Shown piece by piece: positions 1-62,863 of a stretch of 62,863 bases of DNA. The translations under genes and the position numbers were made by a program. Origin of the DNA: Clostridiales bacterium. Lineage in GTDB: Bacteria; Bacillota; Clostridia; Ch29. The DNA lies in NCBI GenBank assembly GCA_012728565.1, contig JAAYEV010000021.1:1-62863 (forward strand), given 5' to 3'. Below the pieces are notes generated by a model. The model was not told the origin of the DNA and did no database searches. It saw only the letters and a program-made list of their open reading frames with translations. Within the stretch, counting starts at the first letter, position 1; every line of letters begins with the position of its first letter.

Positions 1-1
1 A

Positions 2-934
2 TTTGAAATGGTAAGGGAAGTGCTGCCCGGGATGGATATCCATGTGAGCACCCAGGCCAATACCGTGAACTACCTATCCGCGAATTTTTGGCACCGCCTG
101 GGGGCAAAAAGGATAATTCTGGCACGGGAACTGTCGCTGGAGGAAATACGCGAAATCAGGACAAGTACTTCGCCGGACCTTGAACTGGAAGCCTTCATAC
201 ACGGTGCCATGTGCATATCCTATTCGGGAAGGTGCCTTTTAAGCAATTACATGGCGGGAAGGGATTCCAACCTGGGGGACTGTGCCCATCCCTGCCGGTG
301 GAAATACCACCTGGTTGAAGAAAAAAGACCGGGACAGTACTACCCTGTGTACGAGGACCAAAACGGTACCTTTATTATGAACTCAAAGGACCTATGCATG
401 ATAGAGCATATCCCCCAGGTCATTGAAAGCGGCCTTACCAGCCTCAAGATTGAGGGCAGGATGAAAAGCGCCTATTACGTGGCAACGGTGGTAAAGGCCT
501 ACCGTGAAGCCATCGATGCATGGTATAAGGACCCCGGCAAATACCAGGAAAACAAAGGGAAATGGCTGGAGGAAGTGTCCAAGGCAAGCCACAGGGAGTT
601 TACAACCGGCTTTTATTTCAAAGAGGCGGATAGGGGTTTGCAGATTTACGATAACAGCAGTTACATACGAGACTACGACTTTGTAGGACTGGTGCTTGAT
701 TACGATCCGAAAAGCGGGGTGGCAACCGTCCAGCAGAGAAACAGGATGTTTGTGGGCGACAGCATTGAAATTACCGGCCCCGGCAGGGATTATTTTGTTC
801 AAACGATAGAATGGATGAAGGATGAGGATGGAAACAGCATACAATCGGCGCCCCACCCGCAGCAGGTGATAAGGATGCCGGTTAGACAACCGGTAAAACC
901 CTATGATATATTGAGAAAACCCGCGGTGGAATAA
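2..934 (+). CDS. peptidase U32 family protein, 5'-truncated by window edge
   Basis: The frame is open to base 2. The translation (HVSTQANTVNY, RELSLEEI, EAFIHGAMCISYSGRCLLS, CAHPCRW) matches the conserved core of U32 collagenase-like peptidases. The N-terminal ~100 aa are missing. Confidence 0.85.
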   Translation, partial: FEMVREVLPGMDIHVSTQANTVNYLSANFWHRLGAKRIILARELSLEEIREIRTSTSPDLELEAFIHGAMCISYSGRCLLSNYMAGRDSNLGDCAHPCRWKYHLVEEKRPGQYYPVYEDQNGTFIMNSKDLCMIEHIPQVIESGLTSLKIEGRMKSAYYVATVVKAYREAIDAWYKDPGKYQENKGKWLEEVSKASHREFTTGFYFKEADRGLQIYDNSSYIRDYDFVGLVLDYDPKSGVATVQQRNRMFVGDSIEITGPGRDYFVQTIEWMKDEDGNSIQSAPHPQQVIRMPVRQPVKPYDILRKPAVE

Positions 935-997
935 CTGTATAATCTTTCCGGCAAAGGCAATAATACAAAGGCAAGTACTTTGCCGGAGGGTGTTAAA

Positions 998-2668
998 ATG
1001 GGCACAGAACGGGGTCACACCGAAAAAAGGATACTGCTTACAGGCTGCGTAATACTGGCACTATTACAGGTCTTAACATTGAGGCTGTTTCAAATACAGG
1101 TCATACAAGGCAAAGGGTATTCAAAAAAGGCTGCGAACCAGCGCATGCTTTACCTGCCCCTGGATTTTTCCAGAGGGCAGTTTTATGATACCAACATGAT
1201 TCCGCTTACCGGCAGGCGTTTGGTGGATACCATGGTAGTGTTCCCCACTCTTATCGAGGATAAGGCAGCGGCTGCAGCGGTGATTGCTCAAAATACCGGT
1301 TTAAGTTGCGAAGAAGCCATGGAGGAACTGGAAGAGGCCGGCGCACCCTTTAAGCTGGTACTTGAGGGTAACGGAGCGGCGGTGACGGAAAGCGGCTGCA
1401 GGGGAGTCATGGTTGTAAAGGATATAGAAAGGTACGACCCCGAGAGCAAGGCAAGACACCTAATTGGTTACATAGACAACAGTGACGGGGTGGGGCGATC
1501 GGGACTGGAAAGGCTATACGAAAGCTACCTTTCGGCGGAAGGTGAGACGGCGATTGCCGCGATGGTGGACGGCAGCAAAAGGCTGATCCCGGGCCTCGGG
1601 TACAAAATGGTGAACGGAGAACAGGGAAACCGGAGCTATGGCCTTCAACTTACCATAGACTACCACATCCAAAAAGCGGCGGAGGCGGTTATGGACCGGT
1701 TGGGAATGCAGGGGGCGGTTGTGGTACTGGACGTGGAAAGCGGTGAACTCTTGGCAATGGTCAGCAGGCCAAACTATGAGCAGCAAAACGTGGAAAAATA
1801 CCTGGATGGGCAAAGGGGCGAACTGCTGAACAAAGCTTTCCAGCAGTACAACCTCGGGTCCATATTTAAAACGGTGGTTTCCGCCGCAGCGTTGGAAGAC
1901 GACCGGATAAACCCCTTTGAAACCGTTCACTGTCCCGGTTACATCGAGGTGGGAAGTTTAAAAGTGAAATGCTCCAGCTACGATGAAGGGGGCCATGGGG
2001 ACCTGAACATATTTGAAGCCTATGCGAGGTCCTGCAACACATTTTTTATTGAATTAGGACAAAGAATAGGCGGGAAAAGTATAACAGAGATGGCAAGGAG
2101 ATTTGGGCTGGGAAGTATTATAGGAATAAACCCGATGGAAGAGCAAACGGGACTGATACCGAGGGAAGAGAGCATTTACAGGCCCGACCTGTGCAATATA
2201 TCCATAGGACAGGGCGATATACTGGTCACACCGCTGCAGGTGGCGGCGATGACCAGTATAATTGCCAACAACGGCGTTTACAAAAAGCCCTACGTGGTAA
2301 AGGGACTGGTTGACGGTTCCGGTAAAAGAATTGCCGTAGAACCGCCTGAAAAGCCCCAGAAGATTATTTCACCCTTTGTGGCCATGGAAATAAGAAAGAT
2401 GATGGAGATGGTGGTGGATGACGGCACCGGCACCTTGGCAGCCCTGCCCGGTTTCGGCGGTGCTGCGGGAAAAACCAGTTCCGCCCAGACAGGGCAGAGG
2501 ATGGAGGGCAGGGAAGTGCTCCATGCATGGTTTACCGGTTATGTTCCAAGGCTCTATCCAAAGTATGTAATAACGGTACTTGTTGAGAACGGAAGGAGCG
2601 GCGGCAGCGTTGCCGCGCCGGTTTTCAGGGATATCGCCCAAAGGATAATGGAGCTGGGTGAAAGGTAG
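998..2668 (+). CDS. class B penicillin-binding protein (PBP2/SpoVD-type transpeptidase, no PASTA domains)
   Basis: It has an N-terminal TM anchor and the transpeptidase motifs SxxK (GSIFKT), SxN (RSCNTF) and KTG-like (GKTSSA). ATG 998 follows GGAGGG, so the ORF-track start at 980 is probably too long. It sits directly upstream of sigK. Confidence 0.85.
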   Translation: MGTERGHTEKRILLTGCVILALLQVLTLRLFQIQVIQGKGYSKKAANQRMLYLPLDFSRGQFYDTNMIPLTGRRLVDTMVVFPTLIEDKAAAAAVIAQNTGLSCEEAMEELEEAGAPFKLVLEGNGAAVTESGCRGVMVVKDIERYDPESKARHLIGYIDNSDGVGRSGLERLYESYLSAEGETAIAAMVDGSKRLIPGLGYKMVNGEQGNRSYGLQLTIDYHIQKAAEAVMDRLGMQGAVVVLDVESGELLAMVSRPNYEQQNVEKYLDGQRGELLNKAFQQYNLGSIFKTVVSAAALEDDRINPFETVHCPGYIEVGSLKVKCSSYDEGGHGDLNIFEAYARSCNTFFIELGQRIGGKSITEMARRFGLGSIIGINPMEEQTGLIPREESIYRPDLCNISIGQGDILVTPLQVAAMTSIIANNGVYKKPYVVKGLVDGSGKRIAVEPPEKPQKIISPFVAMEIRKMMEMVVDDGTGTLAALPGFGGAAGKTSSAQTGQRMEGREVLHAWFTGYVPRLYPKYVITVLVENGRSGGSVAAPVFRDIAQRIMELGER

Positions 2669-2714
2669 GAAGGCGGAATAATTTATTTAATGACCAAAGG
2701 GCAGCGGTACATGC

Positions 2715-2741
2715 ACATTCCGAAGATTGGGCTCATATAAT
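2715..2741 (+). promoter_or_regulatory. candidate mother-cell (sigma-E/sigma-K type) promoter of sigK
   Basis: AC (2715-2716), a 17-nt spacer, then CATATAAT (2734-2741) resembles the AC-N16/17-CATAnnnTA consensus. It leaves a ~29-nt leader before ATG 2777. Confidence 0.3.
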
Positions 2742-2776
2742 TTAGAGTGACCCTATTTTCGGAGGTGAGCATTTTA

Positions 2777-3472
2777 ATGCTGGCAGCCATTGCGGCTATT
2801 ACCGCAGCCATGCTGAAGGAAACGCTGGTGCTGTTTTCCTTCGTAACAGGCAACTCCTCCTTTCCACAGCCCCTCACAGAAGAGGAAGAAAAACTGTTTC
2901 TGAAGTTGTACGAGCAGGGTGACGAGACGGCAAAGAATATACTTATCGAAAGAAACCTGAGACTGGTAGCGCACATCGTAAAAAAGTACAGCAATATTGG
3001 CAGGGATGCAGACGATCTAATCTCAATAGGCACCATCGGCCTTATAAAGGCCATTACCACCTTTGACCACAGCAAGGGCACAAGGCTTGCAACCTATGCC
3101 GCCCGGTGTATTGAGAACGAAATACTGATGACCATACGGTCCAACAAGAAAATACAAAACCAGCTGTCACTGCAGGACCCGATAGGCATAGACAAGGAGG
3201 GCAACGAAATCTCGCTGCTGGATATCCTGGGCACGGAGACAGACACGGTACTTGATGAAGTGGAAAAAAAGCTGCAAACCAGCAAGCTTTATAGGATAAT
3301 GGACAGGGTATTAAAAAAGCGTGAAAAAGTCGTTCTTGAACTGAGATACGGATTGTCCGACGGCACGGTTAAGACCCAGCGTGAGATAGCCCAGATGCTG
3401 GGGATATCTCGTTCCTATGTTTCGAGGATAGAAAAGAGGGCTATAAAGAAGCTCAGCAGGGAATTTTTATAG
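2777..3472 (+). CDS. sigK: RNA polymerase sporulation sigma factor SigK (pro-sigma-K), uninterrupted
   Basis: Near-identical blocks to B. subtilis SigK: FPQPL, ERNLRLVAHIVKKY, DLISIGTIGLIK, ATYAARCIENEILM, DPIGIDKEGNEISLLDIL, ISRSYVSRIEKRA. ATG 2777 follows GGAGGTG and gives a ~33-aa hydrophobic pro-sequence as in B. subtilis. Confidence 0.9.
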   Translation: MLAAIAAITAAMLKETLVLFSFVTGNSSFPQPLTEEEEKLFLKLYEQGDETAKNILIERNLRLVAHIVKKYSNIGRDADDLISIGTIGLIKAITTFDHSKGTRLATYAARCIENEILMTIRSNKKIQNQLSLQDPIGIDKEGNEISLLDILGTETDTVLDEVEKKLQTSKLYRIMDRVLKKREKVVLELRYGLSDGTVKTQREIAQMLGISRSYVSRIEKRAIKKLSREFL

Positions 3473-3497
3473 AACAACTGTCAAAGGCAGTTGTTCT
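3471..3497. terminator. perfect 10-bp hairpin between convergent sigK and EamA genes
   Basis: AGAACAACTG-tcaaagg-CAGTTGTTCT. No clear U-tract on either side. It overlaps the EamA stop codon. Confidence 0.4.
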
Positions 3498-4425
3498 ACT
3501 TATCTTCGGCATTGCCCATCTTTAGCATGTTTATGATGATTACCGCAACTATTATCATTGCAACCCCGGAAAACTGGAAGAGGGTCAGCACTTCATCAAG
3601 CATTATTACTCCCAGCGCAACGCTTACCACCGGTTCAAAAGTGCTCAGAATGGAGGCTCTTGATGAGCCGGTTTCCCGCAGCCCGGTAAAGAAAAGCAGG
3701 TTTGATAGAAAAGTGGAGAAGAAAGCACTTGCCAACACCGCCAGCCAGGCCTTGGGCGTTACGGCAGCCCAAAGGCTTCCGGTTAATAAGGCCGAAGCAA
3801 GCAGTGTAATGGCGGCAGCCGATGTAATATAGGCAGTGACGGTCAAGGGCTCCAAGCTCTTAAGACTTTCGGCGAATTTGCTGTCCAGCAGTATCAAGTA
3901 GGTGCTGAAGGAAAAACATGCCCCAAAAGCCAGCAGGATGCCCAGGACGTTATAGTCGGATACCGGTGACCAAACCATAAGAAAACAGCCTAAAGTTGCC
4001 ATAATGAGTGCAAGAATCTGCCTTGGGACCACCCGCTCACCGATTACCGTAATCATGAAAACATTCACGACAACTGGATAAAGGTAAAAAATTACCGAGG
4101 CAAGGGATACGGGGATATGGTTTATCGAGTTGTAATAGAACATTGAAAACGCTGCGTATACAGCCCCGCCTATAATGACCAGAACTTTGAGCTGCCCAGC
4201 CGAAGCCCGGGCGCTTTCCCGGCCCTTAGAAACCAGGTTGTAGCTCCATAATAATACCGAGGCAATAAGGAATCTCATGGCCAGCACAAACATGGGGTTT
4301 GCGCCTTCGGTATAGGCGGTCTTTGATATAACCACGTTTATTCCATAAAAAAACGCAGCCAGTATGACAAGGGTGCTTCCCCTTAACTTCATAGTTTGTT
4401 GTCCTCCGGAAAACATTTCTATCAT
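3496..4425 (-). CDS. EamA/DMT-family transporter
   Basis: 309 aa, about 10 TM segments in two EamA-like halves, with a typical DMT hydrophobic pattern. Confidence 0.85.
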   Translation of the reverse strand: MIEMFSGGQQTMKLRGSTLVILAAFFYGINVVISKTAYTEGANPMFVLAMRFLIASVLLWSYNLVSKGRESARASAGQLKVLVIIGGAVYAAFSMFYYNSINHIPVSLASVIFYLYPVVVNVFMITVIGERVVPRQILALIMATLGCFLMVWSPVSDYNVLGILLAFGACFSFSTYLILLDSKFAESLKSLEPLTVTAYITSAAAITLLASALLTGSLWAAVTPKAWLAVLASAFFSTFLSNLLFFTGLRETGSSRASILSTFEPVVSVALGVIMLDEVLTLFQFSGVAMIIVAVIIINMLKMGNAEDK

Positions 4426-4600
4426 CCATGTCTATTCTACTATAAATGTCGGCGGCTGTGGACAACCAATTTGCAAAAAACCGGTGTAAGTGCACAATGT
4501 TCAATCTTAATCACATGGCGGCGGTTAAGCATATAATGTACCGGGCACAGCAAAGTAGCTACAAAAACCTGATTCATTATTACTGGCGGAGGTGAAGCCA

Positions 4601-5083
4601 ATGTACGGGAGGGAAAGCGTAAACGGGGCGGCCGTTGCATATTTAAGGGGTGGCCCGTTGGCACCGCATATAACCGGCGTGGTATGTTTCAGGGACGTTC
4701 CGGGAGGCTGCGAAGTATGGGTAGAAGTATCCGGTCTTCCTCGGTACCGTCCGGCAATGGGCAGCGAGGACCCCGTTGGTCCCCACGGTTTTCACCTGCA
4801 CATGCACGGCACATGCACGGTGGGCGACCCGGAAGACCCCTTTCAGGATGCGGGCGGACACTGGAATCCTGACGGCCAGCCCCACGGGAACCACGCGGGG
4901 GACTTCCCGGTACTGTTTTCAAACAACGGCTACGCAAGGATGTGTTTCTTTACAAACCGGTTCAAAGCTAAAGATATATTGGGGAAAGCGGTAATTATCC
5001 ATCGAAACCCGGACGATTACAGGACACAGCCCGCCGGAGACGCCGGCAAACGGCTGGCCTGCGGGGTTGTGCAGCCGTATTGA
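4601..5083 (+). CDS. sodC: Cu/Zn superoxide dismutase family protein (no obvious signal peptide)
   Basis: Ligand pattern FHLHMHG, GGHWNP, PHGNHAGD, VIIHRNPDD and C-terminal CGVV. ATG 4601 follows GGAGGTG. Confidence 0.85.
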   Translation: MYGRESVNGAAVAYLRGGPLAPHITGVVCFRDVPGGCEVWVEVSGLPRYRPAMGSEDPVGPHGFHLHMHGTCTVGDPEDPFQDAGGHWNPDGQPHGNHAGDFPVLFSNNGYARMCFFTNRFKAKDILGKAVIIHRNPDDYRTQPAGDAGKRLACGVVQPY

Positions 5084-5087
5084 CCAA

Positions 5088-5132
5088 AAAACCCACTGTT
5101 TGAGCACTGAAACAGTGGGTTTTCAATTTTTG
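5088..5132 (+). terminator. intrinsic terminator after SOD gene
   Basis: AAAACCCACTGTT-10 nt loop-AACAGTGGGTTTT followed by a T-rich tail. Confidence 0.8.
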
Positions 5133-5303
5133 GTTACCAAAAAAAGCTTTGGGCATTATAAATATGGTTCCAGCTAAACCGGTGTCCGCTGCGATAAAGA
5201 CCGGCGGTGATTGGTCGGGGGAAAATTATTGGGAAGATTTGGCCCTAAAAAAGAGAATATTATAAAAAACCTGGTAACCAACGTTACCGAATAAGGGTTA
5301 AAG

Positions 5304-5341
5304 AACTGTTATACTTATTAAAGAAATACTGTTATACTTAT
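5304..5341 (+). repeat. tandem direct repeat ACTGTTATACTTAT x2 (23-nt period) upstream of the 4Fe-4S gene
   Basis: Identical 14-mers at 5305-5318 and 5328-5341, each preceded by AAGAA. They lie 28-64 nt upstream of ATG 5369. Confidence 0.6.
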
Positions 5342-5368
5342 CATAGAAAACCAAAGGGGGTAACAAAG

Positions 5369-6106
5369 ATGGCTGTGAGAAAGATTGTCAAGATAAATGA
5401 AGAAAAATGCAACGGCTGCGGGCAGTGTATACCAAACTGTGCCGAGGGTGCCCTTCAGATTATAGACGGAAAGGCAAGGCTTGTAAGCGACAAGTACTGT
5501 GACGGTTTGGGAGCATGCCTTGGCACATGCCCTATGGATGCCATTGAAATAATTGAAAGAGAAGCCGAAGAATTTGACGAAGAGGCGGTAAAAAAGTACC
5601 TGGAGGAAAAAGACCGGGAAAATAAAAGTGAAGCACGGCAAAGCGGCGGCTGCCCGGGCAGCAGGGTTGTGTCCATAAAAGAAAGGGCGAATAAAGAAAA
5701 CGTATCGACAACTTCCGAAGACGTGCCGGTTTCAATTAAACCGCAACTTTCCCAGTGGCCGGTTCAGCTCAGCCTTGTACCGGTTAATGCTCCGTATTTT
5801 GACGGAAGCCACCTGCTTATAACTGCAGATTGCGTGCCCTTTGCCTATGCCGATTACCACCTCGGTCTTTTAAGGGGCAAAAGCGTTGTAGTGGGCTGTC
5901 CGAAGCTTGATGATGTAAAGTTTTACATTGAAAAACTGACGGAAATCATAAAGCAAAACGATATTAAAAAGGTAACGGTGGCCGTCATGGAGGTGCCCTG
6001 CTGCAAGGGTATGGTACGGGCGGCGGCCGAAGCGGTAAAGGCATCGGGAAAGAATGTCCCGCTGGAACTTGTCGAGATAAGCATAGATGGCAGGATAAAA
6101 AAATAA
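5369..6106 (+). CDS. 4Fe-4S dicluster domain protein with a Cys-containing C-terminal domain
   Basis: Two ferredoxin-type motifs (CNGCGQCIPNC, CDGLGACLGTCP) plus a C-terminal region with GCPKLDD and VPCCKG. Good SD (AGGGGG). Confidence 0.8.
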   Translation: MAVRKIVKINEEKCNGCGQCIPNCAEGALQIIDGKARLVSDKYCDGLGACLGTCPMDAIEIIEREAEEFDEEAVKKYLEEKDRENKSEARQSGGCPGSRVVSIKERANKENVSTTSEDVPVSIKPQLSQWPVQLSLVPVNAPYFDGSHLLITADCVPFAYADYHLGLLRGKSVVVGCPKLDDVKFYIEKLTEIIKQNDIKKVTVAVMEVPCCKGMVRAAAEAVKASGKNVPLELVEISIDGRIKK

Positions 6107-6123
6107 AAATACTGAAAGGAAAG

Positions 6124-6160
6124 CGGTTCCTTCGTAAATGCGAAGGGGCCGTTTTTGTTT
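6124..6160 (+). terminator. intrinsic terminator (copy A of a duplicated element)
   Basis: CGGTTCCTTCG-taaatg-CGAAGGGGCCG (with G:U pairs) followed by TTTTTGTTTT. Confidence 0.75.
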
Positions 6161-6262
6161 TATTGAGGTAACCATTTTTGACTGGCATCCGTATATTGTA
6201 CTGGAAACAAAGACGGGAAGGGTTAGCTACAAGGCGCATTAATACTAATAGGAGGGTTTATT

Positions 6263-6829
6263 ATGTCAAAGGACTATGATGAGTTAATGCCAAATTATAC
6301 TCCGATCAATAACAACGTTGTGGTTCAGTCATGCCCGAATAAATGCTGTGATACAAGAAGCCAGGCCCCGGGAATAAGGTTTGCCTTTGCCCAGGATAGC
6401 AGTGAGAGGGAAGTAGTTTTAGGAACACTAATCACTTTGCAGCCTATCCAGACAAGCGTGGGAGACAGGGTCAAACTGGATGCAATGGTGCAGATCAACA
6501 CAGGTACCAATGCTAACGGAAATCTGGCTTTATCCGGTGTGGTTATTGCTTTACGCCGCAGAACACTGCTGCTGGGTCAGGATTCGCCTACGTTGACAGA
6601 CCTTGTAGAAATAAGAATAGAGGATGATGAATTGAATAACACTGAAGGTGCAGGGGGAAATGATTATACGAGGATTGCTTCCTTAAGCTGGGTGGATACT
6701 CCGCCGGCCGGTATAAACACATACTTCCTTGATACGATTGAAATCGGCACGGCTAATATCGAAAGCAGAACTTATTCAAACAGGTCGTTAAACGCAACCA
6801 TTTTCCCCATCGGCAATGCTTTGAATTAG
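6263..6829 (+). CDS. hypothetical protein, Cys-rich N-terminus and beta-rich body (orphan)
   Basis: 188-aa ORF with a strong SD (GGAGGG 7 nt upstream). N-terminal CPNKCC, then alternating polar/hydrophobic strands. I recognise no family. Confidence 0.6.
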   Translation: MSKDYDELMPNYTPINNNVVVQSCPNKCCDTRSQAPGIRFAFAQDSSEREVVLGTLITLQPIQTSVGDRVKLDAMVQINTGTNANGNLALSGVVIALRRRTLLLGQDSPTLTDLVEIRIEDDELNNTEGAGGNDYTRIASLSWVDTPPAGINTYFLDTIEIGTANIESRTYSNRSLNATIFPIGNALN

Positions 6830-6902
6830 CATTCCCGGTCAGTTTGTTGTACTGACTTTTACCGCCAAAACAAATACGGTACCAAAGTTACAGCTAAAAC
6901 AA

Positions 6903-6943
6903 CGGTTCCTTCGTAAAGAGTCGTGGGGCCGTTGTTTGTCTTT
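6903..6943 (+). repeat. copy B of the terminator-like element seen at 6124-6160
   Basis: CGGTTCCTTCGTAAA (15/15 identical to copy A), then GGGGCCGTT (identical), then a T-rich tail. The stem is weaker than in copy A. Confidence 0.6.
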
Positions 6944-6994
6944 ATATGGAATTGTGATAATATATAAAAGAATAATGGCTTGGAGGGAAGACAT

Positions 6995-7525
6995 ATGTTG
7001 GAGCTGCTTGTGCCGGACGAATACGTAGCATCGGTATATGATATTGACCTTGAAGGGCTGAAAAGAAGAGGCATAGACGGCCTTATTATAGATATTGACA
7101 ACACCCTAGTCCGCTGGGGCGCCAAAACCGCCGACCGCAGGGTTGTTGAATGGTTTGCCCGTCTTGAGGAACTGGGCTTTAGGGCATGCCTTCTATCCAA
7201 CAATACAAAGGACCGGGTGGTGAAGTTTACCGAGGCTGTGAGAATACCCGCCGTGTACCGGGCTGCCAAGCCGGGGAAAAGGGCCTTCCGAAAGGCCATG
7301 GCGGCGATGGGCAGGAACTCGTCAACCACCGCGGTTATAGGGGACCAGGTCTTTACCGATATATATGGCGGAAAGAGGCTGGGGCTTTATGCGGTGCTGG
7401 TTATGCCCATCGATGAGAAGGAATTCATAACCACAAGGCTGGTAAGAAAACTGGAGAGAGTATTCCTTGATAGGCTGGTAAGGCAGGGAAAGCTGAAAAA
7501 ACCGGTGGTCAACAGGCAGGCTTAA
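6995..7525 (+). CDS. yqeG: YqeG-family HAD-IIIA phosphatase
   Basis: LIIDIDNTLV catalytic motif, LSNN and GDQVFTDI motifs. ATG 6995 follows GGAGGGA. Confidence 0.85.
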   Translation: MLELLVPDEYVASVYDIDLEGLKRRGIDGLIIDIDNTLVRWGAKTADRRVVEWFARLEELGFRACLLSNNTKDRVVKFTEAVRIPAVYRAAKPGKRAFRKAMAAMGRNSSTTAVIGDQVFTDIYGGKRLGLYAVLVMPIDEKEFITTRLVRKLERVFLDRLVRQGKLKKPVVNRQA

Positions 7526-7584
7526 ATTTTGGCATTACGGGGAGGATTTGGGATATTTTGGTCGAATAATACAAAAAAAGCAGT

Positions 7585-9300
7585 GTGAAAAAGCGGGGAG
7601 AGTGGCTGGTTGTGCTTCATAACGGCATTAAAGGCCTGGTGGACATATTGGTTGGCATGGGACGCATCACAAGGGAACAGCTGAATTATGCCATCGAACT
7701 TCAGAAAAAAAGAGGCGACAAGCTGGACAGGATACTGGTTGACGAGGGCATTATATCCAAAACCGACATGATGGAAATCATAGGCCAACAACTTGGAATG
7801 CCGCATATAGAGTTAAATAAAAACTTGGTAGACCCGGAAATAATCAAGCTTGTGCCGGAGGCCTTGGCGAAGAAATACATGGTATTCCCCGTTAAGCTGC
7901 AAAACGATGTCCTGTTGCTGGCTATGAGCGACCCTTTAGACATATTCGCGGTGGATGAGGTAAAGCTGGCAGCGGGGAAGGAGGTCCAGCCCGCCATAGC
8001 CTCCGAGGAGGAAATACGCCTGGCACTGGAAACACACTATGGCAAAAGGTCCGCAGAAAAGGCGGCGGAGGACTTTGCCAGGGAGTACAGGATTGATGGC
8101 CCCACCGTGCCGGAAAGGGAGCTGATGGAGCAGGTGAGCAACGCTCCCGTTGTTCGGCTGGTGAATTCAATTATAGAGCAGGCGACAGTGAGCCGCGCCA
8201 GTGATATACATATTGAACCGGGCGGCAGCAGGATGAGGGTGAGGTTCCGGATAGACGGCCGGCTGCAGGAAATAATGTCCTTGCCCATGCAGACACACGG
8301 GCCTACGGTGGCTAGAATCAAGATTATGAGTAGTCTAAACATAGCCGAAAGAAGGATACCCCAGGACGGGAGGGTGGAACTGGAGACCGGGGGTAAGAGC
8401 CTTGACCTGAGGGTATCGGTGCTGCCTACGGCCTATGGCGAAAAGGTGGTTATTAGGGTGCTGGATCGGAGCAGTTTCCTTCTGTCTCAGAAACAACTGG
8501 GCCTTATTGAGGAAAACGAAGTGCTGTTCAACCGGCTGATGAAGGTTCCTCACGGTATAATACTTGTCACCGGGCCGACCGGGAGCGGCAAGACCACCAC
8601 GCTTTACGCGGCCCTGAGGGAGCTAAACGATGTCTCGGTAAACATAATTACCCTGGAGGACCCTATAGAGTATAGGCTGGAAGGGGTTAACCAGATGCAG
8701 GTGAACCCAAAGGCAGGGCTTACCTTTGCCGGCGGTTTAAGGTCGGTGTTGAGACAGGACCCGAACATAATAATGGTGGGAGAAATTAGGGACGAAGAAA
8801 CCGCCGCCCTGGCGGTCAGAGCTGCCATAACAGGGCACTTGGTGCTTTCCACGCTGCATACAAATGATGCCGCAAGTTCGGTTCTTAGGCTCCTGGATAT
8901 GGGGGTGGAACCATACCTTGTGGCTTCGTCTTTAAGGGGAATAATCTCCCAGCGACTTGTAAGAAAAATATGTACCGACTGCAAAACAGGGTACAATGCT
9001 GCAAAAGAAGAGCTGAGGGTATTGGGACTGCCCTCGGACAGCAGTGTGAGGCTTTTCAGGGGAAAAGGCTGCAGCAGCTGCCACGGCACCGGGTATAGGG
9101 GCAGGACTGCGGTCCATGAAATAATGGTCATTACCGAAAAACACAGGGAACTGATTAGCCGGAGGGCGTCCTCCGATAAGCTGGACAGGGTTTCCAGGGA
9201 TGCCGGAATGATGACCTTGAGGGAAAACTGTGCACGGCTTGTCATGAAAGGAATTACTACCGTTGAAGAGATGGCGGGGGCAGTCTACTTGAACGAATAA
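7585..9300 (+). CDS. pilB: type IV pilus assembly ATPase PilB (GspE family) with T2SSE_N/MshEN-like N-terminus
   Basis: Walker A GPTGSGKTT, Asp/His boxes, and the tetracysteine CTDC...CSSCHGTGYRGR. The exact start is ambiguous but must lie upstream of 7633. Confidence 0.92.
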   Translation: MKKRGEWLVVLHNGIKGLVDILVGMGRITREQLNYAIELQKKRGDKLDRILVDEGIISKTDMMEIIGQQLGMPHIELNKNLVDPEIIKLVPEALAKKYMVFPVKLQNDVLLLAMSDPLDIFAVDEVKLAAGKEVQPAIASEEEIRLALETHYGKRSAEKAAEDFAREYRIDGPTVPERELMEQVSNAPVVRLVNSIIEQATVSRASDIHIEPGGSRMRVRFRIDGRLQEIMSLPMQTHGPTVARIKIMSSLNIAERRIPQDGRVELETGGKSLDLRVSVLPTAYGEKVVIRVLDRSSFLLSQKQLGLIEENEVLFNRLMKVPHGIILVTGPTGSGKTTTLYAALRELNDVSVNIITLEDPIEYRLEGVNQMQVNPKAGLTFAGGLRSVLRQDPNIIMVGEIRDEETAALAVRAAITGHLVLSTLHTNDAASSVLRLLDMGVEPYLVASSLRGIISQRLVRKICTDCKTGYNAAKEELRVLGLPSDSSVRLFRGKGCSSCHGTGYRGRTAVHEIMVITEKHRELISRRASSDKLDRVSRDAGMMTLRENCARLVMKGITTVEEMAGAVYLNE

Positions 9301-9476
9301 ATGCACCTACTCCGGTTATAACGACGGCAATTCAATGAATGCCGGCAATGGGTGCGGCTCGGTACAGCTTTGAACGGGGGCCCGGTTTACTGCTGCAGCG
9401 CTGCTTTGTAAAATAGCTGCGAGGGTGAAATTAGTTTGGTCATGAGCGGCCTATTATTTATATATAGGTGGTAGGT

Positions 9477-10691
9477 ATGACTGTTTACGAGTACAGGGCA
9501 AGAAACCGGATGGGGGAATTGGTTACAGGAACATACGAATCATCCGATATGTCGGATGTGGTACACATGTTAAGGAATAAAGGCCTTTATCCCGTATTTA
9601 TAGAGGAGTGCCGGGAAAAACGTTCCGACACTTTGATGAAGGTGAGTTTCAGAAAGGTTACATACAAGGACATTGCGGTGTTCTGCAGGCAGTTTGCAAC
9701 CATGATTAATGCAGGCATGCCAATTCCGGACATCCTTGATGTTCTGGGGAGGCAGACAGAAAACCCGAGGCTTAAGACCGGTATAGAAAGCCTTTATCAT
9801 GGGGTGCAAAAAGGCAAAAGCCTGTCCAATGCCATGGGTATGGAAAGGGACATTTTCCCGGAACTGCTTGCAAATATGGTGGAAGCCGGGGAGCTAAGCG
9901 GCACCCTTGACAGGGTCATGGACAGGATGGCCGGCCATTATGAGAAGGAATACAGGATTAGGCAAAAGGCAAAAAATGCATTTGTTTATCCATCCCTGGT
10001 AGCCGTGGTGGCCGTGCTGGTGGTGGTTTTCCTGGTTGCCGTCGTGCTTCCGGCCTTTGCTTCAATGTTTCAGCAGATGGGGGCAGTCCTTCCGCTTTTT
10101 ACAAGGATGTTATTGGGCATATGCTTTTTCGTTAGAAAAAGGTGGGTGCTGCTGGTCATTGGAACAGCCGTGCTGCTGCCCGGTATCGGGTGGTATGCAA
10201 AAACGCCGGCGGGCAGGGAGTTTTTCGACGTATTAAGTATTAGGGCGCCGGTAATTGGAAACGTGAACAAAAAGGTTATTACGGCAAGGTTCGCAAGGAC
10301 TCTTGGAGCGCTTGTGTCCAGCGGTTTACCCCTTTTGCAGGGGTTGGAAGTTGCTGGAAAAGTCGTTGGCAACACGGTGGTACAAAAAGGCTTGGGAAAA
10401 GTGGGGGAGGAGGTCAGGAAAGGTAAAGGGCTGGCGGAACCCTTAAAAAAAGTAGAGGCCTTTCCGGCAATGCTGTCTCATATGATCAGAATCGGAGAGG
10501 ATACCGGGACGCTGGACTTTGTACTGGACAAGACAGCGGACTATTATGATGATGAAGTGGAAAGAACGGTAAACAGAATGACCACGCTGCTGGAACCGGC
10601 CATAATCATCGTGATGGCGATAGTGGTAACCTTTATAGTGCTTTCTATAGTTATGCCGATGCTGGATATTATGACACAAGCCAATTTTTAA
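9477..10691 (+). CDS. pilC: type IV pilus platform protein PilC (GspF family)
   Basis: Two T2SSF repeats and 3 TM segments. ATG 9477 follows AGGTGG. Confidence 0.9.
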   Translation: MTVYEYRARNRMGELVTGTYESSDMSDVVHMLRNKGLYPVFIEECREKRSDTLMKVSFRKVTYKDIAVFCRQFATMINAGMPIPDILDVLGRQTENPRLKTGIESLYHGVQKGKSLSNAMGMERDIFPELLANMVEAGELSGTLDRVMDRMAGHYEKEYRIRQKAKNAFVYPSLVAVVAVLVVVFLVAVVLPAFASMFQQMGAVLPLFTRMLLGICFFVRKRWVLLVIGTAVLLPGIGWYAKTPAGREFFDVLSIRAPVIGNVNKKVITARFARTLGALVSSGLPLLQGLEVAGKVVGNTVVQKGLGKVGEEVRKGKGLAEPLKKVEAFPAMLSHMIRIGEDTGTLDFVLDKTADYYDDEVERTVNRMTTLLEPAIIIVMAIVVTFIVLSIVMPMLDIMTQANF

Positions 10692-10895
10692 GATTAGGGC
10701 TTACGGTAGATCTGAGGGACAAGCGGAAATATTTCGGCTGTACCCGCCGGTTTGCGTCACGGCTGTTAATGGTGTAATAGGAATAAAACAGCAGGAATTT
10801 TTGGTATTTTGTAGAATGGTTATTTGACAATGTAAATATTGGAATTTTTATGGAGAATAAATGGGTTCATTGGTTTACAAGGCGGGTGAACGGGG

Positions 10896-11294
10896 ATGAT
10901 GTTTGGAACAGTTAAGGTATTCAAGAGGATAGGTAGAAACAGGGAAGGGTTTACCCTGGTGGAACTTTTAGCCGTGCTGGCTATATTGGCGGTAGTAGCT
11001 GCCATTGCCGTGCCCAGGTTTACCGGAACCATTGAAGCGGCTAAAGTAAGGGCCGATAAATCGTCGGCATTGATAATCGCAAGGGCGGCAGAGCAAAAGT
11101 GGATAGATGACGGGCAAAATGAACAGGTGACCTATCATAAAGAAGACCTGGTGCCGGATTATGTTAGGGAGGTTAAATGGCAGGCATCGGATGCAGACGA
11201 CTTTGGAGCAACAGTAAATGAAAACGGTACATGTATTTCGGTTAAATATTACGACGGGACGTCTCTTTTGGACCCCGAACTTTTGGAGGAATAG
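10896..11294 (+). CDS. pilA: type IV pilin (prepilin N-terminal cleavage/methylation domain), probable major pilin
   Basis: Leader ending ...NREG followed by FTLVELLAVLAILAVVAAIAVPRF. Confidence 0.85.
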   Translation: MMFGTVKVFKRIGRNREGFTLVELLAVLAILAVVAAIAVPRFTGTIEAAKVRADKSSALIIARAAEQKWIDDGQNEQVTYHKEDLVPDYVREVKWQASDADDFGATVNENGTCISVKYYDGTSLLDPELLEE

Positions 11295-11361
11295 CAGAAA
11301 TTTGGTGCTTTTTTAAAAGCCACCTGTTCCTTAAAACCTTTCCGGAAGAGGTAAGGAAGCC

Positions 11362-12105
11362 ATGGAGTACGCTGCTTATTTTGTACTGGGGCTTGTGGTG
11401 GGCGGCTTTATCAATAAATGCATACATAGGATACAGGAAGGGAAGTCGGTTTTATATCCGCCCTCCCGGTGCAGGGCATGCGGCAGACCGGCTGGGCTGC
11501 GTTACATGGAACCGGCGGCCAATTATGTCTTCCTGAATGGGAAATGCCGGTACTGCGGCGATAGGATACCGCCGGTTTTCCCCGTAGTCGAGCTGGCAAC
11601 CGCGGCGCTGTATATATTTGCATTTTACCGCTTTGGAAATGGAATAGTGTTTTTTAAAAGCTTGGTGTTGATGCCGGTGCTGCTTGTGGCGGCCATTATA
11701 GACCTTAAGGAACAGATCATCCCGGACAGTCTCGTGGTCTTTGGCCTGGTTTCAGGAACGCTATTTGCCTTGGCCGGCGGCAGCCGATTGATTAGGGATG
11801 CAGTGCTTGGCGCCGCAGCAGGAGGGGGAATCCTTCTTGTCATTGTCCTGGTTTCCAAAGGTGGGATGGGATGGGGTGATGTAAAGCTGTCGACGGTGAT
11901 AGGTTTGTTTCTTGGATGGCAGTCGACGCTGGTTGCGTTATACATATCCTTTATTTCGGGCGGTGTTGTTAGCCTGCTGCTGCTGTTTACAGGGAAGAAA
12001 GGAAGGAAGGACCCGGTACCCTTTGGACCTTTTCTAAGCGGGTCTGCGGCATTAGCGCTGCTGTTCGGTCAACGCTTGTTTTCTTTTTGGCTGCCGCCGG
12101 CATGA
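11362..12105 (+). CDS. pilD: prepilin peptidase (A24 family)
   Basis: N-terminal CxxC...CxxC zinc motif (CRACGR, CRYCGD), polytopic membrane body, and GMGWGDVKL active-site region. Confidence 0.9.
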   Translation: MEYAAYFVLGLVVGGFINKCIHRIQEGKSVLYPPSRCRACGRPAGLRYMEPAANYVFLNGKCRYCGDRIPPVFPVVELATAALYIFAFYRFGNGIVFFKSLVLMPVLLVAAIIDLKEQIIPDSLVVFGLVSGTLFALAGGSRLIRDAVLGAAAGGGILLVIVLVSKGGMGWGDVKLSTVIGLFLGWQSTLVALYISFISGGVVSLLLLFTGKKGRKDPVPFGPFLSGSAALALLFGQRLFSFWLPPA

Positions 12106-12127
12106 GGGGGAGGTTTAATGGAGGCAC

Positions 12128-12571
12128 ATTAACGAAAAAGGTTTTACGCTTTTGGAAGTGCTGCTTGTACTGCTCATTATTTCCATAGCTTGTGCGGTGG
12201 CGGCACCGGGAATAGACGCCGTTTTGGCCAAAGCTGAGGCGGATGCGGCCCTTAGGGAATTGGTGACGGATATTAGGTATGCGCAGCAATTGTCAATAGC
12301 CAGGGGCAGGGTTTACCGTATAAACTTTAATGTAAACCTGCAGCTGTACTGGATAAGTTATGCCCGGCATCCAGCCCCGGCAATAGTAAAGCAGGTATAC
12401 TTCCCGGAAGCGTTAACCCTTATCGGCACAAATTTTGACCATCATACGCTCGGGTTTAACGCCATGGGTGCACCCTTGGCAGCCGGGACCTTAGAGTTTA
12501 AGGATAAAAAGGGCAGGACTATAAGAGTAACCGTGCTTCCTGCTACCGGGCGGGTCAGGGTGTACAGGTGA
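12128..12571 (+). CDS. GspH/FimT-like minor pilin with a start-codon problem (possible frameshift or ATT start)
   Basis: The in-frame sequence upstream of the ORF-track TTG (12152) encodes NEKG/FTLLEVLLVLLIISIA, a complete prepilin site. There is no ATG/GTG/TTG between the in-frame stop (12116) and that site. The SD-preceded ATG at 12118 is in the +1-shifted frame and stops after 4 codons. Confidence 0.65.
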   Translation: MNEKGFTLLEVLLVLLIISIACAVAAPGIDAVLAKAEADAALRELVTDIRYAQQLSIARGRVYRINFNVNLQLYWISYARHPAPAIVKQVYFPEALTLIGTNFDHHTLGFNAMGAPLAAGTLEFKDKKGRTIRVTVLPATGRVRVYR

Positions 12572-12582
12572 GGTGGATGCTT

Positions 12583-13053
12583 ATGAAAGCAAAGGGAAGG
12601 AAACAAGCGGGGTTTACGCTTATTGAAGTACTTGTAGCCCTCGCGGTCCTGGGGATTGTAATTCCCCCTGTCCTGGGGCTTTTTACCGCTGCAGCGCATA
12701 GAAATTACAACAGTAAAAGGAATACAGCAGCCTTGACCGTGTCAAGGGACATTATGGACAGGATTAAAGCAGGGGACATTAACTCTGCCAACGGGGAAAG
12801 AGAGATAAAAAACTACAGGGAGCGGTACGGGGTGGAAATATATATATCCTGCACAGACATCTACAATGGCGGCACCCTTAAAATGGTTAAGGTATACGTT
12901 ACGCCGCAGCTTGGCATGGATCCGGAGACTGAGGGGATAATGCTGGCTTCCTATGCCTCCCATTCAAATATTGAAGAGATGGATACAAGTCTGCTTTGCC
13001 AAACGGTACCCGTTGGCGGCGAGGATGACACGCTGGGGATAGGGGAGCAGTAA
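12583..13053 (+). CDS. minor pilin (prepilin-type N-terminal domain, PilV-like)
   Basis: MKAKGRKQAG/FTLIEVLVALAVLGIV. ATG 12583 follows GAGGTGG. Confidence 0.8.
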   Translation: MKAKGRKQAGFTLIEVLVALAVLGIVIPPVLGLFTAAAHRNYNSKRNTAALTVSRDIMDRIKAGDINSANGEREIKNYRERYGVEIYISCTDIYNGGTLKMVKVYVTPQLGMDPETEGIMLASYASHSNIEEMDTSLLCQTVPVGGEDDTLGIGEQ

Positions 13054-13100
13054 CCTCCAAGTACAGGCCCTATTAGCAAATAACCGGGCGGTGTTTCGAT

Positions 13101-13574
13101 ATGAAGCGTATTCACGGCAAAGGGGGTTTTTCAATAGCAGAACTCTTGATAGCCCTCGGCTTGACAAGCCTTGTAGCTGCGGCTTCGTTTATGGTCTACT
13201 TTGCAGGGGCAAAGGCCTGGAAGAGGGCGGAAAACCTGGTGGAGGTTCAGCAGAACCTGAGGATAGCCATGAATACTTTAAACACCGAGATAAGAAAAGC
13301 CGATTATTTCAAAATACAGCATGGAAACAGGGAAATCACGATTAGCTACCCAAACGGGTCAACCAAGGGATACAAGTACCATCCGGCCTCCGGTGAAATA
13401 AGGATATCTGAAAGCGGCGCCACAGTGGCAATGCATATTGACGATTTGAAATTCAGTTACCGGGACGGCCTCATAATTATTGAGATTACTACCAAAGCCA
13501 TGGAAGGCGTCCGGGGGGAAAAATATACCTTCAGCATATATGCCAGGGGGAAGGCGGAAGATGACCGGTTATAG
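13101..13574 (+). CDS. minor pilin (prepilin-type N-terminal domain, PilW-like)
   Basis: MKRIHGKGG/FSIAELLIALGLTSLV. Confidence 0.75.
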   Translation: MKRIHGKGGFSIAELLIALGLTSLVAAASFMVYFAGAKAWKRAENLVEVQQNLRIAMNTLNTEIRKADYFKIQHGNREITISYPNGSTKGYKYHPASGEIRISESGATVAMHIDDLKFSYRDGLIIIEITTKAMEGVRGEKYTFSIYARGKAEDDRL

Positions 13575-14085
13575 GGAGGGTTCAGCCCTGGTAATGGTCA
13601 TGCTCTTCACCTTTGTTATAACCTTGCTGGGCACAGCGATTATGGGAGTGGCCATTAACGAGTACAGGATGGAAGCGGCACACAGGAACAGCGTAAAGGC
13701 CTATTATCTTGCCGAAGCCGGGTTGGAAAAGGCAGTATACGAGATTTCACAAATGAAGGCCATTGTACCGGGGTTTCTCAAACAAATGCAGTGGAAAATG
13801 GTAAAAGAGGACCTTGGCCTTGTCGAACCGGGGGTCCGGGGGGATTACTTGGTTACAGTGGAAGACGTTGAACTTATTGATGTAATACTTGCCGGCGAAG
13901 GAGAAAACAGTGAAGTGTACAAGAGCGTATATGAAATAAAGCTGAAGTCAATGGCGGTATACAAAGAAGCTCCGGCGGGAATCGAAGCCCATATACTGGT
14001 GGAGGACTATGAAGAAACCGGTATGGATAACAGGGTGGAGGTCTGCCGTTGGAGACAGATAAGGGGGATAGGAGATGAAAATTAA
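13561..14085 (+). CDS. PilX-N-terminal-domain pilus assembly protein
   Basis: EGSALVMVMLFTFVITLLGTAIMGVAINEY hydrophobic N-terminus followed by YYLAEAGLEKA. ATG 13561 overlaps the end of the previous gene. Confidence 0.7.
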   Translation: MTGYREGSALVMVMLFTFVITLLGTAIMGVAINEYRMEAAHRNSVKAYYLAEAGLEKAVYEISQMKAIVPGFLKQMQWKMVKEDLGLVEPGVRGDYLVTVEDVELIDVILAGEGENSEVYKSVYEIKLKSMAVYKEAPAGIEAHILVEDYEETGMDNRVEVCRWRQIRGIGDEN

Positions 14086-14338
14086 AAATTACATGGAGGA
14101 CGTGGTTATTCACCTGCTTTACAATCTTGTTAAGGACAGGGAAAATGTTTGCAAGTGCGAGAAATGCCTCAGCGATATTGCGGCAATTGCGCTGAACAGG
14201 CTGCCTCCTCATTACGTAGTGTCCGAAAAGGGTGAAGTGTACTCAAAGGTGCTGAATATGTCCATACAGTTTGAAGCGGATGTGACAACGGCTATCCTGG
14301 AAGCCATTGAAAGGGTGTCAAAGAATCCAAGGCATTAA
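14075..14338 (+). CDS. ComFB (late competence development protein) domain protein
   Basis: 87 aa with MEDVVIHLL, the CKCEKCLSDIAAIALNRLPPHYV motif, and C-terminal KNPRH, as in the ComFB family. Confidence 0.8.
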   Translation: MKIKNYMEDVVIHLLYNLVKDRENVCKCEKCLSDIAAIALNRLPPHYVVSEKGEVYSKVLNMSIQFEADVTTAILEAIERVSKNPRH

Positions 14339-14360
14339 AGGGTATGGATGGGGTGAAAAT

Positions 14361-15812
14361 ATGCCTTTGTTAAACAGGAAAATACTGTGCTTGGATATAG
14401 GCAGCAGCGCCATAAAATGGATGGTGTTTGACGGGAAAAGACGCTTGCTGTATGATTGGGGTATATCTGAAACACCAGAGGGTTGGGTGAAGGGCGGAAG
14501 GATTATTGAACAATGCGGCGTTGCACAAAGAATTAACGAGGTTTTAAGGTCCTCGGGAGGGAAACCATCCGGTGTGCTGGTTTCTTTCTTTTGCCCTGAA
14601 ATGATAATAAGAACGGTGATGCTGCCAAAGCTGGACCCTAAGGAACTGGAAAGGGTCGTAAAATTCGAAGTGGAACATTTGCTATCACAGGGCGCCGAAA
14701 AATATGTTACGGACTATAGGGTACTGGGGGAAGTACTGCAGCAGGGGTCCGTTCAGGTGAAGGTTCTGATTGCGGCAGTGCCTTCGGAGATAGTTAAGGG
14801 ATACTTGGGGCTTTTTAAAAGGTTAAGCCTAAAACCACTGGCGCTGGATTTTCACGGCAATTGTATATCCAGGACTGTCGGTCTAATAAATAAAGACTCC
14901 AAGGGAGAACGGCAGCTGGTGGTGGATATAGGGGCTTCCACTGCTGCAATAACCATTGTGGAAAGAGAATCCCCGGTGTTTACAAGGCTTATATATATAT
15001 CCGACACTGAACAGCTGTTTAAGGATGTATGCCACTCCGTTGAGTTTTTCAGAACAAGAAGTGGAAGCAGTATTGATACAATTGTAATGGCAGGAGGCAG
15101 CAGTCATTTAAAGGAGCTTGGAAGCCGCCTGTCATCCGTTCTGGGGATAAGAGTAGTTTCATTATCCGCCGAACTGCAGCCGGTTTTCAAGGGGGAATTC
15201 CCCCGCGAAAAAGCTGAAACCTTTGCCAATGTACTGGGTTTAGCCTTGGGGGATAGGAAGAATAAGGACAGGGACATAAACCTTCTTCCCGAAAAATACA
15301 GGGATACACGGGAAAAAAGAAGGGCCAAAGGAACAAAGTTGGCGGCGGCGGTACTGGCCGGTACTACGGCAGCAGGAGCCATACTGCTTCCCTTGTATTA
15401 TATTGATGGTTTGAAAAGCAGGAGTGCAGTAATACGGGACGAGGCGGCAGGCTGGGAAACGATAATGGAATACATCGAAAACATGGAAGACCTGCGCAGG
15501 GAGATGGAGCTTAGAAAAAACGTGTACGAAATGCTTAAGTCCCAGCGAAGGGAATGGTCTTTTATGCTTGATGAAATAGGCCGCAGCGTTCCCGATAAAG
15601 TTTTGCTTGTTTCGGTTAGTTTTGTATACCCGGATGGGATTAAGATTATCGGTGAGGCACCGGATTACGCGGCGGTAGCCCGGCTGGCTGTAATACTGGG
15701 GCAAATTGAGGATATTATCGCAGCGGAGCCGGTGAGCATTGCCGCTTCGAGGAAAGGAACCTTTGACTTTGAATTAAGGTGCCTTTTAAGGGGTGAGGCG
15801 GATGTGTATTAA
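14361..15812 (+). CDS. pilM: PilM-PilN fusion protein (actin-like ATPase fused to PilN TM/periplasmic module)
   Basis: N-terminal LCLDIGSSAIKW ASKHA fold. At ~aa 320: INLLPEKYR, a TM segment and a coiled coil (PilN signature). ATG 14361 follows GGGGTG. Confidence 0.85.
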   Translation: MPLLNRKILCLDIGSSAIKWMVFDGKRRLLYDWGISETPEGWVKGGRIIEQCGVAQRINEVLRSSGGKPSGVLVSFFCPEMIIRTVMLPKLDPKELERVVKFEVEHLLSQGAEKYVTDYRVLGEVLQQGSVQVKVLIAAVPSEIVKGYLGLFKRLSLKPLALDFHGNCISRTVGLINKDSKGERQLVVDIGASTAAITIVERESPVFTRLIYISDTEQLFKDVCHSVEFFRTRSGSSIDTIVMAGGSSHLKELGSRLSSVLGIRVVSLSAELQPVFKGEFPREKAETFANVLGLALGDRKNKDRDINLLPEKYRDTREKRRAKGTKLAAAVLAGTTAAGAILLPLYYIDGLKSRSAVIRDEAAGWETIMEYIENMEDLRREMELRKNVYEMLKSQRREWSFMLDEIGRSVPDKVLLVSVSFVYPDGIKIIGEAPDYAAVARLAVILGQIEDIIAAEPVSIAASRKGTFDFELRCLLRGEADVY

Positions 15813-16464
15813 CCTGAGCAAGAGGGAGAAAGTGCTGGTGCTTCTGGCTTTTGCGGTGGTACTGTTTTTCTTATACCACAGGTATTACCTTGTTCCCATA
15901 CTTGAGGAGGCCGCGGCGATAAAGGAAGAGATGCGAAAGAGCCAGGAAAGATTTACAAACCTTATAACGGGCGGTAGTGATATAGGCACACTTGAGAAAA
16001 GGATGGAAGAAATAAAGTCCAACCTGGGGGGGATGGAGATAGCATTGCCGCCGGGTCCAAATACTCCCGAGATAATAACCCAGATAGAAAACTGTTCCAA
16101 GGCCGCCGGTGTAGAGTTGGGAAGAATGGATTTCTTAGAAATTGCGGCACCGCAAGGAAGGCCGGGGGAACAAAAACAGGGGGTACATTACATAAAGGTG
16201 CCGGTTCAAGTACATATTTCAGGGTCCTATGGCGGTATTATGGCCTTTATTAAGGCGCTGGAAGAGTCGGAGAGACTCTATAGCATCACAGGTTTTGACC
16301 TATATAATGCCGGGCAGGAGAACGGGCACATCTTGAACATGGATATTGAATTATGTGCTTACGCGCTGCCGATGGGGGAGAAGCCGGTGCAAAACCCTTC
16401 AGCCTACGGGCTTACAGAGTACCAATACCTTAGGGAAAACCCCTTCGCCCCTGCAGCCGAATAA
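15802..16464 (+). CDS. pilO: PilO-like pilus assembly protein
   Basis: N-terminal TM, a coiled coil, and a ferredoxin-like C-terminus. Position after pilMN. Confidence 0.75.
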   Translation: MCINLSKREKVLVLLAFAVVLFFLYHRYYLVPILEEAAAIKEEMRKSQERFTNLITGGSDIGTLEKRMEEIKSNLGGMEIALPPGPNTPEIITQIENCSKAAGVELGRMDFLEIAAPQGRPGEQKQGVHYIKVPVQVHISGSYGGIMAFIKALEESERLYSITGFDLYNAGQENGHILNMDIELCAYALPMGEKPVQNPSAYGLTEYQYLRENPFAPAAE

Positions 16465-16494
16465 GGAAACAGGTTTTTTCGGCAGCACTCCAGT

Positions 16495-16526
16495 ACAGGC
16501 GGGTTGGCTTCCTGCCTGTTTTTTGT
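16495..16526 (+). terminator. intrinsic terminator ending the pilus operon
   Basis: ACAGGCGG...CCTGCCTGT hairpin followed by TTTTTTG. Confidence 0.7.
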
Positions 16527-16690
16527 TTAACTGATTAAAGTATAAACCATTGACAAATATTATATTTGGCAATATATTTAGGCTAAATGCACGGTAAGCG
16601 GCGGGCCGGTGGGAAATAACAAGGAAAAGGTTTTAGCATAGAAATACGGTAGGTCATGGTTAGAATAAACAGGGAAAGGGACGTGGTTTA

Positions 16691-17551
16691 ATGGTGATAA
16701 GGTTTGGCCCTTCCGGCAACTCGGAGGAATTTTACGAGCAGGGGTACAAGTCGTCGGTGGAGGCACCCAAGTGGCTGGCGGGCTTGGGCCTTAACGCCTA
16801 TGAGTACTCATGCACCAAGGGTGTTAAGGTTAAGGAGGATACGGCGGTGCAAATAGGGGAAGAGGCGCGCAAACACGATATCGCCCTCAGTATCCATGCA
16901 CCCTATTATATAAACCTTGCCGCCGCAGACCCTAAGAAAAGGGCCAATTCGGTGGAGTACATACTGCAGAGCCTCACGGTGGCGAGGTGGATGGGTGCCG
17001 GTAGGGTGGTGTTTCACCCGGGGTCCTGCGGCGGTGAAAACAGGACAGAAGCCCTTGGAAGAGCAAAGGAAGCTTTGAAGTGGACCATTGAGGAAGCGGA
17101 CCGGAGTGGTCTTGGCGGTATAGTGTTGTGTCCCGAAACGCTGGGCAAAAAAAACCAACTGGGAAGCTTGGAGGAAGTATTGGAAATGTGCCGGCTGGAT
17201 GAACGGCTGATGCCCACCATAGACTTCGGGCATATCCATGCCTATACCGGGGGAGGCCTTGAAAGCTATGAAGACTTCAGCCGGGTGGTGGATACAATTG
17301 AAGATGCCCTCGGCTTTGAACGTATTAAAAGACTTCATGTACATTTCAGCAGGGTGGAGTTTACAAAGGGCGGCGAAAAAAAACACTGGACACTTGATGA
17401 TACGCAGTACGGGCCGGAATTTATACACCTGGCCAGAGTAATAATAGATAGGAGACTTGCTCCCGTCATTATTTGCGAATCCCGGGGCACAATGGCCAGG
17501 GACGCGAAAAGGATGAAAGAAATATATGAAATAGTGCTTAAGGAGCGCTGA
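16691..17551 (+). CDS. endonuclease IV-family (xylose isomerase-like) TIM-barrel protein
   Basis: Metal-ligand pattern HAPYYINLA, FHPGS, CPET, DFGHIHA, HVHFS, ICES in the Nfo order. Confidence 0.7.
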   Translation: MVIRFGPSGNSEEFYEQGYKSSVEAPKWLAGLGLNAYEYSCTKGVKVKEDTAVQIGEEARKHDIALSIHAPYYINLAAADPKKRANSVEYILQSLTVARWMGAGRVVFHPGSCGGENRTEALGRAKEALKWTIEEADRSGLGGIVLCPETLGKKNQLGSLEEVLEMCRLDERLMPTIDFGHIHAYTGGGLESYEDFSRVVDTIEDALGFERIKRLHVHFSRVEFTKGGEKKHWTLDDTQYGPEFIHLARVIIDRRLAPVIICESRGTMARDAKRMKEIYEIVLKER

Positions 17552-17639
17552 TTTTGCTGTCAATTGTACGAATAATATGGTAATATAAATAGGGAAAATA
17601 ATAAGTAAAAACTGGAAAAGGCAGCAAGGAGGGTATTAC

Positions 17640-18707
17640 TTGCATAAAAGGCTTGCCAGGGCAAGGGACATGCTGCAGCAAAAGGGGCTGGATGCGGTGC
17701 TGGTCCAAAGCCCCGTTAACAGGAGGTATTTAAGCGGTTTTACCGGTACGGCGGGCACGCTGCTTATTACGGACAGCAAAAGCATTTTGATTACCGATTT
17801 CAGGTATACCTGCCAGGCGGAACGGCAGTGCCGGGACTTTATGGTGACCGAATGCCGGGAAGGCCTTTGGGACAGCCTGAATTCACTGGTTAGGGAGTAC
17901 CAAGTAAAAAAACTGGGGTTTGAGGATGACTTTTTTACTTACCGGCAGTACATCAAAATGAGAGAAAACTTGGAGGGAATAGAGCCGGTCCCGCTGGGTG
18001 AAGAATTAAACATTCTGAGGGCCGTAAAGGATCGAGAAGAGATGGGAATTATGAGGACAGCAGCAAGGATTTCTGAAAAGGCCCTGGAACATGTTTTGCC
18101 CATGATAAAGCCGGGGGTAACCGAAAGGGAGATTTCAAAGGAACTCGAGGTATTCATGATAAGGGCCGGCTGCACGGGTCCAGCCTTTGACTTCATAGTG
18201 GCGTCGGGATGGCGTTCCGCGATGCCCCACGGCGTGGCAGCCGATAAAAAGATAGAGTACGGCGACCTTGTCACCATTGACTTTGGCGGTAAATACGAAG
18301 GTTATTGTTCGGATATGACCAGGACTTTTGTAGTAGGGAAATGTTCTCAAAAACAGAAGGAAATATATGAAACGGTACTGGCCGCCCAGCATGCGGCCCT
18401 GGAACAAATAAGAGCGACCTTAAGGGGCTGCGATGCGGACAGCACGGCCAGGAGCGTTATAGAAAAGGCCGGGTACGGGGAATACTTCGGGCACGGCCTG
18501 GGGCACGGAGTGGGACTTGAGGTCCATGAGGCGCCGGTGCTGGGGCCAAAGAGTGAAACGATTCTTGAGCCGGGCATGACGGTGACGGTGGAGCCGGGTA
18601 TATACATGGAGGGTTTTGGCGGAGTACGGATAGAAGACCTAGTAGTAGTAACGGATAACGGAGTGGAGAACCTAAACAATTTTCCAAAGGAACTCATGGT
18701 TTTATAA
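17640..18707 (+). CDS. pepP: Xaa-Pro aminopeptidase (M24B)
   Basis: Creatinase-like N-domain plus pita-bread ligands (DFGG, DMTRT, HGLGHGVGLEVHE, EPG, RIED). Conserved position upstream of efp. Confidence 0.88.
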   Translation: MHKRLARARDMLQQKGLDAVLVQSPVNRRYLSGFTGTAGTLLITDSKSILITDFRYTCQAERQCRDFMVTECREGLWDSLNSLVREYQVKKLGFEDDFFTYRQYIKMRENLEGIEPVPLGEELNILRAVKDREEMGIMRTAARISEKALEHVLPMIKPGVTEREISKELEVFMIRAGCTGPAFDFIVASGWRSAMPHGVAADKKIEYGDLVTIDFGGKYEGYCSDMTRTFVVGKCSQKQKEIYETVLAAQHAALEQIRATLRGCDADSTARSVIEKAGYGEYFGHGLGHGVGLEVHEAPVLGPKSETILEPGMTVTVEPGIYMEGFGGVRIEDLVVVTDNGVENLNNFPKELMVL

Positions 18708-18742
18708 CCAATTAAACAATACGCTTACCAGGAGGGATAGTA

Positions 18743-19300
18743 ATGATTTCTGCAGGAGATTTCAAAAAGGGAATTACCTTTGAGATGGACGGCCAGGTCT
18801 ACCAGGTTCTGGACTTCCAGCATGTCAAACCGGGTAAGGGAGCTGCCTTTGTAAGGACAAAGTACAGGAACATCATTACCGGTGCAACCCAGGAAAGGGC
18901 CTTCAACCCGTCCGACAAGTTCCCAAAGGCCCATATTGAAACCAAGGAGATGCAGTACCTGTACGACGACGGCGACCTGTACTATTTCATGGATACCGAG
19001 ACCTACGAGCAGATTCCCTTAAGCAAGGACAAGGTGGAGGACGCCATTTTGTACATTAAGCCTAACGACATGGCCACGGTCAGGTTCTTTAAGGGTAATG
19101 CCTTTTCGGTTGAGCCGCCCAACTTTGTCACTCTGAGGGTGGTTGAGACAGAACCGGGTTTCAAGGGGGATACCGCCCAGAACGCTTTCAAGCCGGCTAA
19201 GGTTGAGACCGGGGCGATAGTTCAGGTGCCGCTGTTTATAGAAAACGGCGAACTCATAAGGATAGACACCCGTACCGGTGAGTATATGTCAAGGGTTTAG
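18743..19300 (+). CDS. efp: elongation factor P
   Basis: [10 protein letters not shown]...[13 protein letters not shown]...[11 protein letters not shown]...VQVPLFI are unmistakable EF-P blocks. Confidence 0.97.
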
Positions 19301-19343
19301 GGTAATAATAGGAATAGCCAAAAATAAGAAGGAGGTTTGTAAA

Positions 19344-19775
19344 ATGAAATACTTGTATGAAAGAGTATCTTACTTAAGGGGTCTTGCCGACGGCCTGCAG
19401 GTAAGCGAGGACACCAAGGAAGGCAAACTGCTGGTCCACATTGTGGATGTCCTGGAAGACTTTGCGGATGCCGTCAATGAACTGGCTGAAGCACATGATG
19501 AACTCGACGAATACGTGGAATGCATAGATGAGGACCTTGCCGAAGTGGAAGAGGAAGTACTCGGGGACTTCTATGACGAAGACTATGATGACTATGACGA
19601 TGATGAAGAATTCATTGAAGTGGAATGTCCCCATTGTGAACATACCGTACTGGTTGAAGAAGAAGTAATGGAAGATGATGATGCCGACATAATATGTCCC
19701 AACTGTCACGAGCCCATATACGTGGACTTTGATGAAATTGATGACGATGAGGACGAAGAGGAAGGCGAAAGCTGA
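19344..19775 (+). CDS. acidic zinc-ribbon protein (CD1247 N-terminal-domain-like)
   Basis: Helical N-domain (YLRGLADGL), an extremely D/E-rich region, and CPHC...CPNC. Strong SD (GGAGG). Confidence 0.65.
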   Translation: MKYLYERVSYLRGLADGLQVSEDTKEGKLLVHIVDVLEDFADAVNELAEAHDELDEYVECIDEDLAEVEEEVLGDFYDEDYDDYDDDEEFIEVECPHCEHTVLVEEEVMEDDDADIICPNCHEPIYVDFDEIDDDEDEEEGES

Positions 19776-19790
19776 ACTAAAGATGCGGGA

Positions 19791-19824
19791 AAACGGTGCA
19801 ATCAAAAGGCACCGTTTTTTTTAT
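19791..19824 (+). terminator. intrinsic terminator
   Basis: AAACGGTGC-9 nt-GCACCGTTT followed by T8. Confidence 0.85.
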
Positions 19825-19906
19825 GCCTTTTGGCGGGGGTAAAATTTAGACATATTGTAGGTCCCATAAAAATATTAATTATATAAGAAAGGGGGACAGG
19901 TATATA

Positions 19907-20926
19907 ATGTACACTTATGAAAAGCCGGGACCCGCCGAGGCAAGCTGGCCAAAAGGAAAGTACAGGGCCATACTGGATTCGGTGCCGGTCAATATCCGCA
20001 AAATGATAGCCGGTCTTCCACAAAGAAACCTGGAGAACATTGAGGAGTTCCGACTGAAGGTAGGAGCCCCCTTTATTGTATATGGCGGAGGGGACAGTTT
20101 TTTTATTACCCGGGACGGTCATCTCAGCAGGGACATGACCGGGGCATATATTGTGACCAGGGAGGATACCGAAAAGGCGCTGCAGCTCATGTGCGACTGC
20201 TCGATTTACTCGATAGAGGATGAGCTGAGGGAAGGGTATATCACCATAAGGGGCGGACACAGGGTCGGGGTGGTGGGAAAGGCGGTCACAGAAGGAGGCC
20301 GGGTAAGAACTATAAAGGATATATCCGGTTTAAATATAAGGGTTTCCCGCCAGGTCATAGGCTGTGCCGACCCGCTGATGCCCCGCATACTAAGGGGCAG
20401 GGATGGAATACACAACACCCTTATCATATCACCACCCCAATGCGGAAAGACCACACTGCTTAGGGACATTATTAGGCAGTTGAGCGACGGGGTTCCTGCA
20501 TTGAACTTTACGGGGATGAAGGTGGGAGTGGTGGACGAACGCTCCGAGCTGGCAGGATGCTACCAAGGGGTCCCCCAGAACATTATTGGTATAAGGACTG
20601 ATGTACTGGACGCCTGTCCCAAAGCCCAGGGTATCATGATGCTAATTAGGGCCATGTCCCCGATGGTTATTGCCACCGATGAACTGGGAAGACCCGAGGA
20701 CTTGATGGCAATTGAGGAGGCGGTACGCGCTGGTGTCAGAATAATAACCACCGTCCATGGATGGAACCTGGAGGATGCGATGCAAAAACCGGTGATAGGG
20801 AAGCTCCTAAGGGACGGGGTATTTGAAAGGGCGGTGGTATTAAGCAGGAGAAGGGGTCCCGGGACGGTGGAACAGGTCATCGACGTAGGCGCAAGGAAAA
20901 TACTAAGGGGTTTTGGAGGAGCATAG
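19907..20926 (+). CDS. spoIIIAA: stage III sporulation protein AA (ATPase)
   Basis: Walker A PPQCGKTTLLRD and Walker B VIATDE. First gene of an 8-gene block with spoIIIA order and sizes. Confidence 0.92.
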   Translation: MYTYEKPGPAEASWPKGKYRAILDSVPVNIRKMIAGLPQRNLENIEEFRLKVGAPFIVYGGGDSFFITRDGHLSRDMTGAYIVTREDTEKALQLMCDCSIYSIEDELREGYITIRGGHRVGVVGKAVTEGGRVRTIKDISGLNIRVSRQVIGCADPLMPRILRGRDGIHNTLIISPPQCGKTTLLRDIIRQLSDGVPALNFTGMKVGVVDERSELAGCYQGVPQNIIGIRTDVLDACPKAQGIMMLIRAMSPMVIATDELGRPEDLMAIEEAVRAGVRIITTVHGWNLEDAMQKPVIGKLLRDGVFERAVVLSRRRGPGTVEQVIDVGARKILRGFGGA

Positions 20927-20927
20927 G

Positions 20928-21449
20928 ATGATGGTAAAACTTATAGGCTGCATTGTAATAATAGCTTGCTCAACTTCCGGGGGATACCTTTTGGCCTCCG
21001 GTTATACCAAAAGGATAAGGGAACTGAGGGCATTCCAGCACGCCCTCCAGTGCCTTGAAAGCGAAATACTGTTCACGTTAACACCGCTCCCCCAGGCGGT
21101 TAAAAAAATAGCGGCAAGGCTGGATAAGCCCATAGACAGGTTTTTCGCCTTTTTCGGCCAGGTTCTGGAACAAAGGGCCGGCCACACTGCGGAGGAGGCT
21201 TGGGATATGGCCATCGGCAAAGCCCGGGGTTTCCTCTGCCTGGACCGGGAGGACCTGGACATTATCCGGGGTTTTGGCAAGAATCTTGGTTCTACCGACA
21301 GGGCAAACCAGGAGAAATGCTTTAGGCTGGTAAAATACCAGCTACAGGAACAACTGGTTAAGGCCGAGGAAAAACGAAACAAAAACGAAAAGCTTTGCAA
21401 AAACTTGGGGTTCCTGCTGGGGGCCGCACTGGTAATACTTCTAGTCTGA
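20928..21449 (+). CDS. spoIIIAB: stage III sporulation protein AB
   Basis: N- and C-terminal TM segments with a helical cytoplasmic domain. ATG 20928 follows GGAGGAG. Position supports the call. Confidence 0.85.
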   Translation: MMVKLIGCIVIIACSTSGGYLLASGYTKRIRELRAFQHALQCLESEILFTLTPLPQAVKKIAARLDKPIDRFFAFFGQVLEQRAGHTAEEAWDMAIGKARGFLCLDREDLDIIRGFGKNLGSTDRANQEKCFRLVKYQLQEQLVKAEEKRNKNEKLCKNLGFLLGAALVILLV

Positions 21450-21465
21450 GAGGAGAGAGTGGGGT

Positions 21466-21663
21466 ATGGATGTCAACGTAATATTCAAGATTGGGGCCAT
21501 AGGTATCCTGGTGGCGGCTTTATACCTTGTGCTTAAGAATACAGGGCGGGAGGAACTGGCCCTTATGGCTGCCCTGGGCGGTTTGGTGGTGGTGCTTATG
21601 ATGGTTATACAAATGATTGGTGAGCTGTTTGATAACGTCAGGACAATGTTTCAACTCTACTAA
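21466..21663 (+). CDS. spoIIIAC: stage III sporulation protein AC
   Basis: 65-aa two-TM protein. Position supports the call. Confidence 0.85.
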   Translation: MDVNVIFKIGAIGILVAALYLVLKNTGREELALMAALGGLVVVLMMVIQMIGELFDNVRTMFQLY

Positions 21664-21677
21664 AGGACGGGATAACC

Positions 21678-22064
21678 TTGGAGATAATTCAGATTGTAGC
21701 GATAAGCATAATTGCCGTAATTCTGGCGGTTGTCATAAGACAGTACCGGCCCGAGCTGGCATTGCAGATAAGCGTCGTTACGGGTTTGCTCATATTTTTG
21801 GTGGTAATATTCAAGATGGCATCGGTGCTGGATGCGCTTAGGACTTTTACCGGCAGAATGAACATAGACACGGTTTATATATCCACGATCTTCAGAATAG
21901 TCGGTATCGCGTATATTGCCGAGTTCGGGGCGCAGGTGTGCAAGGATGCCGGGGAGAATTCCATCGCTTCAAAGATTGAACTGGCGGGTAAGGTTATAAT
22001 ACTTGTGCTGGCGGTACCAATACTTATGGCCTTGATGGAACTAATCATGGAGATAATACCCTGA
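21678..22064 (+). CDS. spoIIIAD: stage III sporulation protein AD
   Basis: 128-aa polytopic protein related to AC. Position supports the call. Confidence 0.85.
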   Translation: MEIIQIVAISIIAVILAVVIRQYRPELALQISVVTGLLIFLVVIFKMASVLDALRTFTGRMNIDTVYISTIFRIVGIAYIAEFGAQVCKDAGENSIASKIELAGKVIILVLAVPILMALMELIMEIIP

Positions 22065-22074
22065 AGGGGGCGGT

Positions 22075-23262
22075 ATGTTGGACAGGTGGGTATTAATGCT
22101 TATACTTTTCGCGGTACTGGTTATACTTCCATCGGAATGCGCTGCGGCCGGTGGAAAAACGGCGGGTCCCGTGGAACAGTTTATTGATGAGCAGGTGAAT
22201 AACCTCGACCTTGGCGATATCCAGGGCGTGCTGGACAGCCTTAACCGGGAAGTGGAAGGGTACATGCCTTCGATAAATGCCGTGGGACTAATAAAAGGGC
22301 TTATAAAGGGCGATGTAGGTATAACACCGGCCCAGGTGTTGGCCGGCATGGGCAGGTACCTTTTTGCACAGGTTTTGGCAAACTTGAACCTGCTGGCAAA
22401 GCTGGTGGTGCTGTCCATCGTATACGCAATCCTTTTAAACATACAGGATTCCTTTGGCGATGGTTCTGTAAGCGCCCTTGCCAGAATCGCTTGCATGCTC
22501 ATGCTTACCGCCGTGGCGGTGCAAAGCTTTTGGGCCGCAATCCAGGTTGGGTCCTCCACCATAGACAATATGGTGAAATTCATGCAGGTTTTTCTTCCGG
22601 CGCTGCTTGCTCTGCTTGCGGTGATGGGGGGGATCACCTCAATGGCATTGCTGCAGCCAGCCCTAGCGGTATCCATAGGTTTTTTCAGTACCGTGTTTAA
22701 GGATATACTGCTGCCGGTTATATTTTTTTCCGCGATTCTTGCGATTGTTAACAACATGTCCGAAAAATTCCACTTGTCAAGACTGTCCTCCCTTCTTAAA
22801 CAGGGGTGTGTTGCTGCAATAGGGCTTGTCCTTACTGTGTTTATTGGCATTATGACTATACAGGGGGTGACGGCCGCCACCATAGACGGGGTATCCATAA
22901 GGACCGCCAAGTTTGCGGTTGACAGCTTCATTCCGGTGGTGGGCGGTTTCCTTTCGGACGCGGTGGAAACGATAGTTGGCTGTTCGCTGCTGATAAAAAA
23001 TGCAGTGGGCGCCTTTGGGCTTATATCGCTGTTTTCAATAATAGCATTCCCGGCCCTTAAGGTCATATCGCTGGTCCTTATATACAAAGTATGCGCCGCG
23101 ATTATAGAACCGGTGGCGGGGGGGCAGCTGGTCCGGTGCCTGAACGAGATGGCGGGAAGCCTGCTGCTTTTATTTGCAACGGTGGCTTCGGTGGCGCTCA
23201 TGTTTTTCATATCGGTTACGATAATAGTCGGGGCAGGTAATGCCGCCCTTATGATGAGGTGA
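22075..23262 (+). CDS. spoIIIAE: stage III sporulation protein AE
   Basis: Signal peptide plus a polytopic permease-like body of ~395 aa. Position supports the call. Confidence 0.9.
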   Translation: MLDRWVLMLILFAVLVILPSECAAAGGKTAGPVEQFIDEQVNNLDLGDIQGVLDSLNREVEGYMPSINAVGLIKGLIKGDVGITPAQVLAGMGRYLFAQVLANLNLLAKLVVLSIVYAILLNIQDSFGDGSVSALARIACMLMLTAVAVQSFWAAIQVGSSTIDNMVKFMQVFLPALLALLAVMGGITSMALLQPALAVSIGFFSTVFKDILLPVIFFSAILAIVNNMSEKFHLSRLSSLLKQGCVAAIGLVLTVFIGIMTIQGVTAATIDGVSIRTAKFAVDSFIPVVGGFLSDAVETIVGCSLLIKNAVGAFGLISLFSIIAFPALKVISLVLIYKVCAAIIEPVAGGQLVRCLNEMAGSLLLLFATVASVALMFFISVTIIVGAGNAALMMR

Positions 23263-23266
23263 TGGG

Positions 23267-23869
23267 ATGGAGTTTTTACGGAACTGGGTGGTAAACATAG
23301 TAATTACCATGATATTTGTTACCATTGTTGAAATAATGATGCCGAGCGGTAGTACCAGGAAATACATTAGCCTGGTAATAGGTCTGATGGTTATGTTCGT
23401 AATAATAAACCCTGTTCTAACGCTGATGGCGGGGGACTTTGACTTCGGGAGCAGAGTTTATGAAACGTCTCGGTCCATTGCCCTGGGCGATGTGAATTAC
23501 AGGATGGGTAAACTGGAAAACAGCAGCAGGGAAGGAGTAATTAAGCTATACAAAAACAGCCTGGAGCAGCAGATTGCGAAGGATATTGAGAATAAAGGCC
23601 TTGGCAAGGTACAGGCGGAGGTAAGAATAGAAGAGCGGCACGACGCGCAAGATTTCGGAAGCATCACCGGTATAAGGGTGGTGATAACCGATACGGCGGA
23701 TAGGGACGGGGCGGGGGGAATCGAAAAAGTTGACAGGATAAAGGTAAAGGTGGGAGACGGTACAGGGCAGCCCGGCATTCATGATGAAAGCATGCAGCAG
23801 GAAATAGCAAAATACCTGGCCGGTACATACCAACTGCCGGAAGAGAGAATAGAAGTGGTATTGCCATAA
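23267..23869 (+). CDS. spoIIIAF: stage III sporulation protein AF
   Basis: Two N-terminal TM segments plus a ring-building-motif-type soluble domain. Position supports the call. Confidence 0.85.
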   Translation: MEFLRNWVVNIVITMIFVTIVEIMMPSGSTRKYISLVIGLMVMFVIINPVLTLMAGDFDFGSRVYETSRSIALGDVNYRMGKLENSSREGVIKLYKNSLEQQIAKDIENKGLGKVQAEVRIEERHDAQDFGSITGIRVVITDTADRDGAGGIEKVDRIKVKVGDGTGQPGIHDESMQQEIAKYLAGTYQLPEERIEVVLP

Positions 23870-23878
23870 GTAACACAA

Positions 23879-24484
23879 ATGGGGGGAGCAGGCCAAATGA
23901 ATCTGAACGCTTTTAAAGAAAAACTGTACAACATGGGTACAAAAAGAATGGTCCAAAATCTTGTCATAATATCACTGGTTGCTGCCATACTGGTAATCGT
24001 TTCGAGCAGTTTTTTTGGAACCGGTGACAAGAAGAGAAATAGTATTGAGGATAAAGACATACAATTAAATAGACAGTCGATTTCCGCAGCCACCTACGAA
24101 GAGCAGCTGGAGACCAGGCTGAAGGGTATACTTGAACAGATATCCGGTGTTGGTAAGGTCTCGGTAATGGTTACGTTAAAGTCAAGCAAGGAAATAGTGC
24201 CGGCTTTAAACACGGTGGAGTCGGGGAGCGAGACCAGTGAAAGGGACGGGGACGGTGGAACAAGAACAATCATTCAACAAAGTACAGACAAAAGGGTGGC
24301 ACAAGGTGGCGGCAGCATTACGTCGGACCAGCCGCTTATAGTTAAAGAGGTAATGCCGGAGGTGATGGGGGTAATCGTGGTGGCGGAAGGGGCGCAAAGG
24401 CCGGAAGTGACAGAACGGCTCACCGACGCGGTTCAGACGGTGCTGGGGATACCTGCGTTTAGGGTAAAGGTTTACCCAATGTAA
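23879..24484 (+). CDS. spoIIIAG: stage III sporulation protein AG
   Basis: N-terminal TM and a C-terminal EscJ/PrgK-like domain (VMGVIVVAEGA...RVKVY). Position supports the call. Confidence 0.88.
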   Translation: MGGAGQMNLNAFKEKLYNMGTKRMVQNLVIISLVAAILVIVSSSFFGTGDKKRNSIEDKDIQLNRQSISAATYEEQLETRLKGILEQISGVGKVSVMVTLKSSKEIVPALNTVESGSETSERDGDGGTRTIIQQSTDKRVAQGGGSITSDQPLIVKEVMPEVMGVIVVAEGAQRPEVTERLTDAVQTVLGIPAFRVKVYPM

Positions 24485-24558
24485 CTGTAAAGTGTCACCG
24501 TCGTTGTAATAGGCATGCGGATCGGGTGTCTCCACATAAAAAATGGGGGGAATGAGAT

Positions 24559-25155
24559 GTGATGGTATTAAGAAGAAAGACAGTGGTACTGTCATTGTTG
24601 GTGTTACTGTTAATTGTTATCGCGGTGGTAAATCATAATCTGGGGAGGGAAATTGCCGGCGACAACAGCCTAACCTTCGTAAAAGATGAGGTTTCCTGGG
24701 AACCGGATGTACCTGAGCCGGAAGGAGACCTAGCGTTGGACAGCGAAGACACCGGCAACATAGAAATCGAGGAGGGAGTGGAAACAAGCGCCGCCGGCCT
24801 TGCTACGTCCAGTTTCTTTATCCAGTCCAGGCTTGACAGGAACAAAAACAGGAGCTTCTATATAGAAACGTTAAACGGTATTGTTTCCGATCCGAACATA
24901 GACAGCGGCGTCAAGGAAATGGCCCAGGCAGAAATGCTTTCACTGATTAAAAAAAGTGAAACCGAAAGTATAATTGAGAACCTGATCAAGGCCAAGGGAT
25001 TTAAGGACGCCCTGGTGATTATGGGAGAGGATTCGGTAAATGTAATCGTGGATTCTGAAAAGCTTACCCAGGCTCAAGTGGCTCAAATAAAGGATATTGT
25101 AACCCGGGAGGCGGACGTTGAAACGGATAAAATAAAGATTATGGAAAAACAATAG
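24559..25155 (+). CDS. spoIIIAH: stage III sporulation protein AH
   Basis: N-terminal TM, acidic linker, and a YscJ-like C-domain (KGFKDALVIMGEDSVNVIV). Last gene of the block. Confidence 0.88.
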   Translation: MMVLRRKTVVLSLLVLLLIVIAVVNHNLGREIAGDNSLTFVKDEVSWEPDVPEPEGDLALDSEDTGNIEIEEGVETSAAGLATSSFFIQSRLDRNKNRSFYIETLNGIVSDPNIDSGVKEMAQAEMLSLIKKSETESIIENLIKAKGFKDALVIMGEDSVNVIVDSEKLTQAQVAQIKDIVTREADVETDKIKIMEKQ

Positions 25156-25227
25156 AATTATTTGTAAAGGCAAGGTCCATTTGGTATAATAAAGACTATA
25201 ATTAATACGCTTGATGGGGGTGAGAAC

Positions 25228-25617
25228 TTGTCGGACGAAGTTAGAAAGGATACCGAAGATTTCGGCACCGTGAAAATATCCGATGATGTGGTTTCCATAA
25301 TATCCGGAATAGCAGCCACGGAAGTTAAGGGAGTTGCCGGCATGAGCGGAGGCATTGCAGGGGGCATCGCAGAGCTGCTGGGCAGGAAAAACCAGTCCAA
25401 GGGTGTTAAGGTTACCATAGGGGAAAAGGAAGTTAACATAGACTTGCATGTAATCATGGAGTACGGGGTAAAAATACCCGACGTTGCATGGGAGATTCAA
25501 GAGAAGGTCAAAAAAGCCGTGGAAACCATGACGGGTTTGAACGTTGTCGAAGTGAACATACACGTACAGGGCGTGACCATGGATAAGGTAAAAGATGGAG
25601 AGGACCAGGAAAAATAA
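25228..25617 (+). CDS. Asp23/Gls24 family envelope stress protein
   Basis: KISDDVVSIISGIAATEVKGVAGM and VNIHVQGV are typical of Asp23. Confidence 0.88.
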   Translation: MSDEVRKDTEDFGTVKISDDVVSIISGIAATEVKGVAGMSGGIAGGIAELLGRKNQSKGVKVTIGEKEVNIDLHVIMEYGVKIPDVAWEIQEKVKKAVETMTGLNVVEVNIHVQGVTMDKVKDGEDQEK

Positions 25618-25640
25618 AGATTGCTTTTTCAAATAAAGAT

Positions 25641-25668
25641 AACCTCCTTTCCGGGAGGTTTGTTCTTT
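25641..25668 (+). terminator. intrinsic terminator-like hairpin
   Basis: AACCTCC-tttccg-GGAGGTT followed by TGTTCTTT. Confidence 0.6.
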
Positions 25669-25790
25669 AGCGGAAAAAAGGTGGACAAGCATAAATAAAA
25701 GCCAGTGGATCACTCCGGGTAGATTGGCGGGCCTTATGGAAATAATATTATTGCTGCACAAAGCCGGAAGTGAGACAGGAGGTTTGACGA

Positions 25791-26198
25791 ATGAGCAGGA
25801 AAAAGACCAGGGAGCTGGTTGTACAATTCCTATTCCTGTTGCAGATGCGTAAGGAGGACTACACCGGCCTTATGGAGGATTTTTTTGAGCAAAACCCCAT
25901 GCAGGAAGAGGATAAGGAATTTTTCAGGGAGAATATAGAGGGAACCGTAAAAAACCTCGACAGGATAGACGAGCTGATTTCCGGAAAACTAAAGAATTGG
26001 ACCATTGACAGGATACCCGGGGTTGACCTTGCCGTGCTTAGGAACGCCGTTTATGAGATTTTGTACAGGGATGATATACCGGTGAAGGTTTCGATAAACG
26101 AAGCGGTGGAATTGGCCAAGAAGTACAGTGACGAGGAATCTGGAGTTTTTGTGAACGGCATACTGGGAAACCTGGTTAGAGAACACAATATGCAGTAG
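25791..26198 (+). CDS. nusB: transcription antitermination factor NusB
   Basis: RELVVQFLF, DRIPGVDLAVLRNAVYEIL, INEAVELAKKY, FVNGILG. Confidence 0.93.
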   Translation: MSRKKTRELVVQFLFLLQMRKEDYTGLMEDFFEQNPMQEEDKEFFRENIEGTVKNLDRIDELISGKLKNWTIDRIPGVDLAVLRNAVYEILYRDDIPVKVSINEAVELAKKYSDEESGVFVNGILGNLVREHNMQ

Positions 26199-26206
26199 GT
26201 GAGCCA

Positions 26207-27154
26207 ATGGAAGCGTATATTGGTTTTGATACAAGCTGCTATACCACCTCAGTTGCCATAGTGGATGATACGGGTGAACTTATCCTTGACTACAGGTCGG
26301 TCCTTCGGGTCAAAGAGGGCGGCAGGGGTTTGCGGCAGTCCGAGGGGGTGTTCCAGCATATAAAAAACCTTGGGGTCTTCGCCGGGACGGAAAACAGGCT
26401 GCCCGGGGAGATGAAAATAGCCGCCGTAGCAGCTTCGGTTAAACCAAGGCCGCTGCCTGAATCGTACATGCCGGTGTTCACGGTGGGAGAGAACGCGGCC
26501 AGGGTGGCCGCTGCAGTGGCGGGGGTGCCTTTCTTTGAGACCACCCACCAGGAAAACCACATCATGTCGGGCCTTTGGTCAGGCGGAGGGCCGAAAGAAG
26601 AAAGATTCCTGACGGTGCACCTTTCAGGGGGTACCACCGAGCTGCTGGAAACTGTAAGAAATGATACCGGTTTCGGAGTAAGGATAATAGGCGGTACGGA
26701 AGACATAAGTGCCGGCCAGCTGGTGGACAGGGTGGGTGTGGCAATGGGGCTTTCCTTTCCCTGCGGGCCGCATCTCGAAAGGCTGGCCGACGAAGCTGGG
26801 AAAGAGGACCCGCCCGTTGAAATACGTTGTTTTGCACGGGGTACCTCCACAAGTTTTTCAGGCCCGGAAACCCATGCTAAAAGGTTACTGGAGGCGGGCG
26901 AAAGCAGGACAGGGGTTGCCCGGGCGGTGCTTTTTTGCATAGCCCGAAGCCTGGCGTCGGTTATAGCGGAAGCATGCAGCAGACTGGGAATATATGATGT
27001 ATTAATGGTGGGCGGCGTATCCTCAAACAAATACATAAGGGGATACTTGGAAGAAAACCTAAACTGCAGGCTGTATTTCCCGAAAGCGGAGTACTGCAGC
27101 GACAACGCGGTGGGTACCGCCTTAATAGCCATGCAAAGGTATAAAAACATATAA
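26207..27154 (+). CDS. Kae1/TsaD-family (peptidase M22/glycoprotease-like) paralog
   Basis: GFDTSCYTTSVAIV N-terminus, an HxxxH pair (THQENHIM), and VGGVSSN near the C-terminus. 315 aa, shorter than canonical TsaD. Confidence 0.75.
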   Translation: MEAYIGFDTSCYTTSVAIVDDTGELILDYRSVLRVKEGGRGLRQSEGVFQHIKNLGVFAGTENRLPGEMKIAAVAASVKPRPLPESYMPVFTVGENAARVAAAVAGVPFFETTHQENHIMSGLWSGGGPKEERFLTVHLSGGTTELLETVRNDTGFGVRIIGGTEDISAGQLVDRVGVAMGLSFPCGPHLERLADEAGKEDPPVEIRCFARGTSTSFSGPETHAKRLLEAGESRTGVARAVLFCIARSLASVIAEACSRLGIYDVLMVGGVSSNKYIRGYLEENLNCRLYFPKAEYCSDNAVGTALIAMQRYKNI

Positions 27155-27180
27155 CAGATTATTAAAGGGTGGAATAATCC

Positions 27181-28395
27181 ATGGAAATAAGGGCGTTTTC
27201 GGTGAGTGAGGTTAACGGTTACATAAAGAAAAGCCTGGCCGGCGATCCCATTTTAGCGGCTATTGCGGTAAAGGGAGAGCTTTCCAACTGCAAACTGTAC
27301 AGTTCAGGGCACATGTATTTTTCGCTGAAAGACAGCTTAAGCCGAATAAGATGTGTGATGTTTCGGGAGGCGGTCCAAAATCTTTCCTTTGAACCAACCG
27401 ACGGGATGAAAGTGCTGGCGAGGGGAAGCGTTTCGGTATACGAAAGGGACGGCCAGTACCAGCTGTATGTCAGGGAAATGTCCCAGGACGGGCTGGGAGA
27501 GCTTTACGAGGCCTTTGAAAAGCTGAAAAAATCCCTGGAGCAAAGGGGATATTTCGATCCGGCCAAAAAGAAAAAGCTGCCTTTCATGCCGGCCACCATA
27601 GGAGTGGTTACCTCTGCGAAGGGGGCGGCGGTTAAGGACATAATTAACACCATAAACCGCAGGTGGGGCAAGGCGCAAATTTTTGTTTACCATTCCCTGG
27701 TACAGGGGGAAAGAGCCCCGGAACAGATTTGCCGAGGTATCCGGTATTTTAACACTGTCCAGCCGGTGGATGTGTTGATAATCGGGAGGGGCGGAGGGTC
27801 CATTGAAGAACTTTGGGCCTTCAATGATGAAAGGGTAGCCGAGGCGGTGTTTGAGTCCAATGTGCCGGTTGTATCCGCCGTAGGGCACCAGACGGATTAT
27901 ACCATTGCCGACTTTGTAGCCGACCTGCGGGCTGCTACACCGACTGCAGCCGGCGAGCTGGTGGTCCCGGAACTGAGACAGGTAATCACAAGGATTAGTG
28001 ATGCCCGCGGCAGGATGAAAGCAGCCATGGAAAAACAAGTACGTTTCGGTGTTTTGAGGCTGCAGCGTGTAAGGGACAGCTATGCCTTCAGGCAGCCGCT
28101 GGATAGGATAATGCAGTACCGTCAGCAAGCCGACGACGGTTACGAAAAGCTTATTAAAGGTTTCCGGCAGCAGCACTCCAACAAGAAACAACTGCTGCAG
28201 CAGCGGTTCGAAAGGCTTTGCGCAATTAATCCCATGGCGGTGCTGGAAAGGGGTTACACGGTTGTTAGGGACCCGTCAACCGGTCAACTTATAAGGTCGG
28301 TGGGTCAGGCAAGGGTTGGCGACTACCTGGATGTGATGATGAAGGACGGGACTTTAAATGTAAAGGTATTAGATGTCAAAGGGGGTAACGCATAA
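27181..28395 (+). CDS. xseA: exodeoxyribonuclease VII large subunit
   Basis: OB-fold N-terminus (GELSNCKLYSSGHMYFSLKD), catalytic core GRGGGSIEELWAFNDE, and a coiled-coil C-terminus. Confidence 0.93.
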   Translation: MEIRAFSVSEVNGYIKKSLAGDPILAAIAVKGELSNCKLYSSGHMYFSLKDSLSRIRCVMFREAVQNLSFEPTDGMKVLARGSVSVYERDGQYQLYVREMSQDGLGELYEAFEKLKKSLEQRGYFDPAKKKKLPFMPATIGVVTSAKGAAVKDIINTINRRWGKAQIFVYHSLVQGERAPEQICRGIRYFNTVQPVDVLIIGRGGGSIEELWAFNDERVAEAVFESNVPVVSAVGHQTDYTIADFVADLRAATPTAAGELVVPELRQVITRISDARGRMKAAMEKQVRFGVLRLQRVRDSYAFRQPLDRIMQYRQQADDGYEKLIKGFRQQHSNKKQLLQQRFERLCAINPMAVLERGYTVVRDPSTGQLIRSVGQARVGDYLDVMMKDGTLNVKVLDVKGGNA

Positions 28396-28397
28396 CC

Positions 28398-28646
28398 ATG
28401 GAAAATGGATTAAGCTTTGAAAAGGCCATGGAAAGAATGGAAGAAATAATAGCCCTGCTGGAGGAAGGGGATTTGGACCTGGACAAGTCACTTGAGGTCT
28501 TTGAAGAGGGCATACGGCTTTACCGGAACTTATCCCGAAGACTGAAAGAGGCAGAGGGCAGGATTAAGATAATCATGGAGGAACAGGAAGGCGAGCAGGT
28601 ACAATCCGGCATCGACCTGGAGGGAGATAATGACCTTGACTTTTAA
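28398..28646 (+). CDS. xseB: exodeoxyribonuclease VII small subunit
   Basis: 82 aa with SFEKAMERMEEII..LE.GDL.LD.SL..FEEGI. Follows xseA. Confidence 0.9.
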   Translation: MENGLSFEKAMERMEEIIALLEEGDLDLDKSLEVFEEGIRLYRNLSRRLKEAEGRIKIIMEEQEGEQVQSGIDLEGDNDLDF

Positions 28647-29514
28647 AAGAGCGATGGAAGAAAAAAAGAAGCGGGTGGAAGAGTGCCTCAAAAACTGTAT
28701 CAAGCATGAACAGGGCGTGCCCGGCATAATATACGAGGCGATGGAGTACAGCCTGTTTGCCGGAGGGAAAAGGCTTAGGCCGATACTGGTGATGGCGGGC
28801 TGTGAAATTTGCGGCGGTGACGTCTCAAGGGTAATGCCGTTGGCGTGCGCGGTGGAACTGATTCATACCTATTCACTTATTCACGACGACCTTCCGGCTA
28901 TGGACAACGATGATTACAGGCGGGGCAAACCGACAAATCACAAAGTTTTCGGGGACGGTATTGCCGTTCTTGCCGGGGACGGTCTTTTGAACTATGCCTT
29001 TGAAGTTATGCTGGATTTATATCCCCTTGACGGAGGTAACTTGAAAGCAGTAAAGGAAATAGCGAGGGCTGCCGGCGTGACGGGGATGATAGGGGGCCAA
29101 GTTATGGACCTTATGTACGAAGGAAAGCGGGCGGGCCTTGACGAGTTAAAGGAAATGCACCTTAGGAAAACCGGTGCCCTTATATGTGCGTCCTTGCTGG
29201 CAGGAGCCTTAAGCGCGGGATGCAGTGATGCGGAGTACGAAAATATACGGAAGTTCGGAAATAATTTGGGACTTGCATTTCAAATAAGAGACGATATCCT
29301 TGATGTTATAGGAAAAGAAGAGACCCTTGGGAAAAAGGTAGGCAGCGATGTTTCCAAGGGTAAGTCCACCTACGTATCAATACTTGGGCTGGATGAATCC
29401 ACAAGACTTGTAAAAAAACTTATAAATGAAGCAAAGGAAAGCCTGGCGGCCTTTGGCGAAAAGGCGAAGTTTCTAACTGAGCTGGCTGACAGCCTCATTG
29501 ACAGGGAGTTTTAG
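28630..29514 (+). CDS. ispA: farnesyl-diphosphate synthase (polyprenyl synthetase)
   Basis: FARM motif LIHDDLPAMDNDDYRRGKP and SARM motif FQIRDDILD. Confidence 0.92.
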   Translation: MTLTFKRAMEEKKKRVEECLKNCIKHEQGVPGIIYEAMEYSLFAGGKRLRPILVMAGCEICGGDVSRVMPLACAVELIHTYSLIHDDLPAMDNDDYRRGKPTNHKVFGDGIAVLAGDGLLNYAFEVMLDLYPLDGGNLKAVKEIARAAGVTGMIGGQVMDLMYEGKRAGLDELKEMHLRKTGALICASLLAGALSAGCSDAEYENIRKFGNNLGLAFQIRDDILDVIGKEETLGKKVGSDVSKGKSTYVSILGLDESTRLVKKLINEAKESLAAFGEKAKFLTELADSLIDREF

Positions 29515-29531
29515 AACAAGGAGGAGGACGC

Positions 29532-29975
29532 TTGAACTTTTTTTCGCGGGTATTGGAAAACAAAGTTTTGATGATAGCGCTGGTGTCCTGGGCGGTGGCG
29601 CAGGGGAGCAAAGTTCTAATCGAAGTTCTTAGTTACAGGAAAGTGGATTTAAAGCGCTTTGTCGGTTCGGGAGGAATGCCCAGCTCTCATTCCGCCTTTG
29701 TAATGGCGCTGTCAACCGGCATAGGCAAACTGGAGGGCTGGGAATCGCCGCTTTTTGCCATAGCTATGTCCTTTGCCTTCGTGGTTATGTACGATGCCGC
29801 TGGGGTGCGCAGGGCTGCCGGCAAGCAAGCCGAAATACTCAACATAATAATTAAAGACGTGATTGAGCACAAAGTGCTCAAGGAAGAAAGACTTAAGGAG
29901 CTAATAGGCCATACTCCGATAGAAGTTATAATAGGCGGTATTATTGGAGTTATAACAGCCAATATTATGGTTTAA
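29532..29975 (+). CDS. divergent PAP2 (YuiD-like acid phosphatase/haloperoxidase-related) membrane protein
   Basis: GGMPSSHSAFV and MYDAAGVRRAAGKQAE motifs, 4-5 TM segments. Confidence 0.85.
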   Translation: MNFFSRVLENKVLMIALVSWAVAQGSKVLIEVLSYRKVDLKRFVGSGGMPSSHSAFVMALSTGIGKLEGWESPLFAIAMSFAFVVMYDAAGVRRAAGKQAEILNIIIKDVIEHKVLKEERLKELIGHTPIEVIIGGIIGVITANIMV

Positions 29976-29980
29976 ACGGA

Positions 29981-30009
29981 TTTGAAGGGCGCATGGTATC
30001 ATGTTATAA
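29981..30009 (+). promoter_or_regulatory. sigma-A type promoter for the OLE-like RNA
   Basis: TTGAAG (29981-29986), a 17-nt spacer, then TATAAT (30004-30009). Confidence 0.6.
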
Positions 30010-30015
30010 TATGCA

Positions 30016-30611
30016 CATATCGAGGTGGCGCAGTATTCTAGTCAGAGGTTTTGCTTCTGAAGGCGGGGCTAAAAATCCGTCAAAGGGCACATCGATGAAG
30101 TTCCTTGGATCGGCTTTCGACGCCCAGTCGGGGGCCTTTTCAGGGAGTAAGGAGGCCGGGGCGATCTGCAAAGGCATGCAGGCGTTGACCCTCCCTCCGC
30201 GGAGACCCCGATAACCGGATACAGGGTTCGGGGAGTAACCTGCAGATAAGACTGCAGCGTAGCCTGCCTTGAGTGAAACGGGCGGATGATTGTCAGGCTA
30301 GTCCGAAGGGCCCTTCGGAGGATGCCAATGCTTTCGAAACCCTTTTTGCAAAAGAGGCTAGGAAGTAGAACCGATGCCGGGGAAAACCCCTAGACTGTTC
30401 CGAAAGAGGCATAATGAGGATTAGAGTGCGGACTAAGTGGCAATCCAGCCCTGTCGCTGGCAACACGACAGAGACGAATTTAAAGGGAAACCGCCGACCT
30501 GGCGACAGGCCGGTATTCGACTGGGAAAGCCTGCTGGACCTAAGCCGCAAAATTTACTCAATATGCCGCCACCTGGAAGCCTTGCTGATAGTGCATACTA
30601 TCAGCTTTTTT
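30016..30611 (+). ncRNA. OLE (ornate, large, extremophilic) RNA candidate, ~600 nt
   Basis: No credible ORF on either strand. Dense short G+C-rich hairpins. It has its own promoter and a 3' hairpin plus U6 (30584-30611). The ispA...[RNA]-oapA-dxs-tlyA-nadK-argR-recN synteny is characteristic of OLE. Ends are approximate. Confidence 0.75.
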
Positions 30612-30698
30612 ATATTCTTTCCCTTTCAATGGGATGATATAATTTTAATATATGTAATTATACTAATTCTATAACAAAAAAGAGTGAGGTAATTAGTA

Positions 30699-31295
30699 TT
30701 GAAACCAAGAGCAAAACCCGGGAAGAAAAAAAAGAGCCGCTGGGTGGTTTTGATAACCCTGTGGACCTTTCTGCTGGCACTTACTTTCAGTTTTCTTTCG
30801 GAAATGGTTGTAAGAAATTTGCCGCTTGTTGCCGCATACGTGATACTTATCGTTATAGTAATCGTTGGAATCGTTTTTGATATAATAGGGATAGCCGTCA
30901 CAGCCTCCGACCAAAAACCGCTCAACGGAATGGCCGCTCAGAAAATACCCGGGGCCAGGGAAGCCGTGATGCTTCACAAAAAAGCCGGGGCAGTGTCAAA
31001 TTTTTGCAATGATGTAATAGGCGACATATGCGGAATACTAAGTGGGGCGGCGGGAGCGGTTATAGTTACCAGGTTTGTGGCGATATATCCCAATATAAGG
31101 GGAGCAGTCCTTGGGGTGATGCTGAGCAGCTTTATTGCAGCAGTAACCGTCGGTGGCAAAGCCATAGGCAAGAACATTGCCATTGATAACGCAAGCGAGA
31201 TTACCTTTAAGGCGGGAAGATTCCTAAACGTTTTTTACAGAAAAACAGGTATCAGGGTATTGGATGATGACAAGAATAGCGGAAGAAAGCGGTGA
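30699..31295 (+). CDS. oapA: OLE-associated protein A-like small 4-TM membrane protein
   Basis: 198 aa with a basic N-terminus (KPRAKPGKKKKSR) and four predicted TM helices. It lies immediately downstream of the OLE-like RNA and upstream of dxs. Confidence 0.7.
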   Translation: MKPRAKPGKKKKSRWVVLITLWTFLLALTFSFLSEMVVRNLPLVAAYVILIVIVIVGIVFDIIGIAVTASDQKPLNGMAAQKIPGAREAVMLHKKAGAVSNFCNDVIGDICGILSGAAGAVIVTRFVAIYPNIRGAVLGVMLSSFIAAVTVGGKAIGKNIAIDNASEITFKAGRFLNVFYRKTGIRVLDDDKNSGRKR

Positions 31296-31301
31296 TATGT
31301 A

Positions 31302-33260
31302 ATGCATGAAATACTTGGAAGCATTAAGGGACCGGAAAGCTTGAGAGAGATGAGCGATATGCAGCAAAAACTACTGGCAAGGGAGCTCAGGCAGGTTATT
31401 GTAGATACCGTATCCAAAACCGGGGGGCACCTGGCATCAAACCTTGGAGTGGTGGAGCTTACTATAGCGCTGCATACCGTGTATTCCAGTCCAAGGGACA
31501 GGATAGTATGGGATGTGGGGCACCAGTCCTATGTACATAAGCTTCTGACAGGCCGGTACAAAGATTTTAGCACCCTAAGGCAGTTCGGCGGAATTTCGGG
31601 GTTCCCCAGGATTGATGAAAGCCCCCACGACGTATTCGGTACGGGGCACAGCAGTACCTCAATATCCGCCGCGCTGGGCATTGCCGCTGCCAGGGACCTA
31701 AAAGGTGAAAAATTTTCGGTGGTGGCTGTAATAGGAGACGGTGCGATGACCGGAGGAATGGCCTTTGAGGCATTAAACCATGCCGGGCACCTGCAAAAGG
31801 ACATTACGGTGGTTCTTAATGAAAATGAAATGTCCATAGCCCAGAACGTGGGCAGCCTGTCCAAACACTTAAGTCGTATTAGGACCCATCCACGGTACTT
31901 CAGGGTAAAGGAAGATATTGAGGGCCTGATAAAACGAATTCCTGCGGTGGGCAACAGCATGGCCAAGGTTGCGGAAAAGGCAAAGGACAGCATCAAGTAC
32001 TTCCTTGTGCCCAGCATGTTGTTCGAAGAGCTTGGGTTTACATATTTGGGGCCCATAGACGGGCACGACCTGGTTTTGCTTAAGGATGTACTGAAAAGGG
32101 CAAAAAAGCTAAAGGGACCGGTCTTGATACATGTCGTAACAAAAAAGGGCAAAGGATACCGGCCGGCTTTAAACAATCCCGACCGGTTCCATGGCGTGGG
32201 CTGTTTTGAAGTAAAAACCGGGGAAATAATCAGGGAGGGCAACGGGCAGAGTTATTCGTCAGCCTTCGGCAAGGCAATGCTGGAGCTGGCGGCCGAGGAC
32301 CCGAGAGTGGTCGCGATAACTGCGGCCATGGCGGATGGGACAGGCCTTTCGGAATTCGCGAATGTCTTTCCGGACAGGTTTTATGACGTAGCCATAGCCG
32401 AACAGCACGCAGTCACCTATGCGGCGGGCTTGGCAAGGGAAGGCTTTAAGCCGGTATTCGCTGTGTATTCAACGTTTTTGCAGCGGGCGTACGACCAGGT
32501 TATTCACGATGTCTGCCTGCAAAACCTGCCGGTGGTGTTTGCCGTGGACAGGGCAGGGATAGTGGGAAATGACGGGCCCACTCACCATGGGGTATTCGAT
32601 TTGTCATTCTTAAGCCATATACCCAATATGCAGGTGCTTGCACCATGCTGCTGCAGCGAAATGAAGGAAATGTTGAGGTATGCACTAAACAGCGAGGGAC
32701 CGGTCGCGATTAGGTACCCAAGGGGAGAAGGCCGGACGGTGAAGGGCTATACTCCCGGCCCGTTGGTAAAGGGCAAATCGGAAGTGGTAATAAAGGGTAA
32801 AGACCTGTGCATTATTGCCGTTGGCAATATGCTGCCGAGGGCATGTAGGGCGGCGGAACAGCTTCAAAAGAAGGGCATAAAGGCAGGCGTTGTAAATGCC
32901 CGGTTTGTTAAACCCGTTGATACGGAAATGCTGGCGGAGATACTGAAGGACTATGACAAGATAGCGGTGCTGGAAGACAATGTTATCCGGGGCGGATACG
33001 GAAGTTACCTGCTGGAGCAGATGAATTCAATGGGCCTTGATGCTATGGATTATAGGATAAAGCTATTGGGCTTCCCGGACGAATTCGTTACTTTCGGTGA
33101 CAACGACAGCCTGTACAGGGCTTACGGTCTGGACGATACCGGTATATATTACAGTTTGTTGGACCTGGCAGAAGGAGGAAAGGGAAGTGGCGTCAGCAAA
33201 GAAAAGGTTGGATACGCTTCTGGTGGACAGGGGGTTGTTTCCAAGCAGAGAAAGAGCTAA
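31302..33260 (+). CDS. dxs: 1-deoxy-D-xylulose-5-phosphate synthase
   Basis: GGHLASNLGVVELT, GHSSTSISAALG, GDGAMTGGMAFEALN, AIAEQHAVT, DRAGIVGNDGPTHHG. The C-terminal ~25 codons overlap tlyA. Confidence 0.95.
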   Translation: MHEILGSIKGPESLREMSDMQQKLLARELRQVIVDTVSKTGGHLASNLGVVELTIALHTVYSSPRDRIVWDVGHQSYVHKLLTGRYKDFSTLRQFGGISGFPRIDESPHDVFGTGHSSTSISAALGIAAARDLKGEKFSVVAVIGDGAMTGGMAFEALNHAGHLQKDITVVLNENEMSIAQNVGSLSKHLSRIRTHPRYFRVKEDIEGLIKRIPAVGNSMAKVAEKAKDSIKYFLVPSMLFEELGFTYLGPIDGHDLVLLKDVLKRAKKLKGPVLIHVVTKKGKGYRPALNNPDRFHGVGCFEVKTGEIIREGNGQSYSSAFGKAMLELAAEDPRVVAITAAMADGTGLSEFANVFPDRFYDVAIAEQHAVTYAAGLAREGFKPVFAVYSTFLQRAYDQVIHDVCLQNLPVVFAVDRAGIVGNDGPTHHGVFDLSFLSHIPNMQVLAPCCCSEMKEMLRYALNSEGPVAIRYPRGEGRTVKGYTPGPLVKGKSEVVIKGKDLCIIAVGNMLPRACRAAEQLQKKGIKAGVVNARFVKPVDTEMLAEILKDYDKIAVLEDNVIRGGYGSYLLEQMNSMGLDAMDYRIKLLGFPDEFVTFGDNDSLYRAYGLDDTGIYYSLLDLAEGGKGSGVSKEKVGYASGGQGVVSKQRKS

Positions 33261-33999
33261 GGGAACAATTATGGCCGGACTTGTAAGGGTGGATGGCAAA
33301 GTGATGGACAAGGCGGGGACCAGGGTCAGCGAGGATGCAGTAATTTCAGTGGATGAGGACCCCATTCCCTACGTGGGGAGGGGAGGACTGAAACTGGAAA
33401 AGGCCTTGGAACTCTTCCAAGTTGACGTTACCGGATATACAGCCGTTGATATTGGTGCTTCCACCGGGGGTTTTACCGACTGTCTTTTAAAAAGGGGCGC
33501 AAAAAAGGTATATGCCATTGACGTGGGGTACGGCCAGCTTGACTGGAGACTGCGCCAGGACACGAGGGTTGTGGTCATGGAGCGTACAAACATTAGGTTT
33601 GTCAAGCCGGAGGACCTGGGAGAAAGCTGTGACATAGCGGTTATTGACGTGGCTTTTATTTCCCTTACGCTGGTACTGCCGGTGGCAAGGACCTTATTAA
33701 AACCCGGGGGGAAGATTATTGCCCTTATCAAGCCACAGTTTGAGGCGGGACGTGAAAAGGTGGGCCGAAAGGGAATAGTAAGGGACCCAATGGTGCACAG
33801 GGAAGTGATACAAAAAATATATGACTTTATTATGGGTATGGGCTTAAAGGTGCGGGGGCTTACCCATTCCCCCATAACCGGAGCCGGGGGAAACATAGAA
33901 TACCTTGTATATGCATGTGATGAGGATATTGAGGGCGCCGGGGCTGAAAATGTGCAGGAAATGATAGAAAGGGTTGTGGAAGAATCCCACCGCGTATAG
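33187..33999 (+). CDS. tlyA: TlyA-family rRNA 2'-O-methyltransferase (S4 domain + FtsJ-like)
   Basis: KKRLDTLLVDRGLFPSRERAKGTIMAG (S4 domain) and VDIGASTGGFTDCLL (SAM motif). GTG 33187 follows GGAGGAAAGGGAA, so the ORF-track start at 33097 is too long. Confidence 0.9.
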   Translation: MASAKKRLDTLLVDRGLFPSRERAKGTIMAGLVRVDGKVMDKAGTRVSEDAVISVDEDPIPYVGRGGLKLEKALELFQVDVTGYTAVDIGASTGGFTDCLLKRGAKKVYAIDVGYGQLDWRLRQDTRVVVMERTNIRFVKPEDLGESCDIAVIDVAFISLTLVLPVARTLLKPGGKIIALIKPQFEAGREKVGRKGIVRDPMVHREVIQKIYDFIMGMGLKVRGLTHSPITGAGGNIEYLVYACDEDIEGAGAENVQEMIERVVEESHRV

Positions 34000-34068
34000 T
34001 GACCAAAATAGAGGAAAAATGGAATATTTGTAGAATGTCTTGATAAAAGGAAGGGGTATTGAGCAAAA

Positions 34069-34944
34069 ATGCAGGAAAAGGCCGTTAAACTCGATACAAT
34101 AGGCATTATTCCAAACCTACAGAAGTCCGGCAGCCTTGAAGTAGCCCGGGAGCTGATAAAATGGCTGGAGGATAAGGGCTCCCGCGTGCTTCTTAATGAA
34201 ATAACCGCCAGCGAGCTGGAGATGCCGGGCTTGGCGGAAAAACCGTCGGAAATATATAAAACTTCAGATTTCATAATAGTGCTGGGCGGAGATGGAACAC
34301 TGCTCTCGGTTGCAAGACAGGTGCTTTGGCAGCAGACGCCTATACTGGGTATCAACCTGGGGCACTTGGGATTCCTCACCGAATTGGAACAGGATAACAT
34401 GTACGACGGCCTGGAAAGGATTAGGAACGGGGATTACCGGGTTGAGAAAAGGATGATGCTGGAAGCGGTCCTTATAAAAAACAACATGATAACCGACAAC
34501 TTCTGGGCGCTTAATGACATAGTGATATCAAAGGGGTCCTTTTCGAGGATTATACAGCTAAAGACTTATATTAACCAAAGCTACGTGGAAACCTATTCGG
34601 CGGACGGCATAATCATTTCCAGTCCCACAGGCTCGACCGCCTACTCCCTGTCTGCGGGCGGGCCAATCCTTAGTCCCGATGTTGCCGGCATGGTTATTAC
34701 TCCCATAAGCCCGCATATGATGAGCTCCAGGTCAATAGTTATATCCGACAAGGAAGAGGTTAAAGTGGAGGTTGTGGGCGATAAAAACGATGTCATGCTG
34801 ACCATAGACGGGCAGCAGGGCTACAGGCTGAACGCAGGGGACTTAATCATTGTGCGGAGGTCGGAGTTTTCAGCTAACATGATAAAGCTTAGGGATAAAA
34901 ACTTTTACGACGTGCTGAGGACAAAGCTTAACGAAAGAAGGTAG
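34069..34944 (+). CDS. nadK: NAD kinase
   Basis: VLGGDGTLL, NLGHLGFL, NDIVI, DGIIISSPTGSTAYSLSAGGPI. Confidence 0.93.
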   Translation: MQEKAVKLDTIGIIPNLQKSGSLEVARELIKWLEDKGSRVLLNEITASELEMPGLAEKPSEIYKTSDFIIVLGGDGTLLSVARQVLWQQTPILGINLGHLGFLTELEQDNMYDGLERIRNGDYRVEKRMMLEAVLIKNNMITDNFWALNDIVISKGSFSRIIQLKTYINQSYVETYSADGIIISSPTGSTAYSLSAGGPILSPDVAGMVITPISPHMMSSRSIVISDKEEVKVEVVGDKNDVMLTIDGQQGYRLNAGDLIIVRRSEFSANMIKLRDKNFYDVLRTKLNERR

Positions 34945-34964
34945 AAGAAAAAGGAGGTTGGCAA

Positions 34965-35414
34965 ATGAAGATTGCCCGGCATGCCAAGATTTTGGAACTC
35001 ATTGAAAACAAGGAAATCGAGACCCAAGAGGAATTGGCTGAGGAGCTCAAGACCTGCGGATTTAACATAACCCAGGCGACGGTGTCGAGAGATATCAAGG
35101 AGCTGAGGCTTATAAAAACCCTAAGCGACACCGGCAAGTACAAGTATTCTACCATCAAGCCCCATGACAGCGATTTGGCGGACCGGCACGTTAAGGTATT
35201 CAAAGAAACGGTGCTTAAAGTGGACTATGCCATAAACATAGTGGTCATAAAGACAATTCCGGGAGCGGCCCAAGGGGCTGCCGCAGTGGTCGACGCGCTA
35301 GACTGGCAGGAAGTGGTTGGCACAATAGCCGGGGACGATACCATATTTGTTCTTACCAGGAATGAAAAAAACGCTGTGAACATAATGGAGAAATTAAAGA
35401 AACTAAAGGGATAG
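34965..35414 (+). CDS. argR: arginine repressor
   Basis: RHAKILELI...TQEEL..EL...G..ITQATVSRDIKEL wHTH and C-terminal GTIAGDDTIFV. Confidence 0.93.
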   Translation: MKIARHAKILELIENKEIETQEELAEELKTCGFNITQATVSRDIKELRLIKTLSDTGKYKYSTIKPHDSDLADRHVKVFKETVLKVDYAINIVVIKTIPGAAQGAAAVVDALDWQEVVGTIAGDDTIFVLTRNEKNAVNIMEKLKKLKG

Positions 35415-35433
35415 AAACGGGGGCCGGTAATAC

Positions 35434-37137
35434 ATGTTGCTGGAACTTAACATATCCAATTTTGCACTCATTGATAGTGTATGCCTAATGTTGGAAAGCG
35501 GGCTGAATGTTCTGACCGGCGAGACTGGAGCCGGGAAGTCCATAATGATAGACGCGGTAAACATGGTACTGGGGGAAAGGGCGGATACCGACATTATAAG
35601 GACAGGGGCCGACAAGGCTGTGGTTGAAGCCCTTTTTAAATGTGACGACATTGAGGGGATTGAAGAAGTCCTGCAAGGACTGGGCATAGACCTGGACCGG
35701 GACAAGACATTGGTGCTTGGGAGGGAAATAAGGAGCGGGAGGAGCGTAAGCAGGATAAACGGAAGGCCGGTGCCGCTGTCCAGCATAAGGGAGATTAGCC
35801 GGCATATCATTGACATCCACGGGCAGCACCAGCACCAGTCGCTGCTGGATGTACAAAACCATATAGATATACTGGACCATTTCGGCGGGTGCGGGGTACT
35901 GGAACAAAGAAAAAGGGTGGCATCGCTGTACCAAAGGCTTCTAGAACAAAAGAAAGCCTTGGAAGAGGTACTGCTGAGCGAAATGGAAAGGGAGAGAAAT
36001 ATTGACCTTTATTCGTACCAGGTGCAGGAGATAGAAGCCGCAAGGCTTAGAGAAGGGGAAGAGGAGGAACTGCTGCGGCAGAGAGAGGTATTGGCCAACG
36101 CGGAAAAGATATTCCAGTCGCTGGCACAATCCTATGAACTGCTGTATGGGGGCGATCATGGTACAGGCTTAAGCATAATAGACGGTTTGGGCCAGGTGGA
36201 CCAGCTTCTTGTTCCCTTCAAAGATATGGATGAAAGGATAGGCGGTTTTTATAGTGACATAGAATCCTGCCATGTATCCCTTAAGGAAATTACAAGGGAT
36301 ATTAGGAATATGATCGACGGTTTCGAGTTTGACCCCGGCATGCTAAATGCTACTGAGGAAAGACTTGACCTCATAAACAAGCTTAAGCGCAAATACGGCA
36401 AAACGATAGAAGAGGTCCTGGAATACTGTCGGCGCAAGTGTGACGAGCTGGAAAAGCTTAAAAACAGCCGGGTGGAGCAGGAACACCTGGAAAAAGAAAT
36501 CGCCGAAACGGAAAAGGAAATGGAAAAGGAATGCGCCTTGCTAACCGAGATGAGAAAAGAAACGGCAAATCTTCTTGCCAATAAAATCACCGGGGAAATT
36601 AAAAAACTTGGCATGAAAAACGGGGTATTTGATATATCGATAGAGAGGGCGGCGGGTTTCACAAAAAAGGGTGCTGATATGGTGGAGTTTTTGTTCAGCG
36701 CAAACCTCGGGGAGCCGCTAAAGCCTTTAAGCAAAATAGCTTCCGGCGGTGAAATGTCGAGAATTATGCTTGCCATAAAAACCTGCCTTGCCGATACCGA
36801 CAGTATTCCAACGCTGATATTCGACGAGATTGATGCCGGAATTAGCGGAAGAACCGCCCAGGTGGTGGCACAGCAGCTGGCCAGTGTATCCAAGCAGCAC
36901 CAGGTGGTTTGTGTTACCCATCTTCCGCAGATAGCGGCAATGGCGGACAACCATTACCTTATTAGCAAGGAAGAAAGGGACGGTCATACATATACAAGGC
37001 TGGAACTGTTAAACAGGGACCAAAGGGTCAGGGAACTGGCGAGGCTTCTTGGGGGTGCGAAGGTTACAGACCTTACCATAAGACACTCGGAAGAAATGCT
37101 CAAAATGGCAGAAAATTTTAAAAAAAGTGCGGTTTAG
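35434..37137 (+). CDS. recN: DNA repair protein RecN
   Basis: LTGETGAGKSI Walker A, a long coiled coil, ASGGEMSRIMLA signature, and LIFDEIDAGISG Walker B. Confidence 0.95.
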   Translation: MLLELNISNFALIDSVCLMLESGLNVLTGETGAGKSIMIDAVNMVLGERADTDIIRTGADKAVVEALFKCDDIEGIEEVLQGLGIDLDRDKTLVLGREIRSGRSVSRINGRPVPLSSIREISRHIIDIHGQHQHQSLLDVQNHIDILDHFGGCGVLEQRKRVASLYQRLLEQKKALEEVLLSEMERERNIDLYSYQVQEIEAARLREGEEEELLRQREVLANAEKIFQSLAQSYELLYGGDHGTGLSIIDGLGQVDQLLVPFKDMDERIGGFYSDIESCHVSLKEITRDIRNMIDGFEFDPGMLNATEERLDLINKLKRKYGKTIEEVLEYCRRKCDELEKLKNSRVEQEHLEKEIAETEKEMEKECALLTEMRKETANLLANKITGEIKKLGMKNGVFDISIERAAGFTKKGADMVEFLFSANLGEPLKPLSKIASGGEMSRIMLAIKTCLADTDSIPTLIFDEIDAGISGRTAQVVAQQLASVSKQHQVVCVTHLPQIAAMADNHYLISKEERDGHTYTRLELLNRDQRVRELARLLGGAKVTDLTIRHSEEMLKMAENFKKSAV

Positions 37138-37203
37138 GACATTTATTTGAAAATTACTGCTCAAAACACAATATTTTTATAGCATAATTAGTTTTTCAAA
37201 GGG

Positions 37204-37240
37204 TTAACTTAACTATGTATAGTTAAGTTAAATTTTTTTT
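37204..37240 (+). terminator. strong intrinsic terminator after recN
   Basis: 13-bp perfect arms TTAACTTAACTAT / ATAGTTAAGTTAA followed by T8. Confidence 0.85.
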
Positions 37241-37287
37241 GGAGGTGGGTCGGGAAAGGTTCTTGGGCTTGGGGAGCGTGATACAGC

Positions 37288-38616
37288 TTGCGGAAAGGAC
37301 AGAAAGCTGCAATTATGGCTGTTGTAGTAGTAATGGCCATATTATCTGCAGTCCTTTTGTCGGATATTTACAGAATCGTTTCAATGCCCGGGGAATACCT
37401 GGTGGTGGAAGGAGAAGAAAGGACCCTTGACCTAATACTTCCCATCGGCATATTTGCAACAAGCGAGAGCGAAGGTATATTAAAGCTTAACGGCATGGAA
37501 GTGACCACCGGGGGCACAAGCTTAAGCAGCTGGAATCCACTTATTATACAGACCAGCGCCACCGGGGGCGGTACAATTGAGTTTAGACTATTCGGGCTTA
37601 TACCGATAAAGAAACTGACTGTGTCGGTGATATCCCCGGCGAGAGTTATACCGGGAGGGCATTCAATAGGAGTAAAGCTTTACACCCAGGGGGTACTGGT
37701 GGTGGCACTGGCGGACTTTACGGGCATAGACGGAAAAAGTCATAACCCGGCGTCCCAGGCCGGGATTGCGGTCGGGGATTCGATAATAAGCATAAATAAT
37801 ATAAAGGTCCGTGATGCCGATCATGTAATACAGCTGCTGGGCGGGAACAAGGGTGAAGAAATATCCATTGAGATTAAACGGGGAAAACAGAGCCTGGTGA
37901 AAACCGTAAAACCGGTTAAAAGCCAAGAGGATGGCAAATACAGGATAGGGGCATGGGTCCGGGACAAGACGGCTGGAGTGGGTACCCTTAGCTTTTATAA
38001 CCCGGAGACCGGTGCCTTTGGCGCCCTTGGACATGCCATAACCGATGTAGATACGGGACTTATGCTGTCAGTGGAGGAAGGGGAAATACTGGAATCAAGG
38101 ATAGCTTCGATAAAAAAAGGAGAAAGGAGCAAGCCCGGTGAAATAAGGGGAATTTTTTTTGAAGAGCAGAATAAACTGGGCTATATACAAAAGAATACGG
38201 AATTCGGAATATTCGGGATACTAAGCAAGGCTATGGGAAACGAGTATTTTCCTGAGCCTATACCGGTAGCGCTGCGGCACCAGGTAAAGGAAGGGCCGGC
38301 GTTTATCCTGACAACAGTGGATGAAAAAATCGGGAAGTTCGCCATAGAAATTCAAAAAGTAGCGAAACAGTACCATCCGGAACCCAAGAGCATGGTAGTG
38401 AAAGTTGCGGACGAAAGGCTGCTTGAAGCCACCGGCGGAATTGTACAGGGGATGAGCGGCAGCCCCATAATACAGGACGGAAGGCTTGTGGGAATTGTGA
38501 CCCACGTGTTTGTAAACGACCCAACCCGTGGATACGCTATATTTGCCGAATGGATGGTCCAGCATGCTGAGATAAATACAGGAAACGGCGCAGCGAAAGT
38601 TGATAAAACTGAGTAA
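37288..38616 (+). CDS. spoIVB: SpoIVB peptidase (S55)
   Basis: N-terminal TM, PDZ region (GIAVGDSIISINN), and catalytic blocks GTLSFYNPETGAFGALGH and GGIVQGMSGSPIIQDGRLVG. The start (TTG 37288 or ATG 37315) is uncertain. Confidence 0.9.
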   Translation: MRKGQKAAIMAVVVVMAILSAVLLSDIYRIVSMPGEYLVVEGEERTLDLILPIGIFATSESEGILKLNGMEVTTGGTSLSSWNPLIIQTSATGGGTIEFRLFGLIPIKKLTVSVISPARVIPGGHSIGVKLYTQGVLVVALADFTGIDGKSHNPASQAGIAVGDSIISINNIKVRDADHVIQLLGGNKGEEISIEIKRGKQSLVKTVKPVKSQEDGKYRIGAWVRDKTAGVGTLSFYNPETGAFGALGHAITDVDTGLMLSVEEGEILESRIASIKKGERSKPGEIRGIFFEEQNKLGYIQKNTEFGIFGILSKAMGNEYFPEPIPVALRHQVKEGPAFILTTVDEKIGKFAIEIQKVAKQYHPEPKSMVVKVADERLLEATGGIVQGMSGSPIIQDGRLVGIVTHVFVNDPTRGYAIFAEWMVQHAEINTGNGAAKVDKTE

Positions 38617-38643
38617 CTCCCGAAAGGAGTTGCTCAGTTTTTC
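38609..38643 (+). terminator. intrinsic terminator after spoIVB
   Basis: CTGAGTAACTCC-cgaaa-GGAGTTGCTCAG followed by TTTTT. The stop codon lies inside the stem. Confidence 0.85.
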
Positions 38644-38710
38644 ATATATTGGGATATGCTAATGCAAAATGGAGAAAGAATATCCATAATATATTAAATT
38701 TGGAATTATA

Positions 38711-38737
38711 GAAGGATTTAATTTCCCTTTGTCGAAT
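38711..38737 (+). promoter_or_regulatory. sigma-H type promoter with overlapping Spo0A (0A) box upstream of spo0A
   Basis: GAAGGATTT (38711-38719), an 11-nt spacer, then GTCGAAT (38731-37) fits RNAGGAWWW-N11/12-RNNGAAT. TGTCGAA (38730-38736) is the 0A-box core. Confidence 0.5.
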
Positions 38738-38782
38738 AAATAATTGTCAACTCAATATATATAAAGAAGAGGGGGGCTCCTT

Positions 38783-39577
38783 TTGAATGAGAAAAAGATA
38801 AGAATAATGATTGCTGACGACAACAAGGAATTTTGCGAAATAGTAGGCGAATACTTGTCCAGGGAGAAGGATATCCAACTGGTAGGTACCGCAAACGACG
38901 GGTTTGAGGCGCTTGAGCTTATTAAGCAGTACAAACCCGATATCCTGGTGCTGGATATTATAATGCCGCACCTGGATGGATTGGGAGTTTTGGAAAAGCT
39001 AAATACCATGGAATTAGAACCTATGCCCAATATTATAGTATTGTCCGCCGTAGGCCAGGATAAAATCACCCAAAGGGCGCTGCTTTTGGGAGCGGATTAC
39101 TATATCGTGAAACCCTTTGACATGCAAATTTTCATAAAGAGAATAAGGCAGATGATGGACAACAACGTGGTGCCCATGGAAAAGAAAAGAAAGGGCCAGC
39201 CGGAAACCTACTTCACCGAGGGACAGAGCCTGGATGTGGAAATAACCAATATAATACACGAGATTGGGGTGCCCGCCCATATTAAAGGTTATTTGTACCT
39301 TAGGGAGGCAATAAAGACCGTTGTCAACGATATTGAGATGCTGAGCGCGGTGACAAAGGAGCTTTATCCCTCCATAGCCAAGAGGTATAACACAACATCC
39401 AGCAGGGTGGAGAGGGCCATAAGACATGCCATAGAGGTGGCCTGGAGCAGGGGCAAGGTTGATACCATAAACAGCCTGTTCGGTTACACAATACATAACG
39501 ACAAGGGTAAGCCCACCAACTCGGAGTTCATAGCAATGGTGGCCGACAAGATAAGGCTGAAGCAGAGGATAAGCTGA
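38783..39577 (+). CDS. spo0A: sporulation master regulator Spo0A
   Basis: Receiver domain (IMIADDN...[14 protein letters not shown]) and the diagnostic C-terminal blocks [58 protein letters not shown]. Confidence 0.97.
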
Positions 39578-39584
39578 AAGGTTA

Positions 39585-39624
39585 AACACCCCGTTCCTTT
39601 AAACAAATAACGGAACGGGGTGTT
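39585..39624 (+). terminator. spo0A terminator hairpin lacking its U-tract
   Basis: AACACCCCGTTCC-14 nt-GGAACGGGGTGTT, followed by CTTAATTG rather than a T-run. Confidence 0.65.
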
Positions 39625-39707
39625 CTTAATTGATTGCCTGCTGAAATACTGCTATAATTTCAATAGGTTAAGAAGAAGAATACAAGGATGAAAGCAGGTA
39701 ATATATT

Positions 39708-40685
39708 ATGCATAATATTGGCGTGACCGTTAATATACATGGAAACAGTTCTACTCGATCCCATGAAACTAAGTTAACTGCAAAACCTTTTATAAAATGG
39801 GCAGGAGGAAAGACCCAGTTATTGGAGGAATTAGAAGCAAGGCTTCCTAAGGCTATTGCAGATAAGAAGACTATTGAAAGTTATATTGAACCCTTTGTAG
39901 GAGGTGGAGCATTATTCTTTTTCTTAAAAAGAGAGTATACGGTAAAAAAAGCATACCTGTGCGATATCAATAGAGAAGTTATCATCGGATACAAAGTAAT
40001 ACAAAACAATCCAAAAGAATTGATCAACCAACTCGAAGTGCTTCAAGATGAGTACATAAATAGGAACAAGGATGAAAGAAAAGACTATTTCTATATGATA
40101 AGGGATAAATATAACAGCCAAGTACAAAGATTTAACTTTGACGAATACAATGAGGACTGGATTAAAAGAGCCTCTTATTTGATATTTTTGAATAAAACAT
40201 GCTTCAACGGATTGTTTAGACAAAACAAGAACGGAAAGTTCAATGTTCCACACGGTAGGTACAAGAAACCAAATATCTGTGACAGGGATAATATAATGGA
40301 AGTAAATAAAGCTCTGAAAAACACAGAAGTCTTTTACGGTGATTTTACGGAAACCAAAGATTTTATCCAAGAAAACAGCCTTGTTTATTTTGACCCTCCA
40401 TATCGTCCAATAAACGCAACATCTAGTTTTACGGGCTATTCTAAGGAAGGATTTGATGATAATGACCAAAAAAGGTTGGCTGCTTTTTTTAAAAGTATGA
40501 ACGCAAAAGGAGCTTATTTAATTCTTAGTAATTCTGACCCTAGAAATCATAACCAATTTGATGATTATTTTGACAAGTTATATGAAGGCTTTAACATAGA
40601 AAGAATCAAGGCCAATAGGCACATAAACTGTTACGGTAATAAAAGAGGCCAGATAAACGAGTTGATTATTAGGAACTATTGGTAA
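39708..40685 (+). CDS. Dam-family (D12 class, DpnM-like) N6-adenine DNA methyltransferase, GATC-type
   Basis: KPFIKWAGGKTQLL, EPFVGGGALFF, FNGLFRQNKNGKFNVPHGRYK, YFDPPYRP, closely parallel to DpnM. Confidence 0.92.
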   Translation: MHNIGVTVNIHGNSSTRSHETKLTAKPFIKWAGGKTQLLEELEARLPKAIADKKTIESYIEPFVGGGALFFFLKREYTVKKAYLCDINREVIIGYKVIQNNPKELINQLEVLQDEYINRNKDERKDYFYMIRDKYNSQVQRFNFDEYNEDWIKRASYLIFLNKTCFNGLFRQNKNGKFNVPHGRYKKPNICDRDNIMEVNKALKNTEVFYGDFTETKDFIQENSLVYFDPPYRPINATSSFTGYSKEGFDDNDQKRLAAFFKSMNAKGAYLILSNSDPRNHNQFDDYFDKLYEGFNIERIKANRHINCYGNKRGQINELIIRNYW

Positions 40686-40699
40686 GGAGGCCTATATAT

Positions 40700-41626
40700 A
40701 TGGCATCGTTTTATGGTAAACGTTTGGGTACTGACAGCCTTGAGGACACTATAGAGAGGTTCCACGAAACAATTATTGACACCAACAGAAGTTACAATTT
40801 TTTTGTAAACTGGGAGAAAGTTGAGCAACATGTTGATAAGTACAAAATCGAAATAAGCATTCTTGACTCCCTAATAGGCAGTCGCAATTTCAATAAAGAC
40901 CTGGAAAACATTTTAAAAAAATACCCTGAAGTATTACCTGTGATACCAATCTTAATAGCGGTCAGAGATGCACGATTAAAAGTCATACGCGACTTTTCAG
41001 ATGCCGATACAGATATAATGGAATACAATTTTACCGAAAGAAAGTTATCAGAACTGGAAATCAGGGTTTTGATCGAATTTTTTGAAAAGACTGGATTGAA
41101 AAACTTTTTTGAGAACCTTTCAACAAAGAGTATTAGAGATTATGTCACCGGTGTCGAAGTAGGAATGGACACCCATGCCAGAAAAAACAGAAGCGGGGAT
41201 TCAATGGAATTGGTTATCAAACCTTTTATCGAAAAGATAAATCTAAAGCATGACAATAGATATATCATATTGTTCCAAAAAAATTTTAACTATCTACAGA
41301 AAAATTTTGGTATTAAGGTTTCTGCATCAATAAGGAACAGAAAGGCTGATTTTATACTAATAAACGCAGATAAAGACAGAGTCGTAAACATAGAAGTCAA
41401 CTTTTATTCCGGTACTGGGTCGAAGCCTCAGGAAATTGTAGATTCATATATAAATCGCCAGGAGGAACTCAAAGAAAACGGCTTTGAATTCATCTGGATC
41501 ACAGACGGTTACGGCTGGAAAGGACAGAAAAACCAGATTGAAAAGGGATTTAGGAAAGTTAATTATCTACTGAATTTACATTTTGTTAGAAAGGGTTTGT
41601 TGGAGGATATCCTATGGATAAACTAA
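40700..41626 (+). CDS. DpnII/MboI-family type II restriction endonuclease (GATC)
   Basis: DYVTGVEVGMDTHARKNRSGD, IEVNFYSGTGSK and WITDGYGW mirror R.DpnII blocks. ATG 40700 follows AGGAGG. Confidence 0.9.
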   Translation: MASFYGKRLGTDSLEDTIERFHETIIDTNRSYNFFVNWEKVEQHVDKYKIEISILDSLIGSRNFNKDLENILKKYPEVLPVIPILIAVRDARLKVIRDFSDADTDIMEYNFTERKLSELEIRVLIEFFEKTGLKNFFENLSTKSIRDYVTGVEVGMDTHARKNRSGDSMELVIKPFIEKINLKHDNRYIILFQKNFNYLQKNFGIKVSASIRNRKADFILINADKDRVVNIEVNFYSGTGSKPQEIVDSYINRQEELKENGFEFIWITDGYGWKGQKNQIEKGFRKVNYLLNLHFVRKGLLEDILWIN

Positions 41627-42408
41627 TAAATTTCAAAGAGGAAATTACAACTGTTTGGTCTTTCCCAGAGAGGGGTGGCTGGGCGACACATAATGCTAAG
41701 TACAGGGGAAATTTTGCACCCCAAATTGCCAGAAATATCATTCTGAGATATTCTAATGAAGGGGATACAGTACTTGACCCAATGGTTGGCGGAGGTACAA
41801 CATTAATTGAAACTAAACTATTGAATAGAAAAGGAATAGGAGTTGATATTAACCCAGAAGCAATTGCGCTGACAAAGAAAAACCTCGAATTTGAATGCGG
41901 CTGTGAATATGAACAGACGGTTCAAATCGGAGATGTTAGAAATATGAACTTTTTAAGCAGTGGAAGTGTTGATTTGATTGTTACCCATCCTCCCTATTTA
42001 AACATAATCAAATATTCAGAAGGGAGAATAGAAGGTGACCTTTCAAATATTTCAGGGGTTAAAAAATTTTGTTCAGAATTGAACAAGGGTATAGCGGAAT
42101 TCTTCAGGGTATTAAAAGAGAATTCCTACTGTGCCGTTTTAATAGGAGATACTAGAAAAAACAAACACTATGTTCCCCTTGCTTTCTACGTAATGCAGTT
42201 GTTTCTTGAAAATGGATTTGTTTTAAAAGAAGATATTATAAAGATTCAGCATAATTGTACATCTACACCCTACTGGGAGAAAAAAGTTAAAGACTACAAT
42301 TTCTATCTTATAATGCACGAGCATCTTTTTGTATTCAGAAAACCGAGGGACGATGAAGACCTAAGCCGTTATAGATACAGCATGGCGAATGCATTATTGA
42401 TGCCCTAA
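41614..42408 (+). CDS. second DNA methyltransferase (N6A/N4C type, motif I before motif IV)
   Basis: WSFPERGGWATHNAKYRGNFAPQIARNII..S.EGDTVLDPMVGGGTT, then DLIVTHPPY. It overlaps the REase stop by 13 nt. Confidence 0.8.
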   Translation: MDKLINFKEEITTVWSFPERGGWATHNAKYRGNFAPQIARNIILRYSNEGDTVLDPMVGGGTTLIETKLLNRKGIGVDINPEAIALTKKNLEFECGCEYEQTVQIGDVRNMNFLSSGSVDLIVTHPPYLNIIKYSEGRIEGDLSNISGVKKFCSELNKGIAEFFRVLKENSYCAVLIGDTRKNKHYVPLAFYVMQLFLENGFVLKEDIIKIQHNCTSTPYWEKKVKDYNFYLIMHEHLFVFRKPRDDEDLSRYRYSMANALLMP

Positions 42409-42527
42409 GGCGGTTCGCTAATATTACATAAGAAGCAGGACTGAAATTTGGGCTGCAACAGAAACAGCAAAGGCCATCAAGATGAATATAATTATTGTGA
42501 TGATTAAAATTAGGGAAGGGTGTACAC

Positions 42528-43175
42528 ATGGACAGCGGCAGTGTTTTTCTAAACTACTTGATACTCGTATCAATTTTAATTCAAGGCTTTTATTTATTCA
42601 TTATAAAGCGCAGGGATAAAAACTTCTATAGAGATTCCGGGCCGCTAAACATGCTGTCAACAGGCTTGGGGATTATACTCATGATATATAACTATATGCT
42701 CCTTTGGGAATTCGAAATAGGTAACGACAGTGATGCCAAAACCGCTGTTATGTTATTGGGAATACTGGTTACAATAGCTATTCTTTTTATTTTGAAAAAC
42801 CTTTTTTCCGGCAAAAAGTACACCGCTACCAATATTGACAGGGATAAATTAGAGACAATACTGGCTGAGGTGCTGGGGGAATACGAGCTAACTTATAAAA
42901 AAACCAAGGACCATCCCCAGTCCATGGTGACAAAGATAACCCTCGAAGAATACGACAGCTTCATAGAAGTAACGCAAAGAGGCAGCGGGGGCAGGGCCTT
43001 CGTATTGGAATTTAATGGTTTAGACCAGTTATACGACTTTGAAAACATTATTGAAGACTTGAAGGAACGGATTAACGATACTACCAAGGCGAACAGGTTC
43101 CGGGGCATAGGCGATCTGGCAGCAGTCGCCGGCATTCTGGTATTTTTTGCGTGGGTTAGAATAACTAGACCATAG
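42528..43175 (+). CDS. hypothetical membrane protein (3 N-terminal TM, ~90-aa soluble domain, C-terminal TM)
   Basis: 215-aa ORF with an SD (GGGAAGGG) and AT-rich composition like the R-M genes. I recognise no family. Confidence 0.55.
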   Translation: MDSGSVFLNYLILVSILIQGFYLFIIKRRDKNFYRDSGPLNMLSTGLGIILMIYNYMLLWEFEIGNDSDAKTAVMLLGILVTIAILFILKNLFSGKKYTATNIDRDKLETILAEVLGEYELTYKKTKDHPQSMVTKITLEEYDSFIEVTQRGSGGRAFVLEFNGLDQLYDFENIIEDLKERINDTTKANRFRGIGDLAAVAGILVFFAWVRITRP

Positions 43176-43208
43176 CATGATACACAGGCTCAACCGCATC
43201 TTAAAGGG

Positions 43209-43730
43209 GTGTTTTTTTTGAAAGGTGCCTTTGCAGGAATAGCTTCCGCAGCGATTGTTCTAAGCCTGGCAACTGTACTGCTAATAATTATAAACGCGAA
43301 AACAACAGGCAGGCACATGGAGGGAATAAGGATTGGCCTTAAGCAGATGATTGGATTAATCCCAATGTTGCTTTCGGCTTTTGTCCTGGCAGGTATGCTG
43401 GAGGCTGTAATCCCGGAAGGCTTTGTCAACCAGTGGCTGGCAAGGGAGGCGGGTCTTAAGGGGATATTGCTTGGGACAGTTGCAGGAATGCTTTCGGCAG
43501 TGGGACCCTATGCCTTCTTTCCCATAGTTGCATCAATAAGCGCCTCCGGCGCGGGACTGGGCACGGTAGTATCCCTGGTGGTCGGCTGGTGCCTGTTGGG
43601 GTTAAGCCGGCTGCCCTATGAAGCGGGTCTTTTGGGTATGAAATTTTCTCTTGTGCGAATGGCTGTAAGCCTGCCCATTTGCATTATTGCTGGCATGGCT
43701 GCCCATGCTGTGGAGCTTTTGATAATGTGA
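43209..43730 (+). CDS. half-size predicted permease (ArsP/DUF318-like repeat unit)
   Basis: 4-5 TM segments with FVLAGMLEAVIPEGFV..WL and GTVAGMLSAVGPYAFFPI resembling the N-terminal repeat of PF03773-type permeases. The start codon lies in a T-run, so the start is uncertain. Confidence 0.55.
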   Translation: MFFLKGAFAGIASAAIVLSLATVLLIIINAKTTGRHMEGIRIGLKQMIGLIPMLLSAFVLAGMLEAVIPEGFVNQWLAREAGLKGILLGTVAGMLSAVGPYAFFPIVASISASGAGLGTVVSLVVGWCLLGLSRLPYEAGLLGMKFSLVRMAVSLPICIIAGMAAHAVELLIM

Positions 43731-43755
43731 AAATCCTCTGTTGGAATTGCCAATA

Positions 43756-44340
43756 TTACAAAAACAGTGATACGGCGCAGTAGACTAGCAAAAGGGCCAT
43801 TATGGCGTTTACAGTTCTGCGGTTATTTACTAGGAACCTTTGGAACACCGAACCAAGAAGCGCCCAGCAGCAGGTGGATACAAAGGCGGTAAAAGCGAGA
43901 GAGACGGCGAAGCCCACCAGCACCGGCACGGAATTATAATACGGTACAATAAATGTTGAAACAAGTGTAATACCGTAAAGTATCACCTTCGGGTTTACAA
44001 ACTGAAGCAGCAGCCCTGCCAAAAGGGTGTTTGTACGCCTTGTGTCCTCTTCTTCAACTTGTGGATTGCTGCTGTAGGTTTTCCATGCAAGCCACATTAT
44101 ATAGGCAGCCCCGATGGAGGTCATGACCGGTTTTATGGAAGGGATTAAACCGTAAAGGGCTACGCTGAAAAGAGCGCTTAGGGCCATAATCAGGAAAAAG
44201 CCCAGGAATACGCCCACGTTAAACATTATACTCCTTTTAAAACCGTAGCGGCTGGCATTGGACATGGACATTATGTTGTTGGGGCCGGGCGTGAAAGTGG
44301 TAATCAGTACATAGGACACAAAGGCAGCAAAATTAGGCAT
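43756..44340 (-). CDS. LysE/RhtB-family amino-acid exporter
   Basis: FTPGPNNIM N-terminal motif, six TM segments, 194 aa. SD GGAGG. Confidence 0.85.
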   Translation of the reverse strand: MPNFAAFVSYVLITTFTPGPNNIMSMSNASRYGFKRSIMFNVGVFLGFFLIMALSALFSVALYGLIPSIKPVMTSIGAAYIMWLAWKTYSSNPQVEEEDTRRTNTLLAGLLLQFVNPKVILYGITLVSTFIVPYYNSVPVLVGFAVSLAFTAFVSTCCWALLGSVFQRFLVNNRRTVNAIMALLLVYCAVSLFL

Positions 44341-44533
44341 CGGTGTTTACCTCCGGGTTTCGGTATGATATAATGCAAAATTAGGATGTATTGTAATTTC
44401 GTTCGATACTATAATAATACCATTACATTGTCATGTCAACGCGGATGCGGGGAAGCAAAAGGACGGGGTCTTTAGCTTCCCTGATTTATAATACCAAGAC
44501 CTAAGTAAAACGGATAAAAGGGGAACCCGGAAA

Positions 44534-44821
44534 ATGTACTATGTATACATACTTGAATGTGGTGACGGTTCGCTGTATACCGGCTGGACAACCGATCCCC
44601 AAAGGAGGCTTAAGCAGCATAACAGCGGCAAGGGGGCAAAATGCACCCGGGCAAGGCTGCCGGTGGTATTACGCTACTTGGAATCCTACGATTCCAGGGC
44701 GGAGGCCATGCAGAGGGAGTATAGCATTAAAAGGCTGCCCAGGGAAGAAAAAATGAAGCTGATAAAAAAACAGCTTTCCCCGGAAATGATGAAATGTCTC
44801 ATATTCAGGAAAAAAATGTAG
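44534..44821 (+). CDS. GIY-YIG nuclease-domain protein (UPF0213)
   Basis: YYVYILEC.DGSLYTGWTTD...R..QHN.GKGAK.T motif. Confidence 0.88.
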   Translation: MYYVYILECGDGSLYTGWTTDPQRRLKQHNSGKGAKCTRARLPVVLRYLESYDSRAEAMQREYSIKRLPREEKMKLIKKQLSPEMMKCLIFRKKM

Positions 44822-44861
44822 TATAATAGTACCAGTTGTTGGAGACAAAGGAGGGTTTATT

Positions 44862-45164
44862 ATGGTAAAACACATAGTTGCATGGAAACTTAAGAGTTCT
44901 GCCGGAGGCAGGGACAGACAGGAAAATGCAAGTATTATGAAGGAACGCGTTGAGGGCTTGAAAGACAAAATTAAAGAGATACTGCAAATAGAGGTTGGTA
45001 TAAACGTAAACACCAGCAGTGCTGCCTATGACGTGGTCTTGTACTCGGAATTTAAGGACATGGAATCCCTTGATGTGTACCAGAATCATCCTGAGCATTT
45101 GGAAGTGAAGGCGTTTGTTGAAGAGGTTACCCAAGACCGTATAGTGGTTGATTATCTAGTATAG
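44862..45164 (+). CDS. Dabb (stress-responsive alpha/beta barrel) family protein
   Basis: MVKHIVAWKLK... and ...YQNHPEH..V, ~100 aa. Confidence 0.85.
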   Translation: MVKHIVAWKLKSSAGGRDRQENASIMKERVEGLKDKIKEILQIEVGINVNTSSAAYDVVLYSEFKDMESLDVYQNHPEHLEVKAFVEEVTQDRIVVDYLV

Positions 45165-45219
45165 CTACAGGGACAGTAAAAGCAGCTGTGAGACGGCAGC
45201 CGGCGCGAAAAGGGGTGGC

Positions 45220-46110
45220 TTGTTGAGAAGAGTAGCAGTAGCTTTTATTGCAATAATGCTGACCGCATGCGCCGGGCTTTCGGACCGGCACAGTGGTGCG
45301 GAATCCGGCCCGGTAAAGAGTGCGGCCCCGGATGACATTGTAATAGAAGAACACAGTCTTGTTAACCCTGAGGGCATTACGGTAGAGGACAGGATTATGG
45401 TGCCGGAGGGATTTGAGAGAATAAGCGTCCAGCAGGGCTCCTTTGCCGAATACCTTAGAAATCTACCGCTGAAACCCCATGGGTCCAGGGTAATGTACTA
45501 CGACGGCAGGGTAAAGGAAAGGGATGTACACCAGGCGGTTGTAGAAATGGATATAGGGGACAGGGACCTACAGCAGTGCGCCGATGCAGTGATAAGGCTC
45601 CGGGCGGAATACTTGTACCGGACCGGGCAGTACGAAAAAATACACTTCAATTTTACCAACGGGTTTAACGCACGGTACACAAAATGGATGCAGGGCGGCA
45701 GGATTTCGGTAAAGGGTAATAATGTAAGCTGGGTTGACGGGGCCGGTTATTCGAACGATTATGAAAGCTTCAGGGAATACCTGGATATGGTTTTTGCCTA
45801 TGCCGGTACCCTCTCATTGTCGAAAGAGCTTCAGAAGCTGGATGTCAGCGATATTGGGATAGGCGACGTATTTATACGGGGAGGCAGTCCCGGGCATTGT
45901 GCAATAATAGTTGACATGGCACGGTGCGCCGACACCGGCAAAAAGATATTCCTGCTGGCCCAAAGCTACATGCCGGCCCAGGATATACATATCCTAAAAA
46001 ATACGACTGATCCCGCAATAAGCCCATGGTTCCGGGCCGACTTCGGGGATGAACTGGTTACCCCAGAATGGACCTTTAAAAGGGACCAGATAATGAGATT
46101 TGCGGAATGA
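45220..46110 (+). CDS. lipoprotein of unknown function (possibly DUF4846-like)
   Basis: Lipobox IMLTAC at residues ~13-18. The GSPGHCAIIVDMA block is reminiscent of DUF4846, but the family assignment is from memory only. Confidence 0.55.
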   Translation: MLRRVAVAFIAIMLTACAGLSDRHSGAESGPVKSAAPDDIVIEEHSLVNPEGITVEDRIMVPEGFERISVQQGSFAEYLRNLPLKPHGSRVMYYDGRVKERDVHQAVVEMDIGDRDLQQCADAVIRLRAEYLYRTGQYEKIHFNFTNGFNARYTKWMQGGRISVKGNNVSWVDGAGYSNDYESFREYLDMVFAYAGTLSLSKELQKLDVSDIGIGDVFIRGGSPGHCAIIVDMARCADTGKKIFLLAQSYMPAQDIHILKNTTDPAISPWFRADFGDELVTPEWTFKRDQIMRFAE

Positions 46111-46144
46111 TGTATAAAAAGCAAAATAAACGTACAGGGAGGAA

Positions 46145-47914
46145 ATGGGAAGAATGACGGGATACAATCCAGTGGACAAAACCATTAAAGATGGTGACGA
46201 AAGAGAGCAAGACTGTAACGCAGCGGTTCAGTCGGTAAACTTTATTCAAAGCATAATAAACCAGGACAATGAAACCAACGTTTATAACGGCCGCGTGCAT
46301 ACGCGTTTCCCTCCCGAGCCCAACGGATACCTTCATATAGGGCATGCAAAGTCCATATGCCTAAATTTCGGAATAGCACAGCAGTATGGCGGTCTTTGCA
46401 ATTTAAGGTTTGACGATACGAACCCGGCCAAAGAAGACGTTGAATACGTGGAATCCATCAAGGAAGATGTAAGATGGCTTGGTTTTGACTGGGAGGACCG
46501 CGAATACTACGCATCGGACTACTTCGAACAGTTGTACCAGTATGCAGTAAAACTTATCAAGATGGGAAAAGCCTATGTCTGCGATTTAAGTGCCGACGAA
46601 ATAAGGGATTACAGGGGCACCCTTACGCAGCCGGGTAAAAACAGCCCCTACCGGGACCGTTCGGTGGAAGAAAACCTTGACCTGTTCCAAAGGATGCGGG
46701 CCGGTGAGTTTCCCGACGGGTCCAGGGTCCTAAGGGCCAAGATAGACATGGCGTCGCCAAATTTGAACATGAGGGACCCGGTGCTGTACAGGATTCTGCG
46801 GGCCACCCATCACAGGACCGGGGATGAATGGTGCATATATCCAATGTATGACTATGCCCATCCGCTTTCGGATGCAATCGAGGGAATCACCCATTCCATA
46901 TGCACGCTTGAGTTTGAGGACCACCGGCCGCTGTACGACTGGGTTATAGAAAACGTGGACCCGGAGGTTCATCCCAAGCAGATAGAATTTGCACGGCTTA
47001 ACCTTACAAATACCGTTATGAGCAAAAGAAAGCTGAGGAAACTGGTGGAAGAGGGATACGTTGACGGCTGGGACGACCCCCGGATGCCCACCATATCCGG
47101 CTTGAGAAGGCGGGGTTATACCCCTGAATCCATCCGGGACTTTTGCGACAGGATAGGGGTGGCCAAAAGCAACAGCACGGTGGATATAGCGCTTCTTGAG
47201 CACTGCATAAGGGAAGACTTAATGGCAAAGGCGCCCAGGGTAATGGCGGTTCTAAACCCTGTAAAACTTGTGATTGAAAATTACCCGGAGGGCAAGGTGG
47301 AATACCTTGAGGCAGAGAACAACCCCGAGAGGCCGGAGTTGGGGACCAGGAAAATACCCTTTTCCAGGGAGCTTTATATAGAACGGGAGGACTTTTGCGA
47401 AGTACCGCCGCCTAAATTCTTCAGGCTTTCCCCCGGAAAGGAAGTCCGGCTGAAGAACGCGTACATTATAAAGTGTAACAATGTAATAAAGGATGAAGCT
47501 ACCGGGGAGATATTGGAGATACACTGCACCTATGACCCGGATACAAAAAGCGGGGGCCCTGCCAGCGGGAAAAAGGTTAAAGGCACGCTGCACTGGGTTT
47601 CTGCCGGCCATGCCATCGAGGCTGAAGTGCGGCTTTATGGGTATTTGTTTAACGATGAGGACCCGGAAAGCGAAGAAGCGGCGGACTTCATGGAAAAGCT
47701 TAATAAGGATTCGCTGCAAAGGCTGTATTGCTGCAAGCTTGAGCCGGAGCTTGCAAATGCAGAACCGGGCAGCAGGTACCAGTTCATAAGGCACGGGTAT
47801 TTCTGCGTGGATACGGTATGTTCAAAGCCGGGGAATTTGGTTTTCAACCGGATAGTATCCTTAAAGGATACCTGGGCGAAGCTTATGAAAGGTCCTGAGG
47901 GCAAAACAAAGTAA
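46145..47914 (+). CDS. glnS: glutamine--tRNA ligase
   Basis: [18 protein letters not shown] (HIGH), [15 protein letters not shown] (KMSKS), and a C-terminal anticodon-binding beta-barrel. The start is either 46145 or 46154. Confidence 0.95.
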
Positions 47915-48085
47915 TAATAGAGCCGAAGTAAAACATAATTATATTATGTCAACACATATCCCTTGCATTGTGCATCAAACGGAAGGATTGTTTACAGTTT
48001 CTGCCGGACGAGGAATAGGAAAAGTCCTTTCTTTCCCCGCGAGGAATGAAGGCGGCAGGAAACACAAAATACACAATAAAAATAA

Positions 48086-48117
48086 AAATTGTCCCAATCG
48101 GGGCAATTTTTATTTTT
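48086..48117 (+). terminator. intrinsic terminator ~170 nt downstream of glnS
   Basis: AAATTGTCCC-aatc-GGGGCAATTT followed by TTTATTTTT. Confidence 0.7.
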
Positions 48118-48162
48118 AAAAAAACAAATAATAAGTAAAGTGCGGAATAAGAGAAAGTTGGT

Positions 48163-49290
48163 GTGAACTTGTATATTAAATCCAAAGCGGTGGTGGACAA
48201 GAAAACAAAGAACCTGGTCCGACGTATAAAGCCCGGGGAAATAGGAATAATATGCCACCGGGACCTTGATGAGGTTGGGGCGATGTCCCTTATAGAAGCA
48301 AGGGTAAAGGCAGTAGTCAACGCGGAGAGGTCCATAAGCGGCAGGTACCCAAACCTTGGCCCGGCACTGCTTTACAGGGAGGGCATACCGCTTATCGATA
48401 ATGTGGGGACGAAAATCCTTGAAACTGTAAAGGACGGGGACACAGTGGAGCTAAGGGACGGCAGAATCTACCTGCGCGGGGTTTTGGTGGGAAAGGGCAG
48501 CGTTATGAACGGGAAGACAATAAAAAGAGAAATGGCCCTGGCAAAAAGAAACCTGGAGGCCGAGCTGGACGGGTTTATTGATAATACGCTGGAATATGCC
48601 AAGAAGGAGAAGGACCTAATACTGGGCAAACTGGAACTGCCAAAACTGCGTACCGACATTTCCGGTAGGCATGCACTGGTAGTGGTCAGGGGAAAGGATT
48701 ATAGGAACGACCTTAGCATAATAAAGTCTTACATAGAAGAGGTTAAGCCGGTACTCATCGGGGTGGACGGGGGTGGGGATGCACTGCTTGAGTTCGGACT
48801 GGTACCAGATATCATAATAGGTGATATGGACAGTGTCAGTGACAGGGCACTCAGGAAATGCAGGGAAATAGTAGTCCATGCCTACATGGACGGCAGGGCT
48901 CCCGGTTTGGAAAGGATAAACCGACTGGGGCTTAATGCGGAAGTATTATGCTGCCCCGGAACCAGTGAGGATATTGCAATGCTTTTGGCCTATGAAAACG
49001 GGGCGGAGCTGATAGTGGCGGTGGGCGCCCATTCAAGCATAATTGATTTCCTTGAAAAGGGGAGGAAAGGCATGGGAAGCACTTTTCTGACGCGTCTGAA
49101 AGTAGGGGACAGGCTGGTGGATGCCAAGGGGGTAAACAAGCTTTACAGGGAAAAGGTTAAGCCAAAACACATAGTGGGGTTGGTCTTGGCTGCCATGATA
49201 CCCGTTGTTATAGCCGGGGCAATGTCACCGCCTCTTCAGCAGCTGTATAGGCTTTTGTCCATCCGCCTAAGGCTGGTACTGGGTTACTAA
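48163..49290 (+). CDS. steA: SteA-like putative cytokinetic-ring protein (thiamine-pyrophosphokinase-like domain, C-terminal TM)
   Basis: N-terminal KTKNLVRRIKPGEIGIICHRDLD, central VLIGVDGGGD...IIIGDMDSV (TPK-like GD.DS), and a C-terminal membrane anchor. Confidence 0.75.
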   Translation: MNLYIKSKAVVDKKTKNLVRRIKPGEIGIICHRDLDEVGAMSLIEARVKAVVNAERSISGRYPNLGPALLYREGIPLIDNVGTKILETVKDGDTVELRDGRIYLRGVLVGKGSVMNGKTIKREMALAKRNLEAELDGFIDNTLEYAKKEKDLILGKLELPKLRTDISGRHALVVVRGKDYRNDLSIIKSYIEEVKPVLIGVDGGGDALLEFGLVPDIIIGDMDSVSDRALRKCREIVVHAYMDGRAPGLERINRLGLNAEVLCCPGTSEDIAMLLAYENGAELIVAVGAHSSIIDFLEKGRKGMGSTFLTRLKVGDRLVDAKGVNKLYREKVKPKHIVGLVLAAMIPVVIAGAMSPPLQQLYRLLSIRLRLVLGY

Positions 49291-49303
49291 GGAGTGTTGA
49301 TGC

Positions 49304-50185
49304 ATGGTGATAAACATAAGGTATTACGTAATTATGTCGGCTTCCATATTCCTGGCCCTTGGCGTGGGCATATTCATAGGTTTTTCCCTTGACGGCCAGG
49401 AGATATTCGTTGAGCAGCAGCAGGGACTTATAACCGAATTGGAGCAGAGGTTTTTGGACCTTAAGCAGCAAAACACAATGATGGAAACCATGATGAAGGA
49501 CAGTAAAAAGGAACTGGAAATGTACAGGGTACTATTAGAACGGCTTATGCCGCAGTTGGTTAAAGATGTGCTGGAAGGTCTTAACATTGCCATAATCCAA
49601 AACGGCGACGAAACGGACCACGGAGGCATGGTTAGCATGTTAAACCATGCCGGGGCACGGGTTTCTTCCACCATCCGTATAAACAAGGATTTTTTCTGTG
49701 ACGACCGGCAGTGGGCGATACTGCTAAAGGAGAACTTGGACGAGTTCGTGGAGGAGGACCAATTGCAGCCGTACATATACCGAAGGCTTGTGAACGCCGT
49801 AATAACCGGCGGAGACCAAGGCTTTATCCGGCGCATGAAAGAACTGGACGTAATTGAAGTATCCGAGGGCTACAGCGGCGAGGTTGATTACTTTATACTT
49901 GCCGGGGAAGGATTTGCAGCCGGCCCGGGAATGGCAGCGGAACCCGGGGTATTCATTATTGAAGCGATAAAAAGGAGCAATATACCGGCGGTGGGTGTTG
50001 AAAAATCCGACTGCGAAAAGTCCAGTATACCCCGCTACAGGGATGCCAGGATTTCCTCGGTGGACAACGTGGAAAGCGTTATCGGCCAGTATTCGCTGGT
50101 AAGGGTGCTTCAGGGTTATACCGGTCACTACGGGTTGAAAGAAACGGCCCAGGCCCTTATACCCCCATGGCCGGAAGAGATGTAG
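49304..50185 (+). CDS. MctB/SteB-like membrane protein (annotated 'copper transporter' family)
   Basis: MVINIRYYVIMSASIFLALGVGIFIG N-terminus, a coiled coil, and an extracytoplasmic domain. It follows steA by 13 nt. Confidence 0.7.
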   Translation: MVINIRYYVIMSASIFLALGVGIFIGFSLDGQEIFVEQQQGLITELEQRFLDLKQQNTMMETMMKDSKKELEMYRVLLERLMPQLVKDVLEGLNIAIIQNGDETDHGGMVSMLNHAGARVSSTIRINKDFFCDDRQWAILLKENLDEFVEEDQLQPYIYRRLVNAVITGGDQGFIRRMKELDVIEVSEGYSGEVDYFILAGEGFAAGPGMAAEPGVFIIEAIKRSNIPAVGVEKSDCEKSSIPRYRDARISSVDNVESVIGQYSLVRVLQGYTGHYGLKETAQALIPPWPEEM

Positions 50186-50197
50186 GGGGGTTGTGTC

Positions 50198-50875
50198 ATG
50201 AAGCCGGAGGTTGCGGTGCTGATACCCGCATATAACGAGGAGGATTATATAGGCGGCACTATACTTGGCGTCAGGGCGTCGGGCAGTGCCGACAGGATTA
50301 TTGTGGTGGATGACGGTTCGACAGATGATACAGCTGCTGTTGCCGCCCGGTCGGGGGCAGAAGTACTGCGCATTGAAAGCAACCGGGGTAAGGGATATGC
50401 ACTAAATTACGGGCTGCAGCGGATAAAAAGCGGCATAGTGGTATTCATCGATGCAGATGTAGGCCAAAGCGCCGTAGAACTGCAAAAACTGGTGGCGCCT
50501 GTTGTTTCAGGGAAAGCGGACATGACGATAGGTGTTTTGCCTCCGGCATCGCGCAAGGGGGGCTTTGGCCTGGTGAAAAAGCTTGCCGATACCATTGTGA
50601 AAAGAAATACCGGCAGAAAACTTTCCGCCGGCCTGTCCGGCCAGAGAGCGGTGAGAATGGAACTACTGTCCGCCATCGGTCCGGTACCGGGTGGGTTTGC
50701 CGCAGAAATTGGCCTTAACATAAAGGCCTTGGCCAAGGGATACAGGGTGGTGGAGGTGCCGGTTAACATGTTCCACCGTGAAAGCGGTAGAAACAAAAAG
50801 GGTTTCATGCACAGGGGCAAGCAGTTTATGGATATTCTATTGTTCTGCCTGCGGAAAGGTTGGGATGTAAAATAA
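50198..50875 (+). CDS. family 2 glycosyltransferase (small, soluble GT-A)
   Basis: VLIPAYNEE, IVVDDGSTDDT, NRGKGYAL, FIDAD motifs. Confidence 0.85.
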   Translation: MKPEVAVLIPAYNEEDYIGGTILGVRASGSADRIIVVDDGSTDDTAAVAARSGAEVLRIESNRGKGYALNYGLQRIKSGIVVFIDADVGQSAVELQKLVAPVVSGKADMTIGVLPPASRKGGFGLVKKLADTIVKRNTGRKLSAGLSGQRAVRMELLSAIGPVPGGFAAEIGLNIKALAKGYRVVEVPVNMFHRESGRNKKGFMHRGKQFMDILLFCLRKGWDVK

Positions 50876-51702
50876 TGGTGGTTGTGCTTATACTTGCTGC
50901 AGCGGTTACTTTGATTTTTATGCCTCTCATGAAGCAAATGCTGGAGACTTCGGGGGCTGTAAGGGAAAACTTTTTAGGCGAGGCAGTCCCTACCGGCTTG
51001 GGGGTAGGATTTTTGCCCGGTGTTTTGTTCGGAAGTTTCTTACTGGTGCTCATGGAAAACACAGATATCCGCCTGGTACTTATTAATGCCCTTGGATTTG
51101 TCGTTATGTCCCTCGCAGGGATTGTAGACGACATCCTGGGGAATAATAACGTGAAAGGAATTAGAAAGCATTTAAAGAGCCTTCTGGATCTAAGGCTTAC
51201 TACCGGCGGCTTGAAGGCTGCTTTTGGCGGATTAATTGCCGCGTTAATATCGACGGTGGTTTCGGAAAGCCTTATAGAGGGGATTGTAAATTGCCTGTTG
51301 GTAATGCTGTTTACAAACCTAGTTAACCTATTGGACCTAAGGCCGGGCAGGGCTGTTAAGTCCTTCTTCCTATTATGGTGGTGTTCGCTTTTTTTTATGC
51401 CGGTAAGAGCCCATGCCTATATACTATACCCACTGGCCGGGTGTCTTGTAGCCTACCTGCCCTATGATGCGAATCGAATAGGGATGATGGGGGATGCGGG
51501 GTCCAATGCCATTGGCTTGTCCCTTGGGCTTTATTATTGTGTGGGAGCTGCGATGAATCATAAGGTGGCGGCATTGATGCTGCTTATTTTGCTGCATATT
51601 GCGGCGGAAAAATACTCCTTTACCGGATTTATCGCCCGGAACAGGATGCTGAGGCTGATAGACGAATTGGGTAATAAAAGGAGTGTTAGGCATGATGATT
51701 AG
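50875..51702 (+). CDS. MraY/WecA-family (GT4) polyprenyl-phosphate sugar-1-phosphate transferase, short and divergent
   Basis: IVDDILG (DD motif), NLVNLLDLRPG in place of NxxNxxDGxDGL, and MMGDAGSNAIG. The start overlaps the GT2 stop (TAATG). Confidence 0.78.
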   Translation: MVVVLILAAAVTLIFMPLMKQMLETSGAVRENFLGEAVPTGLGVGFLPGVLFGSFLLVLMENTDIRLVLINALGFVVMSLAGIVDDILGNNNVKGIRKHLKSLLDLRLTTGGLKAAFGGLIAALISTVVSESLIEGIVNCLLVMLFTNLVNLLDLRPGRAVKSFFLLWWCSLFFMPVRAHAYILYPLAGCLVAYLPYDANRIGMMGDAGSNAIGLSLGLYYCVGAAMNHKVAALMLLILLHIAAEKYSFTGFIARNRMLRLIDELGNKRSVRHDD

Positions 51703-52768
51703 GACCAGGGAAGGTACAGTTGCAGAAATCTGCGTTGAAAGGGAGGACCTCCAGGAGATACGGGTTGAAATAGGGGGCAGCCGAATGCCGGCCCTTGTAT
51801 ATACCGATATTTCGGGGCGGGTAGCCAAGGGGGACAGGGTTCTTGTAAACACGACAGCTCATTTCCTCGGGCTTGGAACCGGCGGGTATGACTTTGTGAT
51901 AGCAAACCTTAATAACACCAAAGCCGACATTACCGGGGCCGGGCACATTATGAAACTTAGATATACCCCGCTGCAGCTTAAATGCCTTGCCGCCGAGGAA
52001 CAGCAAAGCAAACTGCATAGTGTAATAGAGAGCTTTGAAAGCCTTGGGGGAAGACCTGTGGTTACGATACCGCTCCACAGCATGCTGGGGCCCATATGCG
52101 CCCTGGCAAAGCGGTTAAAACCGGGAGTGAAAACAGGCTACGTAATGACTGACGGTGCTGCGCTTCCCGCCGCATTCAGCAAAACAATCACAGACCTTAA
52201 GAAAAAGGGGCTTCTGGATATTGTTGTAACCTGCGGAAACGCCTTTGGCGGTGACCTGGAAACAGTCAATTTTTACACCGGGATAATAGCGGCGGTGGAG
52301 GCTGAAAAGTGTGACCTGGTGATTGTGGGCATGGGACCGGGCATTACCGGCACGGGAACCAGGTACGGCTTTACCGGGGTGGAGCAGGGGTACATCATAG
52401 ATGGAATAAACACGCTGGGGGGTCTACCGGTGGCGGTGCCCAGGATAAGCTTTTCGGACACCAGGCAGCGGCACTGGGGTATAAGTCACCATTCGCTGAC
52501 GGTGCTGGGAAGAATTGCAAAGACAACATCCCTCTTGCCGCTGCCGGAACTTGAAGGTACAAAGCTTGAATACATAACGGGACAGCTAAGGGAGCACGGT
52601 ATTGAAAAAAAGCACATAATCGTGTTTAATAGGGGAGAGGAAGTCCTGCAAGCCATGGAGGATTATGGCCTCAAAACCACCACCATGGGAAGGAACGCCG
52701 AGGAGGACAGGGATTTTTTTTTGGGCGTAGGCGCATCGGTAATGGCACTGCGCGGCTTGCTGCTATAG
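51692..52768 (+). CDS. DUF3866-like protein of unknown function
   Basis: 358-aa soluble protein. ATG 51692 follows AAGGAG and overlaps GT4 by 11 nt. The family name is recalled from similar clostridial/actinobacterial loci. Confidence 0.6.
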   Translation: MMIRTREGTVAEICVEREDLQEIRVEIGGSRMPALVYTDISGRVAKGDRVLVNTTAHFLGLGTGGYDFVIANLNNTKADITGAGHIMKLRYTPLQLKCLAAEEQQSKLHSVIESFESLGGRPVVTIPLHSMLGPICALAKRLKPGVKTGYVMTDGAALPAAFSKTITDLKKKGLLDIVVTCGNAFGGDLETVNFYTGIIAAVEAEKCDLVIVGMGPGITGTGTRYGFTGVEQGYIIDGINTLGGLPVAVPRISFSDTRQRHWGISHHSLTVLGRIAKTTSLLPLPELEGTKLEYITGQLREHGIEKKHIIVFNRGEEVLQAMEDYGLKTTTMGRNAEEDRDFFLGVGASVMALRGLLL

Positions 52769-52894
52769 ATGCATCTGCTCGTCAAGGTACTGTTTCAACG
52801 TAGTGCCGGGTATGCTTATTGATGCAAGAAAGTCCAGTACATCCCTGATGTTGCCGATAAGGTAAAGCCTGCCGGCGGTGGTTATCTTGTACAT
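52763..52894 (-). CDS. candidate 43-aa small protein (not in ORF track)
   Basis: ATG preceded by GGGAGG at 8-nt spacing. Sequence MYKITTAGRLYLIGNIRDVLDFLASISIPGTTLKQYLDEQMHL. Convergent with the DUF3866 gene and overlapping its stop by 6 nt. Confidence 0.35.
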   Translation of the reverse strand: MYKITTAGRLYLIGNIRDVLDFLASISIPGTTLKQYLDEQMHL

Positions 52895-52972
52895 AGGTAA
52901 AGCCTCCCATCGATTATTAAGTATTATATTCAAAAGGTTACTATTTTATTACAGTGCGAAGGGGGAAGAAAC

Positions 52973-53494
52973 TTGGAAAAAACCTTGGAAAGCAAAAGGG
53001 TGTACGAGGGTCGAATAATAAACTTAAGGTTGGACAGTGTTGTGTTGGAAAACGGCAATACCGCTATGCGGGAAGTGGTTGAACACCCCGGGGCGGTGGG
53101 GATTGTTGCCCTAAAGGAAAACGGTGACATAGTAATGGTTAAGCAGTACCGAAAGGCGGTGGAGCAGGTGCTGTTGGAACTGCCTGCGGGAAAGCTGGAG
53201 CAGGGTGAAGACCCAGCGGACTGCGCCGCCAGAGAACTAACCGAGGAAACGGGATACACCGCCGGGGATTTGCGCTATCTGGTGTCCTTTTACACTTCAC
53301 CGGGTTTTTCAAATGAAGTAATGCACATGTTTTTGGCAACCGATCTAAAAGAGGGAAAAAATGACCCGGACGACGACGAGATGGTGGAGACGGTTGAAAT
53401 AAGCCGTGACAGGGCGATAGACATGATTCTTAAAGGTGAAATAAAGGATGGAAAGACCATAGCCGGGATACTGCTGCTGGGCATTTTGAAATGA
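52973..53494 (+). CDS. nudF: ADP-ribose pyrophosphatase (Nudix)
   Basis: Nudix box GKLEQGEDPADCAARELTEETG, and an N-terminal RLD.V.L.NG pattern typical of NudF. Confidence 0.88.
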   Translation: MEKTLESKRVYEGRIINLRLDSVVLENGNTAMREVVEHPGAVGIVALKENGDIVMVKQYRKAVEQVLLELPAGKLEQGEDPADCAARELTEETGYTAGDLRYLVSFYTSPGFSNEVMHMFLATDLKEGKNDPDDDEMVETVEISRDRAIDMILKGEIKDGKTIAGILLLGILK

Positions 53495-53582
53495 AATGAC
53501 ATAAAGAAGGACAAACGGGCATAACATTTACTAAAGCATAAAGCCAGGAATGCTGTCTATGCCCGGAGGTGCTTCTTGGAAA

Positions 53583-54194
53583 ATGGTATTAAAAAAAACG
53601 ATACAAAAGCAGGTTAAGAACAACCTGGCGCTCTACTTTTTGGTGCTGGTGTTTTTTGCGGCTGGAATAGCCGCCGGCGCTTTTACGGTGGATGCGCTGT
53701 CGTCGGTACAAAAGGAGGAGCTGATAAACTATTTCCAGAGTTTTTTTACTGTTTTGGACCAGGAGCCGGTGCAGTCGGCGGTCATATTCAAACAGTCCCT
53801 TATCAATAATTCGCAGTTTGCAATCCTTATATGGCTGTTGGGGATAACCGTGATCGGGGTGCCGTTAATACTGATGATTGTGGGCATCAAGGGATTCATT
53901 GTTGGCTTTTCTGTAAGCTTCCTGGTGGAAGGGATGGGGCTAAAAGGGCTCCTGTTTGCCGTAGCTGCAATTCTTCCGCAAAACCTTCTTATAGTGCCCG
54001 GCATAATAGCGGCGGCTGTGCTGGGTATCTCCTTTTCTATTTCTATGCTGCGCAGAAAAAAATCAAAGCCGAAAAAAAGCTTTGCAAGCGAACTGGCCAT
54101 TTATTCAATAAATATTCTCTTTACTCTTCTTATACTTCTATTTGGCTCCTTGGTAGAAGGATACATTACCCCTGTGTTTATGAAGTTTTTCTAA
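53583..54194 (+). CDS. spoIIM: stage II sporulation protein M
   Basis: Polytopic ~200-aa protein with the SpoIIM pattern (F..NN......W..G.......L...G..GF..G, PQN..I.P). Position between nudF and xerD as in Bacillus. Confidence 0.85.
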   Translation: MVLKKTIQKQVKNNLALYFLVLVFFAAGIAAGAFTVDALSSVQKEELINYFQSFFTVLDQEPVQSAVIFKQSLINNSQFAILIWLLGITVIGVPLILMIVGIKGFIVGFSVSFLVEGMGLKGLLFAVAAILPQNLLIVPGIIAAAVLGISFSISMLRRKKSKPKKSFASELAIYSINILFTLLILLFGSLVEGYITPVFMKFF

Positions 54195-54405
54195 GGCTTT
54201 AGGAATTTTCCCAAGCATTATCCTGCCGGGCGTTAAACGGGCACGGGAATAATGGGTATTTTTATTTACACTGTATAATTATTACTGCCGGATAGAGGAG
54301 TTTTAAAAAAAACATCGAATAAAATAAGTGGTTGTTATATAACTAGAACTGTTAGATATATAACATCCGATGATAACCATAAATAAACATGGGGGAGTGT
54401 GTTTT

Positions 54406-55521
54406 ATGATTATTGGAGTACCAAAGGAGATTAAGGCAAACGAAAACAGGGTGGCCATCACGCCTGCCGGTGTCGAAGCCTTTGTCAAGGCAGGCCACAA
54501 GGTATTCATTGAAAAAACGGCAGGGCTGGGCAGCAGTATTACAGATGAGGAGTATATGGCGGCCGGGGCTGTTATGCTGGACACTCCAAAAGAAGTATAT
54601 GAAAAGGCCGACATGATTATAAAGGTAAAGGAGCCCCTGCCGGCCGAATATGACCTTATGAAAGAAAACCAGATTATATTTACTTACCTGCACCTGGCAC
54701 CCGAGCCGGAGCTTACCAAGGCAATGCTTGACAAAAAAGTTATAGGTATAGCCTATGAAACAGTGCAACCCGAAGACGGCTCACTGCCGCTTTTGGCTCC
54801 CATGAGCGAGATTGCCGGAAGGATGTCAATTCAGATTGGCGCGAGGCTTTTGGAAAAAATGTCAGGAGGAAGGGGAATGCTGCTTGGCGGAGTATCCGGT
54901 GTTGCCCCCGCCAGGGTGGTAATAGTAGGCGGCGGTAACGTTGGAACAAACGCAGCCAAGATGGCGGTCGGACTGGGCGCGGACGTAACGGTACTTGATG
55001 TCAGCATAAAAAGGCTTGCGTACCTGGACGACATATTCGGCAACAGGATAAAGAACCTTATGTCCAACAGCTACAACATCGCCCAGGCGTTGAAAGGGGC
55101 GGACCTTTTGATAGGCGCGGTATTAATACCCGGTGCCAGGACACCAAAGCTTGTAACCGAGGAAATGGTAAAAAGCATGAACCCCGGCGGAGCCATCGTG
55201 GATGTCGCGATAGACCAAGGCGGTACCGTTATGACCATGGACAGGATTACAAGCCATGCCGACCCCACCTTCATTAAGCACGGCATTGTTCACTATTCGG
55301 TGCCCAATATCCCCGGTGCCGTTCCGAGGACTTCCACCTTTGCGCTGACAAATGCAACTCTTCCCTATGCGCTCAAGATTGCCAACATGGGTGCAGAAGC
55401 TGCAATGAAGGCGGATATAGCGCTTAAGAGAGGGCTTAACACCTACAAAGGCAAACTTACATACAAGGCGGTTGCGGATGACCAAGGCTTGGAATATACC
55501 TGTGCGGACGAGGTGTTATAG
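54406..55521 (+). CDS. ald: alanine dehydrogenase
   Basis: MIIGVPKEIK.NE.RVA.TP, VVIVGGGNVGTNAA Rossmann fold, DVAIDQGG. ATG 54406 follows GGGGGAG. Confidence 0.95.
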   Translation: MIIGVPKEIKANENRVAITPAGVEAFVKAGHKVFIEKTAGLGSSITDEEYMAAGAVMLDTPKEVYEKADMIIKVKEPLPAEYDLMKENQIIFTYLHLAPEPELTKAMLDKKVIGIAYETVQPEDGSLPLLAPMSEIAGRMSIQIGARLLEKMSGGRGMLLGGVSGVAPARVVIVGGGNVGTNAAKMAVGLGADVTVLDVSIKRLAYLDDIFGNRIKNLMSNSYNIAQALKGADLLIGAVLIPGARTPKLVTEEMVKSMNPGGAIVDVAIDQGGTVMTMDRITSHADPTFIKHGIVHYSVPNIPGAVPRTSTFALTNATLPYALKIANMGAEAAMKADIALKRGLNTYKGKLTYKAVADDQGLEYTCADEVL

Positions 55522-55550
55522 GAAAAGCTTCCCCTCTGGGGAAGCTTTTC
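55522..55550 (+). terminator. perfect 13-bp hairpin after ald (no U-tract)
   Basis: GAAAAGCTTCCCC-tct-GGGGAAGCTTTTC. Confidence 0.55.
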
Positions 55551-55715
55551 CCGTATAAGACCCTTGGCTGCCGGCCGAGGATGTTATGAATTTTTTGGAA
55601 TAAGAGGGGGATAATACATAAAGAATAATTTATGTCATTAATATATAGAGGACTTTTCAAGTTTTTGTTGAAATATACATAAAACATAATATGTGGGTAA
55701 AGGAGTCCAGGTTAA

Positions 55716-56603
55716 ATGAACCTATTGCTGGATAAGTTCACTGATTACATAGGCAGTGTAAGGAAACTGTCGGACAATACGGTGGAATCCTACTGCAGGG
55801 ATATAAAACAGTACATAGAATACATTGAAAGCAAAAACATTCACAGTTTCAAGAACACCAACAAGACCACGGTAATAACATATCTTTTATATCTGCAAAA
55901 GAATGGCAGGGCTACTTCAACCATATCAAGAAGCCTGGCATCAATACGGGCTTTTTACCAGTATCTAACATCCGAAAGGATCTTGGACAGGGACCCGACG
56001 GTTGACCTGGAATCTCCAAAGGTGGAGAAAAAGCTGCCTACGATATTAAGCGGGAAAGAAGTGGAGCTTTTGCTGGACCAGCCTGATTTAAACACTGCAA
56101 AGGGAACCAGGGACAAGTCAATGCTGGAACTTTTGTATGCAACCGGCATAAGAGTATCCGAACTGGTTGCCCTTGACCTGGATGATATCAACCTTGAACT
56201 GGGCTATTTAAAATGCTGCAAGAACAACGACAAGGAGAGAATTATACCGGTGGGAACCATAGCCCTCGAAATACTCGGAAGGTACATCAGGGATGTAAGA
56301 CCGGGTCTTCTAAGGGGCAAGCCCGAAACGGCCCTGTACGTCAACTATAAAGGGGAAAGGCTTACCCGCCAAGGCTTTTGGAAAATAATAAAAGGATATA
56401 AAAATAAGGCTAAGATAAACAAAGATATTACACCGCATACCCTGAGACATTCCTTTGCCGCCCACCTAATAGAAAACGGAGCAGACCTAAAATCGGTGCA
56501 GGAAATGCTGGGACATTCTGATATATCCACAACTCAAGTTTATGCCCAGATTACGAAAAACAGGATAAAAGAAGTGTACAACAAAGCACATCCAAGGGCG
56601 TAA
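55716..56603 (+). CDS. xerD: tyrosine recombinase XerD
   Basis: N-terminal SAM-like domain, the catalytic R (ATGIRVSEL), and HTLRHSFAAHL...GHSDISTTQVY. Confidence 0.9.
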   Translation: MNLLLDKFTDYIGSVRKLSDNTVESYCRDIKQYIEYIESKNIHSFKNTNKTTVITYLLYLQKNGRATSTISRSLASIRAFYQYLTSERILDRDPTVDLESPKVEKKLPTILSGKEVELLLDQPDLNTAKGTRDKSMLELLYATGIRVSELVALDLDDINLELGYLKCCKNNDKERIIPVGTIALEILGRYIRDVRPGLLRGKPETALYVNYKGERLTRQGFWKIIKGYKNKAKINKDITPHTLRHSFAAHLIENGADLKSVQEMLGHSDISTTQVYAQITKNRIKEVYNKAHPRA

Positions 56604-56687
56604 AGCCCTTTTTTACATAGGTATAAAAACAATTGGGAGATTCTTAATATTGTTATGCAGGTATGTATATGAAGGGAGGAAGAAGGA

Positions 56688-57857
56688 TTGTTCGACAGGG
56701 TTATAATTATAGTGATGGACAGCGTAGGCATCGGAGAGCTGCCGGACGCGCACTTGTACGGAGATGAAGGGGCCAATACCCTTGGGCATATATACAGGGA
56801 TGTTGAGGGTTTTTCACTGCCAACCTTGGAGAAACTTGGCATAGGGGACATCCAGGGCACCAGGTACATTGGGAAAAGTTCCGCACCGATCGGATGTTTC
56901 GGCAGGGCGGCGGAGAAGTCGAAGGGTAAGGACACCATAACCGGACACTGGGAAATAACAGGGATAATACTGGATATGCCATTCCCGACATATCCAAACG
57001 GGTTCCCCGAAGAACTTATCAGGCGCTTTGAAAAACTGGTAGGCCGGCGGGTTCTGGGTAACAAGGCAGCGTCGGGGACGCAGATAATAGAGGAATTGGG
57101 AGCTGCTCACATGGAAACAGGCTACCCCATAGTGTACACCTCCGCTGACAGTGTCTTCCAGATAGCGGCCCATGAGGAAATTGTACCGGTTGAGGATTTG
57201 TACGGGATGTGCGAAGCGGCAAGGGAATTGCTGACCGGCGAGCATCGGGTGGCAAGGGTCATCGCACGGCCCTTTGTAGGAAAGCCGGGGGAGTTTATCC
57301 GAACGGCAAGACGAAGGGATTACTCGGTTGAGCCCCCGGCGGCTACACTGCTTGACCATGCCGTGGAGCAGGGTTATAGCGTCACCGCGGTGGGTAAAAT
57401 ATATGACATATTTGCCGGCAGGGGGATATCCAGGCACGTTCATACCGGCAGCAACCGGGACGGCATGGAAAAAACCATGGACTATATTAACGAAAACGGT
57501 AAAGGCATTATATTTACAAATCTTGTGGACTTTGACATGAAATATGGGCACAGGAACAACACAGAAGGGTACGGGGCCGCCCTAAGGGAGTTTGACAGTT
57601 GGCTTTCCGGCCTTTTGGACTGCCTGAAAGAAAAGGACCTGTTAATAATTACCGCGGACCACGGTTGCGACCCGACAACGGAGAGTACCGATCATTCAAG
57701 GGAATACGTCCCCATACTGGCCTATGGCAAAATGCTTCGAAGGGGTGTAGATATAGGTACCAGGGAATCCTTTGCGGATATAGGAGCAACCGCAGCCCAA
57801 GCCCTTGGCATAAAAGGGTTAGGTGTGGGCAATAGCTTCCTCGATAGTATTGTTTAA
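56688..57857 (+). CDS. deoB: phosphopentomutase
   Basis: [43 protein letters not shown]. Confidence 0.95.
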
Positions 57858-57871
57858 TGGGGTGATGTGTT

Positions 57872-59179
57872 GTGAGGATGTATGATTTAATAAGGAAAAA
57901 AAGAGACGGTGAATCACTTGGATATGAAGAACTCAAATTTTTCATTGACGGTTACGTGGCGGGAACCATACCCGATTACCAGGCCGCGGCTTTTTTAATG
58001 GCGGTTTTCATACGGGGTATGACACTTGAGGAGACGGTTATGCTGACCCAATGCATGAGGGAATCAGGAGAGCAGCTGGACCTGTCGGAAATACCCGGCA
58101 TAAAAGTGGATAAGCACAGCACCGGCGGCGTTGGAGACAAAACCTCCATAGCTCTGGCGCCCATTGTGGCGGCGGCGGGCATACCGGTGGCTAAAATGTC
58201 AGGCCGTGGCCTGGGGCACACCGGGGGCACCATAGACAAACTGGAATCCATACCCGGCTTCAGGGCCGAACTAAGCACCGAGGAATTCTTAAAGTCGGTT
58301 AAGAGAACTGGTATTGCAATCACGGGCCAGACCGGCAATATTGCGCCGGGTGACAAAAAACTTTATGCCCTAAGGGACGTTACCGCCACCGTTGACAACA
58401 TATCCCTGATTGCCAGCAGCATAATGAGCAAAAAGCTTGCCGCAGGGGCGGACAGGATTTTACTTGATGTAAAAGTGGGAAACGGGGCTTTTATGAAGAA
58501 AAAGAAAGAGGCCCTTGCCCTTGCCAGGGTGATGGTGGACATAGGAAATTCATCGGGTAAAAGGACCATGGCGATTTTAAGCGACATGAACCAGCCCCTT
58601 GGGAACGCCGTGGGTAACGCCCTTGAGGTAAGGGAGGCGGTGGCCACACTAAGGGGAGAAGGGCCTGAGGACTTCTACTGCCTGTGCAGGGAGTTGGGTG
58701 CGGCCATGTTGATGCTGGGCGAAAAAGTCCAGGACCTCAAGCAGGGCAGGGATATGGTGGATCACCTTGTTTCAGCCGGAAAGGCGGCGTCAAAGTTCGA
58801 AGAATTCGTAAAAAGCCAGGGCGGTGACCCGGATGTGCTGGAAAGGCCGGACAGGGTGCTGCCCAAAGCGAAGCAGCAGGTAACGGTCTGTGCGGAACAA
58901 AACGGCTACATTACATCGCTTAATGCAGAGAGTATCGGTATAAGCGCGATGCTGCTCGGGGCCGGAAGGGCCAAAAAGGATGACGTAATAGACCCGGCGG
59001 TTGGGGTGGTTATGCATAAAAAATGCGGAATGCAGGTAACAAAAGGGGAACCGGTTGCCACATTGTTTGTAAATAAAAGGGATAACCTGGAGAAGGCCGA
59101 GCAGCTTATTAGGGATGCCATATTGGTAGCCGAGCAGCCGCCGCAGAAGAGTGAAATGATTTTGGGGGTGGTGGAATAG
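57872..59179 (+). CDS. pdp: pyrimidine-nucleoside phosphorylase
   Basis: MRMYDLIRKKRDG, DKHSTGGVGDKTS, SGRGLGHTGGTIDKLE. Confidence 0.95.
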   Translation: MRMYDLIRKKRDGESLGYEELKFFIDGYVAGTIPDYQAAAFLMAVFIRGMTLEETVMLTQCMRESGEQLDLSEIPGIKVDKHSTGGVGDKTSIALAPIVAAAGIPVAKMSGRGLGHTGGTIDKLESIPGFRAELSTEEFLKSVKRTGIAITGQTGNIAPGDKKLYALRDVTATVDNISLIASSIMSKKLAAGADRILLDVKVGNGAFMKKKKEALALARVMVDIGNSSGKRTMAILSDMNQPLGNAVGNALEVREAVATLRGEGPEDFYCLCRELGAAMLMLGEKVQDLKQGRDMVDHLVSAGKAASKFEEFVKSQGGDPDVLERPDRVLPKAKQQVTVCAEQNGYITSLNAESIGISAMLLGAGRAKKDDVIDPAVGVVMHKKCGMQVTKGEPVATLFVNKRDNLEKAEQLIRDAILVAEQPPQKSEMILGVVE

Positions 59180-59217
59180 ACTAAAATTTACATAAAATAT
59201 TTATTGTTCCCTTGTCC

Positions 59218-59243
59218 AAAAAAGCCGCCGTGCGGCTTTTTTT
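59218..59243 (+). terminator. intrinsic terminator after pdp
   Basis: AAAAAGCCGC-cgt-GCGGCTTTTTTT. Confidence 0.85.
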
Positions 59244-59340
59244 GTGCAACTTCGCAGCGGATTGTAAACTTTGGTTATTGTATAACTCCATTTTAGGATG
59301 GTTAACCTAATAGTGAACCAATTGAAATGGAGGTAATATA

Positions 59341-60510
59341 ATGAGAACCAGGTTATTGTGCGCAGTCATGCTGCTGGCGATATTATTCGTTGCATATCCT
59401 AATGCTGTGTGTGCAGAAGAGATAAAGGTGGATGCACAGGGCGCTGTTTTAATGGACGCGGGAAGCGGTGCAGTACTTTTTGAGCAAAACGCCCATGAAA
59501 AAATGTACCCTGCCAGCATCACGAAGATAATGACAACCCTTATCGCAATGGAAAGCCTGGAAAACGGCAAGATTGCACTGGATGACAGGGTGGTTATTAG
59601 CAGGAACGCAGCGGGCATGGGAGGAAGCCAGATATACATGGAGCCCGAAGAGGTAAAAACGGTAGAGCAGCTTTTAAAAGCCGTTGTAGTGGCTTCAGGC
59701 AATGATGCCAGCGTAGCCCTTGCGGAGCATATAGCCGGAACCGAAGAGGCCTTTGTGCAAATGATGAATCAAAGGGCAAAGGAACTGGGTATGCAAAACA
59801 CCAACTTTGTAAACTGCCACGGCCTGCACCACGAGGACCATTATACCACGGCCTACGACGTGGCCCTGATGTCCAGGGAGCTTGTAAAGCACAGCAAGGT
59901 ATTCGACTGGACCACCATATGGATGGAAGATATAGAAGTGGGCAGAGAGGGACGGTTTAAAACCTTTACAATGGTGAATACCAACAAGCTTCTTAGAAGG
60001 TACGAGGGCGCGGACGGACTTAAAACCGGGTCCACTTCCGTGGCCAAATACTGCATGTCCGCTACCGCCGTCAGGGGCAATATGAGGCTTATTGCAGTGG
60101 TCATGGGCAGCCCAACCTCCGAGGTAAGGTTTCGGGAAGCGGAAAAAATGCTTAAATACGGCTTTGCCAGGTACAATTCAGTACCGATAGCAAAAAAGGA
60201 TGAGGTCTTACAGAGGCTTAAGGTAAACAAAGGCAGGGAACGGTGGGTGAATGTAAAGCCCGCTGAAGATATGAAAGTGCTGGTACTAAAGGGGGAGGAA
60301 GGAAACCTTGAGCAGGAGATGATACTTCCCAGCGACATTACAGCGCCGGTTGCCGGCGGGGAGAAGGTCGGTGAACTTATAGTAAAACAAAACGGGGAAA
60401 TAGTGGGCATTGTGGACCTGGTAGCTGAAGAAACCGTGGATAAGGCAGGCATACTGTTGATGCTGAAAAGGGTGTTGCTGGACTGGATAACCCAGGCGGA
60501 ACAATCCTAA
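59341..60510 (+). CDS. D-alanyl-D-alanine carboxypeptidase (S11; DacF/DacB-like)
   Basis: Signal peptide, SxxK (PASITKIM), SGN (VASGNDA), KTG (LKTGST), and a C-terminal beta-sandwich domain. Confidence 0.88.
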   Translation: MRTRLLCAVMLLAILFVAYPNAVCAEEIKVDAQGAVLMDAGSGAVLFEQNAHEKMYPASITKIMTTLIAMESLENGKIALDDRVVISRNAAGMGGSQIYMEPEEVKTVEQLLKAVVVASGNDASVALAEHIAGTEEAFVQMMNQRAKELGMQNTNFVNCHGLHHEDHYTTAYDVALMSRELVKHSKVFDWTTIWMEDIEVGREGRFKTFTMVNTNKLLRRYEGADGLKTGSTSVAKYCMSATAVRGNMRLIAVVMGSPTSEVRFREAEKMLKYGFARYNSVPIAKKDEVLQRLKVNKGRERWVNVKPAEDMKVLVLKGEEGNLEQEMILPSDITAPVAGGEKVGELIVKQNGEIVGIVDLVAEETVDKAGILLMLKRVLLDWITQAEQS

Positions 60511-60537
60511 CAAAAAGGATAAAGCATACGATTGTAC

Positions 60538-60612
60538 CCGGGCCTTTGGTCATGTTAAAGTGAACGGCAGCGTTTAGACGGTGGGGAACATGACCATTTG
60601 GCCCGGTTTTTT
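60538..60612 (+). terminator. long compound hairpin + U-tract after dac gene
   Basis: Outer stem CCGGGCC/GGCCCGG and inner stem TGGTCATGTT/AACATGACCA, followed by TTTTTT. Confidence 0.6.
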
Positions 60613-60738
60613 GTTGTTTTTCGTACAATTTGGATATGCAGGGTTGCTAAAGGTTTTTGTTTTGTCAAAAGCCGGAATTATGGTAAGATTATATTGCCCT
60701 TTATTTTTTTAAGAAGGATGCAGTGGAATGGGGATAGC

Positions 60739-61986
60739 ATGATGGAACAATTTAAAGCCATGAACAGTATGCCCGGAGCAGTACGCGATATTGTTTACCG
60801 GATAAATGAGAGATGCATAAACCTTGGGTACAAGGCCTACATTGTGGGGGGAGCTGTAAGGGACATGCTGTTGGGAGTCGGGCTTTTGGACATTGATGTC
60901 ACGGTGGTAGGGGATGCCCTAAGGCTTGCCGATGACCTGGAGCACCTATTCGGGTATAGGTTTATAGCCCATCCGTCCTTCAAAACGGTGACTTTGAATA
61001 CAGGCCTTAACTGCCGCATAGACATAGCGACCGCAAGAAGAGAGGTATACCCGAAGCCTGCGGCGCTGCCGGAAGTTTTCCCCTCGGGCCTTTACGACGA
61101 CCTTTTCAGAAGAGACTTTACAATCAATGCGATGGCAGTATCGCTGGAAGGATATCACCTAATAGACCCCTTTGGAGGAAAGAATGACCTTCAAAGCGGA
61201 ACAATAAGGGTGATGCATAACAAAAGCTTCGTGGATGACCCAACCCGCATTCTTCGGGGTATAAGGTTTGAAACCCGCTATGGTTTCGAAATGGATAATA
61301 AGACTGAAGAACTTGCAAAGGCATCGGTAGAGTTGGGATACCCGGGCATGCTAAGCGCCGAAAGAATATGCGCCGAGATGGAGCATGTTTTCAGGGAGCC
61401 GCGATACACTGCCATACTGCGTCGCATGGAGGGTTTGGGTCTTTGGAAGGCCCTGTTCGGGGCCGGTAAAATTCCCCCTTCAGTCTACCGGAAACTTCAA
61501 AAGATACAAAAAGGATGTCCCGGGAACGTAAAGTTTCCCATACTTGCTCTTCTTGAGGGAGTACATGGAGGGAAAGTTGTCGAGGTTTTTATTGCCTACA
61601 AAACGCTTTACCGAAAGCTCTGTGAATACAGTGCAAGGGAAAAGGCCCTCAGGTTTCCGGTGCGCGATAAAATGATGGAAAGGGGTATGCTTTACAGATT
61701 GTTTAACGGGGTGGAAAAAGAAATCCTGGAGTACCTTTATTGGACAGCCTATACCTGGCAGTATAAAAATAATATAATTAAATATATGCAGGAGGTCACG
61801 GGCTTTAATTTTCATATTGGCGGAGGCGACCTTATATCCCTCGGCGTGAAACCGGGGCCGAGGTACAATGACCTCTTGCAGCGGGCTAGACAGGAGATAG
61901 TGGAAAGGGGAGCCACCGACCGAAGCGAGCAGATGGATATATTGAAATCCGTAGTGACAAAGGGGGAAGAGGACCTTGGGAATTAA
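60739..61986 (+). CDS. cca: CCA-adding enzyme / poly(A) polymerase-family tRNA nucleotidyltransferase
   Basis: YIVGGAVRDMLLG...DIDV head-domain motif, RRDFTINAMA, RFETRY. ATG 60739 is the likely start; the ORF-track N-extension looks non-coding. Confidence 0.85.
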   Translation: MMEQFKAMNSMPGAVRDIVYRINERCINLGYKAYIVGGAVRDMLLGVGLLDIDVTVVGDALRLADDLEHLFGYRFIAHPSFKTVTLNTGLNCRIDIATARREVYPKPAALPEVFPSGLYDDLFRRDFTINAMAVSLEGYHLIDPFGGKNDLQSGTIRVMHNKSFVDDPTRILRGIRFETRYGFEMDNKTEELAKASVELGYPGMLSAERICAEMEHVFREPRYTAILRRMEGLGLWKALFGAGKIPPSVYRKLQKIQKGCPGNVKFPILALLEGVHGGKVVEVFIAYKTLYRKLCEYSAREKALRFPVRDKMMERGMLYRLFNGVEKEILEYLYWTAYTWQYKNNIIKYMQEVTGFNFHIGGGDLISLGVKPGPRYNDLLQRARQEIVERGATDRSEQMDILKSVVTKGEEDLGN

Positions 61987-61987
61987 C

Positions 61988-62596
61988 ATGAGCATGCTTT
62001 TTTATATACTACCGGCGGTTATAATCATACTTACAGTGCACGAGTACAGCCACGCCAAGGTGTCGGACATGCTGGGGGACCCCACGCCCAGAAACAGAGG
62101 GCGGCTTACTTTGAACCCCCTTGCCCACATAGACCCGTTGGGCCTTTTAATGCTGCTGCTGGTTCGGCTGGGCTGGGCCAAACCGGTCCCCACCAGCCCT
62201 ATTTATTACAGGGATCGGAAAAGGGGAATACTTTATACCGCCCTGGCGGGACCGGCCTCGGGGATACTTATTGCGATTATAAGCAGGGCTGTTATGATGT
62301 CCGGGGTGATTCGCCCTTACGGGACGGCCTTTTCTTTTTTCAACGTCCTGTATTATTATAGCCTTGTAATATCGGTATTTAACCTTCTTCCGGTATACCC
62401 CCTGGACGGCTCGCGAATATTACAGGGCCTTTTGCCGGACAATAAGGTGTACAAGCTCATGCAGTATCAAAACCAGATACAGGTTGTATTCATGCTGGTA
62501 GTATTCCTGGCGGGCAGGCTGTTGTGGGCCTTTCTAAATCCTGCAATAGCTGCTCTTGACCTTGTTATAACCCGGGGTGTGGGAATGTTTTTCTAA
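61988..62596 (+). CDS. site-2 protease family (M50) membrane metalloprotease
   Basis: HEYSHA zinc motif, NLLPVYPLDGSRIL, polytopic. Confidence 0.85.
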   Translation: MSMLFYILPAVIIILTVHEYSHAKVSDMLGDPTPRNRGRLTLNPLAHIDPLGLLMLLLVRLGWAKPVPTSPIYYRDRKRGILYTALAGPASGILIAIISRAVMMSGVIRPYGTAFSFFNVLYYYSLVISVFNLLPVYPLDGSRILQGLLPDNKVYKLMQYQNQIQVVFMLVVFLAGRLLWAFLNPAIAALDLVITRGVGMFF

Positions 62597-62683
62597 GAAG
62601 GGTTTTTTAAAAGGGATAGCTTGATGTTGATAATTGGTATGGAACAATATATAATATTGTGAAATGGATGGGGAGGAATGTAT

Positions 62684-62863
62684 ATGGCGAAAGACATTAT
62701 AATGAGCGGTATGCGACCTACTGGCAAACTGCACTTGGGAAACTATTTCGGGGCTTTGGAAAACTGGGTAAAGCTCCAGAATGATTATAAAAGCTTTCAT
62801 GCCATAGTGGACTGGCACGCCCTTACCACCGCTTACGAGGATACATCGGAGCTGCAGCAGAAC
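62684..62863 (+). CDS. trpS: tryptophan--tRNA ligase, 3'-truncated by window edge
   Basis: MAKDIIMSGMRPTGKLHLGNYFGAL.NWV.LQ......F.IVDWHALT parallels the TrpS N-terminus (HIGH-like motif). SD GGGGAGG. Confidence 0.88.
   Translation, partial: MAKDIIMSGMRPTGKLHLGNYFGALENWVKLQNDYKSFHAIVDWHALTTAYEDTSELQQN

Follow-up and report, generated by a model that had tools for sequence, protein, structure and literature searches.

The locus described here is a 723-nt gap in a Clostridiales contig, lying between the stop codon of a DUF212 (divergent PAP2) gene at 29975 and the next coding sequence, which begins with TTG at 30699. All positions refer to the window, by which we mean the whole 62,863-nt stretch of DNA that was analysed. 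The only ORFs within the gap are of 57-86 aa, on both strands, and its surroundings are as follows.

28630-29514: ispA, upstream of the DUF212 gene
29532-29975, + strand: DUF212 gene of the divergent PAP2 family, flanked by ispA and ole
29982-30010, + strand: ole promoter, with -35 TTGAAG (29982-29987), a 17-nt spacer and extended -10 TGTTATAAT (30002-30010)
30009-30588, + strand: OLE RNA gene, extent of the match to Rfam RF01071
30023-30574, + strand: OLE structured core from the 5' to the 3' strand of P1, about 550 nt
30584-30611, + strand: 3' hairpin GCUGAUAGU-GCAU-ACUAUCAGC (9 bp, 30584-30605) followed by U6 (T6 at 30606-30611)
30635-30643, + strand: second extended -10-like element, TGATATAAT
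30699-31295, + strand: oapA, 198 aa, TTG start, with SD GAGUGAGG at 30682-30689
31302-37137, + strand: conserved cluster of dxs (31302-33260), tlyA (33271-33999), nadK (34069-34944), argR (34965-35414) and recN (35434-37137)

An original prediction, made from the letters of this stretch, had proposed an OLE RNA and its membrane partner OapA at this site, and its coordinates for the gap, the hairpins, the promoter and the terminator hairpin all agree with the sequence; it was right that the gap holds small ORFs only, but gave their range as 66-86 aa. The wider gene order is Asp23(yqhY)-nusB-tsaD-like-xseA-xseB-ispA-DUF212-ole-oapA-dxs-tlyA-nadK-argR-recN-spoIVB-spo0A. Pfam confirmed Asp23 (yqhY-like), nusB, xseA, xseB, ispA and DUF212 upstream and dxs, tlyA, nadK, argR and recN downstream, and so bore out the neighbours that had been named, ispA/PAP2 on one side and dxs-tlyA-nadK-argR-recN on the other. 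The isoprenoid, DNA-repair and NAD gene neighbourhood expected for OLE is present, with oapA immediately 3' of ole. The DUF212 gene itself is a clear member of its family (PF02681, 174.3 bits against a Pfam gathering threshold of 26.5), but the suggestion that its position between ispA and the RNA sets the present locus apart had to be rejected, since the same junction is occupied by DUF212 in 28 of 60 related loci, which makes it a frequent neighbour though not an obligatory one.

The host is an uncultured spore-forming member of the Bacillota from biogas fermenters. That it is a spore-former is supported by the sporulation genes inside the window (spoIIIAA-AH, spoIVB, spo0A and spoIIM), and an anaerobic lifestyle by the origin of the contigs identical to the present one, which derive from biogas-fermenter metagenomes; the nearest genomes are Bacillota MAGs. 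The anaerobic spore-former envisaged at the outset is thus in keeping with both lines of evidence. No genes for OapB, OapC, bS21 or MpfA were found in a search confined to the 63-kb window; published correlations predict that the genome would have oapB, oapC and rpsU and would lack mpfA.

Thousands of copies are known of OLE, a large and well-known bacterial RNA that associates with the membrane. It is among the largest bacterial non-coding RNAs without an established biochemical function; recent cryo-EM work suggests that it may span the membrane. The gap almost certainly holds a canonical ole gene with oapA next to it. The Rfam OLE covariance model RF01071, the search by which the original prediction had proposed to be judged, matched with 491.8 bits against a gathering threshold of 50 (E 2.7e-141, far beyond chance), across positions 1-616 of 616, so that the 580-nt match is full-length and not truncated; ten related loci scored 471-533 bits. 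Retained consensus base pairs are kept in 129 of 147 cases, the other 18 being non-canonical in the window copy. Where 34 other OLE RNAs are invariant (154 columns), the window copy agrees throughout; it also agrees with 84 of the 86 columns whose conservation is at least 90%, and the two departures together form one compensatory pair. These figures fit the length of about 600 nt and the roughly one-quarter of nearly invariant nucleotides that characterise OLE RNA. The locus is therefore of an already known kind, a routine example from a family that is well catalogued, and its only departure from published OLE biology is a very short P8 helix. The structural parts of the RNA are listed below.

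30023-30058, + strand: 5' strands of the long-range helices P1, P2 and P3/P3.1
30023-30029, + strand: P1, pairing with 30568-30574
30031-30034 and 30038-30041, + strand: P2, pairing with 30390-30397 and holding the invariant UCUAGUCAG (30037-30045)
30047-30058, + strand: P3/P3.1, 12 bp, pairing with 30361-30372
30062-30081, + strand: P4 hairpin with A-rich loop GCUAAAAA
30090-30097, + strand: palindrome CAUCGAUG in the P4a region, 3' of P4
30101-30147, + strand: P5/P5.1, loop GCCCA
30151-30198, + strand: P6/P6.1, loop AAGGCA
30206-30233, + strand: P7, moderately short
30240-30257, + strand: P8, 6-bp CUGCAG stem and 6-nt loop (CTGCAG-ataaga-CTGCAG)
30266-30358, + strand: P9 long arm with palindromic apical loop GGGCCC (30308-30313)
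30379-30567, + strand: Domain 2 (P10, P2 3' strand, P11, P12-P15)
30379-30389, + strand: P10 (GGGG-aaaa-CCCC hairpin at 30379-30390)
30390-30397, + strand: P2 3' strand
30399-30407, + strand: P11
30408-30567, + strand: P12-P15 four-way-junction region
30451-30471, + strand: P13 (CTGTCG...CGACAG), GNRA loop GCAA, bulged C30457; OapB site
30493-30514, + strand: P14.1, GNRA loop GCGA

The conserved helices of OLE are present and covary. In an alignment of OLE RNA from 35 species, 86.6% of cells were paired, compared with 40-46% when the partners were slid; double changes occurred in 130 of 183 pairs, and the covariation score was 0.424 against 0.10-0.135 in the controls, with none of 500 shuffles reaching the observed values. 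Strong covariation extends to the long-range helices P1-P3, which are absent from Rfam's model and which we derived by eye and then tested on the alignment: P1 is 95% paired with double changes in six of its seven pairs, the inner part of P3 (P3.1, columns 37-43) is 90% paired with all seven pairs covarying, and P2 is invariant. The published length of P3 plus P3.1 is likewise 12 base pairs (PMC12265935).

Many of these parts coincide with contacts described for OLE elsewhere. The A-rich P4 loop, conserved in all 35 aligned OLEs, is a published dimer contact (PMC12265935), and the loops of P5.1 (GCCCA, invariant in 35 of 35) and P6.1 are published kissing-loop partners (PMC12265935, PMC12054373). 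At the tip of P9, the hairpin sequence TCCGAAGGGCCCTTCGGA (30302-30319) carries a loop whose core is palindromic wherever the tip is present (GGCC in 27 of 29, AGCU in one and GAUC in one, a count that takes in locus L070 by eye); this loop is the published self-kissing dimer bridge, and its covariation, reported earlier, is reproduced here (PMC12286853). With GCUAAAAA, GCCCA plus AAGGCA and GGGCCC all in place, the dimerisation elements are complete at the level of sequence, and formation of the dimer is predicted. The protein-site sequences are present too. P13 has the GCAA loop and the bulged C30457, matching the GNRA tetraloop and single-nucleotide bulge that OapB requires (PMC7936274); the SD-like AAGGAGG (30149-30155) pairs with CCUCC in P6 and corresponds to the SD/anti-SD mimic that has been published for the bS21 site (PMC12265935, PMC12054373); and UCUAGUCAG and CAUCGAUG, the palindromic sites near P2 and P4a, are putative OapA sites.

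The near-consensus promoter originally proposed, TTGAAG-17-TATAAT, is present with the TG of an extended -10 and is the sole such site in 29500-31400. In most loci an element of the form TTGAnn-17-TGnTATAAT lies some 19-22 nt 5' of the invariant CAGUAUUCUAG; the promoter scores at least 9/12 at this conserved position in 53 of 67 loci and is conserved in the two closest relatives (L001 and L002). Transcription is predicted to start near 30017, just 5' of P1, and a proximal ole promoter has been shown experimentally in B. halodurans (PMC3413148). At the other end, the 9-bp hairpin and U6 lie where they had been placed; the hairpin folds with a centroid energy of -12.6 kcal/mol (z -2.7) and together with U6 is likely to be the intrinsic terminator and 3'-end element of ole. 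The TGATATAAT element beyond it is conserved only in L001 and L002 and may be a weak promoter for oapA-dxs. A second promoter 3' of the hairpin was rejected as a general feature, since 5 of 28 loci have one and shuffled sequences give 9%.

In 35 of 76 OLE loci, drawn from many genera, the arm sequences of the 3' hairpin hardly change. The spacer and loop beside them vary freely, and ordinary OLE helices covary in the same species. The hairpin lies outside the RF01071 conserved core and the Rfam model, and a permissive Rfam scan of 30540-30720 (3' tail plus the spacer leading to oapA) returned only the OLE end. It might be more than a generic terminator, namely a sequence-specific, clade-conserved OLE 3' element omitted from current models including Rfam's, although we regard this as rather doubtful. 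Its possible roles would be as a protein-binding site or in 3'-end protection, and its 5' arm, which is complementary to the invariant 5' CUAGUCAG except for a one-nucleotide bulge, could possibly form an alternative pairing with that sequence.

The near-invariance of this stem across the 35 loci may be a new observation. The word "terminator" does not appear in the subset of the OLE literature that was searched.

A structured region that precedes oapA-dxs in the same orientation and closes with a terminator-like hairpin is also what one would expect of a cis-acting leader, a riboswitch or attenuator regulating oapA-dxs in place of a stand-alone RNA. Most relatives have no evident promoter between the hairpin and oapA, so read-through past the hairpin must occur, which lends this explanation some weight. 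We nonetheless consider it very improbable, given that the match to the OLE family runs from end to end, that the hairpin falls outside the conserved core, and that an attenuator would need far less than about 550 nt of structured RNA with protein sites and dimer contacts. In H. halodurans, moreover, OLE acts in trans as part of an RNP and is both stable and abundant (PMC3413148, PMC12265935).

That the gap codes for a small protein or several, its RNA structure being incidental, is suggested by the 57-86-aa ORFs on either strand but is exceedingly unlikely: four of the five ORFs hit in-frame stops in L001 and/or L002 and the fifth (30004-30177, minus strand) has a frame-shifting indel in both, the substitutions show no third-position bias and track base-pair covariation, and no gene was called in the gap by gene callers in six independent assemblies.

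The short P8 raises the further question of whether the stand-alone OLE RNA that we favour is instead a decaying or non-functional remnant. At 16 nt, the P8 segment is the shortest of the 44 measured (median 29); P7, at 30 nt (median 34), and P9, near full length at 74 nt (median 79), are also rather short, and the 18 non-canonical pairs point the same way. However, the two closest relatives (OapA identity 77% and 71%) have the short P8 too, and it is thus an inherited, maintained form; with all 154 invariant columns intact, an Rfam score within the range of ten other genomes and an intact promoter, terminator and oapA, decay has hardly any claim on the data. Strains differ by a single substitution across the 723-nt gap, which turns a G-C pair of P8 into G-U and preserves pairing, although the six identical-protein contigs compared contain too little variation to inform.

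The protein encoded next to this OLE RNA corresponds well to the basic, four-TM, 198-aa OapA that had been foreseen. Its hydrophobic segments (about 15-37, 45-70, 101-125 and 133-153) match four helices in an AF2 model (10-39, 43-69, 96-129 and 135-163; pLDDT 75.9). The DxxxD motif that serves as an OapA criterion (PMC11332333) is found as D105-V-I-G-D109 (residues 105-109) and is invariant in 31 of 31 aligned homologs. Basic residues are concentrated in the first 14 positions (8 K/R), the 71-100 loop (5) and the C-terminal 45 (11), giving a pI of 10.3. Identity is 39-52% to most homologs in the scan and 71-77% to the two closest relatives, and OLE lies directly upstream of the OapA homolog in 75 of 80 genomes, the other five having no upstream DNA. 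At default thresholds Pfam and NCBIfam assigned the protein to no family, and a profile built from the OapA alignment had no match among PDB sequences at E up to 1. A permissive scan gave 18 bits to the CNNM family (PF01595), below the cut-off of 28.4, and we therefore rejected membership of that family; such sub-threshold similarity has been published for OapA. The top PDB matches of the AF2 model in Foldseek were CorB (7M1T/7M1U) and CorC (7CFG/7CFF), with probabilities of 0.92-1.0, TM-scores of 0.39-0.56 and weak E-values of 0.07-0.6; a CorB/CorC-like fold is predicted on the basis of the Foldseek probability and the specificity of the top matches. The protein thus has the published hallmarks of OapA, and would be expected to bind OLE RNA.

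By analogy with work on H. halodurans and Clostridium OLE (PMC12265935, PMC12286853, PMC7936274, PMC12054373, PMC3413148), ole would be transcribed from its own extended -10 promoter, with the hairpin and U6 probably setting the 3' end, to yield an abundant, stable transcript with a two-domain fold. Contacts through the loops of P4, P5.1/P6.1 and P9 would make this RNA a dimer. OapA, CNNM-like with four helices and acting as a dimer, would hold the RNA at the membrane, possibly across it via P3, and the RNA would also bind OapB, OapC and bS21. The resulting particle would help tolerance of alcohols, cold, excess Mg2+ and poor carbon sources. At the molecular level it most likely controls divalent-cation transport by OapA, or is coupled to it, and takes part in stress signalling.

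The present copy thus adds an uncultured spore-forming biogas-reactor lineage with a standard OLE/OapA system and a minimal P8, which fits the published view of P7 and P8 as dispensable. Several by-products of the comparison could be useful for modelling OLE expression and 3'-end formation, namely an extended -10 promoter at a fixed position in most loci, a 3' hairpin conserved in sequence in about half of them and DUF212 at about half of the ispA-ole junctions. They leave the established picture of the OLE family unchanged.

With the CNNM-family Mg2+ transporters MpfA, CorB and CorC the OapA protein shares a predicted transmembrane fold and the sub-threshold PF01595 similarity but, unlike them, it has four TM helices instead of three, has DxxxD and carries neither CBS nor CorC/HlyC domains. 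With OapA of the BH2780 type it shares a length of about 200 aa, four TM helices, DxxxD, basic termini, weak CNNM similarity, a CorB-like predicted fold and a gene directly 3' of ole, with no notable difference. Turning to the RNA, shortened P7 and P8 helices are also found in OLE variant 1 (TANB77-type) and variant 2 (RF39-type), and shortened or absent versions of these variable helices are published variants (Fernando and Breaker 2024, PMC11332333). In contrast to many variant 1 RNAs, however, the window copy has a near full-length P9 and an intact OapB site in P13; unlike variant 2 it keeps P7 and P8, and its host is a spore-former from biogas reactors as opposed to the reduced-genome gut symbionts that carry variants 1 and 2. 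Relative to the OLE consensus the window copy is about 30-40 nt shorter, mainly through the minimal P8 (6 bp and a 6-nt loop) and a trimmed P7, and relative to the Rfam model it has the clade-specific conserved 3' hairpin outside the model. With the full-length OLE RNAs of H. halodurans and Clostridium acetobutylicum (RF01071) it shares the P1-P15 architecture, the invariant nucleotides, the dimerisation loops, the OapB site (P13 GNRA loop and bulge), the SD/anti-SD mimic, the proximal promoter, the downstream oapA and the ispA/dxs/tlyA/nadK/argR/recN surroundings.

The locus is a complete ole gene, with a promoter, the conserved architecture, binding-site sequences, a 3′ hairpin and an intact oapA. 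The RNA lies in a 723-nt gap between the stop of a DUF212 gene (29975) and the next credible CDS, which has a TTG start at 30699. Its features and neighbours are as follows:

Upstream of the gap: xseA, xseB, ispA and DUF212 (Pfam)
29982-30010, forward strand: ole promoter, TTGAAG-17-TATAAT with TG before the -10, the sole such site in 29500-31400
30009-30588, forward strand: OLE RNA (RF01071)
30023-30029 with 30568-30574, forward strand: helix P1
30031-30034 and 30038-30041 with 30390-30397, forward strand: helix P2
30047-30058 with 30361-30372, forward strand: helix P3/P3.1, 12 bp, equal to the published length
30584-30605, or to 30611 with the U-tract, forward strand: 9-bp 3′ hairpin after P1, then T6 (U6)
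30635-30643, forward strand: another extended -10-like element, TGATATAAT, after the ole hairpin and before oapA
Downstream of the gap: dxs, FtsJ/S4 methyltransferase (tlyA), nadK, argR and recN (Pfam)

OLE (RF01071) was the sole above-threshold match when the whole window was scanned with Rfam 15, and the match spans model positions 1-616 without truncation. In the parsed Rfam alignment both partners of 147 of the 159 consensus pairs are in the window, and 129 of these 147 are standard pairs. The original prediction of an OLE RNA, made from sequence alone, is supported by this full-length covariance-model match, which scores 491.8 bits (gathering score 50, E 2.7e-141). In 80 genome loci fetched by way of relatives of the 198-aa protein encoded downstream, OLE was located with nhmmer in 75; in the other five the DNA before the oapA homolog is shorter than 350 nt. 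An Rfam re-check of ten loci found full-length OLE in all, at 471-533 bits, so that the score of the window copy is typical. The copy is a routine, already known representative of OLE, of which more than 2,800 are catalogued (PMC11332333), and one that standard Rfam annotation detects.

The gap had been accurately described in the original prediction: its four hairpins are all present at their positions in the sequence, and the gene neighbours that it named agree with the Pfam search. The ORFs in the gap, on either strand, are 57-86 aa long. Four of the five are interrupted by in-frame stops in one or both of the closest relatives, L001 and L002, and the fifth has a frame-shifting indel in both; no third-position bias of substitutions was seen, and no gene is called in the gap in six independent assemblies with identical OapA. 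Judged by these comparisons, the gap is not coding. Elsewhere in the window, a 273-aa minus-strand ORF (24940-25761) lacks a Pfam match and overlaps the forward-strand genes spoIIIAH (24559-25155) and an Asp23/yqhY-like gene (25228-25617). It is almost certainly spurious, and serves as a warning against picking ORFs by length.

For the structure we used A1, an alignment of OLEs from 35 species, the window included, onto which the Rfam consensus structure was projected, with the addition of three long-range helices absent from the Rfam annotation (P1, P2 and P3/P3.1) that were derived by eye from the window and then tested on A1. With this structure 86.6% of cells pair, and sliding the partners by 1-3 columns lowers the figure to 40-46%. 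Of 183 pairs, 130 have changed on both sides. The covariation score of 0.424 compares with 0.10-0.135 in the slid controls, and none of 500 shuffles attains any observed measure. P1 is 95% paired with six of its seven pairs covarying, and P3.1, the inner part of P3, is 90% paired with all seven covarying. All 154 columns without variation in the other 34 sequences are kept in the window, which departs from columns conserved at ≥90% only twice, on the two sides of one P10 pair (A-U to G-C). The copy looks functional and is no remnant. Among 44 P8 segments measured between anchors, the window has the shortest (16 nt, against a median of 29), and a short P8 is common to the window and its two closest relatives; the P7 and P9 segments are 30 nt (median 34) and 74 nt (median 79). 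Published OLE variants include shortened or missing P7/P8, and dimer contacts involve neither of these helices (PMC11332333, PMC12265935); the departures from consensus are minor.

Sites tied to function in other OLEs can be read directly in the window. The P4 loop is A-rich (GCUAAAAA), the P5.1 (GCCCA) and P6.1 (AAGGCA) loops have the sequences of the published kissing partners, and the P9 loop is palindromic (GGGCCC). Wherever a member of A1 has the P9 tip, the core of its loop reads GGCC, AGCU or GAUC, reproducing the covariation that supported a dimer bridge in Kretsch et al. (PMC12286853). Six of the 35 OLEs (L037, L048, L049, L064, L067 and L077) are missing apical P9 (columns about 360-400), and hence the palindromic loop proposed as the bridge; they retain the full P13/OapB site and score high with Rfam where tested (L049 505 bits, L067 510 bits). 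In the window P13 closes with the GNRA loop GCAA and carries a bulged C, and P14.1 has a GCGA loop, the features that OapB requires (PMC7936274). In P6, AAGGAGG pairs with CCUCC, the SD/anti-SD mimic at the bS21 site (PMC12054373). Invariant UCUAGUCAG is close to P2, and the P4a region has the palindrome CAUCGAUG; OapA sites have been mapped in both places (PMC12265935).

The 9-bp hairpin and U6 with which the original prediction closed the RNA are confirmed at 30584-30611. The hairpin is stable (centroid -12.6 kcal/mol, z -2.7), and with its U6 probably terminates ole or sets its 3′ end. Nearly invariant arms, GCUGAURG and CYRUCAGC, recur at a similar offset after P1 in 35 of 76 OLE loci (the window, L001, L002, L004, L006, L007, L009, L010, L012-L015, L018, L020, L022, L024, L026, L028, L029, L031, L035, L038-L041, L043, L050, L058-L061, L063, L065, L074 and L078). 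The spacer (2-16 nt) and the loop (5-9 nt) differ freely among these loci, 32 of which have a U-rich tract after the hairpin. Among the 12 hairpin-bearing species of A1, mean pairwise identity is 0.86 in the arms, 0.34 in the spacer and 0.43 in the loop, with 0.49-0.71 in the covarying helices P1, P3, P12, P13, P14 and P14.1. On these alignments the hairpin is conserved in sequence as well as structure, and its 5′ arm is complementary, save for a one-nucleotide bulge, to the invariant 5′ OLE sequence CUAGUCAG. The Rfam model ends in an unstructured tail without this hairpin. The part of the OLE literature that was searched contains no mention of a terminator or 3′ hairpin, and an earlier description elsewhere is possible. 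A less likely reading is that, in one large clade, the hairpin is a functional element of OLE that present models lack.

The near-consensus promoter noted in the original prediction is very likely real, given its conserved position and its match to the proximal ole promoter found experimentally to be active in B. halodurans (PMC3413148). In most ole loci an extended -10 promoter (TTGAnn-17-TGnTATAAT) precedes invariant CAGUAUUCUAG by about 19-22 nt, a distance that hardly changes, and it scores at least 9/12 in 53 of 67 loci. The TGATATAAT element before oapA is kept in the two closest relatives; elsewhere such an element occurs in 5 of 28 loci, against 9% in shuffles, and we reject a second promoter as a general feature. 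In most lineages oapA probably relies on read-through, in agreement with the polycistronic transcription reported for B. halodurans. L001, the closest relative, has about 190 nt extra between the ole hairpin and oapA (L001:5790-5990), missing in the window and L002.

The window runs from type IV pilus genes through efp, spoIIIAA-AH, an Asp23-family (yqhY-like) gene, nusB, a TsaD-family gene, xseA, xseB and ispA to DUF212, ole, oapA, dxs, tlyA, nadK, argR, recN, spoIVB, spo0A and a DpnII-type restriction-modification system. The DUF212 (divergent PAP2) gene at 29532-29975 does lie between ispA and ole, as first described, but is no distinguishing feature, since 28 of 60 loci from many genera have it there. 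The nearest genomes are uncultured Bacillota MAGs (OapA identity 77% and 71%). Biogas-fermenter and other metagenome assemblies are the source of contigs with identical OapA that are also near-identical across 4.6 kb of flanking sequence. The pilus or competence-like cluster (7585-16464) encodes a PilB-like ATPase, PilC, pilins with N-methylation motifs, prepilin peptidase, a PilX-like protein, a ComFB-family protein, PilM and PilO. The GATC system (39708-42408), directly downstream of spo0A, comprises a D12-class adenine methyltransferase, DpnII endonuclease and a second N6/N4 methyltransferase. A gene for Cu/Zn superoxide dismutase (4592-5083) is present in this apparent anaerobe from biogas reactors. 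Genes for OapB, OapC, bS21 and MpfA are absent from the 63-kb window.

By extension from other species, the OLE RNA would be abundant and stable, would dimerise via its P4, P5.1/P6.1 and P9 loops, and would be anchored by OapA at or across the membrane beside P3. It may recruit OapB, OapC and bS21, in a particle expected to protect against alcohol, cold, Mg2+ excess and poor carbon sources. Modulation of CNNM-like divalent-cation transport by OapA, together with the integration of stress signals, is the most likely role.

By its published definition OapA has four TM segments, a DxxxD motif and a cluster of basic residues, is distantly related to the MpfA CNNM domain, has a CorB-like predicted fold and has its gene directly downstream of ole (Fernando and Breaker 2024, PMC11332333; Lyon and Breaker 2025, PMC12265935). 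The 198-aa protein matches no Pfam or NCBIfam family at default thresholds, and has 2817 homologs, mostly of about 200 aa, some of which carry PF01595 (CNNM/DUF21 domain). It has four hydrophobic segments, 8 K/R among its first 14 residues, a pI of 10.3 and a D105-VIG-D109 motif invariant among 31 homologs, and oapA homologs adjoin OLE in 75 of 80 genomes. The original identification as OapA is borne out by every feature tested, namely DxxxD, four TM segments, basic character, CorB-like fold, sub-threshold CNNM similarity and adjacency to OLE. The AF2 model (pLDDT 75.9) has four long helices and resembles CorB and CorC in its predicted TM fold, the best PDB matches being MtCorB (7M1T, 7M1U) and the CorC TM domain (7CFG, 7CFF), with probabilities of 0.92-1.0, TM-scores of 0.39-0.56 and weak E-values. 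Against the CNNM domain itself the protein scores 18 bits, below the family cut-off of 28.4, and the neighbourhood in which it is encoded is the same as that published for OLE, yqhY included (PMC12265935).
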